Part shown: positions 1 to 64,000 of the stretch, piece after piece | Numbering within the stretch: position 1 is the stretch's first letter | Layout of the letters: the number at the start of each line of letters is the position of its first letter | Virus record (IMG/VR): IMGVR_UViG_3300033997_000478 | Location: 124,001-188,000 of that record | Reading direction: 5' to 3' (one strand) | DNA length: 64,000 nt | Notes under the pieces: model-generated | Seen by the model: the letters and a program-made list of their open reading frames with translations, nothing else | What the model was told of the DNA's origin: nothing | Database searches by the model: none | Position numbers and translations under genes: made by a program

Positions 1-501
1 TCGGGGGAACACCCACGCTCTGGGAAACGAATGGTCCCCTGAAGCTAGGGCAAAGTTGTCGAAAATAGCTTCCGAACGGACAGGAGACAAAAATCCTTTC
101 TTCGGTAAGACGCATTCGGCAGAGAGTCGCGAAAAAATAAGGCAGGCCAAACTCGGCGGGGGACCGCCGACGAATGCCATGAAGGTAATGGTCAAGGGTA
201 TCGTTTACAATTCTGTCAAAGATGCTTGCGATGGTGTCGGGATCTCGTATCCGACCATGGCTAAGCGTCTGAAAAGTGACGACCCCGATTATTCATTTGT
301 CTCGTAAAGGCCTAACGACTATCCAAAGTACCCTAGGACTAAAAGGGTAACGAGTAGAGTAGACTCCAAGTGGAGTCGAAAAGAGAGGGGTCTCCAAGGA
401 AGGAGATCGTGATATAGTCTAAACTGCATGGTGACATGTAGCTGTCAAGCTTGAAGAACTTGACGGGTTAGGAGTAACGATCCTAACTGAAGGTCGGCAT
501 G
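1..501 (+). mobile_element. Group I intron (IA2-like), 3' part, interrupting thyA
   Basis: P7 pairing GACTAT (317-322)/ATAGTC (414-419) within AACGACTATCC and GATATAGTCT; P7.1/P7.2/P8/P9-like hairpins (taccct/agggta, gactcc/ggagtc, tctcc/ggaga, tgcatg/catgta); terminal G501 directly before codons S-A-D of ThyA. Confidence 0.88.
2..307 (+). CDS. Intron-encoded homing endonuclease, C-terminal part (NUMOD3 repeats plus HTH; probably GIY-YIG, I-TevI-like); 5' end outside window
   Basis: Frame open from base 2; NPFFGKTHSAESREKIRQAK is a NUMOD3 motif; YNSVKDACDGVGISYPTMAKRL is an HTH; lies just before P7, as in the T4 td intron. Confidence 0.82.
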   Translation, partial: RGNTHALGNEWSPEARAKLSKIASERTGDKNPFFGKTHSAESREKIRQAKLGGGPPTNAMKVMVKGIVYNSVKDACDGVGISYPTMAKRLKSDDPDYSFVS

Positions 502-798
502 AGCGCCGACATCTTCCTTGGCGTACCGTTCAACATCGCCAGCTACGCGCTGCTGACGCACATGGTGGCCCACGTGGTGGGCATGGCGCCGGGCGACTTC
601 GTCCACACCTTCGGTGACCTGCACGTCTACTCCAACCACATCGACCAGATCGAGTTGCAGATGACCCGTGACCCGCTGCCGCTGCCCAAGCTGCTGCTCA
701 ACCCGGACGTGAAGAACATTGACGACTTCACCTTCGATGACATCCGTGTGGTCGGCTACGAGTCGCATCCGGCCATCAAGGGCGACGTGGCGGTCTGA
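502..798 (+). CDS. thyA: Thymidylate synthase, last exon
   Basis: [21 protein letters not shown]...GDLHVYSNH...[10 protein letters not shown] is the canonical ThyA C-terminus. Confidence 0.97.
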
Positions 799-800
799 TC

Positions 801-908
801 ATGTCTCACACTGGATTCTTCATCCTCTGCGGGTTTGTCATCCTCTGCCACGTTGGACTGTGCTTGGCACTCCACTTGGAGTACCGGAAGTACTACCGGA
901 AGTGGTGA
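801..908 (+). CDS. Small membrane protein (35 aa)
   Basis: Read by eye: MSHTGFFILCGFVILCHVGLCLALHLEYRKYYRKW; one TM segment plus basic tail. Confidence 0.5.
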   Translation: MSHTGFFILCGFVILCHVGLCLALHLEYRKYYRKW

Positions 909-954
909 AGTACAGACATAATCCCCTCCCGATTGGGAGGGGACAGGAGGGCAC

Positions 955-1149
955 ATGCAACATGTCTTGGCAACACGAGCGAGCGGATCGCAGTTCCCCG
1001 TTCGTATCTACGACCAGCAGGTTACCGACCACGGCGTCAAGGTGACCCTACCTGCCTCTACGATGGAAACGCTGAAGCGTGAGAACGCAACCATCACACT
1101 GCGCATCCATGCCGTGGAGCAAACCACACACCGACTCATTGGGGGCTGA
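955..1149 (+). CDS. Hypothetical protein
   Basis: ORF track; AGGAGG SD upstream. Confidence 0.65.
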   Translation: MQHVLATRASGSQFPVRIYDQQVTDHGVKVTLPASTMETLKRENATITLRIHAVEQTTHRLIGG

Positions 1150-1200
1150 CATGGCCGAGCTCGAAAAGCGCCTACCCTCCACCGCAACTGGAACCGAACA

Positions 1201-1794
1201 ATGACCTGTCCCGAACACACGATCGCTCTCAAGCAGAGCTACCTCGCCTGGCTCAAGGATGCCAACATCGATCGGCAGCTGAACCAGGATCCGCACACCG
1301 TCAACACGCTCCAGCACATGTTGCCGGTACTGGAATGGATCCACACCAACCTGAAGCGCCAGGACATGGCCGCCAGCTTCTCCGGTGAGACGCACGATGT
1401 CGCCCTCGAGCACTACCGGACGTTCGTGCTGGACATGGGTCGTCAGGGTGGTAACGCCATGCTGGCGCAGCTGCTCTGCAACGAAGATACCCTGCTCTTC
1501 GACGCAACCGATTACAGCGACCTCGTCGGGTACCGCGTCCAAGGTATTCCGGCCATCGATGAAAGCATCTACGCCCACCTGAAGAAAGCCAAGGTCGTCA
1601 AGAACGACGCCGCCGCCTTCATGGCCGAGCTGGACACCAACAAGTACGTGACTGTGGTCATCTACGGAACTCGTTCGCTGTCGCGATTCATTGGCGAAGG
1701 TACGGCGAAAGAGTACACCACGCGCAGCTTCCGCGACACGCTGTTCTATTCGCCCAATCGCGAGAACCTCAAGCACGTCCTGATCATCGGGTAA
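1201..1794 (+). CDS. Hypothetical protein
   Basis: 197 aa ORF with phage-like codon bias. Confidence 0.75.
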   Translation: MTCPEHTIALKQSYLAWLKDANIDRQLNQDPHTVNTLQHMLPVLEWIHTNLKRQDMAASFSGETHDVALEHYRTFVLDMGRQGGNAMLAQLLCNEDTLLFDATDYSDLVGYRVQGIPAIDESIYAHLKKAKVVKNDAAAFMAELDTNKYVTVVIYGTRSLSRFIGEGTAKEYTTRSFRDTLFYSPNRENLKHVLIIG

Positions 1795-1800
1795 CCGGCG

Positions 1801-1980
1801 ATGTTCGGCCATTTCAACAACATGTCCCACTTCGAGTACGAGTTCTGGAAGTTCCAGATGACTGCGTTGGCGATGGGGTTCATCCTCCTCGTCCTCTTGA
1901 TTGTCTGGATCATCGACTCGTGCACGAAATGGTGTCGCAAGCGCGGCGCACGCTGGCGTCGTAAACAACCACGGAGATAA
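1801..1980 (+). CDS. Small membrane protein (59 aa)
   Basis: Read by eye; TM segment ALAMGFILLVLLIVWII plus Arg-rich tail. Confidence 0.6.
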   Translation: MFGHFNNMSHFEYEFWKFQMTALAMGFILLVLLIVWIIDSCTKWCRKRGARWRRKQPRR

Positions 1981-1982
1981 TC

Positions 1983-2123
1983 ATGGCTGACTTTTGGGCT
2001 TCGGTCTTCATGACGATCGGCATCCTCATCGCTGCCGGGTTCGTCATTGGCATGATGATTACCGTCACCGGCGTGGCCAAGAAGGACCCGCCGCGTAGCG
2101 GTTGTGGTTCGGTGGAAATCTAA
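1983..2123 (+). CDS. Small membrane protein (46 aa)
   Basis: GGAG SD; MADFWASVFMTIGILIAAGFVIGMMITVTGV. Confidence 0.6.
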   Translation: MADFWASVFMTIGILIAAGFVIGMMITVTGVAKKDPPRSGCGSVEI

Positions 2124-2253
2124 CCCCACCTAGGGTGATGAAGTGGAGGGCACTTTGGTGCCCTCCGGTTATACCGTTTTAATGTTTCACACCACAGCCC
2201 CACCATGTGGACAATTGAAAGAAGTATTTGCTGTACCAAGGAGAACTACAAGA

Positions 2254-2727
2254 ATGACAGCCCCAAGAAACAACCATCTGATGCGTTTGCCGCGTCAGTT
2301 TGATCTCCCGGTGTTGCGCGTGGTCACTGCCAACAACACCCGTTGGGAGTTCACCTTGGATGACAAGGACCACATGATCTCCAGCTCCCAGCTGCGCAAC
2401 CAGCTGGCCGACCAAGGGATCAGCAACTACTACATCGTCTACCTGCAATTGGAAGACATGTACCCGGCAGATCAAAACGGCGTGGTGTTGAAGTTCATGC
2501 CACATCGCTTTGTGGTGCAGATCAAGAGTTCGCCTGGTGTGTTTACCACTGAAGAACTCAACGAGGCCTTCCAGGCGCTGGTCTACGCTGTCAAGTACGA
2601 GGTCGATCGGATCTTGGACTTGGACGAAGCAGCCGAGACCCTACCCCACGTTGGCCGAGTGTTTGCCAACGACCGCAACAACCACCCTCGCGCCACCACA
2701 GCCACAGCCGTCTTCGGAGGAAGGTGA
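2254..2727 (+). CDS. Hypothetical protein
   Basis: AAGGAG SD before ATG 2254. Confidence 0.7.
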   Translation: MTAPRNNHLMRLPRQFDLPVLRVVTANNTRWEFTLDDKDHMISSSQLRNQLADQGISNYYIVYLQLEDMYPADQNGVVLKFMPHRFVVQIKSSPGVFTTEELNEAFQALVYAVKYEVDRILDLDEAAETLPHVGRVFANDRNNHPRATTATAVFGGR

Positions 2728-2728
2728 C

Positions 2729-3400
2729 ATGAAATCCGAATGTGTGGTAGTCAGTAACGGCGGCTCGTTGTTTCTCGTCGGACCGACTGGTAAAACCACC
2801 CCGTTGACTCTACTTGAACGGATCAGATTGGCTCTCACCAATCGGTATCCACAACGCGCCCTGAACGCCGTACAGACCAACGACAAGCTCGGCTGGCTGG
2901 AACCTACCCGACCCACTGTGGAAAACATCAGCCGCAGTGACCAACCCGTTCGTGGTGTGCTGAACATCACCATCGAACAGCTGTCCTGCATCGCTAACCC
3001 GGCGCCTTACCGCGGGGATGTGATGCTTCATGCGTACATGCCAGGTCATCCGCAGTTCGCTGAACGACTGGCCGAAGTCGACGAAGGTAAACCCGATTGT
3101 TGGAAGGCTACCGCGTATTGGTCGGTAGTTGGTGGTGGGGTGCAGATCGAACCGATACTGTTTGTTTTTGTGGCCAAGAGCATCGACCCGACCTTCCACA
3201 CCATGACCGGCCTGGATCACCGGTTCCTGTACTACACCATGGTCGAACTGGCCCGGCAATTTGGCCATGCCTGGAACGCCTCCTCGTCCACCAAGGTCGT
3301 ACTGCAAAACCTCCATCTGGACGGCAGTGAAGTTGACTGCCTTCCCATGAAGCCGCCCAAATCCCTTGATCGTAGTCTCCGCCGCCACGGTCCCCGTTAA
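2729..3400 (+). CDS. Hypothetical protein
   Basis: ATG 2729 follows the upstream stop; GGAGG upstream. Confidence 0.7.
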   Translation: MKSECVVVSNGGSLFLVGPTGKTTPLTLLERIRLALTNRYPQRALNAVQTNDKLGWLEPTRPTVENISRSDQPVRGVLNITIEQLSCIANPAPYRGDVMLHAYMPGHPQFAERLAEVDEGKPDCWKATAYWSVVGGGVQIEPILFVFVAKSIDPTFHTMTGLDHRFLYYTMVELARQFGHAWNASSSTKVVLQNLHLDGSEVDCLPMKPPKSLDRSLRRHGPR

Positions 3401-3421
3401 CCCTCAAGTTCAGAAGAAACC

Positions 3422-4375
3422 ATGAGCAACTTCAACAAGCGCCAGATCCGCACCATGCTGGACAACTCCGCACGCGTGGCCAAACGCTACCGTTCGATCA
3501 CCAACGTCTACCTGACCAACCCGGTGCATGGCCGCCTGTTCTTCCACAACAACATCCACGGCATGGCCATGGTGCAGGTGGTGGATACGCTGGCCAAGAT
3601 GACCGGCAACGTCACCAAGGACGAGCTGGAGCTGCTGCACACTGCCGCTGCATGGCATGACTGCCACCACAGCGGTCACCCGGACAGCTGGCTTGATGAG
3701 AACGGTAAGGACAACATCGATCGCACGATCGAGCAGTACAATCTGTACGTCCAACAGCATCGCCAGGTCTGGAACGCGGCCGTGGTGCGTCTGATCCGTG
3801 GCACCCGCTTCCCGTACGACTACGTGCTGCCGCGCACCACCGGTCCCGAAGCTGATCCGAATGGCCTGACTGAGCGTGAGGTCTTCCTGCTGGGTCTGCT
3901 GCGTGACGCCGACGCAGTGTGGGGCATGCTGCACGAGTACTCGGCCCAGTCCGTGGTTGGTCTGTGGCTGGAGCGCACCCATGCCGGCGAAGAAGAGAAG
4001 AACCCGGACCCGGAAGAAGTCGTGCGTCGTCGCATGGCTTTCCTGAAGAGCGTCAAGCCCTTCACCGCGGCCGGCAAGAACTTCTTCCGCGCTTTCTTGG
4101 ATGAAACCCTGGAAGACACCGAGCGCCTGTATATGGAGATGACCCGCCAGAACCAGCTGGCAGAACTGGTCGGCGACCTCACCCTCGATGAATTGGCCCA
4201 GTACCGTGCCGGCAAGACCATCAACCAGATCCACGCCGCCCGCGCCGCCAAGGCAGCGCCGAAGCAGGGGGAAGAACTGGTCGACCTGGTTCCGACGCTG
4301 GATGCCGAACTGCCGATCAGCGGCATGCCGGTCATCTCGGCCAATGAAATCCTGGAAGCGCACGGCCTGAAGTAA
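3422..4375 (+). CDS. HD-domain metal-dependent phosphohydrolase
   Basis: FHNNIH...AAAWHDCHH...LRDAD gives the H..HD..D signature. Confidence 0.8.
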   Translation: MSNFNKRQIRTMLDNSARVAKRYRSITNVYLTNPVHGRLFFHNNIHGMAMVQVVDTLAKMTGNVTKDELELLHTAAAWHDCHHSGHPDSWLDENGKDNIDRTIEQYNLYVQQHRQVWNAAVVRLIRGTRFPYDYVLPRTTGPEADPNGLTEREVFLLGLLRDADAVWGMLHEYSAQSVVGLWLERTHAGEEEKNPDPEEVVRRRMAFLKSVKPFTAAGKNFFRAFLDETLEDTERLYMEMTRQNQLAELVGDLTLDELAQYRAGKTINQIHAARAAKAAPKQGEELVDLVPTLDAELPISGMPVISANEILEAHGLK

Positions 4376-4387
4376 GTTTCGCGCGGT

Positions 4388-4420
4388 GGGAGGCCCCTTC
4401 GGGGGCCTTCCGCTTTATGC
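4388..4420 (+). terminator. Intrinsic terminator
   Basis: ggaggcccc-TTCG-ggggccttc followed by tttatgc. Confidence 0.75.
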
Positions 4421-4460
4421 CCTTCACGCCGTAAATTTCCCCACCGAAGAGAGACTCTGT

Positions 4461-4676
4461 GTGAAACCCTACACCCCTCTGAAAACCGCCGTCATCGTCG
4501 GTGTGATGATCTTCAGCGCCGCCATGTTGATCATCGCCCTGGTCTGCCTGTGGTCTGTCTTTGATGACTTGCTGATCGGCAATGTTGTCGGCGCTGGTCT
4601 GAAGTTGTTGACCGGCCTGATCAGCGCCATCGTGGGTCTCATCCTCACTTTCACCACCGTCCGCCTCCTGAGGTAA
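4461..4676 (+). CDS. Small two-TM membrane protein
   Basis: Two hydrophobic segments; GTG start. Confidence 0.65.
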   Translation: MKPYTPLKTAVIVGVMIFSAAMLIIALVCLWSVFDDLLIGNVVGAGLKLLTGLISAIVGLILTFTTVRLLR

Positions 4677-4679
4677 AAA

Positions 4680-5225
4680 ATGTCGACCGAACGCAACCAC
4701 CCGCGTGATCAGAACAGCTCCGCCGTTGATGCCATGTTGAAGGACATGGCCGAGCGTGTCGAGGCAATTGGGAAGGTCACCGAAGATGACATGCTTTTCG
4801 ACATCCCCACCGGCCTGATCCCCGGTTGCGACAACAAGATGCTCAAGACCGGTCTGCTGCTTATCTACGTCTACCCTGACGCCGATATGGACAAGGTCAA
4901 GGCACATTGCCAGAAGATCACCGAAGTCTTCGGGGAGCGGCTGTACTCCTACGATGACACCGGTCGTGGGCACTACAGCGTCAGCTCGCGCGAAGAAGAG
5001 CGCAACCGCCTGCGTCAGCTTCGCACCGATGCCAACAAGGACTTCAAGACGGCCATCGTGGTCAGGCCGCTGCCCCATGATCGCTGGTCCGATACGCTGG
5101 AGCAGGAAGCTGATACCTCCATCTACTTCTACGCCGGCGTGAACCGGCTCTACACCATCCTCGAACGCGGTAAGCTGCGCCGCGCCGATGCGCCGAAAGA
5201 TACCAATCGGGTTCTTTCGCTGTAA
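4680..5225 (+). CDS. Hypothetical protein
   Basis: ORF with GAGG SD. Confidence 0.75.
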   Translation: MSTERNHPRDQNSSAVDAMLKDMAERVEAIGKVTEDDMLFDIPTGLIPGCDNKMLKTGLLLIYVYPDADMDKVKAHCQKITEVFGERLYSYDDTGRGHYSVSSREEERNRLRQLRTDANKDFKTAIVVRPLPHDRWSDTLEQEADTSIYFYAGVNRLYTILERGKLRRADAPKDTNRVLSL

Positions 5226-5262
5226 TCTAGCAGCAACCCTCAACTGAAACAAAGGTGAAGTA

Positions 5263-6024
5263 ATGGACAACTCGCACGGCGATCAGAGCTACCACAAACG
5301 TGGGCTCCTGCCGGCTGTCGATTCAATGAAGCCCGGCCTGTACCTGTTCCATATCCACTCCGGATTGGATCGCAGGTACTTGGTCGAACACACCAACAAG
5401 CTCAATGAGGCATTGCAGAAGGATGGGTTGTATCCGTCCTTCCAACAGAAGAACCTCAACGAGATGTCGGTCAACGATGTCACCCAAACCCTACACCGAC
5501 TGCGCGAAGAAGCACTCAGTGCCGGTCGGGCGTACTTCCTGTTGTCGCCGATCTTCAAACCGCGTCAGCGTTACGTGGAGGACCGCGTGGACATGAGCTG
5601 GACCATCATGCCAGCCGATGACTGCGCATTCATGTTCGTCTCCACGCGAGGTTTCAATGGCGTTGGTCCGTTCCAGTACAGTCCGGACCACTACGCGTTC
5701 CGCCTGTGGTTGGAGCAGCGTGAAGCCAAACGTCAACCCAACCCCCTGATCGAAAGTAAGGATCGCATCGAGATCCAGGTGATCGGTGCCCCCTACGTCG
5801 GTAAGACGGCCGTGGCGGCCATCATCAACGAAGCGCTGCTTGCCAAGTGGCCGCACATCCAGCTGAACTGGAGCAACACTGACAACGACCAAGAAGTTGT
5901 CCAGTCCAAGCTGCGTCAGGGTGAGTACGAGAACATCGGCGCCCGCGCTTTCCAGATCACCGAGGTGAGTGGGTATCTGCCCAAGTACTCGGAGTCCGTC
6001 ATCGTTGAAGAAGGGAAGGAATAA
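5263..6024 (+). CDS. Hypothetical protein with C-terminal P-loop-like motif
   Basis: VIGAPYVGKT is Walker A-like. Confidence 0.7.
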   Translation: MDNSHGDQSYHKRGLLPAVDSMKPGLYLFHIHSGLDRRYLVEHTNKLNEALQKDGLYPSFQQKNLNEMSVNDVTQTLHRLREEALSAGRAYFLLSPIFKPRQRYVEDRVDMSWTIMPADDCAFMFVSTRGFNGVGPFQYSPDHYAFRLWLEQREAKRQPNPLIESKDRIEIQVIGAPYVGKTAVAAIINEALLAKWPHIQLNWSNTDNDQEVVQSKLRQGEYENIGARAFQITEVSGYLPKYSESVIVEEGKE

Positions 6025-6026
6025 CC

Positions 6027-6857
6027 ATGTCCAGTGAAAAGAATCCGGTCGATCTGATCAACGACCTCGCCGACGCAACCGGCGGCAGCGTTACCGAAGT
6101 CCAGCAGTTGTCGGACGGGAGCGGTTTTGCCATGCTGTCCATGCCGCTGCGCGAAGACCATTGGATTTACGAGACCGATTCGGCAGCGCCGGGTTACTCG
6201 GGCCCGTCCCCCATGCCCATGGCCGGCAACTGCCATGACCCCCTGCGGTTGATCTTGCAGGATCACCTGCAGACCGCATCCCGCTACGGTATCCGCTCGT
6301 CAACGTCCTGTGGTCGTGAGGATGACTTCGATCCGGATGCGATGGTCCGCAACATCGAGATCGGCCTGTTTGGCTATTACGGCAAGAACAGCCCCTACTC
6401 CCACGACCTGCAGTTCGAACCGGCTCGCGGCGGTAAGTTGCTGAACGTGGTGGAAGATGCGCTGGATGAACGTGGTCGTACGTTGTTTGAAATCCGCGAT
6501 CGCGTAAACCGTCGTCTGGCTGCGGACCCGGAACAGACCAACAACCTCAACCCGGCCCACCTGATCCATCCGGCCTTCCACGTCGAACTGCTGACGCTGG
6601 GCGCCCTGCTGCTGCGTCACAACAAGTCGCACAAGGCCCTGTTGGATGCGATGTCACGGGCAGCGGTTGAGGAGTGGGGCGTGGATCCGGAAACGGCCTC
6701 GCGTGTCATCTTCTCCGGTCTGAGCCTGCTGGTCAACTTCGACAAGAACACGTTGAAGGACTGGAGCGCTTTCGAAGAAGAGCGTCGGCGCAAGTGGCGT
6801 GAAGCCAACCCTCAGACGGTGGACGAAACCATTGCCGGCTGCGACGCTGCCGAGTGA
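6027..6857 (+). CDS. Phage hypothetical protein
   Basis: 276 aa ORF with AAGGA SD. Confidence 0.75.
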   Translation: MSSEKNPVDLINDLADATGGSVTEVQQLSDGSGFAMLSMPLREDHWIYETDSAAPGYSGPSPMPMAGNCHDPLRLILQDHLQTASRYGIRSSTSCGREDDFDPDAMVRNIEIGLFGYYGKNSPYSHDLQFEPARGGKLLNVVEDALDERGRTLFEIRDRVNRRLAADPEQTNNLNPAHLIHPAFHVELLTLGALLLRHNKSHKALLDAMSRAAVEEWGVDPETASRVIFSGLSLLVNFDKNTLKDWSAFEEERRRKWREANPQTVDETIAGCDAAE

Positions 6858-6902
6858 TCAACCGGTGGGGTCTTCGGACCCCACCTTTCAAGGAATGTGA
6901 TC

Positions 6903-7358
6903 ATGTCCAACAAGATCGATACGACGGTCCACCTGACCGACAAGGAAAAGTACAACCCGCTGTTCTGGCAGGACGGTCGTGCAGGGCCTGCCAATATCGT
7001 CACCTACAACGGTGAGGACTGCCGCGGCGTTTCGTTTGTGGCCGATGACGATGCCCGCAAGGAAATCATCGACCACCACAACCTGGGTGTGCGCCTACTG
7101 TACGAGCACCTCCAGAAGACCCACTTCCAGTCGGTCCAGCAGAAGCTGGCCGAAGTCGCCCTGACGGCCAATACCCCGGCCGCAGCCTATGAGCTGGCCA
7201 CGCGTTTCCATGATACCTACGAGCGCTTGGCGCCGCAGTTTGGGTATGAAACCCGTCAGGACACCAAGCTGTTCGATCCCACCACTCCCAATGGTCAGCT
7301 GATGTTGGCTGTGGCCAGGGAGATCCTCAAGGACTACCTCCCATTGGGTGATGCATGA
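6903..7358 (+). CDS. Hypothetical protein
   Basis: ORF; ATGA overlap with the next gene. Confidence 0.7.
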   Translation: MSNKIDTTVHLTDKEKYNPLFWQDGRAGPANIVTYNGEDCRGVSFVADDDARKEIIDHHNLGVRLLYEHLQKTHFQSVQQKLAEVALTANTPAAAYELATRFHDTYERLAPQFGYETRQDTKLFDPTTPNGQLMLAVAREILKDYLPLGDA

Positions 7359-8140
7359 AACGCGAAGAAGCCACGGCCAACGTATTGGCCAAGCTCAAGG
7401 AAAAAGGCATTGTCGGTGAGCTGGCCGCTTCGATCGCCGACAAGCTGACCGCCGATCTGCTCTTCGAATCGGAGCTGGAGAAGATGCTGCACGAGCGGTG
7501 TAGCCACCCGCTTTACGAATACGTCACCAAGGAAGGGGGCAAGTCGGATACGGAAGACTACCCGCCGGAAGGTAAGGGGTGGGAGATCAACGTCGACCTC
7601 TACAACGGTTACTATAAGCACGACAACTACGTCGACAACTACTGGCGCCGTGAGAAGAAGCATGCGTTGACCGACAACGTGCCGATCTTCGATCTGCCGG
7701 AAGTGCGCATCCGCAAGCGAGATTTCGCTGAAGTCATCGCTCGACTGCGTGAGCAGTATCCTGCCACCGTGATCTATGGCGGCACCGGCAACTCCCTCAC
7801 CAGCAAGCCGGAGTACGTGTCCACTCCGACTGCCTTCTTCCACGGCAGTCATCAGCCGGGCTTGCTGGCGTATTCGCCGGACACCTACGTGCTTGATCGG
7901 GAGTGGGAGAACTTCCCCTTCCATCCACACGAGTCCGATACCCGGAGTCCGGTGTATATCCAACTGGCCCCGGAAGACCATCCCTTCGAACTGCTGATCG
8001 ACGGTCGTGATCCGGAAGGCAACTCCTGGGTCCGCACCAAGACCAAGGGCGGTAGCTGGGGTGATTGGGAGCAGATCGCAACGAACACCCCGTTGCCCAT
8101 CCATCCCACAGCGTGGGAAAAACTGACCGACATGATCTGA
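7355..8140 (+). CDS. Hypothetical protein
   Basis: 261 aa ORF, translationally coupled. Confidence 0.75.
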   Translation: MKREEATANVLAKLKEKGIVGELAASIADKLTADLLFESELEKMLHERCSHPLYEYVTKEGGKSDTEDYPPEGKGWEINVDLYNGYYKHDNYVDNYWRREKKHALTDNVPIFDLPEVRIRKRDFAEVIARLREQYPATVIYGGTGNSLTSKPEYVSTPTAFFHGSHQPGLLAYSPDTYVLDREWENFPFHPHESDTRSPVYIQLAPEDHPFELLIDGRDPEGNSWVRTKTKGGSWGDWEQIATNTPLPIHPTAWEKLTDMI

Positions 8141-8147
8141 GGTAAAT

Positions 8148-8357
8148 GTGGACACCGTTAAGATGGACATCACCACCCAAAGCTATCCCACGCAGTTCAC
8201 CTATCGGGTACCGCACAGCCCCGGTAAGACCACCATCTTACCTGGCATGTTGTCCATGTCCGGCTGGGCCGGTGCTCCCTTCGAAGGTAAGCGCAAGAAA
8301 GCCCGCACCCTCAGTGCCATCAGCCGTATCGCCAAGCGTCGCAACAAGAGGAAGTAG
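8148..8357 (+). CDS. Small basic protein
   Basis: K/R-rich C-terminus; GAGG SD. Confidence 0.55.
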   Translation: MDTVKMDITTQSYPTQFTYRVPHSPGKTTILPGMLSMSGWAGAPFEGKRKKARTLSAISRIAKRRNKRK

Positions 8358-8359
8358 TC

Positions 8360-8551
8360 ATGCCGTCGAGCAGCCATGATTCGTACTACAAGGGTCTTCA
8401 GAAGTTGGAACAACAGGGACTGAGTACCCGCGTTGCCAACGATGTGATGTACCTGCGCAAGCAGGCCGGTCACACCCCCGCTCGTGAGGAGCGGTTCATC
8501 CAAGAAGCCAAGGCTGGCTCGATCCCTGACGTCACTACGTTTGCCAAGTAA
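8360..8551 (+). CDS. Hypothetical protein
   Basis: 63 aa ORF followed by a hairpin at 8558-8579. Confidence 0.6.
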   Translation: MPSSSHDSYYKGLQKLEQQGLSTRVANDVMYLRKQAGHTPAREERFIQEAKAGSIPDVTTFAK

Positions 8552-8609
8552 CTGTGCTCCCCCACCTTTGGGTGGGGGACATTCTATGTCCCTTTCTTTT
8601 GGATAGCAC

Positions 8610-9272
8610 ATGTCCCAATATCAGCTCAACAACGCGTTCGTCGACAACATGGACCCCCATCAGCAGTTGGTGGCTTCGGCGATGCGTCCCAGCGCCAAGC
8701 AGGTGCGCTTCCGTCTGGTGGACAGCGAAGGCGGCGAATACTGGTTCGTCCAGAAAGAGCCGGCCAAGCTGGAAGCCAAAACGCTGATCGACATGGCCTC
8801 CGCACTGCTGCAGCAGCTGTACATCCGCTGGCGCGCCAACTTCGATCAGGTGGAGATCATCATCCCCACGCATGTGTCCGAACGTACTTGCGATGTCTCC
8901 GGCCAGACCAATGAGTTCATCTACTGCGACAAGTTCGTAGTCAAGTCCTTCCACCAGAACGGCTACGATGCCAGTGCGATCGCGCTGCGCACCCCCTCCT
9001 TCGTGGGCGAGTGGCGCAACCGCAATTTCGACGCCGACATCGGTCTGGAATTCATGCGCATGCTCGACCAGGATAGCCGGATCTTGGAACTGACCTTCCA
9101 TCCGGAAGTGGAAGACTTCGCCCACGGCGTGGTCGACACGAACAAGGTCATGCAGGAAGTGGCCGATGGTCTGCACAGTTCGCTGGGTCTGCTGTTGCGG
9201 TCGATGGAGTACATCAACCCACTGACTGGTGAAAGCAAGTTCTACACCCCGGTGTACATCCCGGCCGAGTGA
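8610..9272 (+). CDS. Hypothetical protein
   Basis: 220 aa ORF with strong codon bias. Confidence 0.75.
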   Translation: MSQYQLNNAFVDNMDPHQQLVASAMRPSAKQVRFRLVDSEGGEYWFVQKEPAKLEAKTLIDMASALLQQLYIRWRANFDQVEIIIPTHVSERTCDVSGQTNEFIYCDKFVVKSFHQNGYDASAIALRTPSFVGEWRNRNFDADIGLEFMRMLDQDSRILELTFHPEVEDFAHGVVDTNKVMQEVADGLHSSLGLLLRSMEYINPLTGESKFYTPVYIPAE

Positions 9273-9275
9273 CGA

Positions 9276-9310
9276 CATAGACCCCCCGCCTTCGGGCGGG
9301 GGTTTTATGA
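9276..9310 (+). terminator. Intrinsic terminator
   Basis: cccccgcc-TTCG-ggcggggg followed by tttt. Confidence 0.8.
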
Positions 9311-9320
9311 TCCCAATCAT

Positions 9321-9345
9321 TTTCAGACCCGTATTACCCCTGTGA
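9321..9345 (+). promoter_or_regulatory. Putative phage early promoter
   Basis: TTTCA-N6-TATTAC-N5-TGA; the same spacing recurs at 9928, 32029, 37189, 39890. Confidence 0.7.
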
Positions 9346-9393
9346 GCGTCCCACAAAGACATTCATTCCATTAATACAGGAGAAACCTTTCAC

Positions 9394-9849
9394 ATGGAAA
9401 ATAACAACACTTCGGCTTTTGTCAGCACCGACCAGAGCTTCTTCGACGAAGGTCTCGTCATCCACGTCGGCAAGCAGGTCGAGCAGGATGCCATCGACCA
9501 GATGGTGGCCGCCATCGCGGCAACGTACGATGCGCAGGGTCTCTCCCTGGCCTTCGCCGTCGAGCGTAGCATTTACTACGCCCCGACCATGAAGCTGTCC
9601 TACAAGGCCGCCTTCAAGTTCACCCAGCCCGACGGCACCAGCCATGGCCAGGAACTGGAGTTCGACATCCGCAGCAACTCGCTCGGCGACTTCTTCACCG
9701 CCCGCGGCGCTGCGCTGAACGCGTTCCAGTGGAACATCCTCAACGGCCTGCGCCAGCAGCTGGAAAACGGCAAGCCGGCCAGTGAAGTGCTGGACGTGAT
9801 GAACCAGTTCATCACCAAGTTCCCGCGCCTGAACAACCTGGGCCTGTAA
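9394..9849 (+). CDS. Hypothetical protein (probably highly expressed)
   Basis: AGGAG SD; extreme C-ending codon bias; own promoter and terminator. Confidence 0.8.
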   Translation: MENNNTSAFVSTDQSFFDEGLVIHVGKQVEQDAIDQMVAAIAATYDAQGLSLAFAVERSIYYAPTMKLSYKAAFKFTQPDGTSHGQELEFDIRSNSLGDFFTARGAALNAFQWNILNGLRQQLENGKPASEVLDVMNQFITKFPRLNNLGL

Positions 9850-9927
9850 GCCTCGGCGCCTGCCCCCGAAGGGGCAGGCCTTTGGCAGGGCTTTTCTTTT
9901 GGACAAAAACCCACCCAAAGAAAAATG

Positions 9928-9952
9928 TTTCACCGCTATACTACACTCGTGA
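9928..9952 (+). promoter_or_regulatory. Putative phage early promoter
   Basis: A-tract plus TTTCA-ccgcta-TACTAC-actcg-TGA. Confidence 0.72.
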
Positions 9953-9988
9953 AGTTGGACCTAATAATTACCTCATGGAGAGTTGTGA

Positions 9989-10420
9989 ATGAAGAGTTTT
10001 GAAGAAGTAGCACGTCTGGGTCATTCGGAGTTTCGTAAGGCCCTGCTGCGTTTGCCGCAGATCGAATTCAATCCGGAATGGTCGGGTAATTACCTGTCCA
10101 CTTTGGTGACCTGCAAGTTGTTTGTCAAGCCGGTCTGGTTTGTCGATGAGCGCAGCGGTTGCGTGCTCGTCATTCCGGTGGCGGGTCTGGGCAATATGGT
10201 TGTCTCGGAGATGTGTCCGGGTCAACCCACCACGTACCCATTGTTTGTGGAGTGCGCGGAAGGTTTACCGCTCATCGGTGGTCGTTGGGAAATCACGATC
10301 GACGATGTACGTAGCAAGTGGAGTCAAACCAAGGCGGTAACCAACGCCCGCCTTGACACGCAGTACCTGTTGGACCTGATCACCACGGCCGAAAATCAAG
10401 TAGGCCTCACCCTGGAGTAA
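9989..10420 (+). CDS. Hypothetical protein, apparent paralogue of 32114-32509
   Basis: Shared QIEFNPEW..G.Y / VDE....VLVIP..GNMVV.E pattern. Confidence 0.72.
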   Translation: MKSFEEVARLGHSEFRKALLRLPQIEFNPEWSGNYLSTLVTCKLFVKPVWFVDERSGCVLVIPVAGLGNMVVSEMCPGQPTTYPLFVECAEGLPLIGGRWEITIDDVRSKWSQTKAVTNARLDTQYLLDLITTAENQVGLTLE

Positions 10421-10425
10421 CTGTC

Positions 10426-10800
10426 ATGGAACTTTTCTCTGTTCTGGTTGCTGCGTACCTGGGCCTGGAGTGTCTTGCCAACTTCAACCAGGTCTACGCT
10501 TACGTCAACAAGCGTGAACCCTGGAAGATCACCAAGTGGTCCTCCAACCTGTTCTACAAGTGGCACCCCAAGCTGGGCGTGTTCTACTACCTGATCATGA
10601 TCGCTCTGATGGTGTGCTACACCTTCGGCATGGGCGTGATTGAATCCTGGCTGTTGTTCTTCATGGCGATCATCTACGGTTTCACCACGATCTTTGCCTG
10701 GTTCGTGCTGGCTCGCAAGAGCGAGCACAAGCAGGTGCAGGTGCAGATGAACGCCATCGGGCCGCAGGGTGGAATGACCCCGCCGCCGATCCCGCAGTAA
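10426..10800 (+). CDS. Membrane protein (about 3 TM)
   Basis: Hydrophobic segments; GGAG SD. Confidence 0.75.
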   Translation: MELFSVLVAAYLGLECLANFNQVYAYVNKREPWKITKWSSNLFYKWHPKLGVFYYLIMIALMVCYTFGMGVIESWLLFFMAIIYGFTTIFAWFVLARKSEHKQVQVQMNAIGPQGGMTPPPIPQ

Positions 10801-10957
10801 GCTGTAGCCGCCCCTAGAAGTCTCGTGCTTCTAGGGGCGGTGATGGTGCGTAGTTTTTTCTACGCGTGCTAAGTTGTATGACCCAAGGAGTTCGCATGAA
10901 CCAGATCCCGAGTTTCCCGTTATGCCGATGTAGCGGCTATAACCGGAGACCCACCCA

Positions 10958-11248
10958 ATGTCACGTACTACCCGGCGCAACAAGCGTCACCTGATCCTCG
11001 ACACCCTCGGGGATTTCCCCCGCTTCGTCAACGACATCTTCGGCTGGCCGCGCAGTGCGGTCTTGATGCTCATGTCGTACAGCGCGCTCTACGGAAAGAT
11101 CTGGATTCCGTGCTCGATCGCCATCCTGGCCGCTTTGTTCGTTCCTTTCGATCCCCAGTTGCAGGTGTGGGTGGTTGGTTTGACCATCACCTACCTGGCA
11201 CAGCGGGCCGTGTCCACGTTCATCATCAAGGGTCTGAACACCCCATGA
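10958..11248 (+). CDS. Small protein with Arg-rich N-terminus (MSRTTRR) and hydrophobic C-terminus
   Basis: ORF track; GGAG SD inside a hairpin. Confidence 0.65.
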   Translation: MSRTTRRNKRHLILDTLGDFPRFVNDIFGWPRSAVLMLMSYSALYGKIWIPCSIAILAALFVPFDPQLQVWVVGLTITYLAQRAVSTFIIKGLNTP

Positions 11249-11310
11249 GCAATAGTGCCTATGCGGCCGCAGAGTTAGGTGAGTAGTCTCACTTAACCTG
11301 GAGCCTGAAG

Positions 11311-11646
11311 ATGTCCCGTACTTTCCGTCGTACTCGTAAGAACGCTGTCCAGCAACACATGGGCACCTTTGGCGAGTTCAAGGGATACTGGTGGATGCAG
11401 CAGACCGCTGATCGCAAGGGGATGACCCTGCGTGAACTGTTTGACCTGCACACCCGTCAGTTCCACATGGACCGCGATAACGAAGGCCGTCGCAATCCGC
11501 CCCGTTGGTGGCGCCGTGATTTCGGTGCCAAACGTGTGCGCATTGCCAACAAGCGTATGCTGCAGCGTCATCTGGAATACGACACTTTCGACATGCACAC
11601 CCCGGAGCCGTTCGTGAACCGTCACTTCGTCACGTTCTGGCTCTAA
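11311..11646 (+). CDS. Arg-rich small protein (MSRTFRR...PPRWWRR)
   Basis: ORF track; GGAG SD inside a hairpin. Confidence 0.72.
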   Translation: MSRTFRRTRKNAVQQHMGTFGEFKGYWWMQQTADRKGMTLRELFDLHTRQFHMDRDNEGRRNPPRWWRRDFGAKRVRIANKRMLQRHLEYDTFDMHTPEPFVNRHFVTFWL

Positions 11647-11738
11647 AAGGAGAAATGGCCGATGGCCAAAAATGAAAGGGGACTCAAGCGAGGCAGCCCC
11701 TGCACGCAACGTGCAGGGGGCCTAACCGGAGTCGACCC

Positions 11739-11996
11739 GTGGCAAATCGTACCCGCGCCGAAAGGCGCCATCATTATCGTCGCATGATCGCAAAGCGCAC
11801 TAAGCAGGACGCTACTCGTGGCGTTGGTCTTCCCAACGAAAAGGAGTGGTTGTTTATGCATGCCCGCGTTAGGGCGCGCACGGGCACCCTGTGCTCTTGC
11901 TCTATGTGTTGCTCCCCGCGCTATGTGTACGGTAATGGCAAGGCCGCTAAAACCTGGCAGGAGTTGGCCGCCCTGGAACACTTGAAAGAACGTTAA
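11739..11996 (+). CDS. Arg-rich small protein with CSCSMCCSPR motif
   Basis: GTG start; GGAG SD inside a hairpin. Confidence 0.7.
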   Translation: MANRTRAERRHHYRRMIAKRTKQDATRGVGLPNEKEWLFMHARVRARTGTLCSCSMCCSPRYVYGNGKAAKTWQELAALEHLKER

Positions 11997-12016
11997 CAGC
12001 CTAAATAGGAGGGCTT

Positions 12017-12145
12017 ATGAAGAAGGTACTGGTTATCGGTTTCATGGCCCTCCTGCTGGTGGGCTGTGGCAAGCACCCGGCGCAGCAGGGCATTGAAGAA
12101 GCCTTTGCTGCCGAGAAGGCCAAGAGCACAATCCCCGCCCAATAA
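12017..12145 (+). CDS. Small lipoprotein (42 aa)
   Basis: AGGAGG SD; MKKVLVIGFMALLLVG|C lipobox; absent from the ORF track. Confidence 0.7.
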   Translation: MKKVLVIGFMALLLVGCGKHPAQQGIEEAFAAEKAKSTIPAQ

Positions 12146-12314
12146 GGGCGGGGCTTTATGCCGTTTTAACGGTGTCTGAATGTGCACCAAATGGTCAAAC
12201 CTTGTAGTAGAAAGGGGCGATTCAAAGAGAAGTCAAACCCACACTATCTCCGTGTAAGGGGCCTCCAACCCTTTATGCGGATGCAGTAACCCTTTTATCT
12301 AGCAGGAGAGCGTC

Positions 12315-12572
12315 ATGTACAGTGGCGTGCGTATCGAAGTTCGGGGAGCTACGCCTGAGGATGTGGCTTCCATTGTACAGAAGATCGAAGCGATGCTTGG
12401 GCAGAAGCAGGTCTTCCTCTGTGGCGGTGCCGTAGCGCCATCGGCCGAGGTCTCTAAGATCCTCTCCCCTACAGTGCAGCGAGCTGTCGATCAATCGCAC
12501 CGTTACCCCCTCATCACGATGGCTGACAGTAAACCGTTGGCGATCACCCTCGTAGGACGTTTGGAAGAGTAA
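12315..12572 (+). CDS. Hypothetical protein
   Basis: AGGAG SD; 85 aa. Confidence 0.6.
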   Translation: MYSGVRIEVRGATPEDVASIVQKIEAMLGQKQVFLCGGAVAPSAEVSKILSPTVQRAVDQSHRYPLITMADSKPLAITLVGRLEE

Positions 12573-12628
12573 CGTCCCGAGTTCACCGTTGTATCCACCG
12601 CAGTATCCACACAAGAGAGAATAGCACC

Positions 12629-14101
12629 ATGGGGAACACCCGCTTCAATCGCAGCACTCTGGTCGCTGCAATCCTGGCCCTGGCAGTGTCGGGCCCGACC
12701 TTCGCTCAGACCACGCCGGCACCGTCGTGCCCGCCGGGTACGGCGTCGTGCTCGATCCAAGACCAGCAGATGGGCGATACCGACAACTCGTCCAGTGCCA
12801 ACGGCAGCCATTCCAATGCCAGCCAGTCCGGCACCAGCTCCAACAGCAACCAGTCCGGCAATGCCATGACGGGTAGCTACGACAACTCGTCGCAGAACTC
12901 GTCGACCACCACCGGTGAAATCAACGGTACGATCACCGGCGGCAACACCAGCTCCCAGGGCGGCAGTGCAACCGGCGGTGCCGGCGGTTCGGCCACGGGC
13001 AACCTGAGCAACAACGACAACGACAACCGCTCCTCGGTTGGCAACACGTCCAGCAATTCGGGCGGCAACTCGATGGTGGGTGGCTCCAACACCAACAACA
13101 CCGGTGGCAATTCGGTCACCGGCGGTGATGTCAGCAATACCAACAGCACCGGTGGTAACACCCTGACTGGTGGTGCGCTGACGGGCGGTAACAACACCAG
13201 CAACATGAACGGTGGCAATTCGAGCAACACCAATGGCAACGCCAACAACGTGGCCGGCGGTAACAACACCTCGAACTCCAACCTGACCGGTGGCAATACC
13301 TCCAGCAACAACGCCAATGCGCTGAACGGCGGTAACAACTCGGCCACCACGGGCAACAACACCAACAGCCTGGGCCAGGGTCAGTCCAACGACAACTCCG
13401 GCAACAGCACCAACACCGTTGGCCAGTCGTCCAGCAATGCCAACTCGCAGGGCCAGAGCAGCAGCAACACCAATGGTCAGTCGAGCCGCAACACCAACGC
13501 CCTGAGCAACGGCAGCAACTCCGGTGGCAACCAGACCTCCTCCGGTTCGTCGGCCAACAACAGCGGTGGCAACAACGCCGTCAACATCGACAGCTCCAAC
13601 CGTTCTTCGTACAAGTCGATCTTCATCCCGAGCGTGGTTCCGATGACTCCGCCGTCCACGGTGGCCATTGGCAACATCATCAAGGAAACCACTGCCTGCG
13701 GCCCGCTGCAGGACGTGCAGAAGACCGAAGTGCTGGGCATGTTCATCGGCCTGGTGAAGAAGGTGCGCATCCATCAGGGCTACACCTACGACCTGGTGGA
13801 AAAGCGTGATGCCAACGGCGAACTGCTGCCGTACTACATCCAGCCGCTGAAGGATCGTCCGGGCTACCGCATGTTCGGTCACCAGAAGATCATCTTCGCT
13901 TCGATGGCCGGTGTGTCGTCCAACCGCAATATCGCCCTGGGCGGCGGCAGTGGTAACGGCGACTGGGGTCAGGCCGGTATGGGCAGTTCCTCGTCCAACA
14001 CTCGTATCGTGACCAACATTCAGTTGGCACTGTGCGAGATCGGCACCGTGGAACCGGAAGTGCGTTACATCGAAGTTGCTCCGCGCAAGGGCAAGGAATA
14101 A
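12629..14101 (+). CDS. Secreted Asn/Gly/Ser/Thr-rich low-complexity protein with a Cys-containing C-terminal domain
   Basis: Signal peptide ending TFA|Q; about 280 aa of GGN/SSN repeats. Confidence 0.8.
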   Translation: MGNTRFNRSTLVAAILALAVSGPTFAQTTPAPSCPPGTASCSIQDQQMGDTDNSSSANGSHSNASQSGTSSNSNQSGNAMTGSYDNSSQNSSTTTGEINGTITGGNTSSQGGSATGGAGGSATGNLSNNDNDNRSSVGNTSSNSGGNSMVGGSNTNNTGGNSVTGGDVSNTNSTGGNTLTGGALTGGNNTSNMNGGNSSNTNGNANNVAGGNNTSNSNLTGGNTSSNNANALNGGNNSATTGNNTNSLGQGQSNDNSGNSTNTVGQSSSNANSQGQSSSNTNGQSSRNTNALSNGSNSGGNQTSSGSSANNSGGNNAVNIDSSNRSSYKSIFIPSVVPMTPPSTVAIGNIIKETTACGPLQDVQKTEVLGMFIGLVKKVRIHQGYTYDLVEKRDANGELLPYYIQPLKDRPGYRMFGHQKIIFASMAGVSSNRNIALGGGSGNGDWGQAGMGSSSSNTRIVTNIQLALCEIGTVEPEVRYIEVAPRKGKE

Positions 14102-14160
14102 GCAATATCGGGGGCGGTCTCTGATCGCCCCCTCTCAATCTTTTTACATGGAGAGTTTCA

Positions 14161-14532
14161 ATGTTCGGTTGGTCCAAGCGCCCGAAGAAGGCTAAGAAAG
14201 AAAGCAGGTATCCGCCGGGTTCAAACCCGGCACTTACTCCTGAAGAACGTGAACGTCGCAGGGAGCAGCGAAGGGCTAACGCGCCCTCCCCGGCACCTCC
14301 GCCCGCTCACAGAGATGATTGGCGCAGGATGGAGTTGGACCTTGCCAATACGTCACTTCATCTCTCCGGTCTGCAGAAGACCCTCAACTCGATGACCGAC
14401 CAACTGGCCATGCATGCTGAACGCGATGTCAGGGTGGTGGCCGTCGTCGGACGGGTGTCGCGTGGTGAGCTCGATGCCCAGGCCGGTATCGATCAGATCA
14501 TCCAGTTGTATTTCAACGGGAACACACGATGA
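14161..14532 (+). CDS. Hypothetical protein
   Basis: GGAGAG SD. Confidence 0.65.
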   Translation: MFGWSKRPKKAKKESRYPPGSNPALTPEERERRREQRRANAPSPAPPPAHRDDWRRMELDLANTSLHLSGLQKTLNSMTDQLAMHAERDVRVVAVVGRVSRGELDAQAGIDQIIQLYFNGNTR

Positions 14533-14939
14533 CCAGCAATACCAATCCGTTCAATCCTGATGCCAAGATCGAGATCGACGTGCCGGCTGATGGTGAGTCA
14601 TTCCAAGACTGGATGGACAAGACACCCTTTGATCCAATGCGGTTCGCTACGTCGTTGCTCGACGCTGAGCAGCGCGCACATGGACTTGAGTGGCTGAAGA
14701 TCCTGCGTCGGACTGCCGCAGACCTCGACGCCGGTGTGATCAAGCGCGATGAGTTCATCAACGAACGCAACATCGCCAGTGCGGCACATCGACTGGGTCA
14801 TTTTGCTTATGCCCAAATGGGTGTCGAAAAGCTGATGGCCATTGCTGAGGACACCAAGGACCCCCATCGACAGGAGTTGTTCCTCAAGCTGATCTTGGCG
14901 CTGGAAGAGCGTCAGAAATACACCCACCGTTCTTTCTGA
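14529..14939 (+). CDS. Hypothetical protein
   Basis: ATGA overlap with the previous gene. Confidence 0.7.
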   Translation: MTSNTNPFNPDAKIEIDVPADGESFQDWMDKTPFDPMRFATSLLDAEQRAHGLEWLKILRRTAADLDAGVIKRDEFINERNIASAAHRLGHFAYAQMGVEKLMAIAEDTKDPHRQELFLKLILALEERQKYTHRSF

Positions 14940-14950
14940 GGGCTGCGAAC

Positions 14951-15343
14951 ATGTTTTCTCTCTGGGCAACCCGCTACCTTGAAGACGGGGTGGTTCATCT
15001 CCACCTGGATACGGTCGACACCGCAACTGGCGATGTGATCCAAGTCCTCAACGAAGCACAGGCCGCCGAGATCCAGTCGATGGTGGGGCGGTATCCAGGC
15101 ATCGCCTACCGAACTCCCAACTTCGTGTATATCACGTTGGGTCCGGTGGGTAATTACCTGCTGGAACATTTCCCGGACACGTTCTCCCACATGGTCCATT
15201 ACGACCCGCGTCTCTTGACGTCGCCGTTGAAGACCAACATCCACACCGACCTGCCGCCCTGCGAGAACGGCCCCGGCCCCCTGTCCATGCGCGTCCCTGC
15301 CGGTGAACCGCTGCCGATTTTGATGCCACTACTGAAGGAATGA
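14951..15343 (+). CDS. Hypothetical protein
   Basis: ORF track. Confidence 0.7.
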   Translation: MFSLWATRYLEDGVVHLHLDTVDTATGDVIQVLNEAQAAEIQSMVGRYPGIAYRTPNFVYITLGPVGNYLLEHFPDTFSHMVHYDPRLLTSPLKTNIHTDLPPCENGPGPLSMRVPAGEPLPILMPLLKE

Positions 15344-15697
15344 ATGATGGACGCAGTAACTGTATTCGTGGCCAAGGCGTTGATCTGCTTCGCAGGTCAG
15401 TGTCACCCGGCACTGGTGGGGCATGACACAATCCCCGGTACGTACGACATGTCGATCCTGTACACGCAGCAGCGTGGCTACGGTGGCGACGTGCTGATGT
15501 ACGACTCGGATGATCGCAGCTGGAATGCCATCCACTCCACCTACACGCTCGATCCGCGCCGCAAGCGCGAGGAGCTGTACCTGAACACCACGGCCGCCGA
15601 GCGGACCGTGACGGCCGGCTGCGTGAACGTTGAGCCGGAGATCTATCAGGATCTGCGCGACAACTACCGCAACCTCCCGCTGGTGATCATGCCGTGA
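15344..15697 (+). CDS. L,D-transpeptidase (YkuD-like) domain protein
   Basis: PALVG..T.PG.Y, AIH and TAGCVNV (His/Cys catalytic motif). Confidence 0.7.
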   Translation: MMDAVTVFVAKALICFAGQCHPALVGHDTIPGTYDMSILYTQQRGYGGDVLMYDSDDRSWNAIHSTYTLDPRRKREELYLNTTAAERTVTAGCVNVEPEIYQDLRDNYRNLPLVIMP

Positions 15698-15777
15698 TGC
15701 GGTTTCTGATCCGCATGATCACTTTCCGGTTCGCCGGACCCAGCATCACCCTCCCGATGTAACTACAAGGACTAGCA

Positions 15778-16254
15778 ATGCGTATTGTCAAACGAGCTGA
15801 ACTTCTGCAGCAGCCGCACGGCACCATGTTCTCCAAGTGCAAATCGCTGTCTTTCGACGACCTGTACATCTTCTTGGGTCCGTTCGGCAACGACTTCGTC
15901 TATGATTCCCTGCTCGGTATCGATTTCGGGAATCCGGCGAACGTGGACAAAGCGACGGACGCACTGGAGGATTCCTCCATCGAGGTCGACATCGATCTCT
16001 ACTGTTCCGCACGCTGGGGTAACTTTGACGAAGAAGAAACCTTCGCCATCTACTCCGCCGAAGAGCAGGCCGCGTTCATCGCTCGCATCCAGTACGCACT
16101 GTACCGGCGCCTGGTTACCGAATCCCCGCAGTTCCCGGAACACCTGATCACCGTGGTGTCCCCACACGCGGACGTCGTTGAACATTCCACCAACATCATC
16201 AAGGGCGTGTTCCAAGACGCCATCGTCCTCGGCTCCGTTCGCGCCAAAGACTGA
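15778..16254 (+). CDS. Hypothetical protein (paralogue of next gene)
   Basis: Starts MRIVKRAELLQQPHGTMFS. Confidence 0.75.
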   Translation: MRIVKRAELLQQPHGTMFSKCKSLSFDDLYIFLGPFGNDFVYDSLLGIDFGNPANVDKATDALEDSSIEVDIDLYCSARWGNFDEEETFAIYSAEEQAAFIARIQYALYRRLVTESPQFPEHLITVVSPHADVVEHSTNIIKGVFQDAIVLGSVRAKD

Positions 16255-16279
16255 CCCCTCCCTTCCAAGGATAGCAATC

Positions 16280-16636
16280 ATGCGTATCGTCACCCTGCAG
16301 CAGATGCTGCGTGAACCCAACGGCACTGTCTTCTCGGTGGAGCAGTTCGAGAACATCAACGATCTGTTCATCAAGACCGGCAACCGTGAAGACGGCAAGG
16401 GCATCTTGCACAACACCCTGATCGCTCCGCGCGACAACCCCGAACGCGGCGATGCGCTCGAAGCGATCGAACGTGCCATCGAAGATCCTGACCACGTGAT
16501 CGACCTGAACTTCGACGCCGTCCACAGCTTCACCCGACGCGACGAAGTCAACATCTGCATCTACGACATCGGCGAGATCAACCAGATGATCGCCAAGCTG
16601 CAGAACGCCCTCCACATCCTGCCGATCCGGCAGTAA
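16280..16636 (+). CDS. Hypothetical protein (paralogue of previous gene)
   Basis: Starts MRIVTLQQMLREPNGTVFS. Confidence 0.75.
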   Translation: MRIVTLQQMLREPNGTVFSVEQFENINDLFIKTGNREDGKGILHNTLIAPRDNPERGDALEAIERAIEDPDHVIDLNFDAVHSFTRRDEVNICIYDIGEINQMIAKLQNALHILPIRQ

Positions 16637-16646
16637 GGTAACGATC

Positions 16647-16946
16647 ATGTCCAAGCTCTACAAAAGTGTCTACGATGGTGAAGAAGACGGCGACTTCGTC
16701 ATGGATCCCGATGGTGATGTTCTGGTGTTCTGCTCCGAACCCAGCGATGCGTCGCTACTGGTGGAACACCTGAACGAGCCGCTGTATGGTGGTGGTTACA
16801 CCATCGAAGATCCGGAAGAAGACGAGGAAGAAGGCGACGAAGAGCCGCTGTTCACGCTGCTCGATCCGGAAGGCGACGACATCTTCTACCATGAAAGTCG
16901 TGCCGTGCTGGAAACCCTGATCAGCCACCTGAACCGCCTGCAGTAA
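16647..16946 (+). CDS. Very acidic small protein with internal duplication
   Basis: DPDGD..F...LVEHLN repeated as DPEGDD.F...LISHLN. Confidence 0.7.
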   Translation: MSKLYKSVYDGEEDGDFVMDPDGDVLVFCSEPSDASLLVEHLNEPLYGGGYTIEDPEEDEEEGDEEPLFTLLDPEGDDIFYHESRAVLETLISHLNRLQ

Positions 16947-16979
16947 CACCCAAGCAATACCCACACATGGAGAGTAGGA

Positions 16980-17168
16980 ATGTCCCGATACAAGGACGCC
17001 GTAGCTAAACCCGGCAGCTGGCTTGCGCAGTTCCAAGCCAGCCGTCCCACCCGCATGAAGCGTTTCCCCAATGCTCAAGAAGAGGCCGAAGACTACGAGC
17101 CCGCTGAGTTGGAAATGTCTGACGAACCCATCCGCTTGGACTCGCCTGAGTTCGACTTCTTTGATTGA
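16980..17168 (+). CDS. Hypothetical protein
   Basis: GGAGAG SD. Confidence 0.6.
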   Translation: MSRYKDAVAKPGSWLAQFQASRPTRMKRFPNAQEEAEDYEPAELEMSDEPIRLDSPEFDFFD

Positions 17169-17180
17169 AAGGAATCCATC

Positions 17181-17594
17181 ATGCTGCCCCATGTAATCGT
17201 TAAGCCTGATCCGCTGGTGTTCAGCGATGGTCAGGAAATTGAAGTCGCCATTCAAGTCATCGCTAAAGACAGCGACACCCTTGCTACGCTCGGCATCAAG
17301 TTGGTCAGGTACAAGAAAAAGACCTACGCGATGCTGACCAAGATCGAGGGTCCGGTTGAACAGTTCGCTCGTTTTGCTGAGACGATGGTGGCTGTGATCA
17401 AGCGATGCATTGCCGGCTGGGAGTGCTGGGCTGTCGAGAAGGATCTTTTTGCCATCGATCCTGAGATCTACGACGTGCTCCCTCACAGCGTGCTTGATTT
17501 CGTCGAGATCGACGACGAGTTGTTGTTCTTCAGTTCCAAGGGCGTGGCGCATTTCAGCGACACCGTCCCGCTGTACAAGATCGAGATGGCTTAG
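17181..17594 (+). CDS. Hypothetical protein
   Basis: AAGGA SD. Confidence 0.7.
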   Translation: MLPHVIVKPDPLVFSDGQEIEVAIQVIAKDSDTLATLGIKLVRYKKKTYAMLTKIEGPVEQFARFAETMVAVIKRCIAGWECWAVEKDLFAIDPEIYDVLPHSVLDFVEIDDELLFFSSKGVAHFSDTVPLYKIEMA

Positions 17595-17692
17595 TTCCAC
17601 CTGTTGTAATCCCAGTGTTGTACCGTGCATTGGGCGCTGGCGGGCGCCCTTTGCACACCTTTCCAACCCGCCTAGAGAAGAGAGAGCAAACC

Positions 17693-18196
17693 ATGAAGAT
17701 GATCAAGAGCATGCTGGCCGTGGCCCTGCTGGCCGTTTCGTCCGTCGCCATGGCCCAGTCGGCCGGCGCTGGTGGTACCGTGGGTGTGGGCGCAGTCGGC
17801 GGTGCCGGCTACACCAAGACCGACTACGCCTCCAATGCCACCGGCAACGCCAGCTCCTCCACCGGTGGTGGCGGCATGGCCCAGTCCAACGTCCAGGGCA
17901 CCGGCTTCAGCGCCCAGGCCAACGTTGGCGCCGGCCAGACCAGCGCGTACTCCAACGCCGAAATCGGCAAGGGCTACGTGAACACCAACACCGGCGGCTC
18001 CAACACCGTCTACAACACCTCGGCCGGCTACACCATCGGCAACGCTGCCGGTACCGCTGAAGGCCAGGTCGGTGGCGACTACAGCTCCAAGGCCGTCGGC
18101 AACCACGCCACCAGCTACACCGGTTCGGACGTGACCGGCTACGTGTACCTGGGTGCCGGCTTCAACATCGGCGTGTACCAGTACACCCAGCCGTAA
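17693..18196 (+). CDS. Secreted Gly/Ala/Ser/Thr-rich protein
   Basis: Signal peptide MKMIKSMLAVALLAVSSVAMA|Q; beta-prone low complexity; extreme codon bias. Confidence 0.8.
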   Translation: MKMIKSMLAVALLAVSSVAMAQSAGAGGTVGVGAVGGAGYTKTDYASNATGNASSSTGGGGMAQSNVQGTGFSAQANVGAGQTSAYSNAEIGKGYVNTNTGGSNTVYNTSAGYTIGNAAGTAEGQVGGDYSSKAVGNHATSYTGSDVTGYVYLGAGFNIGVYQYTQP

Positions 18197-18285
18197 GCGA
18201 TCCCTGCGAAGGGGGAACGGGGATCGGCCCTCACCGAGGGCCGTCCCTACCTGCAACACAACGTCCCTAAGGGGGAGTTCTTTCC

Positions 18286-18978
18286 ATGAAGCACCTGATG
18301 ATCGTGGCCGCGCTCGGCCTTGCTATCGCAGCCCCGGCATGGGGTCAGGATAGTACCCTCACCAGCAACAACACCAGCAGTTCCAGTTCGTCCACCTCCT
18401 CGCAGTCGGGGGCGATGAACCAGGGTGTACAGGCCACCGTCAACCAGATGTCCTCTGGTACGGTGGAGTACAGCGGCAGTTACACGCAAGACGTGCGGGC
18501 CCAGGTCCCGCTTTCGGTCGTCGGTTACGGCAGCTTCTCGCAGAACAACTGCCAGAACTCCGTGGGCGTCGGCGCCACCTCCCGCGTGTTCTCCTTCGTC
18601 TACAACGGACCGAAGGGCAATCCGCACTGCGAGGCGATCACTCGTTCGGACCAGTTCGGCCGCGAATCGCAGCTCGCCTATGCCCAGGGCCGCTCCCGCG
18701 ATGCGGAGCTGCTGCGCTCGATGAGCGTGTGGGAAACCTGCAACACCAACGAGACCACCAAGCAGGCTTGCCTGAAGATGGGTCTGGTCGACGGGGCTAC
18801 CTCGGTCGATGCTCGTGGGCGTGAATCGTCCATGATCCATCCCAAGCCGAACATGATCGAATCCCGTCCGATCGCGCAAGTCTCCGAGCCGACCTCGGGG
18901 CAGCAGGTGGTGCAGCCCACGGCGGCACAGGTGGTGGGTAGCAACGGCGCTGCGGCGCTGGTGCACGCCCGTAACTGA
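18286..18978 (+). CDS. Secreted protein with Ser-rich N-terminus and four-Cys domain
   Basis: Signal peptide ending AWG|Q; four Cys in the mature part. Confidence 0.78.
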   Translation: MKHLMIVAALGLAIAAPAWGQDSTLTSNNTSSSSSSTSSQSGAMNQGVQATVNQMSSGTVEYSGSYTQDVRAQVPLSVVGYGSFSQNNCQNSVGVGATSRVFSFVYNGPKGNPHCEAITRSDQFGRESQLAYAQGRSRDAELLRSMSVWETCNTNETTKQACLKMGLVDGATSVDARGRESSMIHPKPNMIESRPIAQVSEPTSGQQVVQPTAAQVVGSNGAAALVHARN

Positions 18979-18986
18979 TGGTCCGG

Positions 18987-19020
18987 CAGGGGGAGGAAAC
19001 TCCCCCTGTCTTTTATTTTT
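18987..19020 (+). terminator. Intrinsic terminator
   Basis: cagggggag-GAAA-ctccccctg followed by a T-tract. Confidence 0.8.
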
Positions 19021-19074
19021 CCCTCAGGAGAGCAATTAGATGTTGATCGAAAACTACCGTATGGAGATTGCAGC

Positions 19075-19488
19075 ATGAGTATCCCCGATTGGTTGATTTA
19101 CACGGCCGTACTGGTTCTGATGGTTCTGAATATCGCGCGCTCCCACCGCCGGTTCAAGGTCGCCCGCATTCTGTCCGAGCGGGTGGAGCAGGTTGGCCAG
19201 AAGGACTACAACCTGATGGTGCGCGCTTACGAGGCGCGTAACAATGGGTGGCGCGAATTGCGCATGCTCTTCGAGTTCGTCTGGCCGGTCTTTCTGATTG
19301 GACCGTACATCCCTTACGCCAACGGTTTCATCAAGACGCTGTGGATGCTCCAAGGTCTGGTAATGACCGTGGCCTACGTCATGCTCTGGTCGACCATACG
19401 TCAAGACTGGGGTCAGGACCACGTCCGCTATCTGCGGCACCTCCGCTGGCGCAAGCAGCAGAACTTCCCGATTTTCCGAGCCCCGTAA
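19075..19488 (+). CDS. Membrane protein
   Basis: Three hydrophobic segments; GGAG SD. Confidence 0.7.
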   Translation: MSIPDWLIYTAVLVLMVLNIARSHRRFKVARILSERVEQVGQKDYNLMVRAYEARNNGWRELRMLFEFVWPVFLIGPYIPYANGFIKTLWMLQGLVMTVAYVMLWSTIRQDWGQDHVRYLRHLRWRKQQNFPIFRAP

Positions 19489-19500
19489 GGAGAGAGTTTC

Positions 19501-20142
19501 ATGATTGGTGCTGAGCACATGAGTTGCCACCACTGGGCGGTGTACGAGAAGATCACCGCCCTGTTGGCGGTGGCCCAAGCCACTCCGGTGGAGACTATGG
19601 ATGACATTGCCGAAGAGTTCGGCGTCTTCCGGGTCCCCGACACCCACCCCCACGCGCCGGAGGAGTTCAAGTACGCCTACGTGCTGAGCTTGGAGGTTCC
19701 CTCCAATCACCGCGTGGCTGCCGAGAACGAAACCCCGCTGCGCTTCACCGTGGTCAAGCACGGTCAGTCTCAGAGCGGTTTCATGCGTGTCCTGCCGCCG
19801 GGTGGTCGGGAGTGGGTTGCCTTCTACACTCTCAACGAAATACACCTGAGCGTGCTGGAACCGCTGGTTGATACGTTGCTGGAATCTTATCCGGGTGTCA
19901 CCCAGCAGATGGAGTGGCAGTCGGTGCAGTATCGTGGCCAGCAGGCTGTGGCGCAGCTGATCGAAGTGCTGCACGAACGCAACCAGTTCGAGAAGCCCGA
20001 AGTGGAGTTGCTGGAAACGCTGGCACAGGTCTTCCTCCTGAAGAACGTGGACGCGCCGAACCCGCAGGCCAGTGCCTATGCCAAGGCGCTGCACAACTCG
20101 GCGCTGGAAACGGCCAAACTGGTCTTGGATCGTCTGAAGTAA
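19501..20142 (+). CDS. Hypothetical protein
   Basis: AAGGAG SD; 213 aa. Confidence 0.75.
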   Translation: MIGAEHMSCHHWAVYEKITALLAVAQATPVETMDDIAEEFGVFRVPDTHPHAPEEFKYAYVLSLEVPSNHRVAAENETPLRFTVVKHGQSQSGFMRVLPPGGREWVAFYTLNEIHLSVLEPLVDTLLESYPGVTQQMEWQSVQYRGQQAVAQLIEVLHERNQFEKPEVELLETLAQVFLLKNVDAPNPQASAYAKALHNSALETAKLVLDRLK

Positions 20143-20148
20143 TCGGCG

Positions 20149-20200
20149 GCATAAACCCCCTGCCTTCGGGCAGGGGGAACATATGCTGTTTTTTCTTTTC
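20149..20200. terminator. Terminator between convergent genes
   Basis: ccccctgcc-TTCG-ggcaggggg with GCATAA 5' flank and T-tract. Confidence 0.75.
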
Positions 20201-20204
20201 GCCC

Positions 20205-20729
20205 TTAGCCGCCCGGTGCGGTGTACACCAGACCATCCAGCAGGTTGTTCGGGACAACTTCAGCCAGATCGCGGGTAGCGGCCTTGACGGTCAGGGTGAC
20301 GCTGTTGATGTAGACGTACGAAGTGGCCAGCGCCGTCAGGGTGACGTCGTGGGTTTCGCCCGGCGCACCGGTGAAGGTGGGCAGGTCAGCGTCGGTGTAG
20401 TCCACGCCAGCAACCAGGTTGGTGCCGAAGCGGGTGTTGAACTCGGCCACCACGTGCGACAGGCGGGTCTTGCCTTCTTCATCGAAGGCCAGATCGCCGG
20501 TGGCGCCGATCACCGCCAGCGAGAGGCGGTTGTAGTAGAACGTCTGGGCACCGGTGAAACCGGCTTCCTGCTTACCGGTGACAACCACTTCCGAGTTACG
20601 CTGGGCGTCGAACGTCGAGGTCGACACGGCGCCGATCGTGATGTCGGTAGTCTTGAGGTTGGCCCCGGTGTTCTTCGCGTTGATCATTTCGATCAACAGT
20701 TGGGGAAAGGTCTTGCTCAGGTCACTCAT
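20205..20729 (-). CDS. Putative virion structural protein (YNRL-motif family)
   Basis: LLIEMINAKN...RNSEV...FTGAQTFYYNRLSL; the motif is shared with 24622 and 25760. Confidence 0.72.
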   Translation of the reverse strand: MSDLSKTFPQLLIEMINAKNTGANLKTTDITIGAVSTSTFDAQRNSEVVVTGKQEAGFTGAQTFYYNRLSLAVIGATGDLAFDEEGKTRLSHVVAEFNTRFGTNLVAGVDYTDADLPTFTGAPGETHDVTLTALATSYVYINSVTLTVKAATRDLAEVVPNNLLDGLVYTAPGG

Positions 20730-20796
20730 TGGGGGTTACTCCACGGGGAACACGTACCACATATTATGTCAGTACTTTTTAACAGAGGATCCCAAT

Positions 20797-21978
20797 ATGT
20801 CCATTCGGGCATTCTACGGTTTCGATGGAGTGGCCACGGGCGTGCAAGGAAGCTCGGGCGATGCCGCTATCGCACCCCAGCCGGGTGCGGGCGTATCCAA
20901 CAACCGCAACCAGCCTCTGACGATCAAGCTCTACAACCCCGCATCGCCCCAGTACAACGCAGTGGGCGTGACAGGTTTGGACCGGCACAAGGTCGGCAAG
21001 GTTGGCCAGCGCCGGAACGCACTGGTCATTCATCGTTACTCGTACGCCATCAGCTTCACCTCCGGCGCCACGGTCAATCTCTTCGACAAGATCGAAGGTA
21101 AAACCGACGCACCTTGGAAGGTGGTCGCAGGTTTCACCTACGTTGACTTCGCCGATCAGGAGCCAACGGTGGCTTACTGGTTGGCGCGAGTCAGTCGCGG
21201 TGAAAATCCGTCCTACTTCAATCTGATCCAGCGTCGCAATGACGGCAAGATCAGTGTCAACGGCAATGTAGTTCCCATCGAACGGAACAAGGAATACTAC
21301 TTCGAGATCGAACTGTGGTGTGATTCGGTTGTACCGGGTCGTTCGTCCAATCCGGTTTCGGCACGGGTTTACCTCGATGGCGAAGTGGTCGGCGAATGGC
21401 TGGGCTCATTCGGCTCGTTCGCCACTACCGGCACCACGCCGATGGGTCTGGAAGTGGGCTATGTGGCCCATGCTTCCAATCCCATCGTGATGCAGATGGG
21501 CATTGCCGACGTCTACGTACTGGACGGCACTGGCGAGTCGCCTTACAACGAACGCCTGGGTGCGCAGCAGGTCGAGTTCAAGCGTCCCAATGCAGTGGTT
21601 GAAGGCGGCTGGATTCCCACGGGCACCAGTAACGCACTGACGGCTCTGACCGATGGTTTGGATTCCACAGGTCTTAAGAGTCCCAAGGGCAGTACTACCG
21701 GCGTGCTGCAGGTCAACCTCGGTTTGAACAGCGGCTCGATCGTCAATGGCGTGCTGGTCTACGCACGCGGCGATCGTGGTCCGGGTGCGCCTCGCGCTAT
21801 CTCTGGAGCCATCGAAGACTCCAACGGCACCGCCTTGGGGCAGGAAAAGAAAACCGGGTTTGTGCCCTCGCTTTCCGATACGGTCTTGGCTGAGTATTTG
21901 CCGAGTAAGACAATCGACATGGCCGCCTTGATTGGCAATCGTTTGAACAACATCACTGTCGACTTCAAGGTCGAATAA
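20797..21978 (+). CDS. Putative tail-fibre/receptor-binding protein, GFD paralogue 1
   Basis: MSIRAFYGFD start; beta-rich; DVYVLDGTGESPYNERLG. Confidence 0.7.
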   Translation: MSIRAFYGFDGVATGVQGSSGDAAIAPQPGAGVSNNRNQPLTIKLYNPASPQYNAVGVTGLDRHKVGKVGQRRNALVIHRYSYAISFTSGATVNLFDKIEGKTDAPWKVVAGFTYVDFADQEPTVAYWLARVSRGENPSYFNLIQRRNDGKISVNGNVVPIERNKEYYFEIELWCDSVVPGRSSNPVSARVYLDGEVVGEWLGSFGSFATTGTTPMGLEVGYVAHASNPIVMQMGIADVYVLDGTGESPYNERLGAQQVEFKRPNAVVEGGWIPTGTSNALTALTDGLDSTGLKSPKGSTTGVLQVNLGLNSGSIVNGVLVYARGDRGPGAPRAISGAIEDSNGTALGQEKKTGFVPSLSDTVLAEYLPSKTIDMAALIGNRLNNITVDFKVE

Positions 21979-21988
21979 AGGAGTCAAC

Positions 21989-23158
21989 GTGTCTCTTCTC
22001 TTCTTCGCCGGTTTTGACAACTTCGGCGGTGGCTTGGCCGGTACCGCCGGCGGAACGGCCGACTTCCCGGCCTCCAAGGCAGGTATCGCCGGCACTCCGT
22101 ATGAAACCCAGATTCCCATTGTCTACGGTGGTACAGGTATCTACAACAGCATGGGTGTGCCTAACCAAGATCGCTTCCGCATTGGCAGCGGCGCCGAGCG
22201 CCGTAACATGCTGGTGGCAGCGTGCGGCGGTGCCACTGCAACCTACTTTGCCATGGCGCGCATCGGCGCCGGTATCAACTACACGATCGGCCAACCATTC
22301 CAACTGACCATCGGATTCAACATCTGCGACTTCTCCTCGGCCAATCCAGCCGGTGGTTATTTCGCAGTGCGTCTGTGCCGTGCCACGGGCACGCTGGTAA
22401 ATCTGATCGAACACATCGGTGGTACCAGTAATTGGCGTCTGGCGGGTTCGCCGCTATACGCTTTCACGTTGGGTCAGCCGACTTACGTGGAGTTCGTCAT
22501 TGACATCCCCAATCCCAATGGCAGCAGCAACACCTTCCGGTGCCAGGTCTACGTCAATGGGGAGTTGTATCACACCAACGCGGCACTGACCTCGCTGACG
22601 CCCCAAACCACCGAACTCTTCTTCGAGCTCGGTTACGATCGTGTACAGACAGCCAACCGGTATATTGGCTTCTCCGACATCTACCTGCTCGACGGCGCCG
22701 GTGAGGCACCGTTCAATTCGCGCTTGGGACCGCAGATCGTTCTGCCGTACAAGGCCGACAGCGTGGTGGCTTCGGGTTGGACGCCGAATGGCGGTACCGA
22801 TCCGTTGACGCTGCTGACGGACGGTTCGGATTCGACGTACCTGACCTCACCTATCGGTAAGGCGTCCATCGATGTGACGGCTGATCTGAAGCTGGCACCA
22901 GGCAGTCAGGTCAATGGCCTGGCCTTCTTCACCCGTGTCGGCCGCGACTCCGGTGCGCCGCGTCAGTTGATTAGTACGGCCAAGCGTGTTGCCGACGGTA
23001 CGACTCTGGGTGCATCCATTACTGCCAGTACCACGGCTGCTCCCGGTTACGTGAACTCTGCGCGGTATCTGCCCAAGACTCCGGCCGAACGTGAGTTGCT
23101 GAACTTCTCCGACTCCGGCAAGGTCAGCTTCAACATCTCCTCCGAACAATCAGGCTAA
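21989..23158 (+). CDS. Putative tail-fibre/receptor-binding protein, GFD paralogue 2
   Basis: MSLLFFAGFD start; DIYLLDGAGEAPFNSRLG. Confidence 0.7.
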   Translation: MSLLFFAGFDNFGGGLAGTAGGTADFPASKAGIAGTPYETQIPIVYGGTGIYNSMGVPNQDRFRIGSGAERRNMLVAACGGATATYFAMARIGAGINYTIGQPFQLTIGFNICDFSSANPAGGYFAVRLCRATGTLVNLIEHIGGTSNWRLAGSPLYAFTLGQPTYVEFVIDIPNPNGSSNTFRCQVYVNGELYHTNAALTSLTPQTTELFFELGYDRVQTANRYIGFSDIYLLDGAGEAPFNSRLGPQIVLPYKADSVVASGWTPNGGTDPLTLLTDGSDSTYLTSPIGKASIDVTADLKLAPGSQVNGLAFFTRVGRDSGAPRQLISTAKRVADGTTLGASITASTTAAPGYVNSARYLPKTPAERELLNFSDSGKVSFNISSEQSG

Positions 23159-23168
23159 GGAATAAGTC

Positions 23169-24272
23169 ATGGCCATCCTCAAATTTACGGGCTTTGACAT
23201 GTTCCCCGGTCAGGCCAATGCGGGTAACACCCTACCCGTCCATGGGGCGGGCGTCACTGGTACGCCAATTGCTGCCTCGTTCCCGATCACCGTATCCAAC
23301 ACCAGTCACTTGGTGGGCGTGTCGGGTCTGGCCGCGCACAAGATCGGCAGCGGTGCCAAGCAGCGAAATGGGTTGGTCGTTTACCGCCCCGCCGGTACTT
23401 CGACCCACGCCTTGCTGACGGTGATCAATGGCGAAACCCTTGGCAACGGCGCGTGGGCGCGCGTGATCAACTTCACCGTCAAGGACATCTCTGGCGCTGA
23501 CATCAATACGGCGGTATCGCTGGCCACCATCGGCACGGGCCCGACGGTACTCAACGGCTATCTGCTGGGACTGAATGCCAGTAAGGCCATCATGGTCAAC
23601 GGGTCGAGTGTTTCTGGACTGGTCTGGGAACTCAACCGCGAGTACAGCGTAGAAATCAAGATGTGGCGAGTAGGCACCGAGCCTAACAACTACTACAATC
23701 TTGAGGTGCGTCTGGACGGTACGGTCATCCGTACATTGCAGATCACCACGATAGCCTTCACCACCCCGATGTACGTCACGCTGGGTATGAACTCCAACAC
23801 CAACATCACCACGGCACGCACGCTGGTTTACAGCGACATCGTGGTCAGCGACGGCGACTATCTCGGTCCCTCGCAGGTGTTGCCTGCTACCGTCACTGCT
23901 GTTCCTGCGGCTGGTGGTTGGGAGAAGGAAGGTAACGCCGATGCGCCCACCACGTTGAACGACCGCGATGACACCACCTGCTACACGTCTCCGGTCGACT
24001 CCGGCGCACTGAGCGTGAAACTCGGCATTAGCGAGGACAGTGCGGTTCCGGTTCGCAGTGCTCAGTTCTTTGTGCGCAGCACCCGTGATGCAAGTGCCGG
24101 CCGTGGCATGCAGGTCAAGCTGGAAGATACATCGGGCGCCGCCGTAGGTGGCCCGGTGTTGATTTCCAATACCACCGCTTTCGCCGATTACCGGGCATTC
24201 AACGTGAACAGCCTAGCCAGCGTCGGTGACGTCGCTGGCTCGACGCTCAAGATCAGCGCCATCGTACCCTAA
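23169..24272 (+). CDS. Putative tail-fibre/receptor-binding protein, GFD paralogue 3
   Basis: MAILKFTGFD start; SDIVVSDGDYLGP. Confidence 0.7.
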   Translation: MAILKFTGFDMFPGQANAGNTLPVHGAGVTGTPIAASFPITVSNTSHLVGVSGLAAHKIGSGAKQRNGLVVYRPAGTSTHALLTVINGETLGNGAWARVINFTVKDISGADINTAVSLATIGTGPTVLNGYLLGLNASKAIMVNGSSVSGLVWELNREYSVEIKMWRVGTEPNNYYNLEVRLDGTVIRTLQITTIAFTTPMYVTLGMNSNTNITTARTLVYSDIVVSDGDYLGPSQVLPATVTAVPAAGGWEKEGNADAPTTLNDRDDTTCYTSPVDSGALSVKLGISEDSAVPVRSAQFFVRSTRDASAGRGMQVKLEDTSGAAVGGPVLISNTTAFADYRAFNVNSLASVGDVAGSTLKISAIVP

Positions 24273-24284
24273 GGAGGGGCTGAC

Positions 24285-24611
24285 ATGAGTGACTTCAAAG
24301 TCTCACGCGTAGCCGCCCAGACGGTGGTTCCGGTAGTTTCCAAGGGCCTGGTGTATGAGGTCAATGGTAACTACATGAAGCGCAGGACGGTCAACGCCCA
24401 GATTTACGAGGTGACTGGCAACTACATGCGCGACGCCCGTATCTTGGACATGACCAAACCGCTGAAGGTATCGGCGGTGCGTGCCCAAGTGATCGTGCCG
24501 GTGGTGGTGGATACCACCATTACCGAAATCGGCGTACTGATGCTCAAGTCGCAGAACGATCGCGTGATCCCGGAAACCACCGGCGCGTTCCTCCAAACCC
24601 GCCAAGCCTAA
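24285..24611 (+). CDS. Putative virion protein with internal beta repeats
   Basis: KVSRVAAQTVVPVV/KVSAVRAQVIVPVV and YEVNGNYM/YEVTGNYM repeats. Confidence 0.7.
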   Translation: MSDFKVSRVAAQTVVPVVSKGLVYEVNGNYMKRRTVNAQIYEVTGNYMRDARILDMTKPLKVSAVRAQVIVPVVVDTTITEIGVLMLKSQNDRVIPETTGAFLQTRQA

Positions 24612-24621
24612 AGGTGCCCCA

Positions 24622-25170
24622 ATGAGCGTGGATTTTGCAAAGCCTCCATTGGAAAACCTGATGGAGTTGATGAACGCCAAAAGCTCGATCGTGGCTACCG
24701 TTGGCGACTTCATGGAAATCGGTAAGCCCGTCGTTCTGACGGGCGATCCCGACGGTCGAAACACACAGGTGAAGTTGCGTACCAGCATGGACTACAGCCA
24801 TGCTGGCTTCGTGACGGTCAAGTACAACCGCCTGCCCTTGAATGTGGTGATCACCCCGGATGTGAACATCACCGTTGAGGACTACCAAAAGTTCGATGTC
24901 GCTCTGGACATGTACCGTCGTAAGTACGGTGTGTATCTGGATGAGAAAGACATCGTTACCGAGCAACCCTTTGACGTGTCCGGTGGTGACCTGACCTACC
25001 AAGTGGCTGTGAAGTCGCCTGCGGACTCCTACGGTTACACCGGCACGGCCACCTTGACGGTCAACGTCAACTGGCGTCTGGATGACCCTGAGTTGGTGGA
25101 GGTGGAGATCAATCGCCTGCGTCAGCTGGTGCAAGTCTCTATTCCCATGTCCATCCTTACTGCCTTCTAA
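24622..25170 (+). CDS. Putative virion structural protein (YNRL-motif family)
   Basis: GRNTQV...VKYNRLPL...SYGYTG. Confidence 0.7.
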   Translation: MSVDFAKPPLENLMELMNAKSSIVATVGDFMEIGKPVVLTGDPDGRNTQVKLRTSMDYSHAGFVTVKYNRLPLNVVITPDVNITVEDYQKFDVALDMYRRKYGVYLDEKDIVTEQPFDVSGGDLTYQVAVKSPADSYGYTGTATLTVNVNWRLDDPELVEVEINRLRQLVQVSIPMSILTAF

Positions 25171-25179
25171 GGAGCCCCT

Positions 25180-25749
25180 GTGTCCAACCCCACCAATCCC
25201 CCGACCCAGCAAGAACTGCTGGAGCGTCAGAAGCTGCTGCTGGACCGCATGGAAGTGGACAGCGGCGACTTCCAGAAGTTCCTTCATGGTGCTGCGGGCG
25301 AAACCATCATGACTGACAGCGGCCCGATTCCTACGCTGGCCGGTCTGGTTGAGATGGTCTCCCAGCAGTCTGGTGCGCGTCGCTATGAGATCGCCTACTT
25401 CGCCGAAGACCTTACCCGCTATGCCAACGGCAACGAACCGCTGTTGCGCACGCTGCCGAGTGTGGCCGTCGTACTCCACCACGCCATGGTCGGCTCGTTC
25501 TTCAAGCTGGCCACCCCGTCCAGCCAGAAGATCCAGCTGACCCTGACGGCCGGTACCGATACCTTCGTCATTGAGTTCGCTGCCAACAGCACCGATGGTG
25601 CGGTGGTTTCGGCCACGATCACCGAGCCGAAGGTCTACGATCCGGGTACGATGATCACCCTGAGCCTGACCAGCCCGTCGTGGACGGCCAAGGGTCTGGT
25701 GGTCAATATCCTCGGCTTCGTACAGCCGCCGACACCGGCCGACGCCTAA
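25180..25749 (+). CDS. Putative virion/tail protein
   Basis: HGAAGETIMTDSGPIPTLAG resembles tail-spike head-binding segments; structural context. Confidence 0.62.
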   Translation: MSNPTNPPTQQELLERQKLLLDRMEVDSGDFQKFLHGAAGETIMTDSGPIPTLAGLVEMVSQQSGARRYEIAYFAEDLTRYANGNEPLLRTLPSVAVVLHHAMVGSFFKLATPSSQKIQLTLTAGTDTFVIEFAANSTDGAVVSATITEPKVYDPGTMITLSLTSPSWTAKGLVVNILGFVQPPTPADA

Positions 25750-25759
25750 GGAGTGAGCG

Positions 25760-26812
25760 ATGCCCGACCATCTGAATAAACCCAGTGCGGAGCTGATCAT
25801 CGATCTGGTGAACAAGACCGGTGTGCAGACCCCGCTTGCGGTCGGTGACGTCACTTTCGATGTGCCTGTTGTAGTCAACAACGGCACGCGCAACAGTTCG
25901 GTGGTCATGCGTGGTGTGCGTGCTAACGGTTTTCGTGGTACGCGTACGGTACGCTACAACCGCCTGGACCTGAGTGTTGCCATGCCGCCCACGGACGGGC
26001 AGACCATGGAAGTGATGGTCCCCAACGACGGCTTTGAAACCAAGCTGGAAGTGTGCGACCGACTGAACAAGCAGTACAAGTTGCAAATCGGCGCTGATGA
26101 CATTGTCGACGGCCCGGTGGATACCACGGTACTGCCGGCCACCACCAACATCCAAGCCAAGCCGGGCTCGCTGGCATGGTTCGGTTCTCTGTCGATCGAG
26201 TTCGTGCCGGATCGTCCGTTCTACAAGGACACCTTCTCCACCTTCGTGCTCGACGGCTTGCCGACACCGGTTGCCGTACCGGCAGAGCTGGTTCCTCCGT
26301 CCAACAGCATCAACGACTACACCACTACGGTCAATGGGGAAGCCAAGGTTTCCTTCAGTCCGCGTGTGGGCGATGGTAGCGTTGCAGTGCCTGGGCAGAG
26401 TTCGGACTACAGCTTCTCGCTGACCTTGGCCGGTGCTGATGACTGGTGCGTGCTGTTGGATCTGGGCTTCCTGTCCAAGACCACCAACTTCGCTGAAACC
26501 TACCAGACCCAGTTTGCGATCACTGCTCCGGATAAAACCGAACTGGTGCTCAAGTTGGTATGGGACGGTAGCGATTACACGCTGGTCAACACCGACAAGG
26601 CCCTGAGCCTGCCTGTGGAGCCCACCGATGCCAATGGCGCACAGCTTACCGCCAAGGTGAGCATGAAGGCCTTGGAAGCGCATCTGGGGACGATCATGCG
26701 CAGTGCACAAGGTGTTCCGCTGGGTTCGTACACCCTGCGCCTGCAAGCGCGTCGAATCAACACGATCGCTCCGCGCGTGCTGGCCTCGGCGACGGCCAAA
26801 GTCACCAACTGA
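25760..26812 (+). CDS. Putative virion structural protein (YNRL-motif family)
   Basis: LIIDLVNKT...RNSSV...FRGTRTVRYNRLDL...SLAWFGSL. Confidence 0.72.
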   Translation: MPDHLNKPSAELIIDLVNKTGVQTPLAVGDVTFDVPVVVNNGTRNSSVVMRGVRANGFRGTRTVRYNRLDLSVAMPPTDGQTMEVMVPNDGFETKLEVCDRLNKQYKLQIGADDIVDGPVDTTVLPATTNIQAKPGSLAWFGSLSIEFVPDRPFYKDTFSTFVLDGLPTPVAVPAELVPPSNSINDYTTTVNGEAKVSFSPRVGDGSVAVPGQSSDYSFSLTLAGADDWCVLLDLGFLSKTTNFAETYQTQFAITAPDKTELVLKLVWDGSDYTLVNTDKALSLPVEPTDANGAQLTAKVSMKALEAHLGTIMRSAQGVPLGSYTLRLQARRINTIAPRVLASATAKVTN

Positions 26813-26815
26813 CGG

Positions 26816-26851
26816 CATAGACCCCCTCCCAAAGCGGGAGGGGGCTTATGT
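26816..26851. terminator. Bidirectional terminator
   Basis: GCATAG-cccctccc...gggaggggg-CTTATG between convergent genes. Confidence 0.72.
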
Positions 26852-26855
26852 CGGC

Positions 26856-29800
26856 TTAGCCGATCTTGGCGATGCTGCGGGCTACCCAGCGCAGCAGCCC
26901 AGTGACAACCTGATCGATCTGATCTTCGATGTGGTTGTAGTGGGTGTAGCGCCGTTCGAACTCGTGGTGTTCGCACAGTTCGCAGTAGTCATCCAGCAGG
27001 CCAGCCTCATCGAGGTTGCCCCACATCAAGCTACCATCGCTGTGATCAGCGTAGCCGATGACGTTGACGAACTCGACATCACGCTGCTTGTCCACGATCT
27101 CCACGATGAACTGCAGCGCCTTCTCAACGCCAGCCTTGTCCAGTGCCGGCATCAGAGTGGGCGAACGCACCAAACCCTGCTTTTGACGGAACGTGCCATT
27201 GTCGTTGACGACCTTGTCCGGACCCATCAACTGCATCGAGCGACCCAACGCCTTGGCCGGACCTTGACGGTTGAGTACCGCCTTGAACTGGGGAGCGGCC
27301 TTGTTGAACAAGGCATGTACGATGTCTTCGTCGACACCGATCTCCTTGTCGTAGGCGTCAGCCAACTTTGGCTCGAAGCTCTTGTGGATTGCCAGCAGGG
27401 CGTCGCTCTCAGCCTTGATGGCAGCACTGATCGCTTGGCACTGCTTGACCACCTTGTTGGTGTTGTCGATGGTCTTGCCCAACATGACCGCACCATTGCC
27501 CGAGAGCGGACCGCCGTAGGCCAGCTTGTCGTAGATGCCGTCGGCGGCCACCAGGCCGTGTTCGACAAAGCGCGTACCTTCAGGCACCTTCAGGTTCGGG
27601 AACAGCCCTTGGATCAGGTCCTTGACCTTCATGCCGTCAGCGCTGGAGAGATCCCGCAGTTCCGGCTTCTTCGGTTCGGGTGTGGAGAACACCTTGCGTA
27701 CCGACTTGATCAGATCGCCGAAACCTTCCAGCGAGACGCCGAAGGAACTCTCGATTTCCTCGGCCTCCTCACCAGAGATGAAGCCCATGCCCAAGTAGTC
27801 GTTGAGGGCTGCCTCCATGGAGATCACGTGGGGGTCGTCCTCGTAGTCTTCCATCGAGGTGAAGTAACCCTCCAGCGTCTTGGCGGCATCGCCAGAGTAG
27901 TCCGAGCCCATGATCATAGCGACCTGCTGCTTGGACCATTCCAGAATGTCAGCCGAACGGGTGGAGATGTTCGGCTCGTCCCCGGTATCCAGGGTGACGA
28001 ACTGGAACTTCACTGGCGTGTCCTGACCCAGGCGATCGATACGGGCCTTGGCCTGCACCAGTTCATGGTCGCGGAAGGGACTGTTGAGGAAGATCGCAAG
28101 ATCGGCCATCACCAGCGGCACCGCCGTGGACAGGGACGGGTAGGTAGCGCACAGCGGGTCGACACTGGGGTCGGTCTCGAATGCACCCACGTTGGTGGCC
28201 AGATCCTTGTTGGTCTTGCCGTAGACCAGCAACGGCTTCTTGCCCAGCTTGGTCAGTACGTTCTGCAGCTCTTCGACCACCGGCACGTAAGAGGTGAAGA
28301 TCACCGTCTTCTTCTGCGCCTTGTCCATGATCGCATCGAACGGGATGTGCGGCAGCATCTCCAGATGGCAGCGACTGCGTGACTTGCCGACCACCGAACC
28401 CAGGGCCTCGCCCATGACCTTCAGGTGGACGTACTTGATCACCGAGCGGGCGCCCTTGAACGCCTTGCGGTCAGCGATGTTCAACTTCGGCATGATGAAC
28501 TTCAGCTCGAAGTTGTTGCAGAACATCGCCTCTTCCTTCATCTCCTTCGGATCGTAGTACTTCTTGATCTTCTCGATGTAGGTGCGGTAGGTCTTGTAGT
28601 CGCTGCGTTCCTGCGTGGTCGCAATAGCGTCCTCGTAGTCACGCAGGCAGTTCTCGTAGATGTCCTCGTACTTGGAGTAGTTCTTCTTGTAGTACTCCAA
28701 GCGCTCAGCGATGAAGTCCTTCATCTGCTGGCGGATCGAGTCCAGCGTGTAGTCCTCGCCGTTGGGCAACTTGACCTTCACCGTCGGCAGTTCGACCGGC
28801 TTGTTGTCCACCACGTCCTTCTTCTCAACGCGGTAGGAGATAAAGCCCATGCGGTTGCGCAGCACGTCCAGTGCGCGCTTGGCATTGACGCCGAAGATCG
28901 CACGGAAGCCCTTCTCCACGTCCGGAGTGAAGCGCGGATCGATGGTCTTGAGCAGTGGTACACATTCACCACCCAGCGCCTTGATCGGCGTGCCAGAGGA
29001 CCACAGTACGTTCTCGCTCTTGACCCGCTCGCACAGGTCGATGAAGGTCTGCGTACGCTGGGAGGACATCTCGTTGAAGTTGTGCGACTCATCGAGGATG
29101 ACCGTCACCTTGCCGTTGAGCTTGCCGACGTTGGACATCAGGATCGGCAGACCCTCGTAGTGGGTGATCAGGATACGTTCACCCTTGTAGGGCTTCTTCT
29201 CACCAGCGATCCACGGGATCTGCGGCTTGACGTATTCCTCGCGCACGGTCTTGTCCCACACGCGGTAGACCGCATTGTTGGGCGAGACAATGACGATGTA
29301 GTCCGAGTGGACCATCTCAGCCAGGAACAGGTTGGTGAGCGTGTTGTGCGTCACCACGAAGTTGTCGGTAATGTACAGTCGATCAGGGTGGTCGATAGAG
29401 ATGCACTGGCACGGTTCTTCGGAGACTTTCTCAACCTTTACGACGGCAAGTTTGAGGTTTTGCGCGTATTGGTTATCGTCGTTGGTGCGTTCACGCTTCC
29501 GGGCCAGCCTGAAGAGATCACCACCACGCTTGATCCTGACGTTTACCAAATACGAAAGTCGCCCAGCTCGCCGTTCTTCACCGTAGGTATAGTAGGTCTG
29601 TCTGGAAGTTACACTGGCGATGCCGCCCACAGACCAAATCAGGTCCTGTACATCCAGGGCGAGTTTCTCGCTGGTGGTGCAGTACGTGATCGTACCCCCA
29701 CTTACCGTGCCATCTGTATCGAAAAGACCTTGTAGGATCGACAGACGTTGTTGGAGCGACCCGTTCTTGTATTGGTTGGGAATGAATCTTTCGTGAGAAC

Positions 29801-30860
29801 CCAATCCAAACAATCCAAGGTCACGAAGAATTTCAGTGAGGGGGTTCTTCTTCACTGACATGTCGGTGCGGGTGAGACGGTACGTCAGGGCCCGTTCATC
29901 TTTCGTCTGAACCAAGCCCACGCCTTCCGGAAGTAGTGGGGTGATGGTGTCGAAAAGTTCCGCATCATTTTTAGTGATGGCGATCGAACCGCTGGCCGTG
30001 GAGCCATCACCAATCAGTACACCCAGCAAATAAGGATCGACTGGAAGTTGGACCTCACTCCCCGCATCGGGGGTCATCAGATCGATGTGTACTCGATGGC
30101 CTTGCTCCAGGCGATCCTTCATTGCCAGAGTGTCGATAACCTGACAATAGCCGGGACGTTCAGGGCGCTGCCGATTGTCATACACCCGCCACAGGTGTTC
30201 ACCACAGCTACGGGCAGTGCGCCCGTCTTTGAAGGTGATCTCATAGACGTCCTTGACGCCCTGGGGGTACACCCCGGTGATGCGGGTCTCCGAACCGTCC
30301 CACGCGGTAACTACCGAGCCCACTTGAGCCTCACCCATGGTCATCCAACCATCAGGCGTTTTGATGAGTGAACTCAGAGGTTGGGCTTTACCCGAACCGG
30401 CCGCAGCCGAGAGCAGATAGCCATGCAGGCCAAGGGCGGTACGGCCGTACTCGTAGACATCGAAGAACTCCAACTGGTGCTTCATCGGCGTCTTCTTGAA
30501 CAGCTTGAGCTTGGTGCGATCAAAGATGCGCGGGAAGTTTTCCTTATCGGCCAGACCGGCCAACCAGGTATTCTCTTCCATGGCCTTGATCGCGGCCAGG
30601 ATCGTATTGCGCGGTGTCCAGTTGCGGCGCTGCTTGAGCAGCTCCTGGAGCATGTAGTGGATTTCGATGGCGTAGAAGTCACGGAACTTGATCGAGCGCT
30701 TGGACATGTCCAAGAACATGTTGCCCTCGATCTTGCTCGTACCCCATGCGGCCTTGATGTCGCGCATCAGGTTGGCGGCGCCAGCGCCACCAATTTCGAT
30801 TACGTTGTCTTCTTGGGAAACGTAAACGATACCCAACATGCGCTTGAGGAATTGGGACAT
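26856..30860 (-). CDS. SNF2/DExH-family helicase (phiKZ-like, probably virion-associated) with an intein and a C-terminal extension
   Basis: Walker A AAGSGK|T split by the intein; ILDESH; SSGTP; QAKARIDRLGQ (motif VI). Confidence 0.9.
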   Translation of the reverse strand: MSQFLKRMLGIVYVSQEDNVIEIGGAGAANLMRDIKAAWGTSKIEGNMFLDMSKRSIKFRDFYAIEIHYMLQELLKQRRNWTPRNTILAAIKAMEENTWLAGLADKENFPRIFDRTKLKLFKKTPMKHQLEFFDVYEYGRTALGLHGYLLSAAAGSGKAQPLSSLIKTPDGWMTMGEAQVGSVVTAWDGSETRITGVYPQGVKDVYEITFKDGRTARSCGEHLWRVYDNRQRPERPGYCQVIDTLAMKDRLEQGHRVHIDLMTPDAGSEVQLPVDPYLLGVLIGDGSTASGSIAITKNDAELFDTITPLLPEGVGLVQTKDERALTYRLTRTDMSVKKNPLTEILRDLGLFGLGSHERFIPNQYKNGSLQQRLSILQGLFDTDGTVSGGTITYCTTSEKLALDVQDLIWSVGGIASVTSRQTYYTYGEERRAGRLSYLVNVRIKRGGDLFRLARKRERTNDDNQYAQNLKLAVVKVEKVSEEPCQCISIDHPDRLYITDNFVVTHNTLTNLFLAEMVHSDYIVIVSPNNAVYRVWDKTVREEYVKPQIPWIAGEKKPYKGERILITHYEGLPILMSNVGKLNGKVTVILDESHNFNEMSSQRTQTFIDLCERVKSENVLWSSGTPIKALGGECVPLLKTIDPRFTPDVEKGFRAIFGVNAKRALDVLRNRMGFISYRVEKKDVVDNKPVELPTVKVKLPNGEDYTLDSIRQQMKDFIAERLEYYKKNYSKYEDIYENCLRDYEDAIATTQERSDYKTYRTYIEKIKKYYDPKEMKEEAMFCNNFELKFIMPKLNIADRKAFKGARSVIKYVHLKVMGEALGSVVGKSRSRCHLEMLPHIPFDAIMDKAQKKTVIFTSYVPVVEELQNVLTKLGKKPLLVYGKTNKDLATNVGAFETDPSVDPLCATYPSLSTAVPLVMADLAIFLNSPFRDHELVQAKARIDRLGQDTPVKFQFVTLDTGDEPNISTRSADILEWSKQQVAMIMGSDYSGDAAKTLEGYFTSMEDYEDDPHVISMEAALNDYLGMGFISGEEAEEIESSFGVSLEGFGDLIKSVRKVFSTPEPKKPELRDLSSADGMKVKDLIQGLFPNLKVPEGTRFVEHGLVAADGIYDKLAYGGPLSGNGAVMLGKTIDNTNKVVKQCQAISAAIKAESDALLAIHKSFEPKLADAYDKEIGVDEDIVHALFNKAAPQFKAVLNRQGPAKALGRSMQLMGPDKVVNDNGTFRQKQGLVRSPTLMPALDKAGVEKALQFIVEIVDKQRDVEFVNVIGYADHSDGSLMWGNLDEAGLLDDYCELCEHHEFERRYTHYNHIEDQIDQVVTGLLRWVARSIAKIG
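29343..30386 (-). mobile_element. Intein (348 aa), Ala1 class-3 type, with LAGLIDADG endonuclease
   Basis: Starts AQPLSSLIKTPDGW, ends VVTHN|T; HLW, CQC and THN give the WCT triplet; LLGVLIGDG and LQGLFDTDG; different codon usage. Confidence 0.92.
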
Positions 30861-30872
30861 GGTGATAAACTC

Positions 30873-31949
30873 TTAGGAGGCTTTGTCGAGGCAGGAGTTG
30901 GCGAAGTCGGCGAGTTCGCCAAGAACCTTCAGACGGAACTGCAGGCCGGTGGAGAGGTCGCCGGAGACGCGCGAGGTCAGGCTGATCAGGCTCTTCATCG
31001 CCACCAGACTGAGCTTGTCTTCGTCGGAGTAGTCTTCATCGCGCTTGCGATCGTTCTCTTCGTCCAGACGATCGGTGACCTTGGCCAGTTCGTTGAGCAG
31101 GGTGCGAACTTCGAAGTTGAGCTTGATCTGCAGATCCTGGGTTTCCTCCAGCAGCTTCATCAGCTGGCTGATCTGACCCTTGACGGTGACCGTGCCCGTA
31201 CCTGCAGCACCCAGGTTCTGCTTAAACGCATCGCTCATCATCGCCCTGGTCGGCGCTTCAGTGCCGGCGAGCACTTCGCTGACCGAAGTCAGACCAGTGG
31301 GAGCATCGCCGCCCATCATGATCCAGGACTGGCGGGACATCAGGTACAGGTCGCAAAGGCGGGTGGTGTTGGAAACATCCAGACCATGGACGCGTGCTTC
31401 TTCAAAGCGCTTGATCAGCTGGCCGTAACCGGCCACAGTGCGCGGCTGGAAGTGACGGGTGTCCATGCGGCTGATCATGACCGCCGCCACGCGAAGCGGT
31501 AGGCCGGCGCCGTTGAGTTCCACATCGAAGGTGGACCGACCCTTGTGACTGTTCAGGTAGTCACGGGCCTTTTTGATCTTGCCATCGATGTTGGCGGTGA
31601 CGGTACTCACCCAAGCCATGAACTGCTTGGCCAGTTCCTTGATCTTCTTCAGGATGATCGGAACCCACTTCTTCAAGAAGGCAACGATCTGATCGACTTG
31701 CGAGCTGTTGAGGTGGATCTGCACCCCCTCCATCGAGACGGTTTCACCCGTACCCAGGACCTGACCGTGGGCGTTGATCTCCTGAGCCACCTTGGGGTCC
31801 AGACGTTTGGCGCGGACCAGCCAGTCGTTGGCCTGATTGAGTTCCTCGAAGGAAACGGTCAGCTCCTCCAGAATGGATTCGCCGGTGGCGGTATCGCCAG
31901 TTGGGCCCTGCGTAATGCGGGCATTGAAAGCGGTTTGACGGGGGCGCAT
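30873..31949 (-). CDS. Putative virion head protein (phiKZ-like, protease-processed)
   Basis: Acidic N-terminus with S-x-E sites (SFE, SME) followed by an amphipathic helix (IVAFLKKWVPIILKKIKELAKQFMAWV). Confidence 0.62.
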   Translation of the reverse strand: MRPRQTAFNARITQGPTGDTATGESILEELTVSFEELNQANDWLVRAKRLDPKVAQEINAHGQVLGTGETVSMEGVQIHLNSSQVDQIVAFLKKWVPIILKKIKELAKQFMAWVSTVTANIDGKIKKARDYLNSHKGRSTFDVELNGAGLPLRVAAVMISRMDTRHFQPRTVAGYGQLIKRFEEARVHGLDVSNTTRLCDLYLMSRQSWIMMGGDAPTGLTSVSEVLAGTEAPTRAMMSDAFKQNLGAAGTGTVTVKGQISQLMKLLEETQDLQIKLNFEVRTLLNELAKVTDRLDEENDRKRDEDYSDEDKLSLVAMKSLISLTSRVSGDLSTGLQFRLKVLGELADFANSCLDKAS

Positions 31950-32028
31950 GTGAGTGTGGCCTTATGGGAATTCAGTCATAGAATCAGCCTCGGTGAAGAC
32001 CAGGCAAAATCGACTTGATTGAAAAAAG

Positions 32029-32053
32029 TTTCATCGCTATAATACAACCGTGA
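32029..32053 (+). promoter_or_regulatory. Putative phage early promoter
   Basis: A-tract plus TTTCA-tcgcta-TAATAC-aaccg-TGA. Confidence 0.72.
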
Positions 32054-32113
32054 AGCCTAAGACAGATCATTGATTAGGTGGATCTCAACCCTACCCAATT
32101 TGGAGAGCTTTCA

Positions 32114-32509
32114 ATGTACGCTAACAACACTGCCGCCACCGTCGCCATCATCAACGCCATCTTCGCCAACAACGCCATCGAGCAGGTGGAGTTCAAGCCG
32201 GAGTACCACAACGGCACTGGCTACTTCGACCCGATCGCCAAGGCAGATCTGGGTTCGGAGATCGTCAAGATGGTCGATGAGAACGGCCGCCGCATCGTGG
32301 TCATCCCCTGCCCGCGTCAGAACGTGGTGCTCAACGAGCGCTATCGTGACAACCAGGGCCAGGTGGTGATCCACTGCCACAAGGCCGACGTGGTTGCTGG
32401 TTACGACGCCAGCCTGCGCATCAACCACACCTACAGCGGTGCGGTCGACCGCGACGACCTGACCGCCTGGCTGAACGAGACCGCCGAGATCGTCGGCGCA
32501 GCTCACTAA
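32114..32509 (+). CDS. Jumbo-phage hypothetical protein (NGTGYFD type)
   Basis: EFKPEYHNGTGYFD...DENGRRIVVIP...NVVLNERY; GGAGAG SD. Confidence 0.78.
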   Translation: MYANNTAATVAIINAIFANNAIEQVEFKPEYHNGTGYFDPIAKADLGSEIVKMVDENGRRIVVIPCPRQNVVLNERYRDNQGQVVIHCHKADVVAGYDASLRINHTYSGAVDRDDLTAWLNETAEIVGAAH

Positions 32510-32527
32510 CCCGCAGGAGTCCAACTC

Positions 32528-32686
32528 ATGAGTGCTGAGAAAAAGCAGGAAGGTGAGTTGGACTCTGCTGGAGAGCAGAGCCCACCGCCGCCGGAAACCT
32601 TCTCTGAACTGGCTGGCGATGCACTCGCCGGTCTGTTCGGGCACATCTTCGAATCGTTCGTTAAGCACAAGGACAAAGAGTCATGA
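32528..32686 (+). CDS. Small hypothetical protein (52 aa)
   Basis: AGGAG SD; ATGA overlap with the next gene; read by eye. Confidence 0.55.
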   Translation: MSAEKKQEGELDSAGEQSPPPPETFSELAGDALAGLFGHIFESFVKHKDKES

Positions 32687-32946
32687 TCACCACCACCGTC
32701 GCCGCCAACAAGCTCGCCTACACCATGCGTACCCGCAACCTGCGCATCCTGGGCCCGGCTGAAATCCATCGCGCCGAAGAAGGTGAGATCTTCAAGACCA
32801 CCTACGAAGGCTACAAGGCGTTGGCCATCCGTCAGGGCCAGGGCTACGCCTACCTGTACTACCACAAGGAAGACAACAAGGCCTACGCCTACATCGACAG
32901 TGGCGTGGACAACACTGCCATGCAGAAGCTTGTTGCCGCCTGCTAA
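32683..32946 (+). CDS. Hypothetical protein
   Basis: ORF track; codon bias. Confidence 0.7.
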   Translation: MITTTVAANKLAYTMRTRNLRILGPAEIHRAEEGEIFKTTYEGYKALAIRQGQGYAYLYYHKEDNKAYAYIDSGVDNTAMQKLVAAC

Positions 32947-32988
32947 TCCGCACAACCCGCAACACCTAACCCATTCTGGAGAGCTACA

Positions 32989-33429
32989 ATGATTGACCTT
33001 ATCCATCCCTCGATGTTCGCCCGCTTCGAGCAGCTGCTGACTACCGCCAAGGTGCGTACCACCTTCGTCATGGGGCTCGACTCTCCGTCTGAGCACCTGC
33101 AGGGTCTGCGTAAGTGCGAACTGTTCTTCGACGACGAAGCTCGCGCTGACCGTGACCTGCTCGGCATGCCGACTCTGATGCTGGCTGTGGAGCACAGCCC
33201 CAACGTCGTGGTGGCTCGCCATCCGCAGTTGGGTTGGCTGGACGTGAGCAATGCCACGCCGGAGGATCTGGCCCGACTGCATAGTGGCACGTTCAACAAC
33301 GAGATGTTTGGCGCCATCAAGCCGTTCACCACCGAAGAAACCAAGCCGGAGCCGGCCAAGTCGGTGGCTCCGACCATCGGCAATGTGATCGATGTAGTCC
33401 TCGGCCGCATCTTCAATATGGCTCGCTGA
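32989..33429 (+). CDS. Hypothetical protein
   Basis: GGAGAG SD. Confidence 0.72.
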   Translation: MIDLIHPSMFARFEQLLTTAKVRTTFVMGLDSPSEHLQGLRKCELFFDDEARADRDLLGMPTLMLAVEHSPNVVVARHPQLGWLDVSNATPEDLARLHSGTFNNEMFGAIKPFTTEETKPEPAKSVAPTIGNVIDVVLGRIFNMAR

Positions 33430-33497
33430 GTCTACACACAGCGCCTTGGCAACAGGGCGCTGCACTGTGGGCTTACCCCACTTGAAGGGAGAGTGTC

Positions 33498-33611
33498 ATG
33501 ATTCTCTTGCAATTGTACATCGCCGCGTTTCTGGTGTTTATCGCCTTGGCAATTTTGGGCATGATCATCAAAGCCGGCCAATCGGTAGTTGAGTACTTCC
33601 AAGCTGTTTAA
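33498..33611 (+). CDS. Small membrane protein (37 aa)
   Basis: GGGAGAG SD; single TM; read by eye. Confidence 0.55.
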   Translation: MILLQLYIAAFLVFIALAILGMIIKAGQSVVEYFQAV

Positions 33612-33628
33612 CCCGAAAGGAGAGCTGT

Positions 33629-34984
33629 ATGTTCAAGATTGGTATCATGGGGTTGAAGCCGCGTCAGAGTTCGTCGATCGATCTGACCGCCTTCCCCCAT
33701 CTGTCTGTGGCGTTCTACGATGAGCGCAGCTACAGTCGTGCTGCGGTGACCAAGTTCGTAGGTAACTACGACAAGGTCATCGTACTGCAGCGCAACGTCC
33801 CCGGCCCGACGACCTCCTATGTCCCCAACGAAAAGCTGAGCATCATCACCGGCAGTGTCAGCTCGGTTGTTCGGGAGCTGGAGACGATCGAACAAGCCCA
33901 GGCTGCAAGTGATACCCCCGCACAGAAGGAAGAGAACAAGCCCAAGTTCAAGATTCCCAAGGACTGGTCGGCACCTTCGCCGGAAGTGCTGGCTATGTCG
34001 GTGGAAGAGGAAGTTGCAAAGCCGGAACCGGAACCTGTAGCTGAAGTTGCCGCAGCTCCGGAAAAGAAGATCCAGCGTGTGGCGCTTGCCATGGATCTGC
34101 CGGAAGGGTATCGTTCGCAGTACTCTCTGCCGGAGGTGGACTGCGACGTGGTGGTCAACTTCCCCAACTCCAACGGCGTGCAGAGTTACATGCTGCTGAT
34201 GGCAGCCGAGCCGGGTGATGTGCTTCGCTTTGCCCGTCCGGCCGATACCTCGTTGACGGTCTGGCGTCAGCGGATCAATTCGGTGCGCTGGCGTTACCAG
34301 AAGATCCACGGCAAGCTGTTGGAAGCACATTACTACCAGGACTATGTGGACCTGCAGGTGATGCGCAAGGAAGAGGTGCCGACCAACACGCTCAACGTCA
34401 AGGCTGAGGTTACCAAGGTCGAGGCTGAGCTGTTCCCCTCCGCCGATATGGGTAGCACGGTGGTTGTGGTAACCGACTCCGAGCACGGCTTCACTGCGGT
34501 GACGGCCGATGTGGCGGAGGTTCCCAACGGCATGTCTGCTGCGGAGATGGATTTCGCCGAAGAAGACGAGACTCCCGCTGAAGTACAGCAGACGACCTCG
34601 GAGCTTGATTGGGTTGTTCGGGGCAACCACCCGCCGCGTGTCAATGCAGGAGCGCACTTCACTGGGTTTGGTGATAGTCTTTATCCGGCTGGTATGACTG
34701 CACCGGTGGAAACCTCGCCGCGTTTGAAACCGCCTGTCAACGTCGAGTCGGTCGAACTCACCCACCAGCAGTTGGTCGAGGCGGCTGAGCGGACCTTCAT
34801 GGACACGACCGAACCGGCTGCTGTCGTAGAAGCACCCAGCCCGGAAGCAAAGACCGTCTCCACGGTTCCTGAAAGGCTGTTCTGGCGGAAGGTGTTCTTC
34901 CACTTCCTCAACAACGGCATGACTGCCACCCACGCTGCCAATCAGGCAGACACGGCGCTGGAACGCCATCGCAAGACGCTGTAA
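33629..34984 (+). CDS. Hypothetical multi-domain protein with acidic linkers
   Basis: 451 aa; AAGGAG SD; terminator follows. Confidence 0.78.
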   Translation: MFKIGIMGLKPRQSSSIDLTAFPHLSVAFYDERSYSRAAVTKFVGNYDKVIVLQRNVPGPTTSYVPNEKLSIITGSVSSVVRELETIEQAQAASDTPAQKEENKPKFKIPKDWSAPSPEVLAMSVEEEVAKPEPEPVAEVAAAPEKKIQRVALAMDLPEGYRSQYSLPEVDCDVVVNFPNSNGVQSYMLLMAAEPGDVLRFARPADTSLTVWRQRINSVRWRYQKIHGKLLEAHYYQDYVDLQVMRKEEVPTNTLNVKAEVTKVEAELFPSADMGSTVVVVTDSEHGFTAVTADVAEVPNGMSAAEMDFAEEDETPAEVQQTTSELDWVVRGNHPPRVNAGAHFTGFGDSLYPAGMTAPVETSPRLKPPVNVESVELTHQQLVEAAERTFMDTTEPAAVVEAPSPEAKTVSTVPERLFWRKVFFHFLNNGMTATHAANQADTALERHRKTL

Positions 34985-34989
34985 TCCCC

Positions 34990-35017
34990 AGGGGCTCTTC
35001 GGAGCCCCTTCTCTTTT
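34990..35017 (+). terminator. Intrinsic terminator
   Basis: aggggctc-TTCG-gagcccct followed by a T-rich tail. Confidence 0.75.
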
Positions 35018-35037
35018 CTATCAAAGGACCGCAACTC

Positions 35038-35343
35038 ATGAATATCGACATCCTGTTCTCCACCGTCTTCTTCGCCATCACCGTCATCGGCGCTGCTGCC
35101 ACCCTGTACAGCGTGACCATGGTGGTGCCGCACATGGAGCGCCGCGCTCTGAAGGCCTCCCACATCTCCGGCCTGTCCCAGCTGATCTTCGCCCTGAGTC
35201 TGCTGGCCTTGGCGGTCATGTTCAACACCCGTGGCCTGCCGATGACCTCCGGTTCGATCGTGGCGCTGGCGCTGGTTGCACTGGGTGCGGTCAACTGGCA
35301 CAACGTGTACGTCCGTCGCGCCTACAACCTGGCCCTGCGCTAA
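35038..35343 (+). CDS. Small three-TM membrane protein
   Basis: Three hydrophobic helices. Confidence 0.72.
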   Translation: MNIDILFSTVFFAITVIGAAATLYSVTMVVPHMERRALKASHISGLSQLIFALSLLALAVMFNTRGLPMTSGSIVALALVALGAVNWHNVYVRRAYNLALR

Positions 35344-35353
35344 GGGGACGCTC

Positions 35354-35677
35354 ATGATGAAGTGGACCACCCAACTGGCGACCGCCTGCCGCGAGTTCAA
35401 GCGTAAGTTGGACGCTGATTTGATGAGTATGGACCTGTGGAGGCGCAGCAGGTCGGCATGTGAAGCTGCCATGGCCTGCGACACCGCCGCCCGCCGGCTG
35501 GAGTCAAAAGGCCAGAAGGGTAGTGACAGTTGGCACATTCAGAAAGCGTTCTTCCAAGTACACGAGAACAATTTTCGCAATGTCCAACTGGCCATCACCG
35601 CCCAGAAAGAATTCCACGAACAGCACAACACCTGTTTCTGGAAAACCGCCCGTTGGTTCCGCGACTGGTTCTACTAA
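35354..35677 (+). CDS. Hypothetical protein
   Basis: AAGGGG SD. Confidence 0.65.
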   Translation: MMKWTTQLATACREFKRKLDADLMSMDLWRRSRSACEAAMACDTAARRLESKGQKGSDSWHIQKAFFQVHENNFRNVQLAITAQKEFHEQHNTCFWKTARWFRDWFY

Positions 35678-35780
35678 GTAACACGCTCCTGCCCCTTCGG
35701 GGGCAGGGGCAGATGGGGATCTCTTTCTTTTTCGGTATCGTATGGTAACCGCAACTATCACCTATGCCGGAGACGGGACC

Positions 35781-36446
35781 ATGTTCCCCATCGATTGGAC
35801 CAAACTGCTCAACCCCAAGAACATCGTCATGCTCGTGGTCTCCCTGCTGATGCTGGGGGCTGCGATCTACGGCGGTGTCAAGGTCTACAACTGGGTGTAC
35901 GATCGAGGCGCCGCCTCCCGTGATCCCGAAGTGGCCGAAGCCCAGCGCCTGCAGAAGGAGGCGGAGGACAACTACAAGCGCTACAAGGGCGAATACGACA
36001 ACTGGGTGGCCAACACCAAGAAAGCCAACGAGCAATACATCAAGGAACAACTGGCTGATCTGGATGCCCGTCAAAAGCGCCTGACGGAGGCTGAGACCGC
36101 TGCCCGCAACAAACCCGCAACCATCCAAGAGGTTATCAAGTATGTTCCCGCTGAAGTCGACGCTGCTTATCGTCTGCCTGTTGGCCTTGTCCGCCTGTAC
36201 AACGACACCCTCCAAGGACCCGCCGGCACCTATTCCGGCACTGGCCTTCCCGGAGGCTTCCAAGTCGATGCTGGAGAAGCGTCCGGCACTACGATGTCTC
36301 AATTTGGACAAGTCGCAGCTTTCAACAACACCGAGTGTGTCCTGCGTGGAAAGGTAGTCGAGGAATGGCAAGACTGGTATTCGGTCAATAAAGCCAAGTT
36401 CGACGCACTCCAAAAGCAACAGCAAGAAACCGCACCGAAACCGTAA
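35781..36446 (+). CDS. Inner-membrane spanin (Rz-like i-spanin)
   Basis: N-terminal TM, coiled coil, IQEVIKYVP...LPVGLVRLYN; contains an embedded lipoprotein gene. Confidence 0.78.
   Translation: MFPIDWTKLLNPKNIVMLVVSLLMLGAAIYGGVKVYNWVYDRGAASRDPEVAEAQRLQKEAEDNYKRYKGEYDNWVANTKKANEQYIKEQLADLDARQKRLTEAETAARNKPATIQEVIKYVPAEVDAAYRLPVGLVRLYNDTLQGPAGTYSGTGLPGGFQVDAGEASGTTMSQFGQVAAFNNTECVLRGKVVEEWQDWYSVNKAKFDALQKQQQETAPKP
36142..36357 (+). CDS. Outer-membrane lipoprotein spanin (Rz1-like o-spanin), embedded in the +1 frame
   Basis: AGAGG SD; MFPLKSTLLIVCLLALSA|C lipobox; Pro-rich mature part. Confidence 0.75.
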   Translation: MFPLKSTLLIVCLLALSACTTTPSKDPPAPIPALAFPEASKSMLEKRPALRCLNLDKSQLSTTPSVSCVER

Positions 36447-36459
36447 CTGGGGAATTACG

Positions 36460-37140
36460 ATGAACAAGCAGCAAGCCAAGGCTGACGTGCAGAGCATGCA
36501 CGATGAGCTCGGGGACTGGATCTACGGGTGTTCGCCGATCAAAGCGCGCAATCGCGCTGACGATTACAACAGCGATGCCGATGAGATCGAGAAAGCTCAA
36601 CCCAACAGCCCCATTGCCCAAGCACGGGCGATGCGCCTGAGGTCCAAGGCGACCTTGCTGAATCACCTCAGTGCCTGTCTGGAAGTGCTGGGCTGCGAAC
36701 TGGGGGCGCCTCCGATGGAGGAGCTTCCCAAGGGCGTGATCCGCTTCCCCGGCAAGCAGAACGAAACGATCATCTTCCACGAACCGGCTGACGGGGATGT
36801 GGAGGTAGACCAAGAATCCATGGTGTCTTTCACCGATGCTGAAATGAAGGCCGGTCCGCAGCCGCGCTTCAAGATCGGGGATGATGCTTGGATCGTGGAC
36901 CAGAACCCGGATGATCCTGAGGACATCGGCTTTCTGGAGGTAGTGATCGTCGGGGTCGATCACGGTGTGGAGGATGTACATTACCTCATCGGCCATCGCG
37001 GTGATGACGGAATCATCCGCACCAACTACGAATGCGTCTGCGCACACGAGATCCTGGGGGATCCGGATGAGTATGATGACACCCGTCCCAAGCGTCTGAG
37101 CAAGGAACAGGTGCGCGCTCACTTGCGCGTGGTCAAGTGA
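36460..37140 (+). CDS. Hypothetical protein ending in an SspB-type ClpX-binding tail (RAHLRVVK)
   Basis: C-terminal LRVVK-COOH; acidic SH3-like segment PRFKIGDDAWIV. Confidence 0.75.
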   Translation: MNKQQAKADVQSMHDELGDWIYGCSPIKARNRADDYNSDADEIEKAQPNSPIAQARAMRLRSKATLLNHLSACLEVLGCELGAPPMEELPKGVIRFPGKQNETIIFHEPADGDVEVDQESMVSFTDAEMKAGPQPRFKIGDDAWIVDQNPDDPEDIGFLEVVIVGVDHGVEDVHYLIGHRGDDGIIRTNYECVCAHEILGDPDEYDDTRPKRLSKEQVRAHLRVVK

Positions 37141-37147
37141 CATACAG

Positions 37148-37172
37148 GCCCCGCTTCGGCGGGGCTTTTATG
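37148..37172 (+). terminator. Intrinsic terminator
   Basis: gccccgc-TTCG-gcggggc followed by tttt. Confidence 0.8.
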
Positions 37173-37188
37173 TCGCCAATGAAAAATG

Positions 37189-37213
37189 GTTCACCGCTAT
37201 ACTACTCACGTGA
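37189..37213 (+). promoter_or_regulatory. Putative phage early promoter
   Basis: A-tract plus GTTCA-ccgcta-TACTAC-tcacg-TGA. Confidence 0.72.
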
Positions 37214-37235
37214 ACCTCAACCAAGGAAGTCTGCA

Positions 37236-37667
37236 ATGAAAGTCGATGTCGAATACATGCTGGATGAAGACGGCCATCAGCTCACCATCCATTTCCCCGG
37301 CCAGCAGCCATATTACCTGACCTACGACCTCGCCCCTGATGGCACCGTCTGTCAGGTGCATCTGAAAGAGATCAGCTGGGCCAAGCTGGGGATCACCGAC
37401 GACGTCCCCGGTCTGTTGCTCTCCCTGCACGTGCTGTCGCAGTTGCTGGAAGACGAATACGGCCCGACGATGTTTATCATCGACCCGGCCTACTTGAACG
37501 AACACCACTTCCCCAACTTCATCACCTCCCTCTCCAAGGTGGTGGAACAGGTGGGTTCTGACGTGGGGCCGCGTCTGATCGTCAAGGCCGAGGCTATCGC
37601 CAAGTGCTGGCACGATGTCTTCGGCGATGAGCCGGTGATCATCAATTCGGAGAAGGACCCGACATGA
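37236..37667 (+). CDS. Hypothetical protein
   Basis: AAGGA SD; ATG 37236 lies downstream of the promoter. Confidence 0.72.
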   Translation: MKVDVEYMLDEDGHQLTIHFPGQQPYYLTYDLAPDGTVCQVHLKEISWAKLGITDDVPGLLLSLHVLSQLLEDEYGPTMFIIDPAYLNEHHFPNFITSLSKVVEQVGSDVGPRLIVKAEAIAKCWHDVFGDEPVIINSEKDPT

Positions 37668-37824
37668 AGTTCACCACCAGCTGAAGGGCAGGCTCTTCAG
37701 GACCGGCTTCAATATTGCGCGGATCGCGGAATTTGATTACAAGTCCGAAGACGAAGAGTAATCGGCAGCATAAGAGAGGCTCCCTTCGGGGAGCCTCTCA
37801 GGGATCTTGGTTTTTTCTTTTACC

Positions 37825-38073
37825 TTAGTAGCGGCGCGGGCCCTTAGTGGGTTTTGCTGCCAGCTTATCGTAAGGATAATCTTCCAGGAACCTATCCAAC
37901 TTCAACATCGTCTCAAAACTGCCCAGCGTGACACCCGTGCGCTTCTTCTTGAGCCTGAAGGGATGGTCACTGCCTTTTACGATCACTACTTCGATCAGCG
38001 CTTTCTTTTTCTTAAGCATTCGCAGCTGTTCGGTGGCGGTAAGCACAGGAATGCGTTCGACGGTTTCGGACAT
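37825..38073 (-). CDS. Small basic hypothetical protein
   Basis: GGAG SD on the minus strand; converges on hairpin 37768-37799. Confidence 0.6.
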   Translation of the reverse strand: MSETVERIPVLTATEQLRMLKKKKALIEVVIVKGSDHPFRLKKKRTGVTLGSFETMLKLDRFLEDYPYDKLAAKPTKGPRRY

Positions 38074-38184
38074 GGCACGTGGACTCCAGGGGAAAGGGTT
38101 GCGGTTAGTAGATCTTGCCTACACAGGATTACGTAAATTTTCACGCATGGATAACATCCTGTGGTAGAAGCCCGCTTAAGTCCT

Positions 38185-38398
38185 GACTTGCCGTCTTTTA
38201 CCCCTCGTCCCCCTAAGTGGCCTTTTAAGGCCGATCGCCCCTTCCTTGGCGAACCCTCTTACTTGGTGCGGGACGAGTCCTATTCAAATGACTTCTTAAA
38301 TCGTGGAAGATTGCAGCTCTTTTCAGAGCGCGATCATCGGTGCGTCTGGCAAATCCGGCACCGGCTGGCCCACTACCGTTCCAGGGGACGGGGAAGTC
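38185..38398 (+). ncRNA. Candidate structured ncRNA A (about 215 nt), unknown class
   Basis: Ends pair (GACTT.CCGTCTTTT with AGGGGACGG..AAGTC); internal helices such as CTCGTCCC/GGGACGAG; heads the tRNA cluster. Confidence 0.55.
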
Positions 38399-38409
38399 GC
38401 CTTTTCTGC

Positions 38410-38434
38410 GGACATGTAGCTCAGTTGGTTAGAG
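38410..38434 (+). pseudogene. 5' fragment of a tRNA gene (acceptor 5' strand plus D-arm)
   Basis: GGACATG-TA-GCTCAGTTGGTTAGAG; no matching 3' half seen nearby. Confidence 0.65.
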
Positions 38435-38439
38435 AGAAC

Positions 38440-38856
38440 ATGGGTAATAACTACAACCAGTACATGGCAGGCTACATGAATCGGCGCTATAAGAGACGTC
38501 GAGAGTGGGCTGTGGAATTACTGGGCGGGGTGTGTCGGCACTGCGGGAAGCCCGATGACGGGACTCATGAGTTTGACCACATTAACCCTACCGATAAGTT
38601 GGTGCCCATTGCAAGTCTTTGGTCGGCCAACCTCGAGCTCTTCCTGAACGAACTAGAGTGCTGTCAGCTTTTATGTAAAGCGTGCCACATCGTAAAGACT
38701 AGGAAAGATCTAGGTCAAAATGATGCGCGAATTGTCCACGGCACGCTTTCTAGCTATCGGTACTGTCGCTGCGATGCATGTAGACAAGCCAAAAGTGAAT
38801 GGTCGCGTCAGGCCTACATAAAGCGAAAAGAACAACAGCGACAACACTCACTTTGA
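38440..38856 (+). CDS. HNH (homing) endonuclease
   Basis: CRHCG...EFDHINP...CQLLCKACH, then HGT..Y..CRCDAC. Confidence 0.88.
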   Translation: MGNNYNQYMAGYMNRRYKRRREWAVELLGGVCRHCGKPDDGTHEFDHINPTDKLVPIASLWSANLELFLNELECCQLLCKACHIVKTRKDLGQNDARIVHGTLSSYRYCRCDACRQAKSEWSRQAYIKRKEQQRQHSL

Positions 38857-38866
38857 AAGTTTCACT

Positions 38867-38943
38867 AGGGATGTCGTCAAGTGGTCTAAGACACGGTCTT
38901 TTGATGTCCGCACGCGTAGGTTCGAATCCTGCCATCCCTGCCA
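38867..38943 (+). tRNA. tRNA-Gln (TTG)
   Basis: AGGGATG/CATCCCT acceptor, loop TT-TTG-AT, GGTTCGAATCC, encoded CCA; one anticodon-stem mismatch. Confidence 0.88.
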
Positions 38944-38952
38944 CAGTTTCAA

Positions 38953-39028
38953 GGGTCAGTAGCTCAATAAGGATAGAGCAGCGATCTCTGGTCGTTGGTT
39001 GAAGGTTCGAGTCCTTCTTGACCCGCCA
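38953..39028 (+). tRNA. tRNA-Arg-like gene with a 5-nt anticodon loop (atypical)
   Basis: Intact acceptor, D and T arms and CCA; GCGAT-CTCTG-GTCGT; body resembles tRNA-Arg(UCU). Confidence 0.7.
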
Positions 39029-39038
39029 CAGTTACAAA

Positions 39039-39110
39039 GCCCCCATGATGTACTGGAGCATTCCCGTCTCTAAAAGGACGGGTCGTGAGGTTCGAATCCT
39101 CAAAGGGGCA
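39039..39110 (+). tRNA. Atypical tRNA-like gene with CTA (amber) triplet in an enlarged anticodon loop
   Basis: CCCGT-CTCTAAAAGG-ACGGG; T arm TGAGG-TTCGAAT-CCTCA; 5-bp acceptor with two mismatches; no encoded CCA. Confidence 0.6.
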
Positions 39111-39123
39111 CTCACCTTTCAAT

Positions 39124-39199
39124 ACAGCGTTCGTCTAGCGGTCTAGGATCGCGGCCTTTCACGTCGCTAACACGGGTTCGAATCCCGTACGCTGTACCA
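39124..39199 (+). tRNA. tRNA-Glu (TTC)
   Basis: ACAGCGT/ACGCTGT acceptor, loop CT-TTC-AC, CCA. Confidence 0.93.
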
Positions 39200-39214
39200 C
39201 CTTTCGGAGCCTTC

Positions 39215-39409
39215 ATGAAGTATCCAACGATCTACAAGCTGGAGAATCTGGCAGCCCTTGCGGAGGGCAACGTCAGTAGCTCAGTCGACGGTAAGACCTG
39301 GGTTCCCACCCGTCCCATCGGCTACCCCAGTTGGCGTACGCGCCTGAAGGCTGCATGGCTGGTGCTCACCGGTCGTGCTGATGCGGTTGTCTGGCCGCAG
39401 GGTCAGTAA
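39215..39409 (+). CDS. Small phage hypothetical protein
   Basis: GGAG SD; WVPTRP...RLKAAWLVLTGRADAVVWP. Confidence 0.72.
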   Translation: MKYPTIYKLENLAALAEGNVSSSVDGKTWVPTRPIGYPSWRTRLKAAWLVLTGRADAVVWPQGQ

Positions 39410-39415
39410 GTTTTC

Positions 39416-39492
39416 TGTGGATTAGCTCAGTTGGCTAGAGCGTTCCCCTGATAAGGGAAAGGTCGGTGGTTCGAGTCCACTATCCGCAACCA
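39416..39492 (+). tRNA. tRNA-Ile (GAT)
   Basis: TGTGGAT/ATCCGCA acceptor, TTCCC-CTGATAA-GGGAA, CCA. Confidence 0.93.
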
Positions 39493-39497
39493 GTTCT

Positions 39498-39813
39498 GGG
39501 TCTTGGTGTGATCGGCTGAAGCGTCTGATCCGGAGCGCTGGGGGATTCCCCCGCCACGGATCTTATTCCCCGTGACTTACGGTGTAACGGGGTGTATCTG
39601 TGTCCTGCCTTTCCCCGATTGCGAGTCGGGCTCACAGGCGGGCGAACCGTGCGGTCCCTATCGCGGGGGCAAGTTGTAAGACGTTGTATCAACCGGGAGA
39701 CTTGGCTCTTAACGGAGGGCCGAAGGGTCGTTCGCGGCTAGACCTCGGTTGTTGACGTGTGCAGCCTTTAGTTATCCTCTTTGTCGGTGTGCACCTGACT
39801 GGTCGATAACTAA
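39498..39813 (+). ncRNA. Candidate structured ncRNA B (about 320 nt), unknown class
   Basis: Continuous series of GC/GU helices; no + strand ORF; lies between tRNA-Ile and a terminator. Confidence 0.6.
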
Positions 39814-39842
39814 TGGAAGTACATGAGTTGGAAAGGGGTGTA

Positions 39843-39873
39843 GGAGAGGAGGCTGCAGCCTCCTCTCTTATGC
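39843..39873 (+). terminator. Terminator of the RNA cluster
   Basis: gagaggaggc-TGCA-gcctcctctc followed by TTATGC. Confidence 0.72.
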
Positions 39874-39889
39874 TGTCGATCCAAGTTGG

Positions 39890-39914
39890 ATTGAGGGCTA
39901 TACTATCCCCATGA
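39890..39914 (+). promoter_or_regulatory. Putative phage early promoter (variant)
   Basis: ATTGA-gggcta-TACTAT-cccca-TGA, same spacing as the others. Confidence 0.55.
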
Positions 39915-39973
39915 CAGGGTGCATCAAAAAAGACACCCGAGTATCTTCCTATAGACCAAGAGGAAACCCGCCG

Positions 39974-40630
39974 ATGTTCCAGACTCCCAAGGGCATGTCC
40001 AGCTTCCTGCCCCATTATCTCTACGCTCTGGTTTACTGGATCGAGGAGAACAACTTCGACCCGTACCTGATCGTCAACCGCCAAGCGGAAGGTGTGGAGA
40101 TCCCCACGTCCGTTCCAGGCAATGACGACGGCACGATCGCACTGAACCTGGCCAGTCGTACGCGCGATGCGCAGCACTTCTACTTCACCGAGAACCACTT
40201 CGAGTACAAGACCGCCTTCAACGGCAAGCGTACAGTGGTGAAGGTGCCCTACACTGCGATCTACGCCGTGACAGCCCGTGGCTGTACCGAGTGGGAGGGT
40301 GAGAACGTCATCCACTTGTTGAACCTGCGTGATGGAAAGGTACAACAGATGTACGTAGTGATGGGCCCGCACGAAGAAGCCCCCACCTCATCCGAACTGC
40401 ATCGCATCGGCGAAGCGCTGATGGGCAGTCTCAAGTCGCCAGTGGCGGGCGAACAGCTGGCGGAAGAATTCACCAAGCGTCTGGCTGCAGCACCGCAGGA
40501 AACGCATCCGGACGTCGTCCAACCCACCCAATCCCATGAGTCCCACCCGGACGTCGTGGAAAACACCACCTCCACGGCCGAGCCGGCATCCAACGTCGTC
40601 TACGCCGCCTTCGGAAAAAGGAAGCCCTGA
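39974..40630 (+). CDS. sspB: Stringent starvation protein B homologue (ClpXP adaptor)
   Basis: PHYLYALVYWIEENNFDPYLIVN...GVEIP...DGTIALNLA...AFNG...VKVPYTAIYAVTAR aligns by eye with the E. coli SspB core. Confidence 0.85.
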   Translation: MFQTPKGMSSFLPHYLYALVYWIEENNFDPYLIVNRQAEGVEIPTSVPGNDDGTIALNLASRTRDAQHFYFTENHFEYKTAFNGKRTVVKVPYTAIYAVTARGCTEWEGENVIHLLNLRDGKVQQMYVVMGPHEEAPTSSELHRIGEALMGSLKSPVAGEQLAEEFTKRLAAAPQETHPDVVQPTQSHESHPDVVENTTSTAEPASNVVYAAFGKRKP

Positions 40631-41085
40631 TGGAAAGTGTTTTGCGTAAGCAGATGAAAGAGCTCTGCGCCGCCGCCGACCAAGTCACCCATCTGTTCGG
40701 GTGGGCAACGGTTGAAGATGTGGCCGAGTTACGCATGCAGTTGAACCGCATGCAGAACGCCATCGCCGGCATGACCAACGGGCAGGTTCTGGCAGCGATG
40801 CTTCGCGACCCGACTCCGGAAGAACAGGCAGTGAGGTATCTGACCATTGACATGCGTCCGGACGTGAAGCTGTATGATCCGTCAATGATCGTGGTCGAGG
40901 TGAACGACACCCTGCACAACCCGGAAGATGAAGGTTACGAGCCCATCACCAACTTCACCCGTGCCGGCCAAGCGCAGAAAGGTCCTCGGTTCAACCTTGA
41001 CGACGCCAGTACGATCGACGCCCGCTTCACGGCTGCGGCTGCGCCGGACCTGAGCAAGTGCTTCACGATGGTGATCAAGTCGTAA
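40630..41085 (+). CDS. Hypothetical protein
   Basis: TGATG coupling to sspB. Confidence 0.72.
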   Translation: MESVLRKQMKELCAAADQVTHLFGWATVEDVAELRMQLNRMQNAIAGMTNGQVLAAMLRDPTPEEQAVRYLTIDMRPDVKLYDPSMIVVEVNDTLHNPEDEGYEPITNFTRAGQAQKGPRFNLDDASTIDARFTAAAAPDLSKCFTMVIKS

Positions 41086-41089
41086 GACA

Positions 41090-41128
41090 GCATAAGCAGG
41101 GGCTCCGAAGAGCCCCTGCCGTTATGCC
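41090..41128. terminator. Bidirectional terminator
   Basis: GCATAA-gcaggggct-CCGAAG-agcccctgc-cgTTATGC. Confidence 0.75.
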
Positions 41129-41130
41129 GC

Positions 41131-41523
41131 TTAGCGTCCGTGACTAAGTCCAAGCCAGATGTAACATGCGTACGCCACTGCATGTAGAATTCGGATGGTG
41201 ATGATTCGGCGCAGGTACTGCGGTCGTGCCATGTCCAGCAATCCTGAGTAATGGGCGTAGGTGCCCGTGCTCAGATGGATGGCAAAGTCAACCCCGGCGA
41301 ACCTCAGAGCCCAGCTCCAAGCCACGATTTGTCCGAAGAACAGATACGTCAACAAAGAACCGCCAACACAGGTGATCAATGCAGCGAAGTACCAGAGGTC
41401 ACTCCTGAGCATTTGCTTGTACCAATCGGTGTGGGTAAACCGCCTCACAGCCGTGTGCTTGATAGCACAGCTGATGGCCAATAGAAGCGCCACCACACCG
41501 GTAGGGAGTTGGTCGAACAGCAT
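41131..41523 (-). CDS. Membrane protein (DUF3307-like pattern)
   Basis: GGAG SD; TM helices with KH, DFAIH and ILH motifs. Confidence 0.6.
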   Translation of the reverse strand: MLFDQLPTGVVALLLAISCAIKHTAVRRFTHTDWYKQMLRSDLWYFAALITCVGGSLLTYLFFGQIVAWSWALRFAGVDFAIHLSTGTYAHYSGLLDMARPQYLRRIITIRILHAVAYACYIWLGLSHGR

Positions 41524-41611
41524 GACACTCCACCTGTAGACGAGGATCCTTTCCTCATAGGTAAAGCTAAATTTTGATACGAAGCCCCCACCGTATGTCA
41601 GACAGGGAATA

Positions 41612-42082
41612 GTGATGAACGACTTTGAAGAAGCACTGAATCGGGTTGCAGAAATGGGCCCTGAACTCGAAGGTAGGCTCAAAGCGACCATCGATGAAAA
41701 GACCAAAGAGGGTCCGGTCACGGTCTTGGTTGTCGGCAACCACAACGCTCGACTGCTCACTGCGGTGCTGGCACGCATTGGGGCCGAGCGGCAGGTGACG
41801 GTGGAAGTAGAGCCGGAGCCCATGCAGATCGATCGGACCTTGATTGCCGAAAAGATCGGCGACCACCTGAGCAAGCTGGTCCGTGAACTTCGGTACATCG
41901 AAGACCAGACCAGTATCCACGAACTTGAAGTGGTTGAAGCCCAAGAAATCGAACGGGCCAAGCCGCTCAAGACCAAGGTCAAGGGCTTCCAATCCAACCG
42001 CCAGTTCAAACAGCAGAAGCCGGCGTTCAAGAACCAACATCAAATGCGCGCGATGATTCGCCCGCCACGACGGGGTGGCTAA
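41612..42082 (+). CDS. Hypothetical protein
   Basis: ORF track. Confidence 0.7.
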   Translation: MMNDFEEALNRVAEMGPELEGRLKATIDEKTKEGPVTVLVVGNHNARLLTAVLARIGAERQVTVEVEPEPMQIDRTLIAEKIGDHLSKLVRELRYIEDQTSIHELEVVEAQEIERAKPLKTKVKGFQSNRQFKQQKPAFKNQHQMRAMIRPPRRGG

Positions 42083-42100
42083 CCAATGAAAGGAAGTGCC

Positions 42101-42859
42101 ATGGGTCTCAAAGAAGGAACCTACTGGAAGGGTCGACTGAGGGTCTACCGTAACGAATCCAGTTGGGGTGTGACGCTTCACTCTGCCGGTGAAGACTACC
42201 GTCACGACAAGAAGAACCGGCTGGTCGTGGAGGGGTTTGGCTGGTCGTTCTGGCTGAATCTTCCTGATTGGGTCAAGCCGGTCAAGGTCACCAAGAGCTA
42301 CAACGGTAAGAGCTACGTGGTCACCGAAAAGCGGGTTTACGGGATCAGCCTGTTCGATGGCGAGCACCTGACCGTCTCCTACGGCCACAATGACATCAAC
42401 GTCGAGAACCCACAACGCTGGTCGTGTTTCTTACCGTGGACGCAGTTCGCCCACGTCCGCCACAGCGGGTACGATCTCAACCACAAGCACGTATTGGACT
42501 TCGATAAATCTGACTACGATCAGTTGTATGTTCAACGTGCTCTGGTCCCCAGTGCCGAGATCGGCTTCCTCGATTACGACGGCCAGGCCCTGACCGCCAC
42601 CGTACGCATCGAGGAGCGCGAATGGCGCAGGGGTGACAAGTGGGGTTGGCGCTGGTTGCGCTGGTTCAGCAAGCCGATTATCTCCCGCCGGCTGGAAGTG
42701 GAGTACAGCGGTGAGACCGGCCCACGCAAGGGCGAGTGGAAGGGCGGTACGATCGCTGAGTCGATCAACATGCTTCCCAATGAACCATACATGGAAGCCT
42801 TCGCACGTCTGCGCCAGCAGCGTCTGGAGGCGATCAACAAGCAGCGAAGGAGAGACTGA
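42101..42859 (+). CDS. Trp-rich phage hypothetical protein
   Basis: AAGGA SD; GETGPRKGEWKGGT. Confidence 0.72.
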   Translation: MGLKEGTYWKGRLRVYRNESSWGVTLHSAGEDYRHDKKNRLVVEGFGWSFWLNLPDWVKPVKVTKSYNGKSYVVTEKRVYGISLFDGEHLTVSYGHNDINVENPQRWSCFLPWTQFAHVRHSGYDLNHKHVLDFDKSDYDQLYVQRALVPSAEIGFLDYDGQALTATVRIEEREWRRGDKWGWRWLRWFSKPIISRRLEVEYSGETGPRKGEWKGGTIAESINMLPNEPYMEAFARLRQQRLEAINKQRRRD

Positions 42860-43470
42860 TGAGTCACGGTCGTGACGATGACCCGCCGAAGGGTCCGCAA
42901 GTTCTGTTGCTGATCCCTGGAAAGAAGGGTAAGCCGGATACCATTTACAAGCGCCGGCGCGATGAAGATAGCAAAGAAGTGCTGGCCATGAATTTGGTCG
43001 AACCCCGTTTTATCGGTGAGTTCCAGGTGGTCTCCTTGCTGCCCCGTTGGAATTTCGATTTCAGCTCCAACATGGACAGCTACACCGGCAAGCAGGTTCG
43101 AGGCCTGTATTCCTCACCTGCCAATGCTGGGTTCCAGAAGATTGTCGACAAGAACCACTTCACCGAAGAAACCATCTCCAAGCTGGCCAAGCTGGCCGAG
43201 TTGATTGGCGAGGACTGTAAGTACAGCGCCCTGGCTGGCTGTAGCGATGGCCGGATCCGGTTGTTCGAGTTCAAGTTCGACAGCGATGGTGCATTTGATC
43301 GCACGGTGCTGACCTTCGACGAGCCGGTGGTGTTCTTCGCCAATCACTTCTACCGCACCAAGACCCAACTGGTCAAGACGCTGCAGGATCGTGTCCACAA
43401 GCAGGTAACCGACCTGCAGCGGTATTTTGATCCCGAGTTCGACCAGATGAACTTCGCCGGGTTCCAGTAA
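42859..43470 (+). CDS. Hypothetical protein
   Basis: TGATG coupling. Confidence 0.72.
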   Translation: MSHGRDDDPPKGPQVLLLIPGKKGKPDTIYKRRRDEDSKEVLAMNLVEPRFIGEFQVVSLLPRWNFDFSSNMDSYTGKQVRGLYSSPANAGFQKIVDKNHFTEETISKLAKLAELIGEDCKYSALAGCSDGRIRLFEFKFDSDGAFDRTVLTFDEPVVFFANHFYRTKTQLVKTLQDRVHKQVTDLQRYFDPEFDQMNFAGFQ

Positions 43471-43507
43471 CCCGACCTCCTTTCCACCCGCAACCAACAA
43501 GACAAGC

Positions 43508-45049
43508 ATGCACACCAACACCAAGTACGTCTTCTCCGAAGGCCAGCATTTCCCCCTCAACGCCAAGTTCAATGCCGTCGGTGGCAATCCGGCGCCGACC
43601 CAGGGCCTGTCCCTGGTGGAAGTGATCACCCGTGCCAAGCGCCAGACCGGCCTGGTCCGCTCCGAGTACAACGAGCTGACCGATGAAGGTATCACCCCGC
43701 AGAACTCCACGCTGGTGCGCGATGGCGTGGCCGACGTGATCGTCACGATCGACGGCCTGTACCATCGCCTGGGCTTGGCCTATCCGACGGCCGTCCACAA
43801 TCCGGACAACTTCGAGCTGATCCCGGAAGCCACGATCGTCGCCGAAGTCGAAGGGTCGCTGACCAGCACCTACATCGCCCTCAACGCCATCGAAGCGCTG
43901 ATCAAGGAACTGGAGATCTACAGCCTGGCCGAATCCCGCGGTGAGATCCTGCAGTTCCCGGCCGCGGTGATCGTGCAGCAGATCAACCTGTACGCCAACG
44001 TCGTACTGCTGTCCATGCACCAGATCGCCTACGCCCTGCACTTCGACCTGCTCGAAGACCAGCGCACCGTGTACTCTTCCAACATGTCCAAGTTCGCCCA
44101 GGACCCGGAAGTGGCCGAGCGCGGTGTGGCCAAGTACGCCGCTCTGGACGTGCCGGCTGGCGTGTTCCCGGTGGAAACCGACGGCGAGACCTACTACGTG
44201 GTCAAGTGCACTGCTGAAGGTCCGATCAAGGGCAACGACGGCGGCGACTACAGCCCCGGCAAGATCCTCAAGGGCGTGGACTTCCACAAGCCGCGCTGGA
44301 CCGCGCTGAGCGAAGCTGGTGAGCGTCGCTTCGGCATCCTGTTCGGCAAGATCGAGCCGATCGCCTTCGATGCCATGGCCGCTGCACGTGAGCAGGTGGA
44401 GAAGGAACTGCGCGAGAACTCCTACGGTGGCGGTTGGGCGCTGGCCGATTCCGATGACGTGCAGTACTTCGAGGTCTCCTACGAAGACGGCAGCAATGAA
44501 AAGACCCTGCGCTTCTACAACGTCAACGAGAAGATCGACGGCCGCTCCAGTGCCGATGAAGACTTCGCCACCCGCCCCATCAAGGACTACAAGGTCGGCG
44601 ACCTGATCCTGATCCCCAGCGGCGAAGACTACGTTGAAGTGCAGCTGCTGAAGACCTACCTGCACGTGCCGGCGACGACCGAAGTGGTTGAGACCTCCGA
44701 AGCGCCGGCCGGCGGTAGCTCCTACACCTTCCACTTCGACCCGGCTGAAGAATCCGAGGTCTGGGAAAACGCTCCGGCTGCGCTGCAGATCTACGCACGC
44801 CAGAAGCTCGAAGACGGCACCTGGGGTGAGACCCAGAGCCTGCCGGCCTCGCAGATCCGTGAAGGCATGTCCATCGGTGTGGAAACCGGTCCGCTGGATG
44901 CCATCCGCTTCGCCACCGTCACCAAGGTCGAAACCTTGGAGTTCGGTTACGATCCGGGTGTTGAAGAAGAAACCGTGAACGATGGTGACATCGAAGGTAC
45001 CGAGGGCGACGCCCCGGCCGACGAAGCCGAGAACTCCACGGCCGGCTGA
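43508..45049 (+). CDS. MazG-like (DR2231/PRA-PH-type) NTP pyrophosphohydrolase with a long acidic C-terminal extension
   Basis: SEYNEL...RDGVADVIVT...VYSSNMSKF...GKILKGVDFHKP. Confidence 0.78.
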   Translation: MHTNTKYVFSEGQHFPLNAKFNAVGGNPAPTQGLSLVEVITRAKRQTGLVRSEYNELTDEGITPQNSTLVRDGVADVIVTIDGLYHRLGLAYPTAVHNPDNFELIPEATIVAEVEGSLTSTYIALNAIEALIKELEIYSLAESRGEILQFPAAVIVQQINLYANVVLLSMHQIAYALHFDLLEDQRTVYSSNMSKFAQDPEVAERGVAKYAALDVPAGVFPVETDGETYYVVKCTAEGPIKGNDGGDYSPGKILKGVDFHKPRWTALSEAGERRFGILFGKIEPIAFDAMAAAREQVEKELRENSYGGGWALADSDDVQYFEVSYEDGSNEKTLRFYNVNEKIDGRSSADEDFATRPIKDYKVGDLILIPSGEDYVEVQLLKTYLHVPATTEVVETSEAPAGGSSYTFHFDPAEESEVWENAPAALQIYARQKLEDGTWGETQSLPASQIREGMSIGVETGPLDAIRFATVTKVETLEFGYDPGVEEETVNDGDIEGTEGDAPADEAENSTAG

Positions 45050-45065
45050 GTAACACCGTAACACC

Positions 45066-45099
45066 ATAACGCGGGGACCTTCGGGTCCCCGCTTATGCC
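45066..45099 (+). terminator. Intrinsic terminator
   Basis: CATAA-c-gcggggacc-TTCG-ggtccccgc-TTATGC. Confidence 0.8.
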
Positions 45100-45121
45100 T
45101 CTTTCTCTAACATGGAGTGCA

Positions 45122-45775
45122 ATGATGATCTACTACAGTCCCTACAAGTTCGGCCGTATCCAAGTCCAGTTCAACATGAACGCGAACGACGCCTACCAGT
45201 CGGCCAGCGTGTCCTCGGTCAAGTGGGGCGACTTCACAACCGTACCTGCAGAAATCGTTCTGGGTGAACACACCTTCACCAAGCGCTGGGATCTGCCGGC
45301 TATGGCGTTCAGCCAGAACACTGGTCATTACAGGAACGAACGGCCGGACTTCACCACCGTCACTGAGTTGTACCGCGCGTACTTCATCAAAGCGCTGCGC
45401 AGTGATAACGAGCGCCTGGAGTCCCTGTCCTTCGCCGACTGGCTGGAACTGACCACCAACCGTGGTGGGTTCAACGAAGTGGCAGCCATCGATCTGTTCA
45501 TCGATGAACAGGGCAAGACGTGGCTGGTGCGGATCGTCAAGGGCGAGATCGAATACACCCTGCTCGAAACGGCCACGATCATCGCCGGTCTGAAGCCCTT
45601 CGATCTGGCAGCCTTGGTTGAACGTCGTCGGGCCGCGTTGCAGACGCACCTGGCGGAACTGGACATCATGGAAGAGCGCATGAAGGATGAAGGTCACATC
45701 CTGTTTTTTGATGACTATCACCCCGAGAAACCGCGCCTGCGGATGTCCAGCTACATCGAGAGTCTTCTGACGTAA
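45122..45775 (+). CDS. Hypothetical protein
   Basis: GGAG SD. Confidence 0.72.
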   Translation: MMIYYSPYKFGRIQVQFNMNANDAYQSASVSSVKWGDFTTVPAEIVLGEHTFTKRWDLPAMAFSQNTGHYRNERPDFTTVTELYRAYFIKALRSDNERLESLSFADWLELTTNRGGFNEVAAIDLFIDEQGKTWLVRIVKGEIEYTLLETATIIAGLKPFDLAALVERRRAALQTHLAELDIMEERMKDEGHILFFDDYHPEKPRLRMSSYIESLLT

Positions 45776-45835
45776 TTCCCAAGGCGTGAAATCTCACGCC
45801 TCCGGGTAATCCTACGCCTCCCAAGGAAAACGAAC

Positions 45836-46057
45836 ATGCCTGTTCCTACCGCCAACTTTACCATCCCCAAGTCACGCGTGGATGCCTTCTATGCTCAGCA
45901 TCCCAAGCAGACGCAGCTGCGTCTGGGGCAGGCGTTCTACAACTACATGGAACTGGGCAAGATGACCCAGGACCGTGACTTCACCGATGCGATGCATGCG
46001 GCCGATGGCCAGCGTGCTCGCGACCTGATCACCTCCATCACCGACCCCTCGAACTGA
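45836..46057 (+). CDS. Small phage protein (LRLGQAF motif)
   Basis: AAGGA SD. Confidence 0.68.
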   Translation: MPVPTANFTIPKSRVDAFYAQHPKQTQLRLGQAFYNYMELGKMTQDRDFTDAMHAADGQRARDLITSITDPSN

Positions 46058-46059
46058 CC

Positions 46060-46668
46060 ATGAGTATTCTCTCCGACATCTCCATCGCCAAACTTTGCCA
46101 AGCAGATCGACCGATGATCACCCCGTTCAAGCCGGAATCGATCAAGGAGGTCGGACGCGCAGATGGCGGTCGTATGAGGATTATTTCGGCTGGCCTCACC
46201 TCGTTCGGCTATGACGTCAGTCTGGCCCGTGAGGTCAAGATCTTCTCCAACATCCACTCGGCCGAGATCGACCCCAAGCGTTTTGATCAGGACAAGTGCC
46301 TGATCGAACCGATCATCCGCAAGGATACCGACGGGGCTGAATACGTCACCCTGCCGGCCAACAGCTATCTGCTGGGTCCGACCGAAGAGTACTTCCACAT
46401 CCCGCGTGACATCATGGTCATCTGCGTGGGCAAGAGCACCTACGCCCGTTCGGGTGTGGTGATCAACACCACGCCGATCGAACCGGGCTTTGAAGGACAG
46501 GTGGTGATCGAGGTGTACAACGGCACGACCTCCCCGGTACGCATCTACCTCAATGAAGGAATTGCACAGTTCCTTTTTTTGAAAGGCGACCAAGCGTGCA
46601 AGGTCAGCTACAAGGACCGCGCAGGAAAATACATGTTGCAGACGGGCATCACCATGTCCAAGGTGTGA
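46060..46668 (+). CDS. dcd: dCTP deaminase
   Basis: ILSD...SFGYDV...GKSTYARSG...TPIEPGFEGQ...NEGIAQ...SY.DRAGKY..Q. Confidence 0.95.
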   Translation: MSILSDISIAKLCQADRPMITPFKPESIKEVGRADGGRMRIISAGLTSFGYDVSLAREVKIFSNIHSAEIDPKRFDQDKCLIEPIIRKDTDGAEYVTLPANSYLLGPTEEYFHIPRDIMVICVGKSTYARSGVVINTTPIEPGFEGQVVIEVYNGTTSPVRIYLNEGIAQFLFLKGDQACKVSYKDRAGKYMLQTGITMSKV

Positions 46669-46670
46669 TT

Positions 46671-47132
46671 ATGTCAAAGCAAAATCAACGGCAGTACTAC
46701 GTCACTAACCCTCAGGCCATCGATCGTTACTTTTGGCTGACCCTACTGCCAGCGACCAACGACAGCGGGTTTCGCTATATTGGCGAGATGACATTCGTCG
46801 AAGCCTTAGCCACGCACCGCCAGAACGATTTTGTTCTGGCCACGCTGGACGACGTCAATGAGATCTGGCGCATCCTGAACCATCCGGATACACAGAACTG
46901 CTCGATCATGTTTGAAGTGGAAGGGGTTGAACTCAAACCCATGGCCACTACCCGCAACTGGTCATTCAAGGCGCTGAACATGCCGGCCACCTTCGAGGAT
47001 GAGGAAGATTACGAAAGGTGGCAGCTTAAGCAGTCCATCTACACCCATCACCTCTACATCGCTGTCTACGATCTGGATGTGGCCAAACGTATTTTCCGTG
47101 TCTTAACCGCAGAGGAAGTCAATCCGTCATGA
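46671..47132 (+). CDS. Hypothetical protein
   Basis: ATG directly after the dcd stop. Confidence 0.68.
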   Translation: MSKQNQRQYYVTNPQAIDRYFWLTLLPATNDSGFRYIGEMTFVEALATHRQNDFVLATLDDVNEIWRILNHPDTQNCSIMFEVEGVELKPMATTRNWSFKALNMPATFEDEEDYERWQLKQSIYTHHLYIAVYDLDVAKRIFRVLTAEEVNPS

Positions 47133-47422
47133 GCGGACCCAAGTGGTATCACATCGTCTTGATGATCGGTGGTGCTGTGGCGTTGGGTACGCTCGGTGGG
47201 AAGATCGTCGCTGAAAAGGCGGCGGAAAACCAACGAGAGTGGGAGCGCTTTGAAGCCTCCCACGGCGGCTGCTGGCGTACTGGTGCGTATGACGTCAGTA
47301 CGTCCCTCGTGCCGATCTACGGTCCAGATGCCAGCGGCAACCTGACGATCATCACCTGGACCACCCAAGACGACTACACCTATCATTGGATCTGTCGCGA
47401 CGGGGTCACCTACAAGCGTTGA
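47129..47422 (+). CDS. Membrane-anchored small protein with a Cys pair
   Basis: N-terminal TM; ends WICRDGVTYKR. Confidence 0.68.
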   Translation: MSGPKWYHIVLMIGGAVALGTLGGKIVAEKAAENQREWERFEASHGGCWRTGAYDVSTSLVPIYGPDASGNLTIITWTTQDDYTYHWICRDGVTYKR

Positions 47423-47432
47423 AGGAAAAGAA

Positions 47433-47777
47433 ATGTCTGCATCCAGCAATGGTCCTCGCTTGACTCTTCGTGAGAAGCTAGAGCTGACCCGTCCCTCAAA
47501 CCCGGAATTCCAGAGACTGGCGGGGTTGACTCAGGAGGAAGTGCAATGGGGCATCAAGACCCTTGAAGACACCGTCCGGTACTTCAGTATTGAGATGGAC
47601 ATCAATGATGGCATGATCCTCACCAAGGAACAGGCCGACTTCTACCTGAGTCACGGAAAGTATTTGGATGAGGTAGTCACGCCCAAGAATTATCCGCCGG
47701 ATAGTCCGGCATGGGGCTATTTTGCCAAGCGTAATAAGTTCTTCGAAGAACATCCCGAACTGAGAATCGAGCAATGA
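47433..47777 (+). CDS. Hypothetical protein
   Basis: AAGGA SD. Confidence 0.65.
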   Translation: MSASSNGPRLTLREKLELTRPSNPEFQRLAGLTQEEVQWGIKTLEDTVRYFSIEMDINDGMILTKEQADFYLSHGKYLDEVVTPKNYPPDSPAWGYFAKRNKFFEEHPELRIEQ

Positions 47778-48160
47778 ACGATTTGAAGAAAGGCCTTTAC
47801 ATCGGGAAGGACGAGAAACCTGAGGACGTCCTCCCGCCGCGTTACGAGGTGCATGCGCCTATGGCGCCCCATCCGGTGGAGCTGGCCATTGCCGGGTTCT
47901 GCCTGTCCTGGCTCACCCTGATGGGCTGGTGCCTGTTTGTGGTGGTCTTGGGTCTGACTTATTTCACCATGGCCGTAGGCTTAGTGGTCAGTGTCATTGG
48001 TGGTATTCGCGCACTGATCGACCCAAGTCAATTGGCGTCGAATTGGTGGATCTACCCAACTTACTTCATCGTTGGCGCGGCCGTGGCTGTTTTGCTCGAT
48101 CGCATTCGCCGTAACGGGTTGAATAAACTCGGAGCGTGGGCCAAGAAGTACGGCATCTAA
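47774..48160 (+). CDS. Membrane protein
   Basis: Hydrophobic segments; ATGA overlap. Confidence 0.68.
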   Translation: MNDLKKGLYIGKDEKPEDVLPPRYEVHAPMAPHPVELAIAGFCLSWLTLMGWCLFVVVLGLTYFTMAVGLVVSVIGGIRALIDPSQLASNWWIYPTYFIVGAAVAVLLDRIRRNGLNKLGAWAKKYGI

Positions 48161-48175
48161 CCCAAGGACAAGTCG

Positions 48176-48610
48176 ATGAGTTACTACGACGAGGAATATC
48201 AGCACGGTCAGCTCATCCAGACGGTGGCCTGGCTTTTGCGTTCAGCGGTACGGGTGACCGATGAAGCGACGATCAAGGAAATCTGCGCTCCCCTGGAGGC
48301 CACCCCCTACTCGGAACTGCGTGACTTCGGTCAACACGGACTGATGGTTCACGCCCTGCAGAACTACCCTGAACTGCTGGCCCGGTGGGAGCTCCATCAG
48401 GACGCGGTACAGGTGGTCTCTGGCGAACCCAAAGAGGTCATCAGACCCGGACTGATTCCGGCGTCCCAAGGCTTCCGCCCGCTGGAGAATCCTGACCAAC
48501 ACATCGACACGCTGAAAGCGCTGGTCGCTCCGTCGTTTTACGTCAAGACCGACAAGGACGGTAAAAAGTCCTACGAGCTGCGCCCTGTCAATATTGACGC
48601 AAGGAGCTGA
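48176..48610 (+). CDS. Hypothetical protein
   Basis: AAGGA SD. Confidence 0.68.
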   Translation: MSYYDEEYQHGQLIQTVAWLLRSAVRVTDEATIKEICAPLEATPYSELRDFGQHGLMVHALQNYPELLARWELHQDAVQVVSGEPKEVIRPGLIPASQGFRPLENPDQHIDTLKALVAPSFYVKTDKDGKKSYELRPVNIDARS

Positions 48611-48611
48611 G

Positions 48612-49103
48612 ATGTCACAGCGTCAGGATAAAATCGAATACGAACTGGCACTGCGTTCGCCCCAAACCGGAGGCTTCGGCTTTGTCATCCGGTGGCAATG
48701 GTCTTTTGCCACTGATAGTGGTCGCATCCTCCATGCCAACGCGAAGTGTTATCGGTGCGAAAGTGCAGACGATGTGGACTACGCCGACGTGCCGACCGCT
48801 CCGTTCCACTACGAGAAGGTCCGCATTTTGAGCGACAGCAGGCCGGCCGAATTGAACGAGTTTGACAGCGCCACTCCGGTTCTTGATCTCTCGGTGAAAT
48901 GGGATGGGTGTACCAACACCAATTTTGCCCAGTATCTCCATCTCTGTGAATTGGACTACATGGTCCAGTTCGCCGACCTGATCAAGTACGTCACCAACAA
49001 GGCAGCCAAGGCCTTTGAGGAATCGGGTGGCGTTGATGCCGAAATCACCGAAGGTGGCCTGACCTACCTTCCGCCCATCCCCTATCAACCTCAGGGTACC
49101 TGA
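48612..49103 (+). CDS. Hypothetical protein (VKWDGC motif)
   Basis: AAGGAG SD. Confidence 0.7.
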   Translation: MSQRQDKIEYELALRSPQTGGFGFVIRWQWSFATDSGRILHANAKCYRCESADDVDYADVPTAPFHYEKVRILSDSRPAELNEFDSATPVLDLSVKWDGCTNTNFAQYLHLCELDYMVQFADLIKYVTNKAAKAFEESGGVDAEITEGGLTYLPPIPYQPQGT

Positions 49104-49105
49104 TC

Positions 49106-49459
49106 ATGCACCCGGAAAATTTCGAACGCTCGGAACTTCCCTATAGTTCGCGCTACACCCTGCTGTGGAACGGATCGATCCCGCCGGCTGCACCGCCGCC
49201 AGTTCTGTCGCGCCTGCAGAGCATGCTCAACTACGTCCACCTCAGGTGGCAGATCAACACGACCCGCCGTCGGGTCAGCAACGACAACGTGCGCGCCCTG
49301 ATGTCCATGGTGGCAATCATGGAGGCTCTGTCGCCGCCGGCACCACCGACGTTCGTGCAACTGCTTCTGCGTCCCTTCCGCAAGATCTACTACCGGCTCA
49401 AGGACAAGTTCTTCCCCGAGCCGGAAGTCCCCTACACCTGCCCCTGCTGTGAACACTGA
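49106..49459 (+). CDS. Hypothetical protein
   Basis: ORF track. Confidence 0.62.
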   Translation: MHPENFERSELPYSSRYTLLWNGSIPPAAPPPVLSRLQSMLNYVHLRWQINTTRRRVSNDNVRALMSMVAIMEALSPPAPPTFVQLLLRPFRKIYYRLKDKFFPEPEVPYTCPCCEH

Positions 49460-49466
49460 GGTTACC

Positions 49467-50219
49467 ATGTCCGACAACAAGCCGTTTTCGATCATCATCG
49501 CCGACTCGATGGAGGCCGTGAAGAAAATCCACGCCACCCGTGAACTGCCGCCGCTGGTGAGCTGGAAGGAAGAAAGCGATCGCCTGGAAGCGCAGGCACA
49601 GGGCGCCAACGAGACGGCCGTGGCCTTGGCTGCAGCCCATCTGAAGGCCGGCTACCTGATGAAGCTGCGCGACGCCACGCTCTACGTGCTGGTCGAAGAG
49701 CAGATCTTGCGCCAGCAAGACGCCATGCGCGCCGCACGTTTCCCGGAGAAGGCGTTCTTTGTGGCCAATGAATGCTGGATCCACATCGACGGCTTTGCCT
49801 CCAACATCCGCGATCGGAGCGGTGGCCAGGGGATGTACAAGATCGACGAAATCCCGGTACCGTTCGATCTGCTCACGGTGCCGCAGTTTGGCAATGGCGC
49901 CACCGTCCTGCAGACCCAGCTGGTCAGCCGCGCGAAGGGTTACATCGCCACCCTGATCGACACCAACGCCGAAAACATGCGCATGTCGGTGATCAGCGTG
50001 GTCGATCATCTGACCGGCGACCTGACCGATCCGGCTGAATACACCGCCGATTCGATTTCGGCCGTCCCGTTCAAGGGCGAAGTGCCGGATCTGCCGGCGG
50101 AAACCTGGGTGCTGCGTCGCCACATCACCGGTACCGAGATCGTCCACCATCTGGGTTACTTCACCAACGAAGAAGGCGCCAAGGCTGCTCTAGAATACCT
50201 CAAGAGCTACCCGCGTTAA
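49467..50219 (+). CDS. Hypothetical protein
   Basis: GAGG SD; codon bias. Confidence 0.75.
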   Translation: MSDNKPFSIIIADSMEAVKKIHATRELPPLVSWKEESDRLEAQAQGANETAVALAAAHLKAGYLMKLRDATLYVLVEEQILRQQDAMRAARFPEKAFFVANECWIHIDGFASNIRDRSGGQGMYKIDEIPVPFDLLTVPQFGNGATVLQTQLVSRAKGYIATLIDTNAENMRMSVISVVDHLTGDLTDPAEYTADSISAVPFKGEVPDLPAETWVLRRHITGTEIVHHLGYFTNEEGAKAALEYLKSYPR

Positions 50220-50245
50220 CCAAGCAACTACAAGGAGAGCTTTGC

Positions 50246-50929
50246 ATGCGTATCCATCTTGTCCGCCACGGCGAATCGGAAGGTAACGTCAAGCTGCACG
50301 ATTACTCGATCGCAGGTGACCACCAGGTCAAGCTGACCGCACGCGGCATCGAACAGGCCCAAGCAGCCGGCCAGTGGCTGTCCAAAGCCCTGTCCCAGTG
50401 CTACACCGGTCGCACGCTGCTGTACCGCTCGCCGTACCACCGCACCCGCCAGACGCTCAATGCCATGCTGAACGCGGCCAACATCCACTTCGACAACGAC
50501 GAACAAGCGCCGCCGATCTACGAAGATCCACGCCTACGTGAAGTGGAGCACGGTTACGGGCAGGACGTAGACGATCAAGACGACCTGCACAAGGTCCACG
50601 GGTTCTTCTACTACCGTTACCGCAACGGTGAGAGCCCGGCAGACTGCTACGATCGCATGTGTACCTTCACCGACAGCATGCATCGTCAGGTCGCCCGTAA
50701 GGGCGCTGAGGACGTGGTGATTGTCAGCCATGGCCTTACCATCCGCTGCTTCGTGATGCGCTTCCTGAAGCTCTCCCCGGAGCAGTTTGACAGCATGGCC
50801 AACCCGAAGAACTGCGCCATCATCACCATTGACCTGAAGGAGAACCTGATCGACCCGGTGTTCACCAACGGCCGCTGGGGTGTCACGGGTCTCCAACTGC
50901 GCGAGCCCGCCGTGGTGGAGGTGGTCTGA
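50246..50929 (+). CDS. Histidine phosphatase (phosphoglycerate mutase family)
   Basis: LVRHGESEGN, SPYHRTRQT, PRLRE, GES, VSHG. Confidence 0.92.
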   Translation: MRIHLVRHGESEGNVKLHDYSIAGDHQVKLTARGIEQAQAAGQWLSKALSQCYTGRTLLYRSPYHRTRQTLNAMLNAANIHFDNDEQAPPIYEDPRLREVEHGYGQDVDDQDDLHKVHGFFYYRYRNGESPADCYDRMCTFTDSMHRQVARKGAEDVVIVSHGLTIRCFVMRFLKLSPEQFDSMANPKNCAIITIDLKENLIDPVFTNGRWGVTGLQLREPAVVEVV

Positions 50930-51009
50930 TGCGTCAGCCTCTTTTCTACACCGGGCCGCTACCGGCCCATCTGCAACGCATGTTGTCGGAGACCAAAAAA
51001 GAAGTGGAC

Positions 51010-51237
51010 ATGACCAACCAACAGACCAAGCCGGTGGCCACTGAGTTCCCGCAGCCGGAACGCATCACTCAGGCCGGTACTCCGGCAACGGCCCTGCACT
51101 CGCTTCGCTCCGACCGGCGTCCCGGTGATTACGAGTCCGAGCCGTGCGAGGCCGAAGACTACTCCACTGACCGTCGTCCGGAATGGCAGAAGATCGCCTC
51201 CCGTGGTGGTCGCTCCCGTCCCAACCGCAAGAGGTAA
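51010..51237 (+). CDS. Small hypothetical protein (start uncertain, possibly 50929)
   Basis: ORF track. Confidence 0.5.
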   Translation: MTNQQTKPVATEFPQPERITQAGTPATALHSLRSDRRPGDYESEPCEAEDYSTDRRPEWQKIASRGGRSRPNRKR

Positions 51238-51240
51238 TCC

Positions 51241-52272
51241 ATGTCCTACGAAGTACTGCTGCTCCCGCTGAACCGTCCGACCGTGAACGGCCGCATCTAT
51301 ACCCGCGAAGCCATTGCTGGCGCACTGGAAAGTCTGAAAGAGCGCGTGGCCGCCGGTGATGTGATCGGTGAATTCGGCTCGCCCCGCGCACGCGTCGGCG
51401 GCGATCCCGACGAAGCAATGCGGATCGACATGAGCCGCCGCTGCCTGCGGGTGATCGAGATCGATCTGCGCGAAGACGGCCTCTACGGCAAGATCGCGGC
51501 CGAAGGCCCGATGGCTGACAAGCTGGTGGACGCGATCGAAACCGGCAAGGACAGTATCCCCGTGATGAGCATGCGGTCCCTGAGCCGCCTGTCTGTCGCC
51601 ACGCCTAATGTGAAGGAGACCGCGAAGATCATCACCTTTGACTTCGACGAGCAGGTGGCCTACGCCAAGCACGAAGCCAACGCCACATCGCTGTCGCCGG
51701 CCGGTGGTATCGCTCCGCACATGGAAGCGGTCCGGTACGCGCTGGTCCACGATGCCGAGTACGCCTGGTCCTGGTTCTGCAACCTGAAGATGCCGCATAT
51801 CGACGCAGGTGCCAGCTGGGCCTCCGCCTCCGAGGGCGCCGCTCGATTCCTGTCGATCCTGACCGGCTGTGAGTTGGACATCACCAAGCACCCCAACTGG
51901 GCCAACAATGCCGCAATCGATGCGCGGACTGACGCCGAGAAGGTCGACACCTTCCCGGAAGTGTCGAGCGACCGCAACGTGATGAACATCATCGTCGAAG
52001 CGCCGGCCCACCACGGTGGTCAGATGGTGGCCACGGCCTTGGGCCAGTTCCTGAACAAGGTACTGCCGAACACCACGATCCACGAGCGCAAGGGCGCGTG
52101 GGATGAAGTCACGACGCTGGAGCATCAAGCGGCGGTCCGCAAGGCCGTTGAAGATGGCCAACTGGAAATCGACACCTGGAATCGTGACTTCGTGGAGGAC
52201 CGCGAGTTTGCCGTTGTTGTCCAAGCGCGTCCGCGCCGTGAACTGCGTTTCGACAAGCGCCTGAAGGACTGA
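51241..52272 (+). CDS. Fusion protein with an N-terminal T4 gp21/S80 prohead-protease-like domain lacking the catalytic His
   Basis: NGRIY...GEFGSP...GPMA...MSMRS...IITFD. Confidence 0.68.
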   Translation: MSYEVLLLPLNRPTVNGRIYTREAIAGALESLKERVAAGDVIGEFGSPRARVGGDPDEAMRIDMSRRCLRVIEIDLREDGLYGKIAAEGPMADKLVDAIETGKDSIPVMSMRSLSRLSVATPNVKETAKIITFDFDEQVAYAKHEANATSLSPAGGIAPHMEAVRYALVHDAEYAWSWFCNLKMPHIDAGASWASASEGAARFLSILTGCELDITKHPNWANNAAIDARTDAEKVDTFPEVSSDRNVMNIIVEAPAHHGGQMVATALGQFLNKVLPNTTIHERKGAWDEVTTLEHQAAVRKAVEDGQLEIDTWNRDFVEDREFAVVVQARPRRELRFDKRLKD

Positions 52273-52275
52273 GTC

Positions 52276-52449
52276 ATGTACGACTCAGAGTGGAAACAGT
52301 TTCTGTTTGCAGCATTGGCACTCGTAGGTGGTATCGGCTTTTTCGTCCTGCACTTCCTCGAGTACCGTGAGGCAGGAACGTTCTCGCTGATCATGGCCAT
52401 GTTGAGCGGGATTCGCTGGATAGATGGTCCTGGCGCCACACTGATCTGA
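52276..52449 (+). CDS. Small membrane protein (57 aa)
   Basis: Read by eye; AAGGA SD; terminator follows. Confidence 0.55.
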   Translation: MYDSEWKQFLFAALALVGGIGFFVLHFLEYREAGTFSLIMAMLSGIRWIDGPGATLI

Positions 52450-52454
52450 ATAAA

Positions 52455-52497
52455 GCCCCCTGCCTTCGGGCAGGGGGTCTTATGGCCTTTATTTTTT
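52455..52497 (+). terminator. Intrinsic terminator
   Basis: ccccctgcc-TTCG-ggcaggggg followed by a T-rich tail. Confidence 0.8.
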
Positions 52498-52587
52498 CAT
52501 TGGGCGTGATGGTTCTATGAACCCAAGCGTTTTGAGATCCTTAGTATCCATCTGAGGCTGCCCAATGCAATGCCTTAGGAGGATAAG

Positions 52588-52710
52588 ATGATCAAGAATC
52601 TGCTTGCCCTGATCGGTACCGGTGCCGTGGTCTATGCGGCTGTGAAGATCAACAACTGGATCGTGGCGATCCGTGTACAAGAGGAGCTCAACCGCCGTGG
52701 AAACGCCTAA
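52588..52710 (+). CDS. Small membrane protein (40 aa)
   Basis: AGGAGG SD; MIKNLLALIGTGAVVYAAVKINNWIVAI. Confidence 0.6.
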   Translation: MIKNLLALIGTGAVVYAAVKINNWIVAIRVQEELNRRGNA

Positions 52711-53155
52711 AGGAGAATCCCTGTCCACCTTCGCCGCCCGCATGGGTATGCTGGGTGCGACTCCGCAAAAGATGGACGACCCGAAGGATAGAGAAGCGCT
52801 GCAGGCTCTCTTCCGACGACTTCGCAACTTCGCCCAGGCCCAGGAACCCATCTTCCTTCCAGCGTCTGCACCGACGGCTGAGTTCACCCAGGAAATGAAG
52901 GACCTGATCGAATTCGCCGAATGGACTGCCGGTAAGGAGATCCCGAAGTGGCATCGCGACATCCTGCTGGGCATGGAGCGTGACGCTCCGCGTATGCAGG
53001 TCGCCGACCTGATGTTCAACATCCCGGTGGCCGAAACGTCGGAAGCGGGGAAGTTCCTGACCATCACCCGAGCCAAGTCGCGCGAAGGCGCGGTTGAAAA
53101 CCTGGCCATCAACCCCACCCGGCTGCGGGTGGGTAATTTCATCAAGGATCTGTAA
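52697..53155 (+). CDS. Hypothetical protein
   Basis: GAGGAG SD before GTG 52697. Confidence 0.65.
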   Translation: METPKGESLSTFAARMGMLGATPQKMDDPKDREALQALFRRLRNFAQAQEPIFLPASAPTAEFTQEMKDLIEFAEWTAGKEIPKWHRDILLGMERDAPRMQVADLMFNIPVAETSEAGKFLTITRAKSREGAVENLAINPTRLRVGNFIKDL

Positions 53156-53544
53156 TGAGCGAACTGTCCAAACCCCGTATCGTCTGCGCCGCCAACCAGC
53201 TGGTCTTCCGTGATCAGGCCGGTCAAGTCCGTAAGATCGTCATTGCCGGTGCTCGTCATTGCGACAGCATCATGAACCCGATCCGGCATCTGCTGGTCGG
53301 GACGGAATTCGCTGACCCACGCATCGTCCGTGACGGTCATGAGTCGGTACCGCATGGAGAATGGCGCGGTGTCGAAATGCCAGGGCAGGCAGACTATTTC
53401 GACGAAGTCCAAGGCTTCATCGATCAGCACGGGACGTTCTACACCCGTAGCGAAGCATACGTGATCGCCAAGGAGAACGACCAGCTCATCCGGCAGGAAG
53501 GTTGGAACTCCACCGGCAAGCTGTACTCGGAAAACCTGTACTAA
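53155..53544 (+). CDS. Conserved phage protein (IVCAA/RH/QGFIDQ/LYSENLY type)
   Basis: Motif pattern recognised from phage hypothetical proteins. Confidence 0.78.
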   Translation: MSELSKPRIVCAANQLVFRDQAGQVRKIVIAGARHCDSIMNPIRHLLVGTEFADPRIVRDGHESVPHGEWRGVEMPGQADYFDEVQGFIDQHGTFYTRSEAYVIAKENDQLIRQEGWNSTGKLYSENLY

Positions 53545-53554
53545 GGGGAAGGAC

Positions 53555-54100
53555 ATGCCAAAGAAAGGCTACAACCACTCCGGCCGTAAGGTCTGGCGCG
53601 GTACTCTCAAGAACACCGTTCCGCGGCCGCGCTACAAGAAAGCGGTGAAGAAGCGCTTCCACGTGTCGGCCGTTGCCCGCAATGACGGCAACCTCGGTCC
53701 CCACCAAATGGTGATGGGGCAGCGCTACACCATCGTCATCAGTGGTACTAACGCAGACAAGGTCCTCAACGATCTGACCAGTGCCGGTTTCATCGTGGAA
53801 GACGTCATGTCCACCGGAGAATACCAGCGGGCTGTACGCACGGCCAAGCACTCTGATTTCATCGACGCTGCTGAGTCGCGCTCGATCTGGGCTGTGCGTG
53901 CCAAGCACGACCAGAGCAAGGCGCGGCACAGGTTGCGTATCCGGCAGTCGTGGGTGGTCAATTTCCCTGCCGCACTCGACACCCTCAGTCAGTACGGCCA
54001 AGAAATCGCAGGTGTGGCTGAACGGGTGATGTCCTCCCTGAGTGGTTTGCTGGACCAACGCCGGCTGGTGGGTGCGGAGACGATCGATGCCCCGACGTAA
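53555..54100 (+). CDS. Basic hypothetical protein
   Basis: AAGGA SD. Confidence 0.68.
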   Translation: MPKKGYNHSGRKVWRGTLKNTVPRPRYKKAVKKRFHVSAVARNDGNLGPHQMVMGQRYTIVISGTNADKVLNDLTSAGFIVEDVMSTGEYQRAVRTAKHSDFIDAAESRSIWAVRAKHDQSKARHRLRIRQSWVVNFPAALDTLSQYGQEIAGVAERVMSSLSGLLDQRRLVGAETIDAPT

Positions 54101-54431
54101 GTACAAGCTGGTCTATACCGTCCCCGGAAGTCACCCCAAGCTCCACTCCATGCGCTATGAGGAGATCTCAGCACGCACGGATGAAGAGGCTAAGGTGGTC
54201 GGTAAGGAAGTGGCCGAAAAGGCCGGTGGCGAATTCCTGGCGACCTACAGCATGGCCTTCAATGGCGGGGCACGGCGCGACTTCCGCAGGGCCATGCGTT
54301 ACCACAACCCCGAATCCTTCGTGTCGTTCGATCTGAAGCACCGGCACAAGGGTCGACCGATCAAGGGCAAGCGCAATTGCCCGCGCCCCAAGAAGCTGAC
54401 AATGACCAGCCGCGACGTCGGCTTGGACTAG
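54087..54431 (+). CDS. Basic hypothetical protein
   Basis: GGAG SD before ATG 54087. Confidence 0.62.
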   Translation: MPRRKYKLVYTVPGSHPKLHSMRYEEISARTDEEAKVVGKEVAEKAGGEFLATYSMAFNGGARRDFRRAMRYHNPESFVSFDLKHRHKGRPIKGKRNCPRPKKLTMTSRDVGLD

Positions 54432-54441
54432 GAGAAAGGAA

Positions 54442-55674
54442 ATGTCGAAAGTAGGAGAATTCTGGCCGACCAGCACCCCCAAGGATGAGTCGGTAGAAGA
54501 AGGGCCGATCGAAGGTGCTTTCCACCGTATCGAGCGGAGCATCACCGCGCAGGGCGCAGCGGGTCTTTTCACGATGGAGCCGGTGTATGACACCAAGCTC
54601 TTTGATCTGATCGACAAGCCGCTGGAAGTGTTGGCCGGTGTGTCGGTGGTGTTGCGTGATGTGTCATCGCCGATGACCATCTGTGCCTACCAGTTCGTCG
54701 AATACGGCACAGGCATGCGCGTGTGGATCTACGTCGACCTGCTCTGGGGCGAGGGCGTCAAGCCGTGGCTGATTGCCCAAGCTGCGGCAGTGAACCAGAT
54801 CCGTGGTGGTATCTGCTCCATGTTGCTGCCAGCCGGCTACCGACCCTCCATAAGCGACCACGGTTCGCCCGCTCTGCGTCCGGCGATCCAAGCCCAAGAG
54901 AATCTGTGGGAGGACAACAGCTGTATCAACCGCTTCTTCGATCTGCAGGCCCACGTAGCCCAGAAATACCACGCAATGGGTGTCTGGGATAGCGAGATCA
55001 GTATCGAAGCTGGTCAGCCGTACATTGACCAGCATTTTGACAACAACTGGACCACCGAGCTTCGCATCTCCAGCTCGAGTGTTTTGGTGCGTCGTTCGCA
55101 GTGGACCCACATCGAGCAATACTTCGGTAGTCCCTGGTACTGGGCTGACGGTAAACTCATCCCCGAAGCGATGATCAAGGAGCGGCCGGATCGCAACTAC
55201 GACATCCGCAGGTACACCTTCGAACCGGCACCGAGTTGGGACAACCTCCATTCGCTGACCCTGACCGACGCCGGCATGCGGGTGTACGCCAACCTGCCTG
55301 GGTTTGTCACGATGAAAACCGAACTGCCGCAAGTTCAGCTTGACCCCGACGAGTGGGTGCTGATCAGCTGGGCGTGCGAAAACGGCGGCGAGTATACGTC
55401 GAAGGAAACCCACCGCACCATCTCACCTGGGCAAGTACGGGAGTCGTTTGAGGGCCAGCAAAAGATCCACTACCCCACCTGGGAATCGCGGCATGATGAA
55501 TCGGGTAGCCACCAGATCTGGGAGAAGCCCCCCTTCTCCACCGAGTGGGTTCTCACGGAGACCTACCGCACGGACGTACATGGTCGGCGCATCGATCCCA
55601 ACGCTGTTCCTCCGACCCCGAAGTCCAGGGGTTGGTTTGCCCGCCTGCTGTTGCGACTGAACCTGATCAAATGA
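54442..55674 (+). CDS. Hypothetical protein
   Basis: 410 aa; AGGA SD. Confidence 0.75.
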   Translation: MSKVGEFWPTSTPKDESVEEGPIEGAFHRIERSITAQGAAGLFTMEPVYDTKLFDLIDKPLEVLAGVSVVLRDVSSPMTICAYQFVEYGTGMRVWIYVDLLWGEGVKPWLIAQAAAVNQIRGGICSMLLPAGYRPSISDHGSPALRPAIQAQENLWEDNSCINRFFDLQAHVAQKYHAMGVWDSEISIEAGQPYIDQHFDNNWTTELRISSSSVLVRRSQWTHIEQYFGSPWYWADGKLIPEAMIKERPDRNYDIRRYTFEPAPSWDNLHSLTLTDAGMRVYANLPGFVTMKTELPQVQLDPDEWVLISWACENGGEYTSKETHRTISPGQVRESFEGQQKIHYPTWESRHDESGSHQIWEKPPFSTEWVLTETYRTDVHGRRIDPNAVPPTPKSRGWFARLLLRLNLIK

Positions 55675-55847
55675 TCCACGTCAAGCCTGACAAGCTCTTC
55701 CCCGGTCAACCCGACCGGGGATCGCTGTCCAATGCTGCTATCGAGTCAGCTCGAGAAATCCGGCAGCGCATGTGGGAAGCTGCTCAAGCAGCACAGACAG
55801 GAATGGCCCAGCAACGCAAGGCCTTCCAAGACTACCTCAAGACCTGA
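55671..55847 (+). CDS. Small hypothetical protein
   Basis: ATGA overlap. Confidence 0.55.
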   Translation: MIHVKPDKLFPGQPDRGSLSNAAIESAREIRQRMWEAAQAAQTGMAQQRKAFQDYLKT

Positions 55848-55856
55848 TCACCTCCA

Positions 55857-56330
55857 ATGCTCACACCCGTCACGTTCGAACAAGAACGCCAAGCGCAGGC
55901 CTATGCGCACATCGCCCGCACCGTCGCCCGTTTGGCCCATAAGGACCAATTGGATCTGGGTGGGAATCTCTACATCGAACATGCCCAGTACGTGGGTCGG
56001 TTCGAGAACTACCATACGGCCAAGGTGGTGGGCCTGTTGCATGACGTACTGGAAGTTGACGGGTGGTCGATCAAGCGGTTGAGCGATTACGGGTTTCCGG
56101 AGTTCATCTTGGAGCGCCTGTTGCTGTTGTATCGACCGCAGGGGATGTCCTACAGCCAGTACATCCAGCGCTTGGCGGTGGATGAGATTTGCCGACTGGT
56201 CAAGATCCGTGACCTACGGCACAACATGCGTCCGGAGCGACTGATCCGGTTCGATGATGCTGCGGTGGCTCGGATCAAGAAGTACCACCGCTGGTATCTG
56301 TTCCTCAAGTCCTACGTACCGGAGAAGTGA
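55857..56330 (+). CDS. HD-domain protein, RelA/SpoT-hydrolase (Mesh1/SAH)-like
   Basis: AHKDQLD.GG..YIEH...LLHDVLE...VKIRDLRHN. Confidence 0.82.
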   Translation: MLTPVTFEQERQAQAYAHIARTVARLAHKDQLDLGGNLYIEHAQYVGRFENYHTAKVVGLLHDVLEVDGWSIKRLSDYGFPEFILERLLLLYRPQGMSYSQYIQRLAVDEICRLVKIRDLRHNMRPERLIRFDDAAVARIKKYHRWYLFLKSYVPEK

Positions 56331-56331
56331 G

Positions 56332-56547
56332 ATGGAAGAAACCAACAAAGCCTTCGAAGGTCTGAGGGCATGGGTTGTAAGTTTCCGTGCTGCCGTGCGG
56401 CAACTGGTGGAACGCATGATGGGGTCGATCAGCGCAGTTCTGCGAATCTACTACGTCCAGCGCGATCTGCGTGGCCGCTTCGTCCACAACCACAAGGGCA
56501 AGTCGCGCCGTCACCACGCTACGCCCCGCCGCTACCTTTGGTGTTAG
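56332..56547 (+). CDS. Hypothetical protein
   Basis: GGAG SD. Confidence 0.55.
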   Translation: MEETNKAFEGLRAWVVSFRAAVRQLVERMMGSISAVLRIYYVQRDLRGRFVHNHKGKSRRHHATPRRYLWC

Positions 56548-56549
56548 CG

Positions 56550-56768
56550 ATGAAAGCTTGGATACGACGTTGGGCCGCTGCGTCCGATGAGACCCCGATG
56601 GAGACCGGGTTCATCTTGGGCGCGATAGCCGCAGTGATCCTGATCATTGGAGTGGTGGCCACCGGTAGTACTTTCGGCCAGCGTTGTGCGAAGGTGGCTC
56701 CGAAGGACTCTCCCGAATGGCACCAATGCATCAAAGACCTGACCGCCGGCAAGAAAGAAAAGGACTGA
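56550..56768 (+). CDS. Small membrane protein with a Cys pair
   Basis: TM followed by TFGQRC...WHQC. Confidence 0.62.
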   Translation: MKAWIRRWAAASDETPMETGFILGAIAAVILIIGVVATGSTFGQRCAKVAPKDSPEWHQCIKDLTAGKKEKD

Positions 56769-56769
56769 C

Positions 56770-57393
56770 ATGAACAACACCCGTATTCCCGATCTCCACT
56801 ACCACCTGACCATCGGTGTGACGTTGGAGCAGTTTTTCAAGCAACCGATCAACAGGGCCATCGACGCCGAAGATACCGCGGTGGCCTACGGTACGATCAA
56901 GCAGCTCGACGGCATCCCGCACTCCCTGGCAGTACATGCCTACGAAACCCGGCCGTGGAACCAGCGCACCCATGCGCGACTGGAGCGTTTCACGATCGAG
57001 TTCGTCCAATCCATCCCGGATCAGCCTACCGAGCTGTCTGTGAAGGAACTGGAGATCTTGTTGTTGAGCAAGGGCAATGTGGAGCTGTTTGCCGACATCC
57101 AGAAGCGTCTGGGCGTCGAAGCCACTCGCTGGAGCAAGGCGTGGGCCAACCACTACAGCCGCTCGATCACCAACGCGACGGTGGTGTATTTCATTTCTCA
57201 GACCAACGTAATACCTCGTGTGGACTACGAATGGGCACGGGGACACCTCAACCGCGAAGTTATCAAGAAGGTCTGCGAGACGGCCTTGCAGCAGGTGTTT
57301 TTCGGGGATGGTCGTTTGGCAGACTTCACCAGCTTTGGCATGAAGGATGTCAAGTTGAACCTGAAGGAAGGGACGGTCGAAGTAGAACTGTAA
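56770..57393 (+). CDS. Hypothetical protein
   Basis: AAGGA SD. Confidence 0.72.
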   Translation: MNNTRIPDLHYHLTIGVTLEQFFKQPINRAIDAEDTAVAYGTIKQLDGIPHSLAVHAYETRPWNQRTHARLERFTIEFVQSIPDQPTELSVKELEILLLSKGNVELFADIQKRLGVEATRWSKAWANHYSRSITNATVVYFISQTNVIPRVDYEWARGHLNREVIKKVCETALQQVFFGDGRLADFTSFGMKDVKLNLKEGTVEVEL

Positions 57394-57404
57394 CAGGGGG
57401 CAAC

Positions 57405-57806
57405 ATGGAAAACGCATTGAGTCCGTTGCAACACGCGCTGGTCGTGCTCGGGGAAGAGGCTGCCGAGGTCAGCGAAGGGGCAATGGACATTGCGCAACGC
57501 GCTGCGCGTATCTCGCAAATCGCACAGAAGGCTTTGCGCTTTGGCATTGAAGACTATCACCCGATCAAGAGGATGATCAATCTGGCTCACATGCAAGACG
57601 AGCTCAGTGACTTGATGGGGGCGATTCGTCTTTTCAATGTCGAACTGGAAAAGGCGGGTCTACCGCCGCTACGTACGGATGATGAAGCCCGTATCCAAAG
57701 GAAGATGAACCGCATCGTGATCTATTCAGATCGCAGTCTGCGCTCTGGAAAGCTATCCGGCTTCCTCGATTACGGCCTCAACTCCAAAGCGGAGGTGACG
57801 TCGTAG
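57405..57806 (+). CDS. MazG-like nucleotide pyrophosphohydrolase
   Basis: LGEEAAEV...KALRFG...DELSDL (ExxE...ExxD). Confidence 0.72.
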   Translation: MENALSPLQHALVVLGEEAAEVSEGAMDIAQRAARISQIAQKALRFGIEDYHPIKRMINLAHMQDELSDLMGAIRLFNVELEKAGLPPLRTDDEARIQRKMNRIVIYSDRSLRSGKLSGFLDYGLNSKAEVTS

Positions 57807-57837
57807 TTCGGGGCACTACGACTAGAAGGTAATCCCA

Positions 57838-58722
57838 ATGCAAGCTGATGAAAAGTACTCGCTGCGCTTACTGAGTCCCAGTGAGCGCGTGAGATTGGCA
57901 GTGGAGTACAACCACGAAGCTGCCGGTCGACTCAAGGGCGAGAAGCTGGACGAGAACGAAGCCCTACTCGATCCCAGTCGGGTGCGTGAGATTTTGCGCA
58001 TCCTCGATGAAACCGATGTGCCTGTTCTCACCACCCAGCTCTCGCTGGAGGAATTGGACTTCCTGTACGGTCTGGACAGCGCCCTACGTCGGCCGCACCG
58101 TCAGCTTAAGCTGTTGTCCTCTTACCTCAGTCATGGTCAGTTGGCTGAGCTGGAAGAGATCTTTGCCAGCGCCAGCATCGATTACCTCTCCGACAGCCGG
58201 ACAGGACCGATGGTGCGTTTGCAGATCACCGCCGCCACCCCTGAACTGGCTGAGCGGCATCGGGAGTTGCACACCGAGTGGGTGCGTCAGAACCACAACG
58301 TGATGGTCAAGGGCTTGGATGAGGTGTCCTGGCTGCTGGCCGAACATACCAACAGAAACTCTGCCCCGCAGAGCTATACTGGTATGATCACTCCCTCACG
58401 GGCCAATTGGCAGGCTGACACGACCAACTGGCGTGAGCAGCTCAACAATGACGCCCAGCGTTACCCGGAGTTTGCGCCCATTCGCCAATGGATCATCCAG
58501 CAGGTGATGGACAAGGAAGCACGGCAACCCCAGAAGCTGCTACTGGATACTCCCAGTGCAGTACTGCGGGTCACCGGGGTCAAGGACAATGGCATGCTCC
58601 AACTGTCCAGTAACTTGGACAGCGAGCTTAGCTATGATTCGGAACTGCCCTACAGCTTCGTTCGCCCTGAACGTAATGACGGTACCTACCGTCTGTACCT
58701 GTCGGCAGTCTCTTCGCTCTGA
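57838..58722 (+). CDS. Hypothetical protein
   Basis: 294 aa ORF. Confidence 0.7.
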   Translation: MQADEKYSLRLLSPSERVRLAVEYNHEAAGRLKGEKLDENEALLDPSRVREILRILDETDVPVLTTQLSLEELDFLYGLDSALRRPHRQLKLLSSYLSHGQLAELEEIFASASIDYLSDSRTGPMVRLQITAATPELAERHRELHTEWVRQNHNVMVKGLDEVSWLLAEHTNRNSAPQSYTGMITPSRANWQADTTNWREQLNNDAQRYPEFAPIRQWIIQQVMDKEARQPQKLLLDTPSAVLRVTGVKDNGMLQLSSNLDSELSYDSELPYSFVRPERNDGTYRLYLSAVSSL

Positions 58723-58740
58723 TTAAGCTCGGGAGGGCTT

Positions 58741-59424
58741 ATGGAAGGTGATTTGACGCAAGTCCAGCTGGAGAAGATCTGCTGGCTGGCGTGTCGACGG
58801 TTGGCCTCGATCCACGTACCAGCAGCCGAAGACGGCGACATGCCCAATCGGGTCTGGTACTTTGCCAACTACCTGATTCACGTAGGTGGGGTTCCTTACC
58901 ACCTGATGTTGGCCCCGCAGTATGACAACACCGAGCTGGCTGAAGAGAACTTGGAGGCCTACGCTCGCAATGGGTTGGATGGCGCGTTGAATCACCTGCT
59001 GAGCTATCACGGCTTGAAGGTGGCTGAGCGTGTCACCGAGGGCGATCATCGTGGTATGTCGGAGGAAGACTGGCGTACGATCTTCCGCTTGATGTGCAAC
59101 GAAGAAATCTACCTGTCCTTTGTGACCAACAAGGAAAGGCGGTTGGCGCTGGATTGGTTGCCGGTGGTAATCAACAACAGCATCTTCTACGTGGCCTCTA
59201 CCGATGGTACGGTGGCCTATCTGAGCTATCTGCCCAAGATCCGGACGATGTTTGACCGGTGGGGCTCTGACGGGCTGCACGCGTGGTCGGCCCATCAGCG
59301 TGGGGAGAAACCTCTGCCCAAGTATGACACCGCCTCGTTCCGCGAAGCGCTTGCTTACAGCAAGCGTACCCATGGGGTGGGCTCGTACGAGTATTTCCAG
59401 CAGAGCTTGCAACAAGCAGCATAA
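58741..59424 (+). CDS. Hypothetical protein ending in Ala-Ala
   Basis: GGAGG SD; terminator at 59430-59451. Confidence 0.72.
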   Translation: MEGDLTQVQLEKICWLACRRLASIHVPAAEDGDMPNRVWYFANYLIHVGGVPYHLMLAPQYDNTELAEENLEAYARNGLDGALNHLLSYHGLKVAERVTEGDHRGMSEEDWRTIFRLMCNEEIYLSFVTNKERRLALDWLPVVINNSIFYVASTDGTVAYLSYLPKIRTMFDRWGSDGLHAWSAHQRGEKPLPKYDTASFREALAYSKRTHGVGSYEYFQQSLQQAA

Positions 59425-59471
59425 ACCGGCGCCCCTTCGGGGGCGCTTTTATTCCGTCAAGAGGGATTGCA

Positions 59472-59843
59472 ATGGAAGAGAAGTACGAGCACGCAGGGCG
59501 CGATCCGCGTCCGTTGGTCCCGCCGGGTCGTCACGTCGGTATGGCTGGTTGCCACTGGGTGGCCCATGTCGATTACGACGGTCGGTCACTGGGTTCGCCG
59601 GAAGTCTACCAGTGGCAGCCGTTTGCCAAGAAGTGGTGTCGTCCCAACGAACACGCCTCTGATCGCAACCTGGATCTGGTCAACTACCGCTGGGTGGCAC
59701 CGTGCCCGCTGCCGGTGACTGCGCCGGAGTACAACGAGGTCAAGGCTACGTTGACCAAGATCAAGAACGGGGAGAAGGTCTCGCCCGAGCAGATGGAACA
59801 GCTCATGCTGATCTTCCATGAGCAGGTCTTCCCCTACGCGTAA
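59472..59843 (+). CDS. Hypothetical protein
   Basis: GAGG SD. Confidence 0.68.
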   Translation: MEEKYEHAGRDPRPLVPPGRHVGMAGCHWVAHVDYDGRSLGSPEVYQWQPFAKKWCRPNEHASDRNLDLVNYRWVAPCPLPVTAPEYNEVKATLTKIKNGEKVSPEQMEQLMLIFHEQVFPYA

Positions 59844-59851
59844 GTCTTCAC

Positions 59852-60054
59852 GTAGGGGTTTGATGATTTGAACAAGTGCGATCCGAATGACGATGGCAAG
59901 TGAGTCGTTGGTAGATGCGCATGACCTGGGTAAGCTGTAGGTGGATAACCAGGACCAGGCGACCTTTGTTAGCTTCTGAGCGCAGAGGTTACGGACTAGC
60001 CGAGCACGTATGTGATGTTGGGGAGAGAGGGAACGCCGTATAGCCACCCCCTAC
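59852..60054 (+). ncRNA. Candidate structured ncRNA C (about 200 nt)
   Basis: Intergenic; several helices and a possible loop-loop pairing AAGCTG/TAGCTT. Confidence 0.45.
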
Positions 60055-60089
60055 ACATGTGCGATAACCTTCGTAGTTTTGGAGTGTTG

Positions 60090-60359
60090 ATGAAGATCAA
60101 GCAGTTTATCAAGGACGTGCGTGCGTTCAGTCAACAGCTGCGCTACTTGTTCGTAGCCATCTGGAACGGCGAGATCGTCTTCCGTGAAGATGGTCAGATT
60201 GGTTGTCGGAACATCGCCATCGGAATCAAATCCGAGCAAACCTTCGACGACTCGGTGATCGACGCTGAGATTGTGAGGACTGATGAGCAACAACCGCTTG
60301 CGCTCTCTGAGCGAAGAACAATTGCAGGACCTGATCCATCGAGCGGACAAGACGCTTGA
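60090..60359 (+). CDS. Hypothetical protein
   Basis: GGAG SD; overlaps the next ORF by 77 nt. Confidence 0.5.
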   Translation: MKIKQFIKDVRAFSQQLRYLFVAIWNGEIVFREDGQIGCRNIAIGIKSEQTFDDSVIDAEIVRTDEQQPLALSERRTIAGPDPSSGQDA

Positions 60360-60507
60360 TGAACTGGAAGGACTGATCGCTGAGGAGCAAAAGCTCACTC
60401 ACGAAAAGAACCAACATGTTTTCCTCTGTGAGGCACGGCAGTGTTTGACAGGCTTTCGTCTGAGTGCAACAAACGTGCATGCACGCAAGCGTATCCTCGG
60501 ACGATAA
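60283..60507 (+). CDS. Small coiled-coil hypothetical protein
   Basis: GAGG SD. Confidence 0.55.
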   Translation: MSNNRLRSLSEEQLQDLIHRADKTLDELEGLIAEEQKLTHEKNQHVFLCEARQCLTGFRLSATNVHARKRILGR

Positions 60508-60509
60508 CG

Positions 60510-61098
60510 AACCCAAGGCAAGGACTGGTAAGAACAAGCATCTCAGAAAGCAGTCGGAAACTACAACTGGTATTCAGTCGTCCCTGTCGATACGTACCCT
60601 CGCTGAAACCTGCAAAGGTGGAGAGGGATTCCTGCGTGTTGGCACATAAGGGGAGAGAAGCCCAGGTCGCGGTGAGGAAGAAACGCGATGAGTAAAGACG
60701 CGGTATCGTGCCGTCCCCGTACTGAGGGAGGGCATTAAGCGATACGTGGTGCAATCCCACACTTTCTGAGGTGCTCTTGAATCACGTCGTCCTGGACCGT
60801 TGGGAAAACCAAGTACCGAGAAGTGCAAGCGTTGCTCCGGCGATGCAAGCATGAAGTGTCCTGTGCCCGACGTGGGCGAAATCAGCCAGCTTGGGGTGCA
60901 AGGCTGATGGGTCCTGACTTAAAGCAATGCGTGTCGCCAGTCAGCGACATATCTAACCCTGCTACGTTACAGCTACCGGGAGACGCCACTCGGGAGGCTG
61001 CTCGACAACGCCTGTTTGAGTTAGAGGTGCGGGCTAGAACTGGCGTGGCTGCCAGAGATCCCCAAACTTGGCTTGACAGGCTGGACCTAATCTAGCTT
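60510..61098 (+). ncRNA. Candidate large structured ncRNA D (about 590 nt)
   Basis: 14-bp long-range helix 60537-60550/60762-60775, many hairpins, no credible ORF, ends at a strong terminator. Confidence 0.6.
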
Positions 61099-61099
61099 T

Positions 61100-61130
61100 A
61101 GACCCCCCTCCTTCGGGAGGGGGTCTTTTA
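61100..61130 (+). terminator. Intrinsic terminator
   Basis: ccccctcc-TTCG-ggaggggg followed by tctttt. Confidence 0.8.
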
Positions 61131-61170
61131 TACCGGGTGCAACATAGACCCTTCAAGAAGTGAGAAGAAC

Positions 61171-61617
61171 ATGACTTTGAGAAGCCTGAGTGAATTGGAA
61201 GTGTTGCCGTGCCAGTTGTACGTGCAACCCAAAGGCGAACGCAAGTATCGAGTGGTGGACATCGTAAGTCCGGTACCGGTACCGGATGGAATTGGGCCGT
61301 TCACGGCCACCTTCCACATCGCCTCTGGTTGTCCTGAGCCCGCCTTGACGTTGCGGTGGCCGGTGCCTGACAACCATCGCATGAAGAAAGAAACATTCCT
61401 GAACCTGTGTTACTCCCAGGCGGAGTATTTCAACGCCCAGCTGTTGAAGCTCGGCGGTCAATACCGTGTCACAGCGTTCGACCAAACTTACCAGGTCGCT
61501 GAAGATCGCTTCGATACGCATCGCTACACGATTCCTTTCAGTCCGTTCGAACTGGTGGCCGTGGAAGGTAATCCCTGCATCAGTCCGTACAACGCTGCCG
61601 TCGAGCCAAGTGAATAA
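61171..61617 (+). CDS. Hypothetical protein
   Basis: ORF track; terminator at 61624-61648. Confidence 0.68.
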   Translation: MTLRSLSELEVLPCQLYVQPKGERKYRVVDIVSPVPVPDGIGPFTATFHIASGCPEPALTLRWPVPDNHRMKKETFLNLCYSQAEYFNAQLLKLGGQYRVTAFDQTYQVAEDRFDTHRYTIPFSPFELVAVEGNPCISPYNAAVEPSE

Positions 61618-61668
61618 CCAGATCCCCGCCTTCGGGCGGGGCCTTTATATCTCCAACAAGGAAATGCA

Positions 61669-62103
61669 GTGAACGAATACAACATGAACCCGAACTCCGT
61701 ATTCCAGCGGATGATCGAAGAGCGCCAGCGTAAGTTGGACGCAGAGCTGGCCGGTGTCGAGCAGGAAGATGCGGCGACCCTGCTCTCCCACATCAACGAA
61801 GTGAAACTGCAAATTCCGGACCTGGGTGCTTACATCCAGTGGCATGTCAACAACATGGGTACGGTGGGCGCCGACGGCGACCTGCCGGTCAGGCAGCACA
61901 CGATCGCCCTGACACTGTTGCGCCTGCGGGCTTGGGTCACCAAGTACTACGACGAATCCAAACTGGAGGGTTCGGAGATCCATTTCATGCGAGTCAAGCT
62001 GGAGATCCTGAAGCGTCAGCTCGACACGCTGTTTGACAGGACTGGTCTGGAGCCGTGGCCGGAATGCGAGAAGTCCTTGCAGGAGTATTGGGAAAGCTTC
62101 TGA
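61669..62103 (+). CDS. Hypothetical protein
   Basis: AAGGA SD; GTG start. Confidence 0.7.
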   Translation: MNEYNMNPNSVFQRMIEERQRKLDAELAGVEQEDAATLLSHINEVKLQIPDLGAYIQWHVNNMGTVGADGDLPVRQHTIALTLLRLRAWVTKYYDESKLEGSEIHFMRVKLEILKRQLDTLFDRTGLEPWPECEKSLQEYWESF

Positions 62104-62122
62104 ACGAGTTATGGAGTTTGAA

Positions 62123-62434
62123 ATGTTCAACTGGTTCAAAGAAAGGCGCCGCCGCAAGGACATGGCCCAGATGCTGGCTGCCGAGTTGATCAACCTCTGC
62201 GAAACCCTGAAGATGACGCGGGGTGAGATTGTCGAGATGTTGATCATCAATCAAGGCGTGCTCGAAGAGTTCGATTGGGACGGACCTGAAGAAGGGCGCC
62301 GTAAGCGTTACTTCGAATTCCTGGTGGAGCAGAATCTGGTGCCCGTCAAACGGCTGGAACTGCTCAGGACCAACCCGGACATCGAAGCACAGCTTCAAAC
62401 CTGGTTCGAGCAACCCTCGCTCATCCAGTTGTAA
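62123..62434 (+). CDS. Hypothetical protein
   Basis: GGAG SD before ATG 62123. Confidence 0.68.
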   Translation: MFNWFKERRRRKDMAQMLAAELINLCETLKMTRGEIVEMLIINQGVLEEFDWDGPEEGRRKRYFEFLVEQNLVPVKRLELLRTNPDIEAQLQTWFEQPSLIQL

Positions 62435-62537
62435 TTTCGCACAGCCGTGCGAAACCCTGTGTACGACGGTGAGGGCCCAAAGCGGACAGGCCGTCGTGCA
62501 TTTCAATCAACGCTAAACACCAACAAAGGTAAGCGCA

Positions 62538-63467
62538 ATGAACACCAACACCAACGGCCGCCGCGAACTGACCGTCGATGAACGTACCCAGCTGTGGTTT
62601 TCCACTCAGGTTAATCCCAAGGTCGCGTTGGATCGCAAGCTTGCATTCGAGTCGGGGAACATGCTGACGGCTGAAGCATGTCATGAGATGCTCGACGAGC
62701 TTCACATCCCCACCCATGCCGGCGAATTCATGTTCGTCGACCTGCCCAAGGATGGTCTGACGCACGACATGATCACCTTCAAGCCGGAGTGGATTGACAG
62801 CAGCGGCCTGCCCTATGGGGCGATCAAGTGGGGTATGCTCAACATCGGTGCCCGGCGCGACAGCAAGATCTGCATGTGCTTCCTGCTCGACCAGCCGGCC
62901 ATCGTGGAGATCAGTCGTTTCGACGAATCGGTCACGGTGAACATCGTGATCGGCACGCGCACGCGGGTGAAAATGGGTCAGGACCACTACACGATCTTTA
63001 CCCGTGGCATGCGCGATGAAGAGCAGCGTTTTGAACGGCGTATGGATCCCCAAGGTCAGCCGGTGTGGGTACCCACCCGTGTGCTGAAGAACACCATCCT
63101 GCCGACGGCACTGAACTGCCCCACCACGATCTGGAACTACCAGCGTGAAGTCGGTAAGCAGTTGTGCTGGCGTTGGAATGACAACCAGAACGGCGAACTA
63201 CTTGTGTCGGTGGACGATGTACTGGGTCGCTACACGATCTTCAACGGCCCCACTACGGCGGAGATGGCGCAGGCGTTCTACACCCACATCAACGTGCTGA
63301 ACTTGAATCATCCGTTGGATGACAAGGACAAACGTTGGCTCAACCCGATCGAGTTCTTCGACCTCCTGCATCGGATGGCCGTGGTCCTCGGTGTGGACGA
63401 AGACAAACTTCGCACCATCCGGGAAGAGGCCGCCCGCGCAGCCGCTGCCTGGAACCCGGCGCAATAA
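62538..63467 (+). CDS. Hypothetical protein
   Basis: 309 aa; AAGG SD. Confidence 0.75.
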   Translation: MNTNTNGRRELTVDERTQLWFSTQVNPKVALDRKLAFESGNMLTAEACHEMLDELHIPTHAGEFMFVDLPKDGLTHDMITFKPEWIDSSGLPYGAIKWGMLNIGARRDSKICMCFLLDQPAIVEISRFDESVTVNIVIGTRTRVKMGQDHYTIFTRGMRDEEQRFERRMDPQGQPVWVPTRVLKNTILPTALNCPTTIWNYQREVGKQLCWRWNDNQNGELLVSVDDVLGRYTIFNGPTTAEMAQAFYTHINVLNLNHPLDDKDKRWLNPIEFFDLLHRMAVVLGVDEDKLRTIREEAARAAAAWNPAQ

Positions 63468-63468
63468 A

Positions 63469-63520
63469 GCATAAGGCCCCTCTCCTTCGGGAGAGGGGTT
63501 TGTGCCGTCCTTTGTTTTTT
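63469..63520 (+). terminator. Intrinsic terminator
   Basis: GCATAA-gg-cccctctcc-TTCG-ggagagggg followed by a T-rich tail. Confidence 0.8.
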
Positions 63521-63618
63521 GGTTAACGAGGTGCTTCTTTTTTAGAGGCGGGGTCTACCATTTGAAACGAGATTCAACGCTACATTATCCATCAGATACC
63601 CCCGAACCGGAAACGGTC

Positions 63619-64000
63619 ATGAACAATGAACTGAGAGAATACCAAGAGCTGTGTGAGCTGGTGCGTGAGGCACAAGAAGCTTACCACGGTCAAGACCATC
63701 TGATCATGTCCGACTACGACTACGATCAGAAGATCAAAGAACTGCGAGCAATTGAAGCAGCTCATCCGGAATGGCGCACTGAAGACAGCCCGACCGAAGC
63801 GGTAGGCGCTGCGATCAAGCGTGGTCTGTACCCGGTCACCCACGACATCCGTATGCTGTCGCTGGACAATGCGTTCAACGATACCGAACTGCTGGAACAT
63901 ATCAACCGCTGGGGCAACCCCCAGGCCGGTATGACGGCCTCACCGAAATTCGACGGTCTGGCGGTGAAGTTGGATTACACCGAAGGTCGACTGACTGAAG
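63619..64000 (+). CDS. ligA: NAD-dependent DNA ligase, N-terminal part (runs off the window)
   Basis: Translated by eye: AYH...MSDYDYD...HPEW..EDSPT..VG...H..RMLSLDN...PKFDGLA (KxDG adenylation motif). Confidence 0.95.
   Translation, partial: MNNELREYQELCELVREAQEAYHGQDHLIMSDYDYDQKIKELRAIEAAHPEWRTEDSPTEAVGAAIKRGLYPVTHDIRMLSLDNAFNDTELLEHINRWGNPQAGMTASPKFDGLAVKLDYTEGRLTE

What the first reader, a model, noticed from the sequence alone, without database searches (positions are those of the whole stretch)
12629..14101. Secreted 490-aa Asn/Gly/Ser repeat protein, possibly a functional amyloid or beta-solenoid
Seen: a Sec signal peptide, a Cys pair, about 280 aa almost entirely N/G/S/T/Q with recurring (L/V)TGGN, GGNN.S and GQSS units and few charged or aromatic residues, then a domain with two Cys. 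Known: curli (CsgA) and Fap subunits are secreted N/Q/G/S-rich repeat proteins, though the exact curlin repeat is not evident here. Virion proteins do not use signal peptides. Inference: the phage remodels the envelope or surface of the infected cell (aggregation, receptor masking, superinfection exclusion).
Basis: partly seen in the sequence, partly recalled or inferred. Interest (0 to 1): 0.6.

Follow-up and report, generated by a model that had tools for sequence, protein, structure and literature searches.

The report
Exported partner of a phage mini-transpeptidase
The gene is real and encodes an exported protein, but its Asn/Gly/Ser-rich part looks like a floppy spacer rather than an amyloid; the conserved part is a new C-terminal domain that almost always travels with a tiny peptidoglycan-enzyme gene, in phages and a few bacteria.

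Summary
ORF 12629..14101 (+) encodes 490 aa: a Sec-type signal peptide, a Cys34/Cys41 loop, 276 residues that are 79% N/S/G/T, and a C-terminal domain with Cys357/Cys469.

The amyloid/beta-solenoid reading is not supported. AlphaFold gives pLDDT of about 30 and no secondary structure for residues 36-326. No curlin or other family matches. In relatives this region runs from 0 to about 330 residues and can be Ala/Pro-rich instead.

The conserved unit is the last ~165 residues. It is an all-beta domain with no Pfam, PHROG, NCBIfam, PDB-sequence or fold match, and has 278 representatives among 1.84 billion proteins.

In 28 of 31 main-branch loci, a ~115-aa gene follows directly, usually with a 4-nt overlap. 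These loci include jumbo, sipho- and Mu-like phages, Sphingomonas, Variovorax and Burkholderia. That gene is a leaderless, minimal YkuD (L,D-transpeptidase) fold: Z 12.5 over 103 of 117 residues, with invariant His and Cys. In this window it lies at 15344..15697, split off by three inserted ORFs.

Best reading: this is the exported half of a mobile, peptidoglycan-directed two-gene module. How a leaderless enzyme would meet a periplasmic partner is unresolved. I found no published description of the module.

The parts
12629..12706 (+). Signal peptide (residues 1-26), with predicted signal peptidase I cleavage after T-F-A
   Evidence: Sequence read directly. An equivalent N-terminal hydrophobic leader ending in A-x-A occurs in homologues. 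A crude hydropathy test finds a leader in 128 of 141 full-length family members.
12707..12778 (+). Small N-terminal disulfide-loop motif (residues 27-50; Cys34 and Cys41, C-P-x-G-x-x-x-C then S-x-Q)
   Evidence: Conserved in LucasX, Sphingomonas and metagenomic homologues in alignment A2.
12779..13606 (+). Low-complexity N/S/G/T spacer (residues 51-326), predicted to be disordered
   Evidence: Composition. pLDDT about 30 and no secondary structure. Variable length and composition across the family. A 24-nt (8-codon) indel at 13058-13069 in related phage contigs.
13607..14101 (+). Conserved C-terminal all-beta domain (residues 327-474; Pro-rich F-I-P-x-V-V-P lead-in, invariant Cys357 and Cys469, Gly-rich W-G-Q loop), a basic C-terminal tail (475-490) and the stop codon
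   Evidence: tblastn and profile hits cover only this part. Core pLDDT is 84-93. No family, PDB-sequence or fold match.
14161..15343 (+). Three small ORFs (14161-14532, 14529-14939, 14951-15343) lying between the two module genes. This is a lineage-specific interruption, not part of the conserved module.
   Evidence: No Pfam or PADLOC hits. Absent from all other loci. The nearest relative L019 has different DNA in this position. A related 90.7-kb phage contig (run X5) is colinear through it.
15344..15697 (+). Leaderless minimal YkuD-type L,D-transpeptidase-fold protein (117 aa; His64 at 15533-15535, Cys93 at 15620-15622 in a T-x-G-C-x-N motif). It is the conserved genetic partner of the 490-aa protein.
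   Evidence: Homologous to the gene directly downstream of the C-domain gene in other loci. AlphaFold pLDDT 83. Foldseek and VIA hits are all L,D-transpeptidases, best Z 12.5, rmsd 2.6 A, 103 of 117 residues aligned from residue 1. 17 of 18 members hit Pfam YkuD at E<=0.1.

Best explanation
The 490-aa protein is the exported half of a mobile two-gene, cell-wall-directed module. After Sec export and leader cleavage, it consists of a small disulfide loop, a long disordered N/S/G/T spacer and a conserved C-terminal beta domain of a previously unannotated family. The functional end is the C-terminal domain. It works together with the product of the partner gene, a 117-aa bare YkuD (L,D-transpeptidase-fold) Cys/His enzyme whose chemistry is acyl transfer or hydrolysis at the L,D bond of peptidoglycan stem peptides. 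My preferred mechanism is that the C-domain is the enzyme's protein partner at the sacculus: docked to it, and possibly covalently tied to or released from peptidoglycan by it. The spacer would then act as a flexible tether or brush in the periplasm of the infected cell. The result would be envelope remodelling during the long infection cycle of a jumbo phage. Shown here: the architecture, export signals, disorder prediction, a new conserved domain, the partner's fold and catalytic residues, and the near-obligate gene linkage and co-divergence. Inferred: physical contact (weak support only), action on peptidoglycan, any covalent link, and the benefit to the phage. Sub-probabilities: architecture plus module 0.85; peptidoglycan-directed joint function 0.5; covalent anchoring 0.2.
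For: Only the C-terminal ~170 residues are conserved, in Xanthomonas and Stenotrophomonas phages and in bacteria. A profile search found 278 representatives, with the domain almost always C-terminal. A mini-YkuD gene lies directly downstream (mostly a 4-nt overlap) in 28 of 31 main-branch loci. These include phiXF1, LucasX, DLP_5, XacN1 (where ORF390 is annotated as L,D-transpeptidase), Xoo-sp13 (unannotated), IMG/VR jumbo contigs, a Mu-like phage, Sphingomonas, Rhizorhabdus, Variovorax and Burkholderia. No third gene is conserved. The pairwise distances of the two proteins correlate (r 0.59; 0 of 2000 permutations reach it). The partner's fold is that of L,D-transpeptidases, with invariant His and Cys across 120 further family members. 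Complex prediction of the C-domain with the mini enzyme scored 0.40 (runs 0.40, 0.01, 0.54) against a best control of 0.00, a verdict of 'weak support'. Even numbers of conserved Cys fit an oxidising compartment. A remote branch of the C-domain family sits next to PdaC/DUF3298 cell-wall-related genes. Huge phages are already reported to carry sortase B with an upstream signal-peptide substrate (bioRxiv 10.64898/2026.10.24.761521), which is a precedent for the same logic.
Against: The mini enzyme has no signal peptide. The fold alignment starts at residue 1, the start codons coincide with profile position 1 in all loci, and 115 of 120 relatives have at most 4 residues before the domain. On its face it is therefore cytoplasmic, while the 490-aa protein is periplasmic. 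The complex score is weak, and the three runs share no contacts. A C-terminal Lys, as in Braun's lipoprotein, is common but not universal: K occurs in the last 9 residues in 69 of 97, and K or R in 91 of 97. Each gene can occur without the other: the orphan C-domain P0008, the remote branch, and the Noviherbaspirillum enzyme with a different upstream partner. No experiment bears on either protein.
Confidence: 0.5

Rival explanations
1. Inhibitor or immunity pair. The leaderless mini-YkuD would be a peptidoglycan-active enzyme that reaches a periplasm only from outside or at lysis (ejected from a virion, released by holin, or delivered by a secretion system). The exported C-domain protein would be its periplasmic binding inhibitor, comparable to T4 Spackle against the gp5 lysozyme, or to Tldi1 against the T6SS effector Tlde1.
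For: This explains a leaderless enzyme paired with an exported partner. Leaderless LDT-fold effectors with periplasmic immunity proteins are known (PMC9638812, listed). The complex prediction gives weak support. Orphan C-domain genes exist, like orphan immunity genes. The top, non-significant Foldseek rows for the C-domain are the periplasmic inhibitor ecotin (E 0.09, probability 0.16).
Against: No delivery genes (Hcp, VgrG, PAAR) or structural-module context are conserved nearby. In phages the module sits among nucleotide-metabolism and early-type genes. A ~300-residue spacer is odd for an inhibitor. The C-domain is at least as conserved as the enzyme (mean identity 0.52 against 0.49), unlike typical fast-evolving immunity proteins. 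The ecotin rows are statistically meaningless.
Confidence: 0.2
2. Separate compartments. The mini-YkuD would be an ElsL-like cytoplasmic L,D-carboxypeptidase that trims recycled murein tetrapeptides. The 490-aa protein would act independently in the periplasm or on the surface. The two would be linked only through a shared pathway, such as cell-wall turnover during infection.
For: ElsL of Acinetobacter baumannii is a leaderless YkuD domain shown to be cytoplasmic and to cleave tetrapeptide to tripeptide (PMC8649774). The mini enzyme is leaderless family-wide.
Against: The near-obligate adjacency with overlapping stop and start codons across phyla and phage types, together with the weak complex signal, suggests a closer relationship than a shared pathway. 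The invariant cross-strand Cys pair (C15/C20), and a second Cys pair that is lost only as a pair, look like disulfides, which are unusual in the cytoplasm. No NCBIfam model links the enzyme to a known recycling family.
Confidence: 0.2
3. The N/G/S-rich region would fold into a beta-solenoid or functional amyloid (curli- or Fap-like) fibre on the cell surface.
For: Asn-rich, Gly/Ser-rich secreted sequences can be amyloid-prone (general knowledge). Recurrent GGN-type units are present. AlphaFold with 18 sequences is a poor judge of low-complexity segments.
Against: There is no Curlin_rpt or other repeat family. pLDDT is about 30 with no strands. There is almost no hydrophobic or aromatic content. 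The length ranges from 0 to 328 residues, and the composition changes to Ala/Pro- or Gly/Ala-rich in relatives while the C-domain stays constant. No curli or Fap secretion genes are nearby. The repeats are irregular at the DNA level.
Confidence: 0.05

Closest known systems
Braun's lipoprotein Lpp with LdtA/LdtB/LdtC (ErfK, YbiS, YcfS) of E. coli, and the LDT-dependent tethering of outer-membrane proteins in other Proteobacteria
   Same: An exported envelope protein is functionally paired with a YkuD-fold Cys enzyme that acts on peptidoglycan stem peptides. Most family members have a basic C-terminal tail, often with Lys.
   Different: Here the enzyme is a bare 117-aa catalytic domain without a signal peptide. 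The partner is not a lipoprotein or a beta-barrel. The tail Lys is not universal. The two genes form a mobile, largely phage-borne operon. No covalent link has been shown.
Sortase B plus upstream substrate genes in huge phages (bioRxiv 10.64898/2026.10.24.761521)
   Same: A phage-borne pair in which the upstream gene encodes a signal peptide, a variable region and a conserved C-terminal element, and the downstream gene encodes a Cys transpeptidase.
   Different: The enzyme fold differs (YkuD, not sortase). There is no LPXTG/PXTG motif, hydrophobic segment or charged tail. The hosts are Gram-negative. The conserved C-terminal element is a 165-residue folded domain rather than a short sorting signal.
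ElsL (LdtK) of Acinetobacter baumannii, a cytoplasmic L,D-carboxypeptidase (PMC8649774)
   Same: A leaderless protein made of a YkuD domain alone.
   Different: No sequence-level assignment to that family was obtained. ElsL is not reported with an exported partner gene. The mini enzyme has conserved extra Cys pairs.
T6SS effector Tlde1 with immunity protein Tldi1 (PMC9638812)
   Same: A leaderless LDT-fold protein encoded next to a periplasmic protein.
   Different: No T6SS genes lie nearby. The gene order is reversed. The module occurs in phages.
Curli CsgA and Pseudomonas FapC functional amyloids
   Same: A secreted protein rich in N, Q, G and S.
   Different: There are no curlin or Fap repeats, no predicted beta structure, no dedicated secretion genes, and the region is not conserved.

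Membership tests
Curli subunit (CsgA/CsgB) | Curlin repeat units (Pfam Curlin_rpt) forming a beta-solenoid | tested here: not met
   No Pfam family at E<=1 for the whole protein. AlphaFold gives no strands and pLDDT about 30 for residues 36-326.
Curli subunit (CsgA/CsgB) | Neighbouring csgB/E/F/G-type nucleator and secretion genes | tested here: not met
   The neighbouring ORFs that were tested have no Pfam hits. The only conserved neighbour across loci is the mini-YkuD gene.
Functional amyloid in general | Forms cross-beta fibres (ThT or Congo-red binding, EM) | not testable with these tools
   This needs purified protein. Composition alone does not decide it.
Sec-exported protein | Basic n-region, hydrophobic h-region, and small residues at -3 and -1 | tested here: met
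   R5 and R8, a hydrophobic core at residues 11-20, and T-F-A before Q27, read. A crude hydropathy test finds a leader in 128 of 141 relatives. SignalP was not available.
Intrinsically disordered spacer | No predicted structure, low hydrophobicity, and length and sequence not conserved among orthologues | tested here: met
   (0-328 residues, median 166). (a 24-nt indel between close relatives).
YkuD / L,D-transpeptidase superfamily (partner gene 15344..15697) | YkuD catalytic-domain fold | tested here: met
   VIA Z 12.5, rmsd 2.6 A, 103 of 117 residues. 81 chains score Z>=8, and every one of the 50 entries listed is an L,D-transpeptidase or YkuD-family protein. Foldseek probability is 1.00.
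YkuD / L,D-transpeptidase superfamily (partner gene) | Pfam YkuD sequence match above the gathering score | tested here: inconclusive
   The window copy has no hit. Relatives score 18.8-19.4 bits against a cut-off of 23.4. 17 of 18 members hit at E<=0.1, best 8e-5.
YkuD / L,D-transpeptidase superfamily (partner gene) | Catalytic His, and Cys in a (S/T)-x-G-C-(I/V)-(N/R) motif | tested here: met
   H64, T90, G92, C93 and N95 are invariant in 18 sequences and in 120 further sequences. The His-Cys spacing is longer than the canonical one.
Periplasmic L,D-transpeptidases (LdtA-E type) | Signal peptide or lipobox that places the enzyme in the periplasm | tested here: not met
   The protein begins at the first strand of the fold.
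Lpp-type peptidoglycan-anchored protein | C-terminal Lys used as the acceptor, and a covalent bond to mDAP | tested here: inconclusive
   The window protein has K487 and K489. Across the family, K occurs in the last 9 residues in 69 of 97 and K or R in 91 of 97. The covalent bond is not testable here.
Sortase substrate | LPXTG-like motif, then a hydrophobic segment, then a basic tail | tested here: not met
   There is no such motif or hydrophobic segment in the last 30 residues.
Outer-membrane beta-barrel | A closed barrel model and a C-terminal aromatic residue | tested here: not met
   The last residue is Q, G or E in 73 of 97 relatives. No barrel match was found in the PDB or the atlas.

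The most novel reading that the evidence does not exclude
A Gram-negative, largely phage-borne counterpart of the sortase-substrate pair. In this reading a leaderless minimal L,D-transpeptidase reaches the periplasm by an unrecognised route. There it covalently couples (or uncouples) an exported protein with a new C-terminal domain and the peptidoglycan, building a disordered polymer brush on the sacculus of the infected cell.
Probability: 0.15. Interest if true: 0.85.

Novelty: new variant of a known kind. Interest (0 to 1): 0.6.

Why it matters
Jumbo phages are being recognised as carriers of envelope-modifying genes, but almost none of these genes have been tested. This analysis defines a compact two-gene module:
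- The partner enzyme family has at least 1154 clusters at 90% identity.
- The C-terminal domain family has 278 representatives at 50% identity, with no annotation in any of the databases searched.
- The module's distribution is phage-dominated and sporadic.

The module poses a clear question: how does a leaderless L,D-transpeptidase-fold enzyme cooperate with a periplasmic protein? Any answer would add a new element to cell-wall biology and phage-host interaction, whether it turns out to be protein anchoring to peptidoglycan in Gram-negative bacteria, a lysin-inhibitor pair, or coupling to cell-wall recycling. It would also annotate hundreds of hypothetical proteins.

Tried and rejected
- **Family scans.** Pfam, PHROGs, NCBIfam and PADLOC scans of the 490-aa protein and of its C-terminal part found nothing.
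- **PDB sequence profiles.** Neither protein's profile gave a usable hit. The only rows for the mini enzyme were chance aminotransferase matches at E 0.28 or worse.
- **Fold searches of the C-domain.** VIA wide gave a best Z of 4.7, with scattered beta-sheet proteins including gasdermin and MAC pores. The atlas gave TM<=0.31. Foldseek gave a best E of 0.09 (ecotin). I treat all of these as noise.
- **ESM Atlas feature search.** No usable hit.
- **Natural fusions.** I looked for fusions of the C-domain with the mini enzyme as proof of a shared compartment. The longer relatives instead carry a different ~90-aa Cys-containing C-terminal extension.
- **Hidden signal peptide.** I rejected the idea that the N-terminus of the mini enzyme is a hidden signal peptide. 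It has invariant residues and aligns to the first strands of YkuD.
- **Tat hitch-hiking.** Rejected, because the leaders contain no twin-arginine motif.
- **Frameshift fusion.** Rejected, because the gene spacing varies from a 4-nt overlap to 1.2 kb.
- **Spanin or outer-membrane barrel.** Rejected, because there is no lipobox, no C-terminal membrane segment and no terminal aromatic residue.
- **Virion proteomics.** The text of the XacN1 paper mentions neither ORF390 nor ORF391, which is uninformative.
- **Complex prediction.** The result gave only weak support and is cited as such.
- **Metatranscriptome contigs.** They match the gene but do not prove transcription.
Full report
**Setting.** The window is bases 124001-188000 of a 324,428-bp viral record with direct terminal repeats, judged complete. 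It has the marks of a jumbo phage: a 1333-aa helicase/primase-like gene, a tRNA cluster and many small unknown ORFs. DNA and protein matches place it among Xanthomonas jumbo phages. Its nearest relative in the collections is a 314-kb IMG/VR contig, L019. The source appears to be subsurface metagenomes, and related sequences occur in soil, indoor, gut and wastewater samples.

**The observation.** ORF 12629..14101 (+) encodes 490 aa.
- Residues 1-26 form a Sec-type leader ending T-F-A.
- Cysteines lie at 34, 41, 357 and 469.
- Residues 51-326 are 79% N/S/G/T, with 11 charged residues and one aromatic residue.
- GGN occurs 11 times, TGGN 5 times and GQSS 3 times.
- DNA-level tandem repeats are weak, so the region is low-complexity rather than a regular array.

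**What is conserved.** No Pfam, PHROG, NCBIfam or PADLOC model matches the protein.
- A tblastn search of phage records matches only residues 318-490. The hits are phiXF1 (86%), LucasX (67%), the Ep026/PhiXhv group (53%), Xoo-sp13, XacN1, and Stenotrophomonas phages DLP_3 and DLP_5 (34%).
- The word search with that region finds relatives in Sphingomonas and in metagenomes.
- A profile search of 1.84 billion representatives finds 278 (250 at E<=1e-10). Total lengths run from 86 aa (fragments) to 610 aa, and the domain is almost always at the C-terminus.
- All full-length relatives share one plan: a leader, often a small Cys loop, a low-complexity stretch, a Pro-rich F-I-P-x-V-V-P segment, an all-beta domain with two invariant Cys and a Gly-rich W-G-Q loop, and a short basic tail.

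**The low-complexity stretch.** This is the least conserved part of the family.
- It spans 0-328 residues (median 166), and its median N+G+S+T fraction is 0.58. The window protein sits at the long, Asn-rich extreme.
- In Rhizorhabdus it is about 50 residues long and Ala/Pro-rich.
- Closely related phage contigs differ from the window by a 24-nt insertion at 13058-13069 that adds one eight-residue unit.

**Structure.** AlphaFold, run on an 18-sequence alignment, gives pLDDT of about 30 and no secondary structure for residues 36-326. It gives a confident (84-93) set of long beta strands for residues 328-474. There is no sign of a solenoid. The C-domain has no convincing structural neighbour: VIA wide gives a best Z of 4.7, the atlas gives TM<=0.31, and Foldseek gives a best E of 0.09. 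A profile search against PDB sequences finds nothing. The domain was searched only as part of the full-length model. "No known fold" is therefore provisional.

**The partner gene.** In phiXF1, LucasX, DLP_5 and Sphingomonas a ~115-aa gene follows directly, and these small proteins are homologous to one another.
- The window's copy is at 15344..15697, 1.2 kb downstream, separated by three unrelated ORFs.
- The two genes are adjacent in 28 of 31 main-branch loci, mostly with a 4-nt overlap. These loci were fetched from species-representative genomes, IMG/VR, phage records and assemblies.
- In the window and in L019 the genes are 1.2-1.9 kb apart, and in L021 the small gene is a fragment.
- XacN1's copy is annotated as L,D-transpeptidase, and Xoo-sp13's copy is unannotated.
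- No third gene is conserved.
- The pairwise distances of the two proteins correlate (r 0.59; 0 of 2000 permutations reach this). That shows joint inheritance, not interaction.

**What the partner is.**
- Its AlphaFold model (pLDDT 83) matches only L,D-transpeptidase catalytic domains. Foldseek gives probability 1.00. VIA gives Z 12.5, rmsd 2.6 A and 103 of 117 residues aligned, starting at residue 1. For Bacillus subtilis YkuD, the aligned part is residues 54-164.
- Seventeen of 18 members hit Pfam YkuD at E<=0.1, although individually below the gathering score.
- His64 and the T-x-G-C-x-N motif with Cys93 are invariant.
- The family is large: at least 1154 clusters at 90% identity, nearly all 113-127 aa, a few of them named murein L,D-transpeptidase by NCBI.
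- It is leaderless throughout. Start codons coincide with profile position 1, and 115 of 120 relatives have at most four residues before the domain. The N-terminal residues are invariant structural positions, not a signal peptide.
- It carries an invariant Cys pair on neighbouring strands (C15/C20). In most bacterial copies it also carries a second adjacent Cys pair, which is lost only as a pair.

**Distribution.** Carriers include jumbo myoviruses (97-455 kb contigs), a siphovirus, a Mu-like temperate phage and a few chromosomes.
- In the Mu-like phage the module lies between Mor and the terminase.
- In Sphingomonas the flanks are ordinary metabolic genes.
- None of 300 other sampled genomes of the Sphingomonas order has the small gene.
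- No Xanthomonas or Stenotrophomonas genome appeared in the species-wide scan, which was limited to its search patterns.

The module is therefore sporadic and mobile, and the phage does not seem to have taken it from its present host.

**Exceptions.**
- A phage-like contig carries the C-domain gene alone.
- A remote branch of the C-domain family has an extra ~90-aa Cys-containing extension and no small gene. It sits next to a PdaC/DUF3298 protein.
- In Noviherbaspirillum the small gene follows a different membrane or exported protein, whose tail also carries a P-P-K-P motif.

**Do the two proteins touch?** Complex prediction of the C-domain with the mini enzyme, using paired alignments, gave a median score of 0.40 (runs 0.40, 0.01, 0.54). 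The best of three controls scored 0.00. The tool's verdict is weak support, and the runs share no contacts. Given the strong prior from gene linkage, I count this as a modest increment only.

**Interpretation.** The amyloid/solenoid idea fails its tests, and the N/S/G/T region behaves as a disordered, evolvable spacer. The firm result is a two-gene module: an exported protein with a new C-terminal domain, plus a minimal YkuD enzyme. Because every characterised YkuD enzyme acts on L,D bonds of peptidoglycan stem peptides, the module is most likely directed at the cell wall.

I prefer a model in which the C-domain is the enzyme's protein partner at the sacculus, possibly anchored or released by it. 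This echoes Lpp with its L,D-transpeptidases, and the sortase B-substrate pairs just reported in huge phages.

The main obstacle is compartment: the enzyme has no export signal. Two rivals deal with that directly. One is a periplasmic inhibitor of a leaderless wall enzyme (Spackle- or Tldi-like). The other is an ElsL-like cytoplasmic L,D-carboxypeptidase working in a shared wall-turnover pathway. The basic tail is often but not always Lys-bearing, which argues against a strict Lpp-type acceptor. I put joint wall-directed function at about 0.5, covalent anchoring at about 0.2, each of the two rivals at about 0.2, and amyloid at about 0.05.

**Expression.** A wastewater metatranscriptome holds two exact 151-nt contigs within the C-domain coding region (13540-13690 and 13712-13862). 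DNA carry-over cannot be excluded, so this is not proof of transcription.

**Literature.** Full-text searches found no description of this module. The XacN1, LucasX and jumbo-phage comparative papers do not discuss it.

Noticed in passing
window 17690-18196 (+): A second exported low-complexity protein (168 aa) with a Sec-type leader followed by a G/A/S/T/N-rich sequence containing many Tyr. Between the window and its nearest relative L019, DNA similarity across window 6001-22000 is limited to the two module genes, this gene (87% DNA identity) and one 59-bp stretch. It has no Pfam or PHROG hit, and only a sub-threshold NCBIfam hit on the leader.
   Followed up: partly
window 39039-39111 (+): ARAGORN reports a tRNA of undetermined identity with a four-base anticodon (taaa), inside a cluster of five tRNA genes at 38867-39492. 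It could be a frameshift-suppressor-like tRNA or a mis-call.
   Followed up: no
L031 about 3088-3429 (Xoo-sp13, MN047793.1): An unannotated mini-YkuD ORF lies in the gap after gene Xoosp13_349, the C-domain homologue.
   Followed up: yes
L032 3794-7677, L033 and L034 162-2468: A remote branch of the C-domain family carries an extra ~90-aa Cys-containing C-terminal module and lacks the mini enzyme. In L032 and L033 its gene sits downstream of a PdaC/DUF3298 (RsiV-like) protein and a 371-aa unknown protein; the short contig L034 shows only the PdaC/DUF3298 gene upstream.
   Followed up: partly
L028 5421-6345 (Noviherbaspirillum saxi): Here the mini-YkuD gene follows a different 191-aa protein with a membrane or leader segment and no C-domain. 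That protein's C-terminal tail also contains a P-P-K-P motif, like many C-domain tails.
   Followed up: partly
window 13058-13069: Related phage contigs in two runs carry a 24-nt insertion here that encodes one extra eight-residue unit of the spacer. This is repeat-number polymorphism between close relatives.
   Followed up: partly
L021 7553-7747: In this 100-kb IMG/VR contig only a fragment of the mini enzyme (profile positions 38-76) follows the C-domain gene. It may be a decayed copy or an assembly error.
   Followed up: no
window 12503-13882 (-): A 459-aa antisense ORF overlaps the gene. It is rich in Val, Ala, Gly and Arg and is best explained as the mirror image of the biased codon composition, not as a gene.
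   Followed up: no

What the first reader, a model, noticed from the sequence alone, without database searches (positions are those of the whole stretch)
36460..37140. Non-SspB phage protein ending in the ClpX-docking tail HLRVVK: candidate new ClpXP adaptor
Seen: the 226-aa protein has a helical N-terminal part, an acidic SH3-like segment, a charged linker, and ends KEQVRAHLRVVK-stop. Known: gammaproteobacterial SspB tethers to the ClpX zinc-binding N-domain through a C-terminal XB peptide ending LRVVK (E. coli RPALRVVK). The rest of this protein is not SspB-like. Inference: it either delivers chosen host proteins (for example defence factors) to ClpXP or competitively blocks adaptor binding. 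With the true sspB homologue about 3 kb downstream, this suggests a phage system for redirecting host proteolysis.
Basis: partly seen in the sequence, partly recalled or inferred. Interest (0 to 1): 0.75.

Follow-up and report, generated by a model that had tools for sequence, protein, structure and literature searches.

The report
Phage protein with SspB-type ClpX-docking tail
A small family of jumbo-phage proteins unrelated to SspB always ends in the short peptide that SspB uses to dock on the host ClpX unfoldase, so it is probably a phage-made adaptor, or blocker, of the host ClpXP protease, though no binding has been shown.

Summary
Window 36460-37140 (+) encodes a 226-aa protein ending RAHLRVVK.

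An AlphaFold2 model gives four parts:
- a confident helical N-domain (residues 1-80);
- a disordered acidic linker;
- a confident Tudor/SH3-like beta-barrel (125-200);
- a disordered tail.

It has no Pfam, PHROG or NCBIfam hit and no profile similarity to SspB.

I found 20 homologues, from Xanthomonas jumbo phages and metagenomes, only 21-57% identical. All 21 proteins, the window's included, keep a terminal or near-terminal [L/M]-x-[V/I/L]-[V/I]-[K/R/Q] motif. L222 and V225 are among the eight best-conserved columns, although the linker before them cannot be aligned.

In a survey of real SspB proteins, 80 of 80 Enterobacterales and 39 of 40 class-wide genomes ended in the same motif, including RSHLKVVK and RPHLRVVK. 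A profile built from those tails puts every family tail in about the top 1% of the phage's own ORF ends.

The phage encodes no ClpX zinc-binding domain, ClpP or Clp-type AAA_2 ATPase domain, so the target would be host ClpX.

An SspB-like gene lies 1.3-3.2 kb downstream in 6 of 10 contexts, mostly with a non-canonical tail.

Binding, cargo and the choice between adaptor and inhibitor remain inferred; the one complex prediction gave no verdict. I rate it a new variant of a known kind, interest about 0.65.

The parts
36460..37140 (+). Gene for the 226-aa tail-bearing protein (stop codon included)
   Evidence: ORF listing and sequence. Homologues are found only in jumbo phages and metagenomes. 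No Pfam, PHROG or NCBIfam hit.
36460..36699 (+). Residues 1-80: helical N-terminal domain (helices 3-17, 20-23, 26-46, 51-77). Function unknown, possibly dimerisation. Missing in the short family members.
   Evidence: AF2 pLDDT 93-98. Only generic helical-hairpin or bundle matches, Z at most 7.2. Absent in P0001, P0003, P0020, P0023, P0025 and P0029.
36700..36831 (+). Residues 81-124: acidic, poorly conserved, disordered inter-domain linker
   Evidence: pLDDT 48-75. 9 acidic against 3 basic residues, pI 4.25. Cannot be aligned across the family.
36832..37059 (+). Residues 125-200: Tudor/chromo-barrel-like (SH3-type) beta-barrel, the only folded module present in every family member. Presumed binding module.
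   Evidence: pLDDT 87-95 with strands 142-194. Invariant G140, Y175 and G178; nearly invariant P135, D141 and G165. Weak fold matches to MSL3/MRG15 chromo-barrels, Tudor, KOW and NifZ.
37060..37107 (+). Residues 201-216: short flexible tether between the barrel and the tail motif
   Evidence: pLDDT falls from 82 to 55. The spacing from the barrel's YxIG to the motif's Leu is held at 40-48 residues in 20 of 21 members.
37108..37137 (+). Residues 217-226, QVRAHLRVVK: SspB-type XB-like ClpX-docking peptide
   Evidence: L222 and V225 are at least 90% conserved. Motif present in 21 of 21 members. E. coli SspB ends RGGRPALRVVK. 119 of 120 surveyed SspB proteins end in the same motif. PSSM score 8.2 against a background mean of -15.6, sd 5.7.
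37148..37169 (+). Intrinsic-terminator-like hairpin (GCCCCGC-TTCG-GCGGGGC) with T-run directly after the stop codon
   Evidence: Sequence and scan. The LucasX homologue is annotated with Rho-independent terminators on both sides.
39911..40630 (+). Linked SspB-like gene: gamma-type substrate-binding domain with a non-canonical C-terminal tail ...VVYAAFGKRKP. A possible functional partner; the association is not proven.
   Evidence: PF04386 3.5e-9, phrog_8945; NCBIfam 4e-14. The same arrangement occurs in LucasX, RTH11, L130, L132 and L133.

Best explanation
The gene encodes a phage-made protein that tethers itself to the N-terminal zinc-binding domain of the host ClpX through a C-terminal peptide of the SspB 'XB' type (consensus basic-x-[P/H]-x-L-x-[V/I/L]-V-[K/R]).

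Its minimal conserved unit is a Tudor/SH3-like barrel, a flexible tether of about 15-20 residues, and the XB tail. That is the same logic as SspB (binding domain, flexible linker, XB), built on an unrelated fold.

The most likely function is a phage-encoded ClpXP adaptor. The barrel, helped in long forms by the helical N-domain that may dimerise it, would bind a so far unknown host or phage protein. Tethering would raise that protein's local concentration at ClpXP so that it is unfolded and degraded.

What is shown: the ORF, the domain layout (as a prediction), the strict conservation of the tail, its identity with natural SspB tails, the lack of homology to SspB, and that the ClpX zinc-binding domain, ClpP and Clp-type AAA_2 domain were not found in the phage.

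What is inferred: binding to ClpX, the adaptor role, and any cargo.
For: 1. Tail conservation under divergence. 21 of 21 family members, 21-57% identical to the window protein, end in the motif. At the five motif positions the counts are: position 1, L 20 and M 1; position 2, variable; position 3, V 11, I 6, L 4; position 4, V 20, I 1; position 5, K 13, R 7, Q 1. The preceding linker cannot be aligned.

2. The motif equals the natural XB tail. E. coli SspB ends RPALRVVK. 80 of 80 Enterobacterales SspB end RP[AS]LRVVK, and 39 of 40 SspB from a class-wide even sample end in the motif, with variants such as RSHLKVVK, RPHLRVVK, RSHLTVVK and ASHLTLVK that also occur in this family. With a PSSM built from those tails, all family tails score at least -0.3, against a background of 846 phage ORF ends with mean -15.6 and sd 5.7. 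10 of 19 scored members beat every background ORF.

3. Architecture. Confident folded modules are joined to a disordered tail, with a constrained barrel-to-motif spacing of 40-48 residues.

4. One member, P0021, carries two motif copies in tandem. That fits selection for avidity toward a multivalent receptor.

5. Members with 1-6 residues after the motif fit published data that XB is bound by the ClpX zinc-binding domain regardless of its position in the polypeptide (PMC12373786).

6. Published data show that bait + linker + XB is enough to drive ClpXP degradation of an untagged target, with a Kd of about 35-80 nM for ClpX or its zinc-binding domain (PMC12373786). SspB lacking its ClpX-binding sequence loses its effect (PMC7804408).

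7. No ClpX zinc-binding domain (PF06689), ClpP (PF00574) or AAA_2 (PF07724) match in the complete phage genome, so the receptor must be the host's.

8. The barrel is kept in every member, including the 132-155 aa forms that are only barrel + tail. This argues that the barrel binds something and is not a passive carrier.
Against: - There is no direct evidence of binding.
- The host is not known; only relatives are Xanthomonas phages. I could not retrieve a named Xanthomonas SspB or ClpX sequence to compare.
- No cargo is identified. The barrel's fold matches are weak and generic.
- The tether of about 15-20 residues is shorter than the roughly 40-50-residue SspB linker (E. coli sequence). That may suit blocking better than delivery.
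- The window protein and its closest relative lack the Pro usual at position -7 or -6 (RAHLRVVK, RASMRVVK), and P0009 has Met in place of the key Leu.
- Several family members are close relatives of one another, so the count of independent observations is nearer 15 than 21.
Confidence: 0.55

Rival explanations
1. It is a competitive blocker (anti-adaptor). The protein docks on the ClpX zinc-binding domains only to occupy them. This shuts off host adaptors (SspB, RssB) and degradation that depends on the N-domain, for example to protect phage proteins or to disturb host stress responses. It would carry no cargo of its own.
For: The tail evidence is the same as for the main explanation. The zinc-binding domain is a shared docking site for SspB, RssB, trigger factor and substrates such as lambda O, so occupancy is expected to compete (PMC7804408). 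The short tether and the duplicated motif in P0021 would favour tight occupancy.
Against: A blocker would not need a conserved folded barrel with invariant surface-type residues in every member. Published XB peptides activate rather than inhibit the ClpX ATPase (PMC12373786).
Confidence: 0.2
2. The tail is a self-destruct handle. It tethers the phage protein itself to ClpXP so that it is turned over quickly, giving temporal control of an early protein. The real activity of the barrel and N-domain would have nothing to do with proteolysis.
For: Fusing XB to eGFP caused moderate, steady degradation of the fusion that depended on clpX and clpP (PMC12373786). The gene sits in a block of small hypothetical genes with its own terminator.
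Against: SspB itself carries this tail without being a notable substrate (my own knowledge of the field). Phage proteins usually achieve instability with simple terminal degrons rather than a tethering motif. The strict conservation of tether length is more typical of a geometric delivery constraint.
Confidence: 0.12
3. The C-terminal motif binds something other than ClpX, such as a phage partner or another host protein, and the likeness to the SspB tail is convergent or coincidental.
For: The motif is short: five defining positions plus a basic/Pro context. No binding data exist and the host is unidentified.
Against: The match extends to the upstream basic-x-[P/H]-x context and to the same set of variants seen in natural SspB tails. 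The tail's disorder and terminal position mirror SspB. In one related phage the neighbouring true SspB homologue carries the canonical tail ...GHLRIIK (L133), so this phage group does use the motif in its known role.
Confidence: 0.13

Closest known systems
SspB (stringent starvation protein B, ClpXP specificity-enhancing factor; Pfam PF04386)
   Same: The C-terminal peptide is of the same type: E. coli RPALRVVK, and 119 of 120 surveyed SspB proteins. It sits at the end of a disordered segment that follows a small folded binding domain. The overall logic is binding domain, flexible linker, XB.
   Different: No sequence or profile similarity outside the tail (no PF04386 hit; hhalign probability 0.1%). 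The folded module is a Tudor/SH3-like barrel, not the SspB fold. There is an extra helical N-domain. The tether is shorter. It was found only in phage genomes and metagenomic contigs; a scan of bacterial genomes with the window protein alone found no close relative.
Phage-encoded SspB homologues (for example Pseudomonas phage pf16 gp18, Erwinia phage RAY gp039, phrog_8945)
   Same: They are phage genes presumed to interface with host ClpXP (PMC5587285; bioRxiv 10.1101/2023.02.24.529968). One such gene lies 2.8 kb downstream in this window.
   Different: Those are true SspB homologues. This family is not. Here the canonical tail sits on the non-SspB protein, while the adjacent SspB-like protein mostly carries a different tail.
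CLIPPER / GroTAC synthetic degraders (XB anchor + linker + bait peptide)
   Same: An XB peptide fused through a linker to an unrelated binding element recruits ClpXP to an untagged target (PMC12373786). That is exactly the mechanism proposed here.
   Different: Those are engineered peptides. This would be a natural, phage-evolved protein whose bait is a folded domain and whose target is unknown.
Other adaptors and partners that dock on the ClpX N-domain (RssB, trigger factor, UmuD; CpdR in Caulobacter)
   Same: They use the ClpX zinc-binding domain as a docking hub (PMC7804408).
   Different: They are not reported to use an SspB-identical C-terminal peptide. UmuD's motif is internal and N-terminal (my own knowledge). 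They are host proteins, not phage proteins.
Phage modulators of other host AAA+ proteases (jumbo-phage ClpS homologues; SPO1 Gp53 for ClpCP; T4 PinA and T7 Gp4.5 for Lon)
   Same: The concept is the same: a phage redirects or inhibits host ATP-dependent proteolysis. ClpS in jumbo phages is described in PMC7824862. The other examples are from my own knowledge.
   Different: They act on different proteases by different mechanisms. None is an XB-tail mimic for ClpX.

Membership tests
SspB family (PF04386) | SspB substrate-binding domain recognisable by sequence or profile | tested here: not met
   No Pfam, PHROG or NCBIfam hit at E<=0.1. hhalign of family alignment A2 against SspB alignment A3 gave probability 0.1%.
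SspB family (PF04386) | SspB-type fold of the binding domain | tested here: not met
   No SspB structure appears among the Foldseek PDB or VIA-align matches listed (the best 50 of each). The matches are Tudor, chromo-barrel and KOW barrels.
SspB family (PF04386) | C-terminal XB peptide (L-x-V-V-K type) after a disordered linker | tested here: met
   RAHLRVVK at the C-terminus with pLDDT below 50. It matches the profile of 41 natural SspB tails.
XB-tethered ClpXP adaptor (functional class) | Tethering motif conserved across homologues | tested here: met
   21 of 21 members. L222 and V225 are at least 90% conserved.
XB-tethered ClpXP adaptor (functional class) | Physical binding of the tail to the ClpX N-terminal zinc-binding domain | not testable with these tools
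   This needs biochemistry (BLI, ITC or pull-down with tail mutants). The single in-silico attempt gave no verdict and is not evidence either way.
XB-tethered ClpXP adaptor (functional class) | A separate domain that binds a defined cargo | tested here: inconclusive
   A conserved, confidently folded barrel exists in all members, but no cargo or binding site could be identified.
XB-tethered ClpXP adaptor (functional class) | Multivalency (dimerisation, as in SspB) for bivalent tethering | not tested
   The helical N-domain might dimerise. One member has two tandem motifs. No oligomer prediction was available.
Tudor / chromo-barrel (SH3-type barrel) superfamily | Five-stranded barrel that superposes on known members with significant scores | tested here: inconclusive
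   Foldseek PDB best E=0.017-0.02 (MSL3, MRG15; TM by target about 0.5). AFDB clusters reach 1e-4 to Tudor/SGF29 entries. VIA Z=6.7 to MRG15, below the tool's own Z<8 caution level.

The most novel reading that the evidence does not exclude
Mobile elements have repeatedly captured the SspB XB peptide as a portable 'send to ClpX' handle. On this reading the jumbo-phage family is a natural PROTAC-like degrader. It uses a Tudor-like barrel to seize a specific host protein, for example a defence or stress factor, and feeds it to host ClpXP. It may act together with the neighbouring SspB-like protein, whose own tail has diverged. Unrelated phage and prophage proteins that end in RPxLRVVK (an integrase, an HTH-ImmA/IrrE protein and several small proteins) would be further instances of the same strategy.
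Probability: 0.25. Interest if true: 0.85.

Novelty: new variant of a known kind. Interest (0 to 1): 0.65.

Why it matters
ClpXP adaptors are few, and almost all known ones are host-encoded. SspB is the textbook case, and its XB tail is the best-understood tethering signal.

A phage protein family that carries the same signal on an unrelated binding domain would be the first natural example of a virus re-aiming, or jamming, ClpXP by tail mimicry. It would also be a natural counterpart of the engineered XB-based degraders published in 2025.

The claim can be tested directly: peptide binding to the ClpX N-domain, tail-deletion controls, and ClpP-trap proteomics. Identifying the barrel's partner could reveal which host protein a jumbo phage needs removed or protected.

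The side observation that other mobile-element proteins end in the same peptide suggests the principle may be more general.

Tried and rejected
- **Complex prediction.** I ran CLPX_XANCP residues 1-60 in two copies, plus Zn, plus tail residues 197-226. The score was 0.29, below the 0.34 mark, and the controls were not run. The result is no verdict, so it counts neither for nor against binding.
- **Family libraries.** Pfam, PHROGs and NCBIfam gave no hit for the protein.
- **ESM Atlas feature search.** Only unnamed clusters at a score of 0.75, which is not informative.
- **Fold searches** (PDB Foldseek, AFDB clusters, BFVD, VIA-align wide, Atlas). These returned only generic helical and Tudor/SH3-like matches. 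The BFVD top hits are the family's own members.
- **The search for related loci.** It failed with alignment A1, which has no stretch conserved enough. With the single protein it found nothing in viral contigs or genome contigs.
- **Named Xanthomonas SspB tail.** W handles have no relatives. The class-level search reached through an E. coli handle returns genomes without taxonomy. The survey of natural tails is therefore class-wide but unnamed, and the host's own SspB tail was not seen directly. Unpublished genome G038 was in the tally, but no sequence from it was used.
- **Other XB-tailed proteins in this phage.** I considered that the phage might carry more of them, and rejected this: the target is the only credible one.
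- **Phage-encoded receptor.** I considered that the tail might dock on a phage ClpX, and rejected this: no zinc-binding domain, ClpP or AAA_2 match was found in the complete genome.
- **Opposite strand.** I rejected the minus-strand ORF 36385..37143, because the plus-strand product has conserved homologues and folds with high confidence.
- **Phage SspB-like relatives.** tblastn of the phage SspB-like protein against GenBank phages found only LucasX.

Full report
**1. The observation**

Window 36460..37140 (+) is an open frame of 226 codons ending ...KEQVRAHLRVVK, followed by TGA. A GGGGA ribosome-binding-like element precedes the ATG. A 7-bp GC hairpin with a T-run (37148-37169) follows the stop.

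The window is bases 124001-188000 of a complete 324,428-bp virus record with direct terminal repeats and 58% G+C. Its only GenBank relatives at this locus are the Xanthomonas jumbo phages LucasX, RTH11 and Xoo-sp14.

The protein has no hit in Pfam, PHROGs or NCBIfam.

**2. Anatomy**

An AlphaFold2 model built on a 17-sequence family alignment has mean pLDDT 84. It shows:
- a confident helical N-domain, residues 1-80;
- a low-confidence acidic linker, about 85-120;
- a confident beta-barrel, about 125-200;
- a low-confidence C-terminal segment whose last six residues fall below pLDDT 50.

The barrel resembles Tudor, chromo-barrel, KOW and NifZ (SH3-type) barrels, but only weakly. Foldseek against PDB gives E of 0.017 or worse, AFDB clusters reach about 1e-4, and VIA gives Z 6.7, under the tool's own caution level. 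The N-domain gives only generic helical matches. No SspB structure appears among the listed matches. A profile-profile comparison of the family with an SspB alignment gives probability 0.1%. 'Not SspB' is therefore tested and holds.

**3. Is the tail conserved?**

An exhaustive HMMER search of 1.84 billion representatives found 20 proteins at E<=0.001. Three of those are long repetitive proteins that I set aside. A profile search of the 5.8-billion collection added two more, and tblastn found the three GenBank phage copies.

Together with the window protein these make a family of 21 (20 homologues). Identity to the window protein is 21-57%. Six members are short forms of 132-155 aa that lack the N-domain.

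Every member ends, with 0-6 residues after it, in a five-position motif:
- position 1: L in 20, M in 1;
- position 2: variable;
- position 3: V in 11, I in 6, L in 4;
- position 4: V in 20, I in 1;
- position 5: K in 13, R in 7, Q in 1.

The motif is usually preceded by basic-x-[P/H]-x. In the alignment, L222 and V225 are among only eight columns that are at least 90% conserved. The other six lie in the barrel, and the segment between barrel and motif cannot be aligned.

The distance from the barrel's YxIG to the motif's Leu is held at 40-48 residues in 20 of 21 members. The exception, P0021, carries two motif copies in tandem.

Some members are close relatives of each other, so the number of independent observations is nearer 15.

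**4. Is it the SspB tail?**

E. coli K-12 SspB, taken from the annotated genome, ends RGGRPALRVVK.

To avoid relying on memory, I surveyed natural SspB C-termini in two sets:
- 80 Enterobacterales genomes: all end RP[AS]LRVVK.
- 40 SspB genes taken from the best-scoring matches of an even sample of 301 genomes of the E. coli class (281 of which had SspB): 39 end in the motif.

The variants seen include RSHLKVVK, RPHLRVVK, RSHLTVVK, ASHLTLVK and KPTLTIVK. These are the same variants seen in the phage family.

A position-specific matrix built from 41 natural tails scores the family tails from -0.3 to 23.8; the window tail scores 8.2. The last 20 residues of 846 ORFs of this phage score a mean of -15.6 with sd 5.7. 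10 of 19 scored members beat every background ORF.

A regular-expression scan of all 1,916 ORFs of the phage finds no other credible protein with the tail.

**5. What would it dock on?**

The phage genome has no match to the ClpX zinc-binding domain, ClpP or the Clp-type AAA_2 ATPase domain. The only available receptor is therefore the host's ClpX.

The relevant published facts are these:
- SspB binds the ClpX N-domain through its C-terminal segment, and is stabilised mainly by that tether (10.1101/2022.11.06.515074).
- SspB lacking the ClpX-binding sequence loses its effect, and the zinc-binding domain is a shared docking hub for SspB, RssB and trigger factor (PMC7804408).
- An XB peptide binds ClpX or its zinc-binding domain with Kd of about 35-80 nM, regardless of its position in a polypeptide, and activates the ATPase.
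- XB + linker + bait is enough to make ClpXP degrade an untagged target. XB fused to eGFP causes slow clpX/clpP-dependent loss of the fusion itself (PMC12373786).

**6. Mechanism**

The best-supported reading is a ClpX-tethered protein built on SspB's logic with an unrelated binding module. I rate it most likely an adaptor.

I favour adaptor over pure blocker because the barrel, with its invariant G140, Y175 and G178 and nearly invariant P135, D141 and G165, is retained in every member, including those that are only barrel plus tail.

Three rivals remain open:
- a blocker, favoured by the short tether and the duplicated motif;
- a self-destruct handle, supported by the eGFP-XB result;
- a tail with a non-ClpX partner.

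None can be excluded without biochemistry.

**7. The 'system' with sspB**

The downstream SspB-like gene is real: window 39911..40630, with PF04386, phrog_8945 and NCBIfam hits. Its closest solved relatives are E. coli and H. influenzae SspB.

An SspB-like gene lies 1.3-3.2 kb downstream of the tail protein in six contexts: the window, LucasX, RTH11, L130, L132 and L133.

It was not found in four:
- the 2.3-5 kb of downstream flank available in L129, L134 and L135;
- the whole Xoo-sp14 genome.

These phages are syntenic relatives, so linkage alone is weak evidence for a joint function.

Five of the six linked SspB-like proteins end not in the canonical tail but in a motif of their own, V-R-x-V-[D/T]-F-x3-R-[P/K]-[P/K]-K. 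Only the L133 copy ends ...GHLRIIK. Whether the variant tail still binds ClpX, or binds the barrel of the neighbouring protein, is unknown.

**8. A wider pattern (partly followed)**

I scanned IMG/VR for DNA encoding R-P-x-L-R-V-V-K-stop, with CGN arginine codons only. It returned 33 loci.

About 20 are recurrent short spurious ORFs. Ten ORFs of 59-457 aa (L139, L140, L145, L147, L149, L153, L155, L160, L164, L166; L159 repeats L149) belong neither to SspB nor to this family, and most carry the tail after a Pro/Lys/Gly-rich stretch. They include a tyrosine integrase (PF00589) and an HTH + IrrE/ImmA peptidase protein (PF06114).

My rough expectation for random C-termini is well below one. This suggests, but does not prove, that the XB peptide is a portable module among mobile elements.

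**9. Verdict**

The inference that this is a ClpX-docking tail on a non-SspB scaffold is strongly supported by comparative sequence evidence. The function (adaptor, blocker or self-turnover) and any cargo are inferred.

I found no description of such a family in the literature searches. Phage SspB homologues and phage ClpS are known, but a non-SspB XB-tailed phage protein is not.

I rate it a new variant of a known kind, interest about 0.65.

Noticed in passing
window 39911-40630 (+); L127:1435-1974, L128:1366-2016, L130:9584-10093, L132:5168-5695, L133:8025-8546: The phage SspB-like proteins next to the tail family mostly end in their own conserved motif: ...VRTVDFRAPRKPKS, ...VRVVDFSKNRPKK, ...VRHVTFGQPRPPKN, ...MADFRARRKPSS, and in the window ...NVVYAAFGKRKP. 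That replaces the canonical L-x-V-V-K. Only the L133 copy ends ...GHLRIIK. Whether this is a diverged ClpX-binding tail or a handle for another partner is unknown.
   Followed up: partly
L145:3193-4191 (-), L147:1945-3315 (+), L149:7432-7836 (-), L166:3861-4562 (+), L155:1235-1411 (-), L140:4478-4741 (+): Unrelated proteins on IMG/VR viral contigs end in RPxLRVVK after a Pro/Lys/Gly-rich stretch. They include an HTH + IrrE/ImmA peptidase, a tyrosine integrase and several small proteins without a family. Far more were found than my rough chance estimate, which suggests the XB tail is grafted onto other mobile-element proteins too.
   Followed up: partly
L137, L138, L141-L144, L146, L150-L152, L154, L156-L158, L161-L163, L167, L168 (positions): The same DNA scan hit about 20 viral contigs at a recurrent short ORF of 26-43 aa ending ...VWRPYLRVVK or ...VWRPCLRVVK. 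It is probably an out-of-frame reading of some conserved element and not a real XB-tailed protein.
   Followed up: no
window 39039-39111 (+), within the tRNA cluster 38867-39492: The cluster has five tRNA genes (Gln-TTG, Arg-TCT, Glu-TTC, Ile-GAT). ARAGORN reports the fifth, at 39039-39111, with an odd four-base anticodon 'taaa' and no amino-acid assignment.
   Followed up: no
window 38161-38856 (+): An HNH endonuclease gene (phrog_4234, E=1e-24) sits directly upstream of the tRNA cluster, between the tail protein and the SspB-like gene. The closest relative's contig (L129) has no gene of comparable size called at the corresponding position (not checked by search), so it may be a mobile insertion.
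   Followed up: no
window 35742-36446 (+): The gene immediately upstream encodes a 234-aa protein with an N-terminal hydrophobic segment and a coiled-coil-like stretch (phrog_4952 'signal peptide motif', weak Rz-like spanin hit). RTH11 has a clear homologue at the same position. LucasX and metagenomic contigs L129, L133, L134 and L135 have a gene of similar size (221-229 aa) there (not aligned).
   Followed up: partly
P0021 (metagenomic homologue, L135:759-1481): This family member carries two copies of the tail motif about 25 residues apart (...QASLRLVSS...RSHLTVIR), so it is a bivalent tail within one chain.
   Followed up: no
window 37137-37667 (+): The listed ORF starts at a GTG overlapping the stop of the tail gene and runs through the terminator hairpin. 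The real start is more likely the ATG at 37236, preceded by AGGAAG, which gives a 143-aa protein of unknown function. Genes of 143 and 154 aa sit at the same position in L129 and LucasX; they were not aligned.
   Followed up: no
L001 (Xanthomonas phage Xoo-sp14, MT939492.1): Xoo-sp14 carries only a short (133 aa) barrel-plus-tail version ending RGKRPALFIVK, and its whole genome has no detectable SspB-like gene. The tail protein therefore occurs without the SspB-like partner.
   Followed up: yes

What the first reader, a model, noticed from the sequence alone, without database searches (positions are those of the whole stretch)
39498..39813. About 320-nt structured RNA directly after tRNA-Ile
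Seen: it starts 5 nt after the tRNA-Ile CCA and stops before a terminator. Domain 1 (39498-39563) is closed by GGGTCTTGGTG / CGCCA-c-GGATCT with a bulged C. It holds the hairpin GATCGG/CTGATC, whose loop AGCGT can pair with downstream GCGCT (pseudoknot), and a GGGG/CCCC hairpin. Then CCCCGT/ACGGGG, CCTGCCT/AGGCGGG enclosing CCCGAT/GTCGGG, GGCTCT/AGGGCC, GGTC/GACC, GGTTGT/GCAGCC and TTAGTTATC/GATAACTAA. Known: large phage ncRNAs and tRNA-associated HDV-like ribozymes occur in tRNA clusters. I could not fit this one to any of them by eye.
Basis: partly seen in the sequence, partly recalled or inferred. Interest (0 to 1): 0.65.

Follow-up and report, generated by a model that had tools for sequence, protein, structure and literature searches.

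The report
New structured RNA in jumbo phage
The stretch after tRNA-Ile is the well-conserved 3' part of a large, intricately folded non-coding RNA found so far only in a small group of Xanthomonas-type nucleus-forming jumbo phages; it fits no catalogued RNA family and its job is still unknown.

Summary
Window 39498 to about 39875 (+ strand) is a real structured non-coding RNA. The window is part of a 324-kb PhiKZ-like jumbo phage.

- **Relatives:** homologous non-coding stretches lie in Xanthomonas phages LucasX and RTH11, in one IMG/VR phage and in three metagenome contigs. In those relatives the RNA is about 690 nt. It has its own AT-rich upstream box and a phage-type terminator hairpin, and no tRNA lies nearby.
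- **Covariation:** 26 pairs of the 3' module are 98.5% paired, 12 of them with changes on both sides. Fifty-two hand-aligned positions of the 5' module are 99.3% paired, 21 with changes on both sides. These include a pseudoknot with a U.G to G-C swap.
- **Strand:** G.U pairs far outnumber A.C (25 to 2), which points to + strand RNA.
- **Expression:** two independent metatranscriptomes hold contigs of the RNA only, not of the flanking genes.
- **Constraint:** between two close strains the RNA differs by 1%, the neighbouring genes by 9-32%.
- **Families:** Rfam 15 gives no match, including GOLLD, ROOL, HDV-like ribozymes and tmRNA.
- **tRNA link:** in this lineage an HNH-tRNA block sits inside the RNA gene, so the tRNA adjacency is secondary.

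Function is unknown. Most likely it is a trans-acting folded RNA.

The parts
38128..38175 (+). Conserved AT-rich box plus UGUGGU-GAAGCC motif. In relatives it marks the 5' border of the RNA gene and may be an early-type promoter and transcript start. It lies directly after the divergent 82-aa gene (37825-38073, minus strand).
   Evidence: BLAST of window 38075-38445 against the kin loci aligns only this box. The sequence is read. About six boxes of the form TACGT-W5-7-AC occur in the genome. The promoter role is inferred.
38176..38416 (+). Lineage-specific non-coding leader in the place of the relatives' 5' domain. No sequence similarity to that domain. It holds a hairpin, 38309-38314 with 38330-38335.
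   Evidence: No BLAST or nhmmer match of the kin 5' domains anywhere in the genome. In run X5, A38310G and T38334C together turn an A-U pair into G-C.
38417..39492 (+). Inserted mosaic block: a 5' tRNA fragment (38417-38439), an HNH endonuclease (38440-38856), tRNA-Gln, tRNA-Arg, an odd tRNA-like gene, tRNA-Glu, a 64-aa ORF (39215-39409) and tRNA-Ile (39416-39492).
   Evidence: ARAGORN and Rfam. HNH by Pfam and PHROGs. The block is absent from the homologous loci of LucasX, RTH11 and L006. A relative in run X5 lacks 38461-39195.
39498..39563 (+). Domain 1 (D1). The closing helix is 39498-39508 with 39552-39563 (bulged C at 39557). It encloses hairpins 39510-39530 and 39540-39552.
   Evidence: The helix is present. 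A closing helix at the same place upstream of the UUAC linker is seen in all lineages, with both-side changes at 3 of 5 positions. The interior is variable between lineages.
39564..39596 (+). H1 hairpin (39568-73 with 39587-92) carrying the conserved loop ACUUACGGUG.
   Evidence: Both-side changes at 3 of 6 positions. In a metatranscriptome, C39588T gives G.U.
39604..39642 (+). H2 (39604-10 with 39636-42) enclosing H3 (39614-19 with 39625-30). The H3 loop is UGCGA (39620-24).
   Evidence: H2 has 6 of 8 and H3 has 4 of 6 positions with both-side changes. RTH11 and L006 differ by three compensatory pairs in the 4-bp H3, between identical flanks.
39646..39651 (+). 3' strand of pseudoknot PK1 (AACCGUG linker). 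It pairs with the H1 loop at 39578-39583.
   Evidence: Six pairs. U.G becomes G-C in L006, L008 and L009 by changes on both sides.
39654..39678 (+). H4 (39654-58 with 39666-70). Its loop UCGCG (39661-65) is complementary to the H3 loop. The invariant AAGUUGUA (39671-78) follows.
   Evidence: H4 has 4 positions with both-side changes and is 100% paired. The loop-loop complementarity is kept in all lineages (U-A or U.G), but there is no covariation, so the contact is inferred.
39683..39754 (+). Variable domain, 72 nt here and 125-185 nt in relatives. It holds the conserved hairpin H5 (39704-09 with 39716-21), the hairpin 39726-29 with 39741-44, and a probable closing helix 39690-95 with 39746-51.
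   Evidence: H5 is kept in all lineages. The closing helix in relatives has 2 both-side changes. The window equivalent was found by eye only.
39755..39841 (+). Long H6 stem. Invariant ACGUGUGCAGCC (39755-66) probably pairs with GG-AAGUACAU (39815-25). The outer helix is 39768-76 with 39805-13, the inner helix 39783-87 with 39795-99. The invariant purine-rich GGAAAGGGGUGU (39830-41) follows.
   Evidence: the outer helix has 6 of 9 pairs with both-side changes; the inner helix has 1 of 5. The pairing of the invariant blocks was predicted by RNAalifold on the kin.
39842..39879 (+). H7, a GC-rich 12-bp hairpin (39842-53 with 39858-69), followed by the conserved CUCUUAUGCUGUCGA. It is a phage-type terminator and the probable 3' end.
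   Evidence: 5 of 12 pairs have both-side changes. Hairpin plus CTCTTATGC occurs 5 times in the genome, at gene ends. The generic scan does not call it a canonical U-tract terminator.
39893..39906 (+). Promoter-like box (GGCTATACTATCC) for the downstream SspB-like gene (probable start 39974). Not part of the RNA.
   Evidence: The CCCTTACTATC-type box recurs before genes in this genome and stands at the same place in LucasX, RTH11 and L006. SspB assignment.

Best explanation
**What it is.** Window 39498 to about 39875 (+ strand) is the conserved 3' part, about 380 nt, of a clade-specific large structured non-coding RNA gene.

**In the relatives.** In LucasX, RTH11 and an IMG/VR phage the gene is one uninterrupted unit of about 690 nt. 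It lies between a divergent 80-aa gene and the operon that holds an SspB-like gene. An AT-rich box stands at its 5' border and a phage-type terminator hairpin at its 3' end.

**In the window's lineage.** A mosaic mobile block sits between the gene's 5' leader and this 3' part. The block holds a tRNA fragment, an HNH endonuclease, five tRNA genes and a 64-aa ORF. The RNA is therefore most likely made as the tail of the tRNA transcript and released when tRNA-Ile is matured.

**Fold.**
- a helix-closed domain (D1)
- a compact core of four helices, locked by a loop-linker pseudoknot and probably by a loop-loop contact
- a variable domain
- a long stem built partly from invariant sequence
- a single-stranded purine-rich block
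- a terminal hairpin

**How it most likely works.** It acts in trans as a folded RNA, either as a scaffold for a protein or as an RNA-only assembly. It is probably not a tRNA-processing ribozyme or an mRNA leader.

**Shown:** homology, covariation, strand, presence in RNA libraries, purifying selection, and absence from known families.

**Inferred:** the promoter, co-transcription with the tRNAs, release by tRNA processing, and trans action.
For: **Identity of the phage.** It is a 324-kb phage with terminal repeats. Its helicase is 61-65% identical to those of LucasX and RTH11 and about 42% identical to those of PhiPA3-type phages.

**Homology.** The RNA matches unannotated gaps upstream of the SspB-like gene in LucasX and RTH11. 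It also matches IMG/VR locus L006 and metagenome loci L008-L010.

**Covariation.**
- 3' module: 98.5% of cells paired and 12 of 26 pairs changed on both sides. No shuffle of 500 reached this. With partners slid by 1-3 columns the figures fall to 31-52% paired and 0-1 pairs.
- 5' module, hand-aligned: 52 positions, 99.3% paired, 21 changed on both sides; slid partners give 30-45%.
- The automatic alignment of the 5' module still gives 84.8% paired against 34-45% when slid, and shows the pseudoknot swap.
- RNAalifold on the full-length relatives predicts 170 pairs, 27 of them with compensatory change.

**Strand.** 25 G.U cells against 2 A.C cells.

**Expression.** Metatranscriptome contigs cover 39530-39729 (0 differences) and 39541-39699 (1 difference, which keeps the pair). 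They come from two studies, and neither study has a contig on the flanking genes.

**Constraint.** Between the window and L010 the RNA differs by 1.0%, the SspB gene by 9.3%, the 64-aa ORF by 8.8% and the next gene by 32%.

**Coding.** No ORF of 60 aa or more on the + strand. Indels between lineages are not multiples of three.

**Insertion.** The 5' box is retained at 38128-38175. The kin loci hold no tRNA. A strain in run X5 lacks the HNH gene and four tRNAs.

**Unit boundaries.** The terminator-type motif and the following promoter-type box both recur in the genome.
Against: - There are only four independent lineages. The other copies are near-identical strains, so the statistics are descriptive. 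The 5' module helices were assigned by hand.
- The RNA evidence comes from contigs only. It gives no strand, no ends and no level, and DNA carry-over cannot be fully excluded. The contigs cover only 39530-39729.
- The window copy lacks a recognisable homologue of the relatives' 5' domain. It may therefore work differently or only in part.
- No transcription start or end is mapped. The hairpin lacks a U-tract.
- In L006 a gene follows the hairpin without a promoter box of its own, so read-through, and with it a cis role, is possible.
- No partner protein was identified. The conserved neighbour P0003 has no family match and no credible fold match.
Confidence: 0.6

Rival explanations
1. It is a cis-acting leader or attenuator. 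The folded RNA would control whether transcription reads through the terminal hairpin into the downstream operon (small ORFs and the SspB-like gene).
For: The position upstream of the SspB-like operon is constant in all lineages. The RNA ends in a hairpin. In L006 a 200-aa gene follows the hairpin directly, with no promoter-type box between them. A 6-codon mini-ORF ends at the foot of the hairpin in three lineages (read).
Against: A recurring promoter-type box lies between the hairpin and the next gene in the window, LucasX and RTH11. About 690 nt with multiple domains and a pseudoknot is far larger than known leaders. The mini-ORF has no AUG in LucasX. Metatranscriptome contigs cover the RNA but not the downstream gene. 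In nucleus-forming phages transcription and translation are separated (PMC13282480), which argues against ribosome-coupled attenuation.
Confidence: 0.12
2. It is a non-functional relic: decayed tRNA genes, or the dying remainder of an RNA gene disrupted by the HNH-tRNA block.
For: The first 18 nt of domain 1 resemble the 5' part of the tRNA-Ser that follows tRNA-Ile in RTH11. The window copy lacks the relatives' 5' domain. The tRNA region is highly mosaic.
Against: The RNA differs by 1% between the window and L010, against 9-32% in the adjacent genes. All helices are intact, and strain variants keep the pairs. L010 keeps domain 1 without tRNA-Ile upstream. Neither ARAGORN nor the Rfam tRNA model sees a tRNA in domain 1. 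A helix-closed domain lies at the same place in relatives that have no tRNA nearby. The RNA is present in RNA libraries.
Confidence: 0.05
3. It is a self-cleaving ribozyme (HDV-like or theta type, or another class) that cuts just after tRNA-Ile to make the tRNA 3' end.
For: It starts 5 nt after the CCA. Domain 1 is compact and may hold a pseudoknot. Such ribozymes are known behind phage tRNAs (own knowledge; not checked in a paper here).
Against: No match to any ribozyme family in Rfam 15, even at E<=10. The helix order of domain 1 does not allow the P1/P2/P3/P1.1/P4 nesting (read). The same domain stands behind an ORF in L010 and behind a 5' RNA domain in the relatives. The interior of domain 1 is the least conserved part.
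Confidence: 0.03
4. It is a DNA-level element, such as an origin, a packaging site or a protein-binding array, rather than an RNA.
For: It is a large non-coding gap between divergent transcription units, rich in inverted repeats.
Against: Helices are kept through G.U pairs, which have no equivalent in DNA or on the other strand: 25 G.U against 2 A.C. A pseudoknot covaries. Contigs in metatranscriptomes are restricted to the element. The fold of the minus strand is weaker, at -129.9 against -170.5 kcal/mol.
Confidence: 0.02
5. It is a divergent or two-piece tmRNA-like RNA that works with the neighbouring SspB-like adaptor.
For: SspB is the adaptor for ssrA-tagged proteins (established knowledge), and an SspB-like gene is the constant downstream neighbour. 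An open frame starting at the invariant GCA GCC runs about 21-27 codons in three lineages (read).
Against: ARAGORN finds no tmRNA in the window or in the kin loci. No tmRNA family of Rfam matches at E<=10. There is no acceptor or T-arm module. The frame lies inside the covarying H6 stem, and its peptide is not conserved.
Confidence: 0.02

Closest known systems
GOLLD RNA (Rfam RF01998)
   Same: A large (several hundred nt), multi-domain, pseudoknotted RNA of unknown function encoded by phages, often next to tRNA genes. [quoted passage not shown] The RNA here shows the same pattern of conservation, and in the window it sits behind a tRNA.
   Different: The Rfam model gives no match to the window copy or to the full-length relatives at E<=10. 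The hosts and phage type differ: this is a nucleus-forming jumbo phage of a Xanthomonas-type host. In three of four lineages no tRNA is nearby. Self-assembly is untested.
ROOL RNA (Rfam RF03087)
   Same: A phage or prophage-encoded ornate RNA near tRNA islands, highly abundant, with no known protein partner. Conserved kissing loops later proved to be intermolecular (PMC12286853). Here two invariant loops (UGCGA and UCGCA) are complementary and could act within one molecule or between molecules.
   Different: No sequence or structure match. The architecture is different. Abundance and oligomer state are unknown.
Phage T4 stable RNAs C and D (species 1 and 2) of the tRNA cluster
   Same: Small stable RNAs of unknown function that are co-transcribed with phage tRNAs and released by tRNA processing (own knowledge, not checked in a paper here). 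That is the way the window copy is probably produced.
   Different: The T4 RNAs are about 120-140 nt and unrelated in sequence. Here the tRNA linkage is secondary, and the ancestral gene is an independent unit.
HDV-like (theta-type) ribozymes behind phage tRNAs
   Same: The position immediately 3' of a phage tRNA.
   Different: No model match and no nested double pseudoknot. The position is not conserved among homologues.
Short sRNAs of PhiKZ and 201phi2-1 (for example sRNA005 upstream of the tail gene)
   Same: Non-coding RNAs of chimalliviruses that are conserved by genomic position (PMC11512511).
   Different: Those are shorter than 250 nt, derive from 5' UTRs by early termination, and have simple hairpin folds. 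Covariance models of the present RNA find nothing credible in PhiPA3, SL2, BUCT660, Noxifer or FishSpeaker.

Membership tests
HDV-like / theta ribozyme | Match to a covariance model of the family (nested double pseudoknot P1-P1.1-P2-P3-P4 with a catalytic C) | tested here: not met
   cmscan of Rfam 15 over 38700-40100 at E<=10 gives no ribozyme family. The helix order in domain 1, read, does not allow the nesting.
HDV-like / theta ribozyme | Conserved placement directly 3' of a tRNA, so that cleavage makes the tRNA 3' end | tested here: not met
   L010 has an ORF upstream of the same domain. LucasX, RTH11, L006 and L009 have no tRNA in the locus.
HDV-like / theta ribozyme | Self-cleavage in vitro | not testable with these tools
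   Needs transcription of 39416-39600 and a cleavage assay.
GOLLD / ROOL (large ornate phage RNAs) | Match to the family covariance model | tested here: not met
   No match at E<=10 on the window copy or on the full-length RNAs of RTH11 and LucasX. No match at E<=1 on L006 and L004.
GOLLD / ROOL (large ornate phage RNAs) | Phage-encoded, several hundred nt, multi-domain, with pseudoknots supported by covariation | tested here: met
   About 690 nt in relatives and about 380 nt here. Helices and a pseudoknot covary.
GOLLD / ROOL (large ornate phage RNAs) | Homo-oligomeric RNA-only assembly | not testable with these tools
   Needs native gels, SEC-MALS or cryo-EM.
tRNA or tRNA-like element (domain 1) | Cloverleaf recognised by ARAGORN or by the Rfam tRNA model | tested here: not met
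   Neither tool calls 39498-39563. The likeness to RTH11 tRNA-Ser is limited to about 18 nt.
tmRNA (one- or two-piece) | tRNA-like domain plus tag reading frame; match to the ARAGORN or Rfam tmRNA models | tested here: not met
   Searches find none.
Intrinsic terminator (hairpin 39842-39869) | GC-rich stem followed by a U-tract | tested here: inconclusive
   A 12-bp GC-rich stem is present, but the tail is CUCUUAUGC and the generic scan does not call it. The same hairpin-plus-tail motif recurs 5 times at gene ends in this genome. Sequence-motif terminators are described for PhiKZ-type phages (PMC10914365).
Protein-coding gene | Conserved open reading frame | tested here: not met
   The longest + strand ORF is 51 aa and is not shared. 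Indels between lineages break frames. Substitutions are compensatory in helices rather than falling at third positions.

The most novel reading that the evidence does not exclude
This would be a previously unrecognised class of large 'ornate' RNA specific to a clade of nucleus-forming jumbo phages. It would be made from an early-type promoter right at the start of infection. It would work as an RNA machine or as a self-assembling particle, through its invariant loops and single-stranded blocks. On this reading its gene tolerates being split by a tRNA cassette, so that in the window's lineage the RNA functions as a shortened or two-piece molecule released by tRNA processing.
Probability: 0.2. 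Interest if true: 0.8.

Novelty: new variant of a known kind. Interest (0 to 1): 0.62.

Why it matters
Large structured RNAs with strong covariation and no known function are rare. Each one found so far (OLE, GOLLD, ROOL, raiA) has opened new biology.

None has been described for chimalliviruses. These phages wall off their DNA in a protein nucleus and separate transcription from translation. An abundant folded RNA in such a phage could act in host takeover, in RNA traffic or in defence evasion.

Two cultured phages, LucasX and RTH11, carry the full-length gene, so the RNA can be tested directly.

The window copy adds a natural experiment. An HNH-tRNA cassette has landed between two domains of the RNA gene, yet the 3' part stays under strong selection. 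That marks a domain boundary and shows that the 3' 380 nt carry function of their own.

Tried and rejected
**Searches for more relatives**
- BLAST of the window stretch against 50,697 phage records found only tRNA matches. Homology appeared only after going through the neighbouring SspB-like gene.
- The search for related loci with the SspB-like protein found no new locus. With the 82-aa neighbour family it returned only the IMG/VR record that holds L006.
- An exact 34-nt pattern from domain 1 found nothing in IMG/VR.
- One IMG/VR pattern for the 5' box was mis-specified and wasted.
- The other pattern scans returned only L006 and three metagenome contigs.
- The scan of genome contigs found nothing.
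- Covariance models R1 and R2 found nothing credible in five other chimalliviruses; the best E-value was 0.016, on a hairpin only. This does not prove absence there.

**Ideas tested and dropped**
- The relatives' 5' domain has no detectable copy anywhere in this genome.
- Domain 1 as a tRNA-Ser remnant was dropped after L010 and the kin comparison.
- The tmRNA idea was rejected.
- The leader-peptide idea (MSWKGV / MGRKGV before the hairpin) was dropped because LucasX has no AUG there.

**The 82-aa neighbour P0003 as an RNA-binding partner**
- It has no Pfam or PHROG family.
- The protein atlas gave nothing.
- The AlphaFold model has mean pLDDT 73 and an alpha-beta3-alpha order.
- Foldseek hits to HicB-like proteins and dsRBDs all have E>0.2.
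- VIA-align gave Z<=4.
- Together this gives no support and no verdict.

**Other**
- MAFFT misaligned the 5' module. The covariance-model realignment kept the error for the window rows, so those helices were aligned by hand from coordinates.
- The supplement of the 2023 catalogue of viral structured RNAs is not held, so I could not check whether this motif is listed there.
Full report
**Setting.** The window is bases 124001-188000 of a 324,428-bp virus record with direct terminal repeats. GC content is 58%, and all five tRNA genes of the genome lie in one cluster. Its large SNF2-type helicase is 61-65% identical to those of Xanthomonas phages vB_XciM_LucasX and RTH11, and about 42% identical to those of PhiPA3 and PhiKZ-type phages. 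The phage is therefore a PhiKZ-like, nucleus-forming type of jumbo phage, in a small clade with two cultured Xanthomonas phages.

**The observation.** tRNA-Ile(GAU) occupies 39416-39492 and ends in an encoded CCA. No + strand ORF longer than 51 aa lies between it and the next gene. That gene is SspB-like, with its probable start at 39974. Rfam 15 gives nothing but tRNAs, both at gathering scores and at E<=10.

Folding energy alone is weak evidence. For 39493-39820 the z-score against dinucleotide shuffles is -1.5. With the terminal GC hairpin included it is -4.1, and the minus strand folds less well.

**Finding relatives.** DNA searches with the stretch itself returned only tRNA hits. The downstream SspB-like protein led to LucasX and RTH11. 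In both, the gene is preceded by an unannotated gap of about 800 nt, which begins next to a divergent 80-aa gene. A sensitive BLAST showed that window 39574-39688 and 39755-39914 match these gaps.

Pattern scans built from the invariant blocks added several loci:
- IMG/VR record UViG_3300011559 (L006)
- two metagenome contigs close to L006 (L008, L009)
- one metagenome contig nearly identical to the window (L010)

That makes four independent lineages: window/L010, LucasX, RTH11 and L006/L008/L009. Nothing turned up in 185,579 prokaryote genomes. Covariance models of the two modules found nothing credible in five other chimalliviruses.

**Structure and covariation, 3' module.** For window 39745-39882 the MAFFT alignment is unambiguous. 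Three helices make 26 pairs:
- 98.5% of cells are paired.
- 12 pairs show changes on both sides.
- None of 500 column shuffles reaches this.
- Sliding the partners by 1-3 columns drops pairing to 31-52% and compensatory pairs to 0-1.

**Structure and covariation, 5' module.** MAFFT and the model-based realignment mis-register the window rows. I therefore set the helix strands by coordinates in each sequence, anchored on the invariant flanks. Over 52 aligned pair positions:
- 99.3% of 274 cells are paired.
- 21 positions changed on both sides.
- Slid partners give 30-45%.

The helices were chosen by eye, so this count is biased upward. The automatic alignment nevertheless still gives 84.8% paired against 34-45% when slid.

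The cleanest single cases are these:
- H3 differs between RTH11 and L006 at three of its four pairs, all compensatory, while the flanks are identical.
- In the pseudoknot between the H1 loop (ACUUACGGUG) and the AACCGUG linker, U.G becomes G-C in L006 through changes on both sides.

G.U cells outnumber A.C cells 25 to 2, which fits RNA read from the + strand.

**Wider architecture.** The loops of H3 (UGCGA) and H4 (UCGCA; UCGCG in the window) are complementary in every lineage. They are invariant, so the contact is only inferred. RNAalifold on the full-length relatives predicts 170 pairs, 27 of them with compensatory change. It adds three features:
- a helix that closes the 5' domain
- a helix that closes the variable domain
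- pairing of the invariant ACGUGUGCAGCC block with the invariant GGG-AAGUACAU block, at the base of the long H6 stem

- *Supported by covariation:* the domain 1 closing helix, H1, H2, H3 and H6.
- *Conserved, one-sided changes only:* H5.
- *Lineage-specific but kept by a strain variant:* GGTC/GACC.
- *Cannot be tested:* the two inner hairpins of domain 1 and the proposed small pseudoknot.
- *Not supported:* GGTTGT/GCAGCC.

The purine-rich block 39814-39841 and the hairpin 39842-39869 are conserved, and the hairpin covaries at 5 of its 12 pairs.

**Boundaries.** Homology between the window and L010 begins at 39497, although L010 has an ORF there instead of tRNA-Ile. The hairpin followed by CTCTTATGC recurs five times in the genome at gene ends, for example just downstream of the divergent 82-aa gene. 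It is therefore the terminator type of this phage, although the generic U-tract scan does not call it. Sequence-motif terminators are known in PhiKZ-type phages.

A promoter-type box (CCCTTACTATC class) recurs before genes and stands between the hairpin and the next gene. In L006 an extra 200-aa gene lies between the hairpin and that box.

At the 5' side the relatives share an AT-rich box followed by GUGAUGAUGUGGUGAAGGCCG. The window keeps a recognisable copy at 38128-38175, right after its own copy of the divergent small gene. About six similar AT-rich boxes exist in the genome. PhiKZ-type early promoters are AT-rich. The promoter assignment is nevertheless an inference.

**History of the locus.** In the relatives the RNA gene is one piece of about 690 nt, with no tRNA within the loci I fetched. 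RTH11 keeps its tRNA cluster 25 kb away.

In the window the order is:
- the 5' box
- 240 nt of unrelated but partly structured leader, where one hairpin shows a compensatory change in a strain
- a 5' tRNA fragment abutting an HNH endonuclease gene
- four tRNA genes
- a 64-aa ORF
- tRNA-Ile
- the RNA, starting from domain 1

One environmental strain lacks the HNH gene and the four tRNAs (the joint 38460 to 39196 in run X5). L010 and X5 carry other genes in front of domain 1. So a mosaic, HNH-associated tRNA block occupies the linker between the 5' domain and domain 1 of the RNA gene. The relatives' 5' domain has no detectable copy in this genome.

The resemblance of the first 18 nt of domain 1 to RTH11 tRNA-Ser is best read as chance or as a recombination scar. 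The relatives have a helix-closed domain at the same place without any tRNA.

**Expression and constraint.** Words of the stretch occur in runs from 13 studies. Two metatranscriptomes from different studies hold contigs at 39530-39729 (identical) and at 39541-39699. The second has one change, C39588T, which turns a G-C pair into G.U. Neither has a contig of this phage on the 1.1 kb of genes upstream or on the SspB-like gene downstream. DNA-type runs, in contrast, cover both the RNA and its flanks.

Contigs cannot give strand, ends or level. Still, this pattern is what an abundant, stable RNA would give. Between the window and L010 the RNA differs at 4 of 383 positions (1.0%). The SspB-like gene differs by 9.3%, mostly at third codon positions, the 64-aa ORF by 8.8% and the next gene by 32%. 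The 3' part is thus under stronger constraint than its coding neighbours, which rules out a decaying relic.

**Function.** Nothing points to a known activity. There is no ribozyme, riboswitch, tmRNA, RNase P, GOLLD or ROOL model match on the window copy or on the full-length relatives.

The constant neighbours are an 82-aa basic protein without family or credible fold match and, downstream, the SspB-like operon. The separate promoter and terminator signals, the size, the multi-domain fold with a pseudoknot, the invariant loops and the RNA-only signal in metatranscriptomes make a trans-acting folded RNA the best reading. It would be a protein scaffold or an RNA-only assembly. A leader of the downstream operon is the main rival.

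In the window's lineage the RNA would be transcribed with the tRNAs and freed by maturation of tRNA-Ile. Phage T4 is thought to make its small stable RNAs in the same way (own knowledge).

**Comparison and novelty.** The closest known things are GOLLD and ROOL. These are large ornate phage RNAs of unknown function near tRNA islands. GOLLD has a conserved 3' region and a variable 5' region, and both assemble through kissing loops. The present RNA resembles them in kind but fails the membership test by covariance model, and it has a different architecture. Short sRNAs are known in PhiKZ and 201phi2-1. In the papers I searched, no large structured RNA has been described for chimalliviruses. I file it as a new family of a known kind.

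**Limits.**
- There are four lineages only.
- Part of the helix assignment was made by hand.
- No ends are mapped.
- No function is known.
- The 2023 catalogue of candidate viral structured RNAs could not be checked.

Noticed in passing
window 39039-39111: A tRNA-like gene between tRNA-Arg and tRNA-Glu. ARAGORN reports a four-base anticodon (UAAA) in an 8-nt anticodon loop (UCUAAAAG). The Rfam tRNA score is 24 bits, below threshold. It could be a frameshift or suppressor-type tRNA, or a degenerate one.
   Followed up: no
window 38417-38856: A 5' half of a tRNA (acceptor and D arm) abuts the ATG (38440) of an HNH endonuclease gene. The listed 231-aa ORF 38161-38856 is an over-extension, since matches to HNH proteins start around residue 95. 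This looks like a tRNA gene cut by the homing endonuclease block.
   Followed up: partly
window 38461-39195 (run X5): A contig from an indoor metagenome joins 38460 directly to 39196. That relative therefore lacks the HNH gene and four of the tRNAs. The tRNA set of this phage lineage differs between strains.
   Followed up: partly
L010 (minus strand) 1987-1620: In the near-identical metagenome relative, tRNA-Ile is replaced by three things: a second small ORF; a tRNA(CAU) whose 5' part is like the window's tRNA-Ile and whose 3' part is like RTH11 tRNA-Met; and an ORF of about 90 aa with a twin-arginine-like N-terminus that runs 26 nt into domain 1 of the RNA.
   Followed up: no
L003 (RTH11 tRNA cluster) 3177-3490 and 3677-3990: RTH11 has a 314-nt gap without ORF or tRNA between tRNA-Met and tRNA-His, with long-range complementarity at its ends. 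It also has several tRNA-like stretches with insertions that ARAGORN skips (weak tmRNA and YrlA-like Rfam hits). More unannotated RNAs or intron-bearing tRNAs may lie there.
   Followed up: no
whole genome; window 37746-37790, 39842-39877 and others: Two recurring signals. A GC hairpin followed by CTCTTATGC occurs five times at gene ends (terminator type). A CCCTTACTATC box behind an AT-rich stretch occurs about seven times before genes (promoter type).
   Followed up: partly
window 39870-39892: The 10 nt after the terminal hairpin (AUGCUGUCGA) are conserved in all lineages. RNAalifold pairs them with a segment inside domain 1 (window 39510-14 with 39876-80). If that is real, the RNA extends past the hairpin. 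The window also has a palindrome, ATCCAAGTTGGAT, here, just before the promoter-type box.
   Followed up: no
window 39823-39843: A six-codon mini-ORF (MSWKGV here, MGRKGV in RTH11 and L006) ends at the foot of the terminal hairpin. LucasX has no AUG there, so it is probably chance.
   Followed up: yes
window 26856-30860 (minus strand): The 1334-aa SNF2/DarB-like helicase aligns to the LucasX and RTH11 genes in two pieces that cover only about half of it. This suggests an inserted domain or an intein-like element in one of them.
   Followed up: no
(runs X9, X10, X16, X17): More than half of the sampled words of the RNA occur in runs labelled with single organisms (coded A, B, C), as well as in soil, root, indoor, wastewater, bioreactor and gut metagenomes. 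Close relatives of this phage are widespread, and some may travel with cultured isolates.
   Followed up: no
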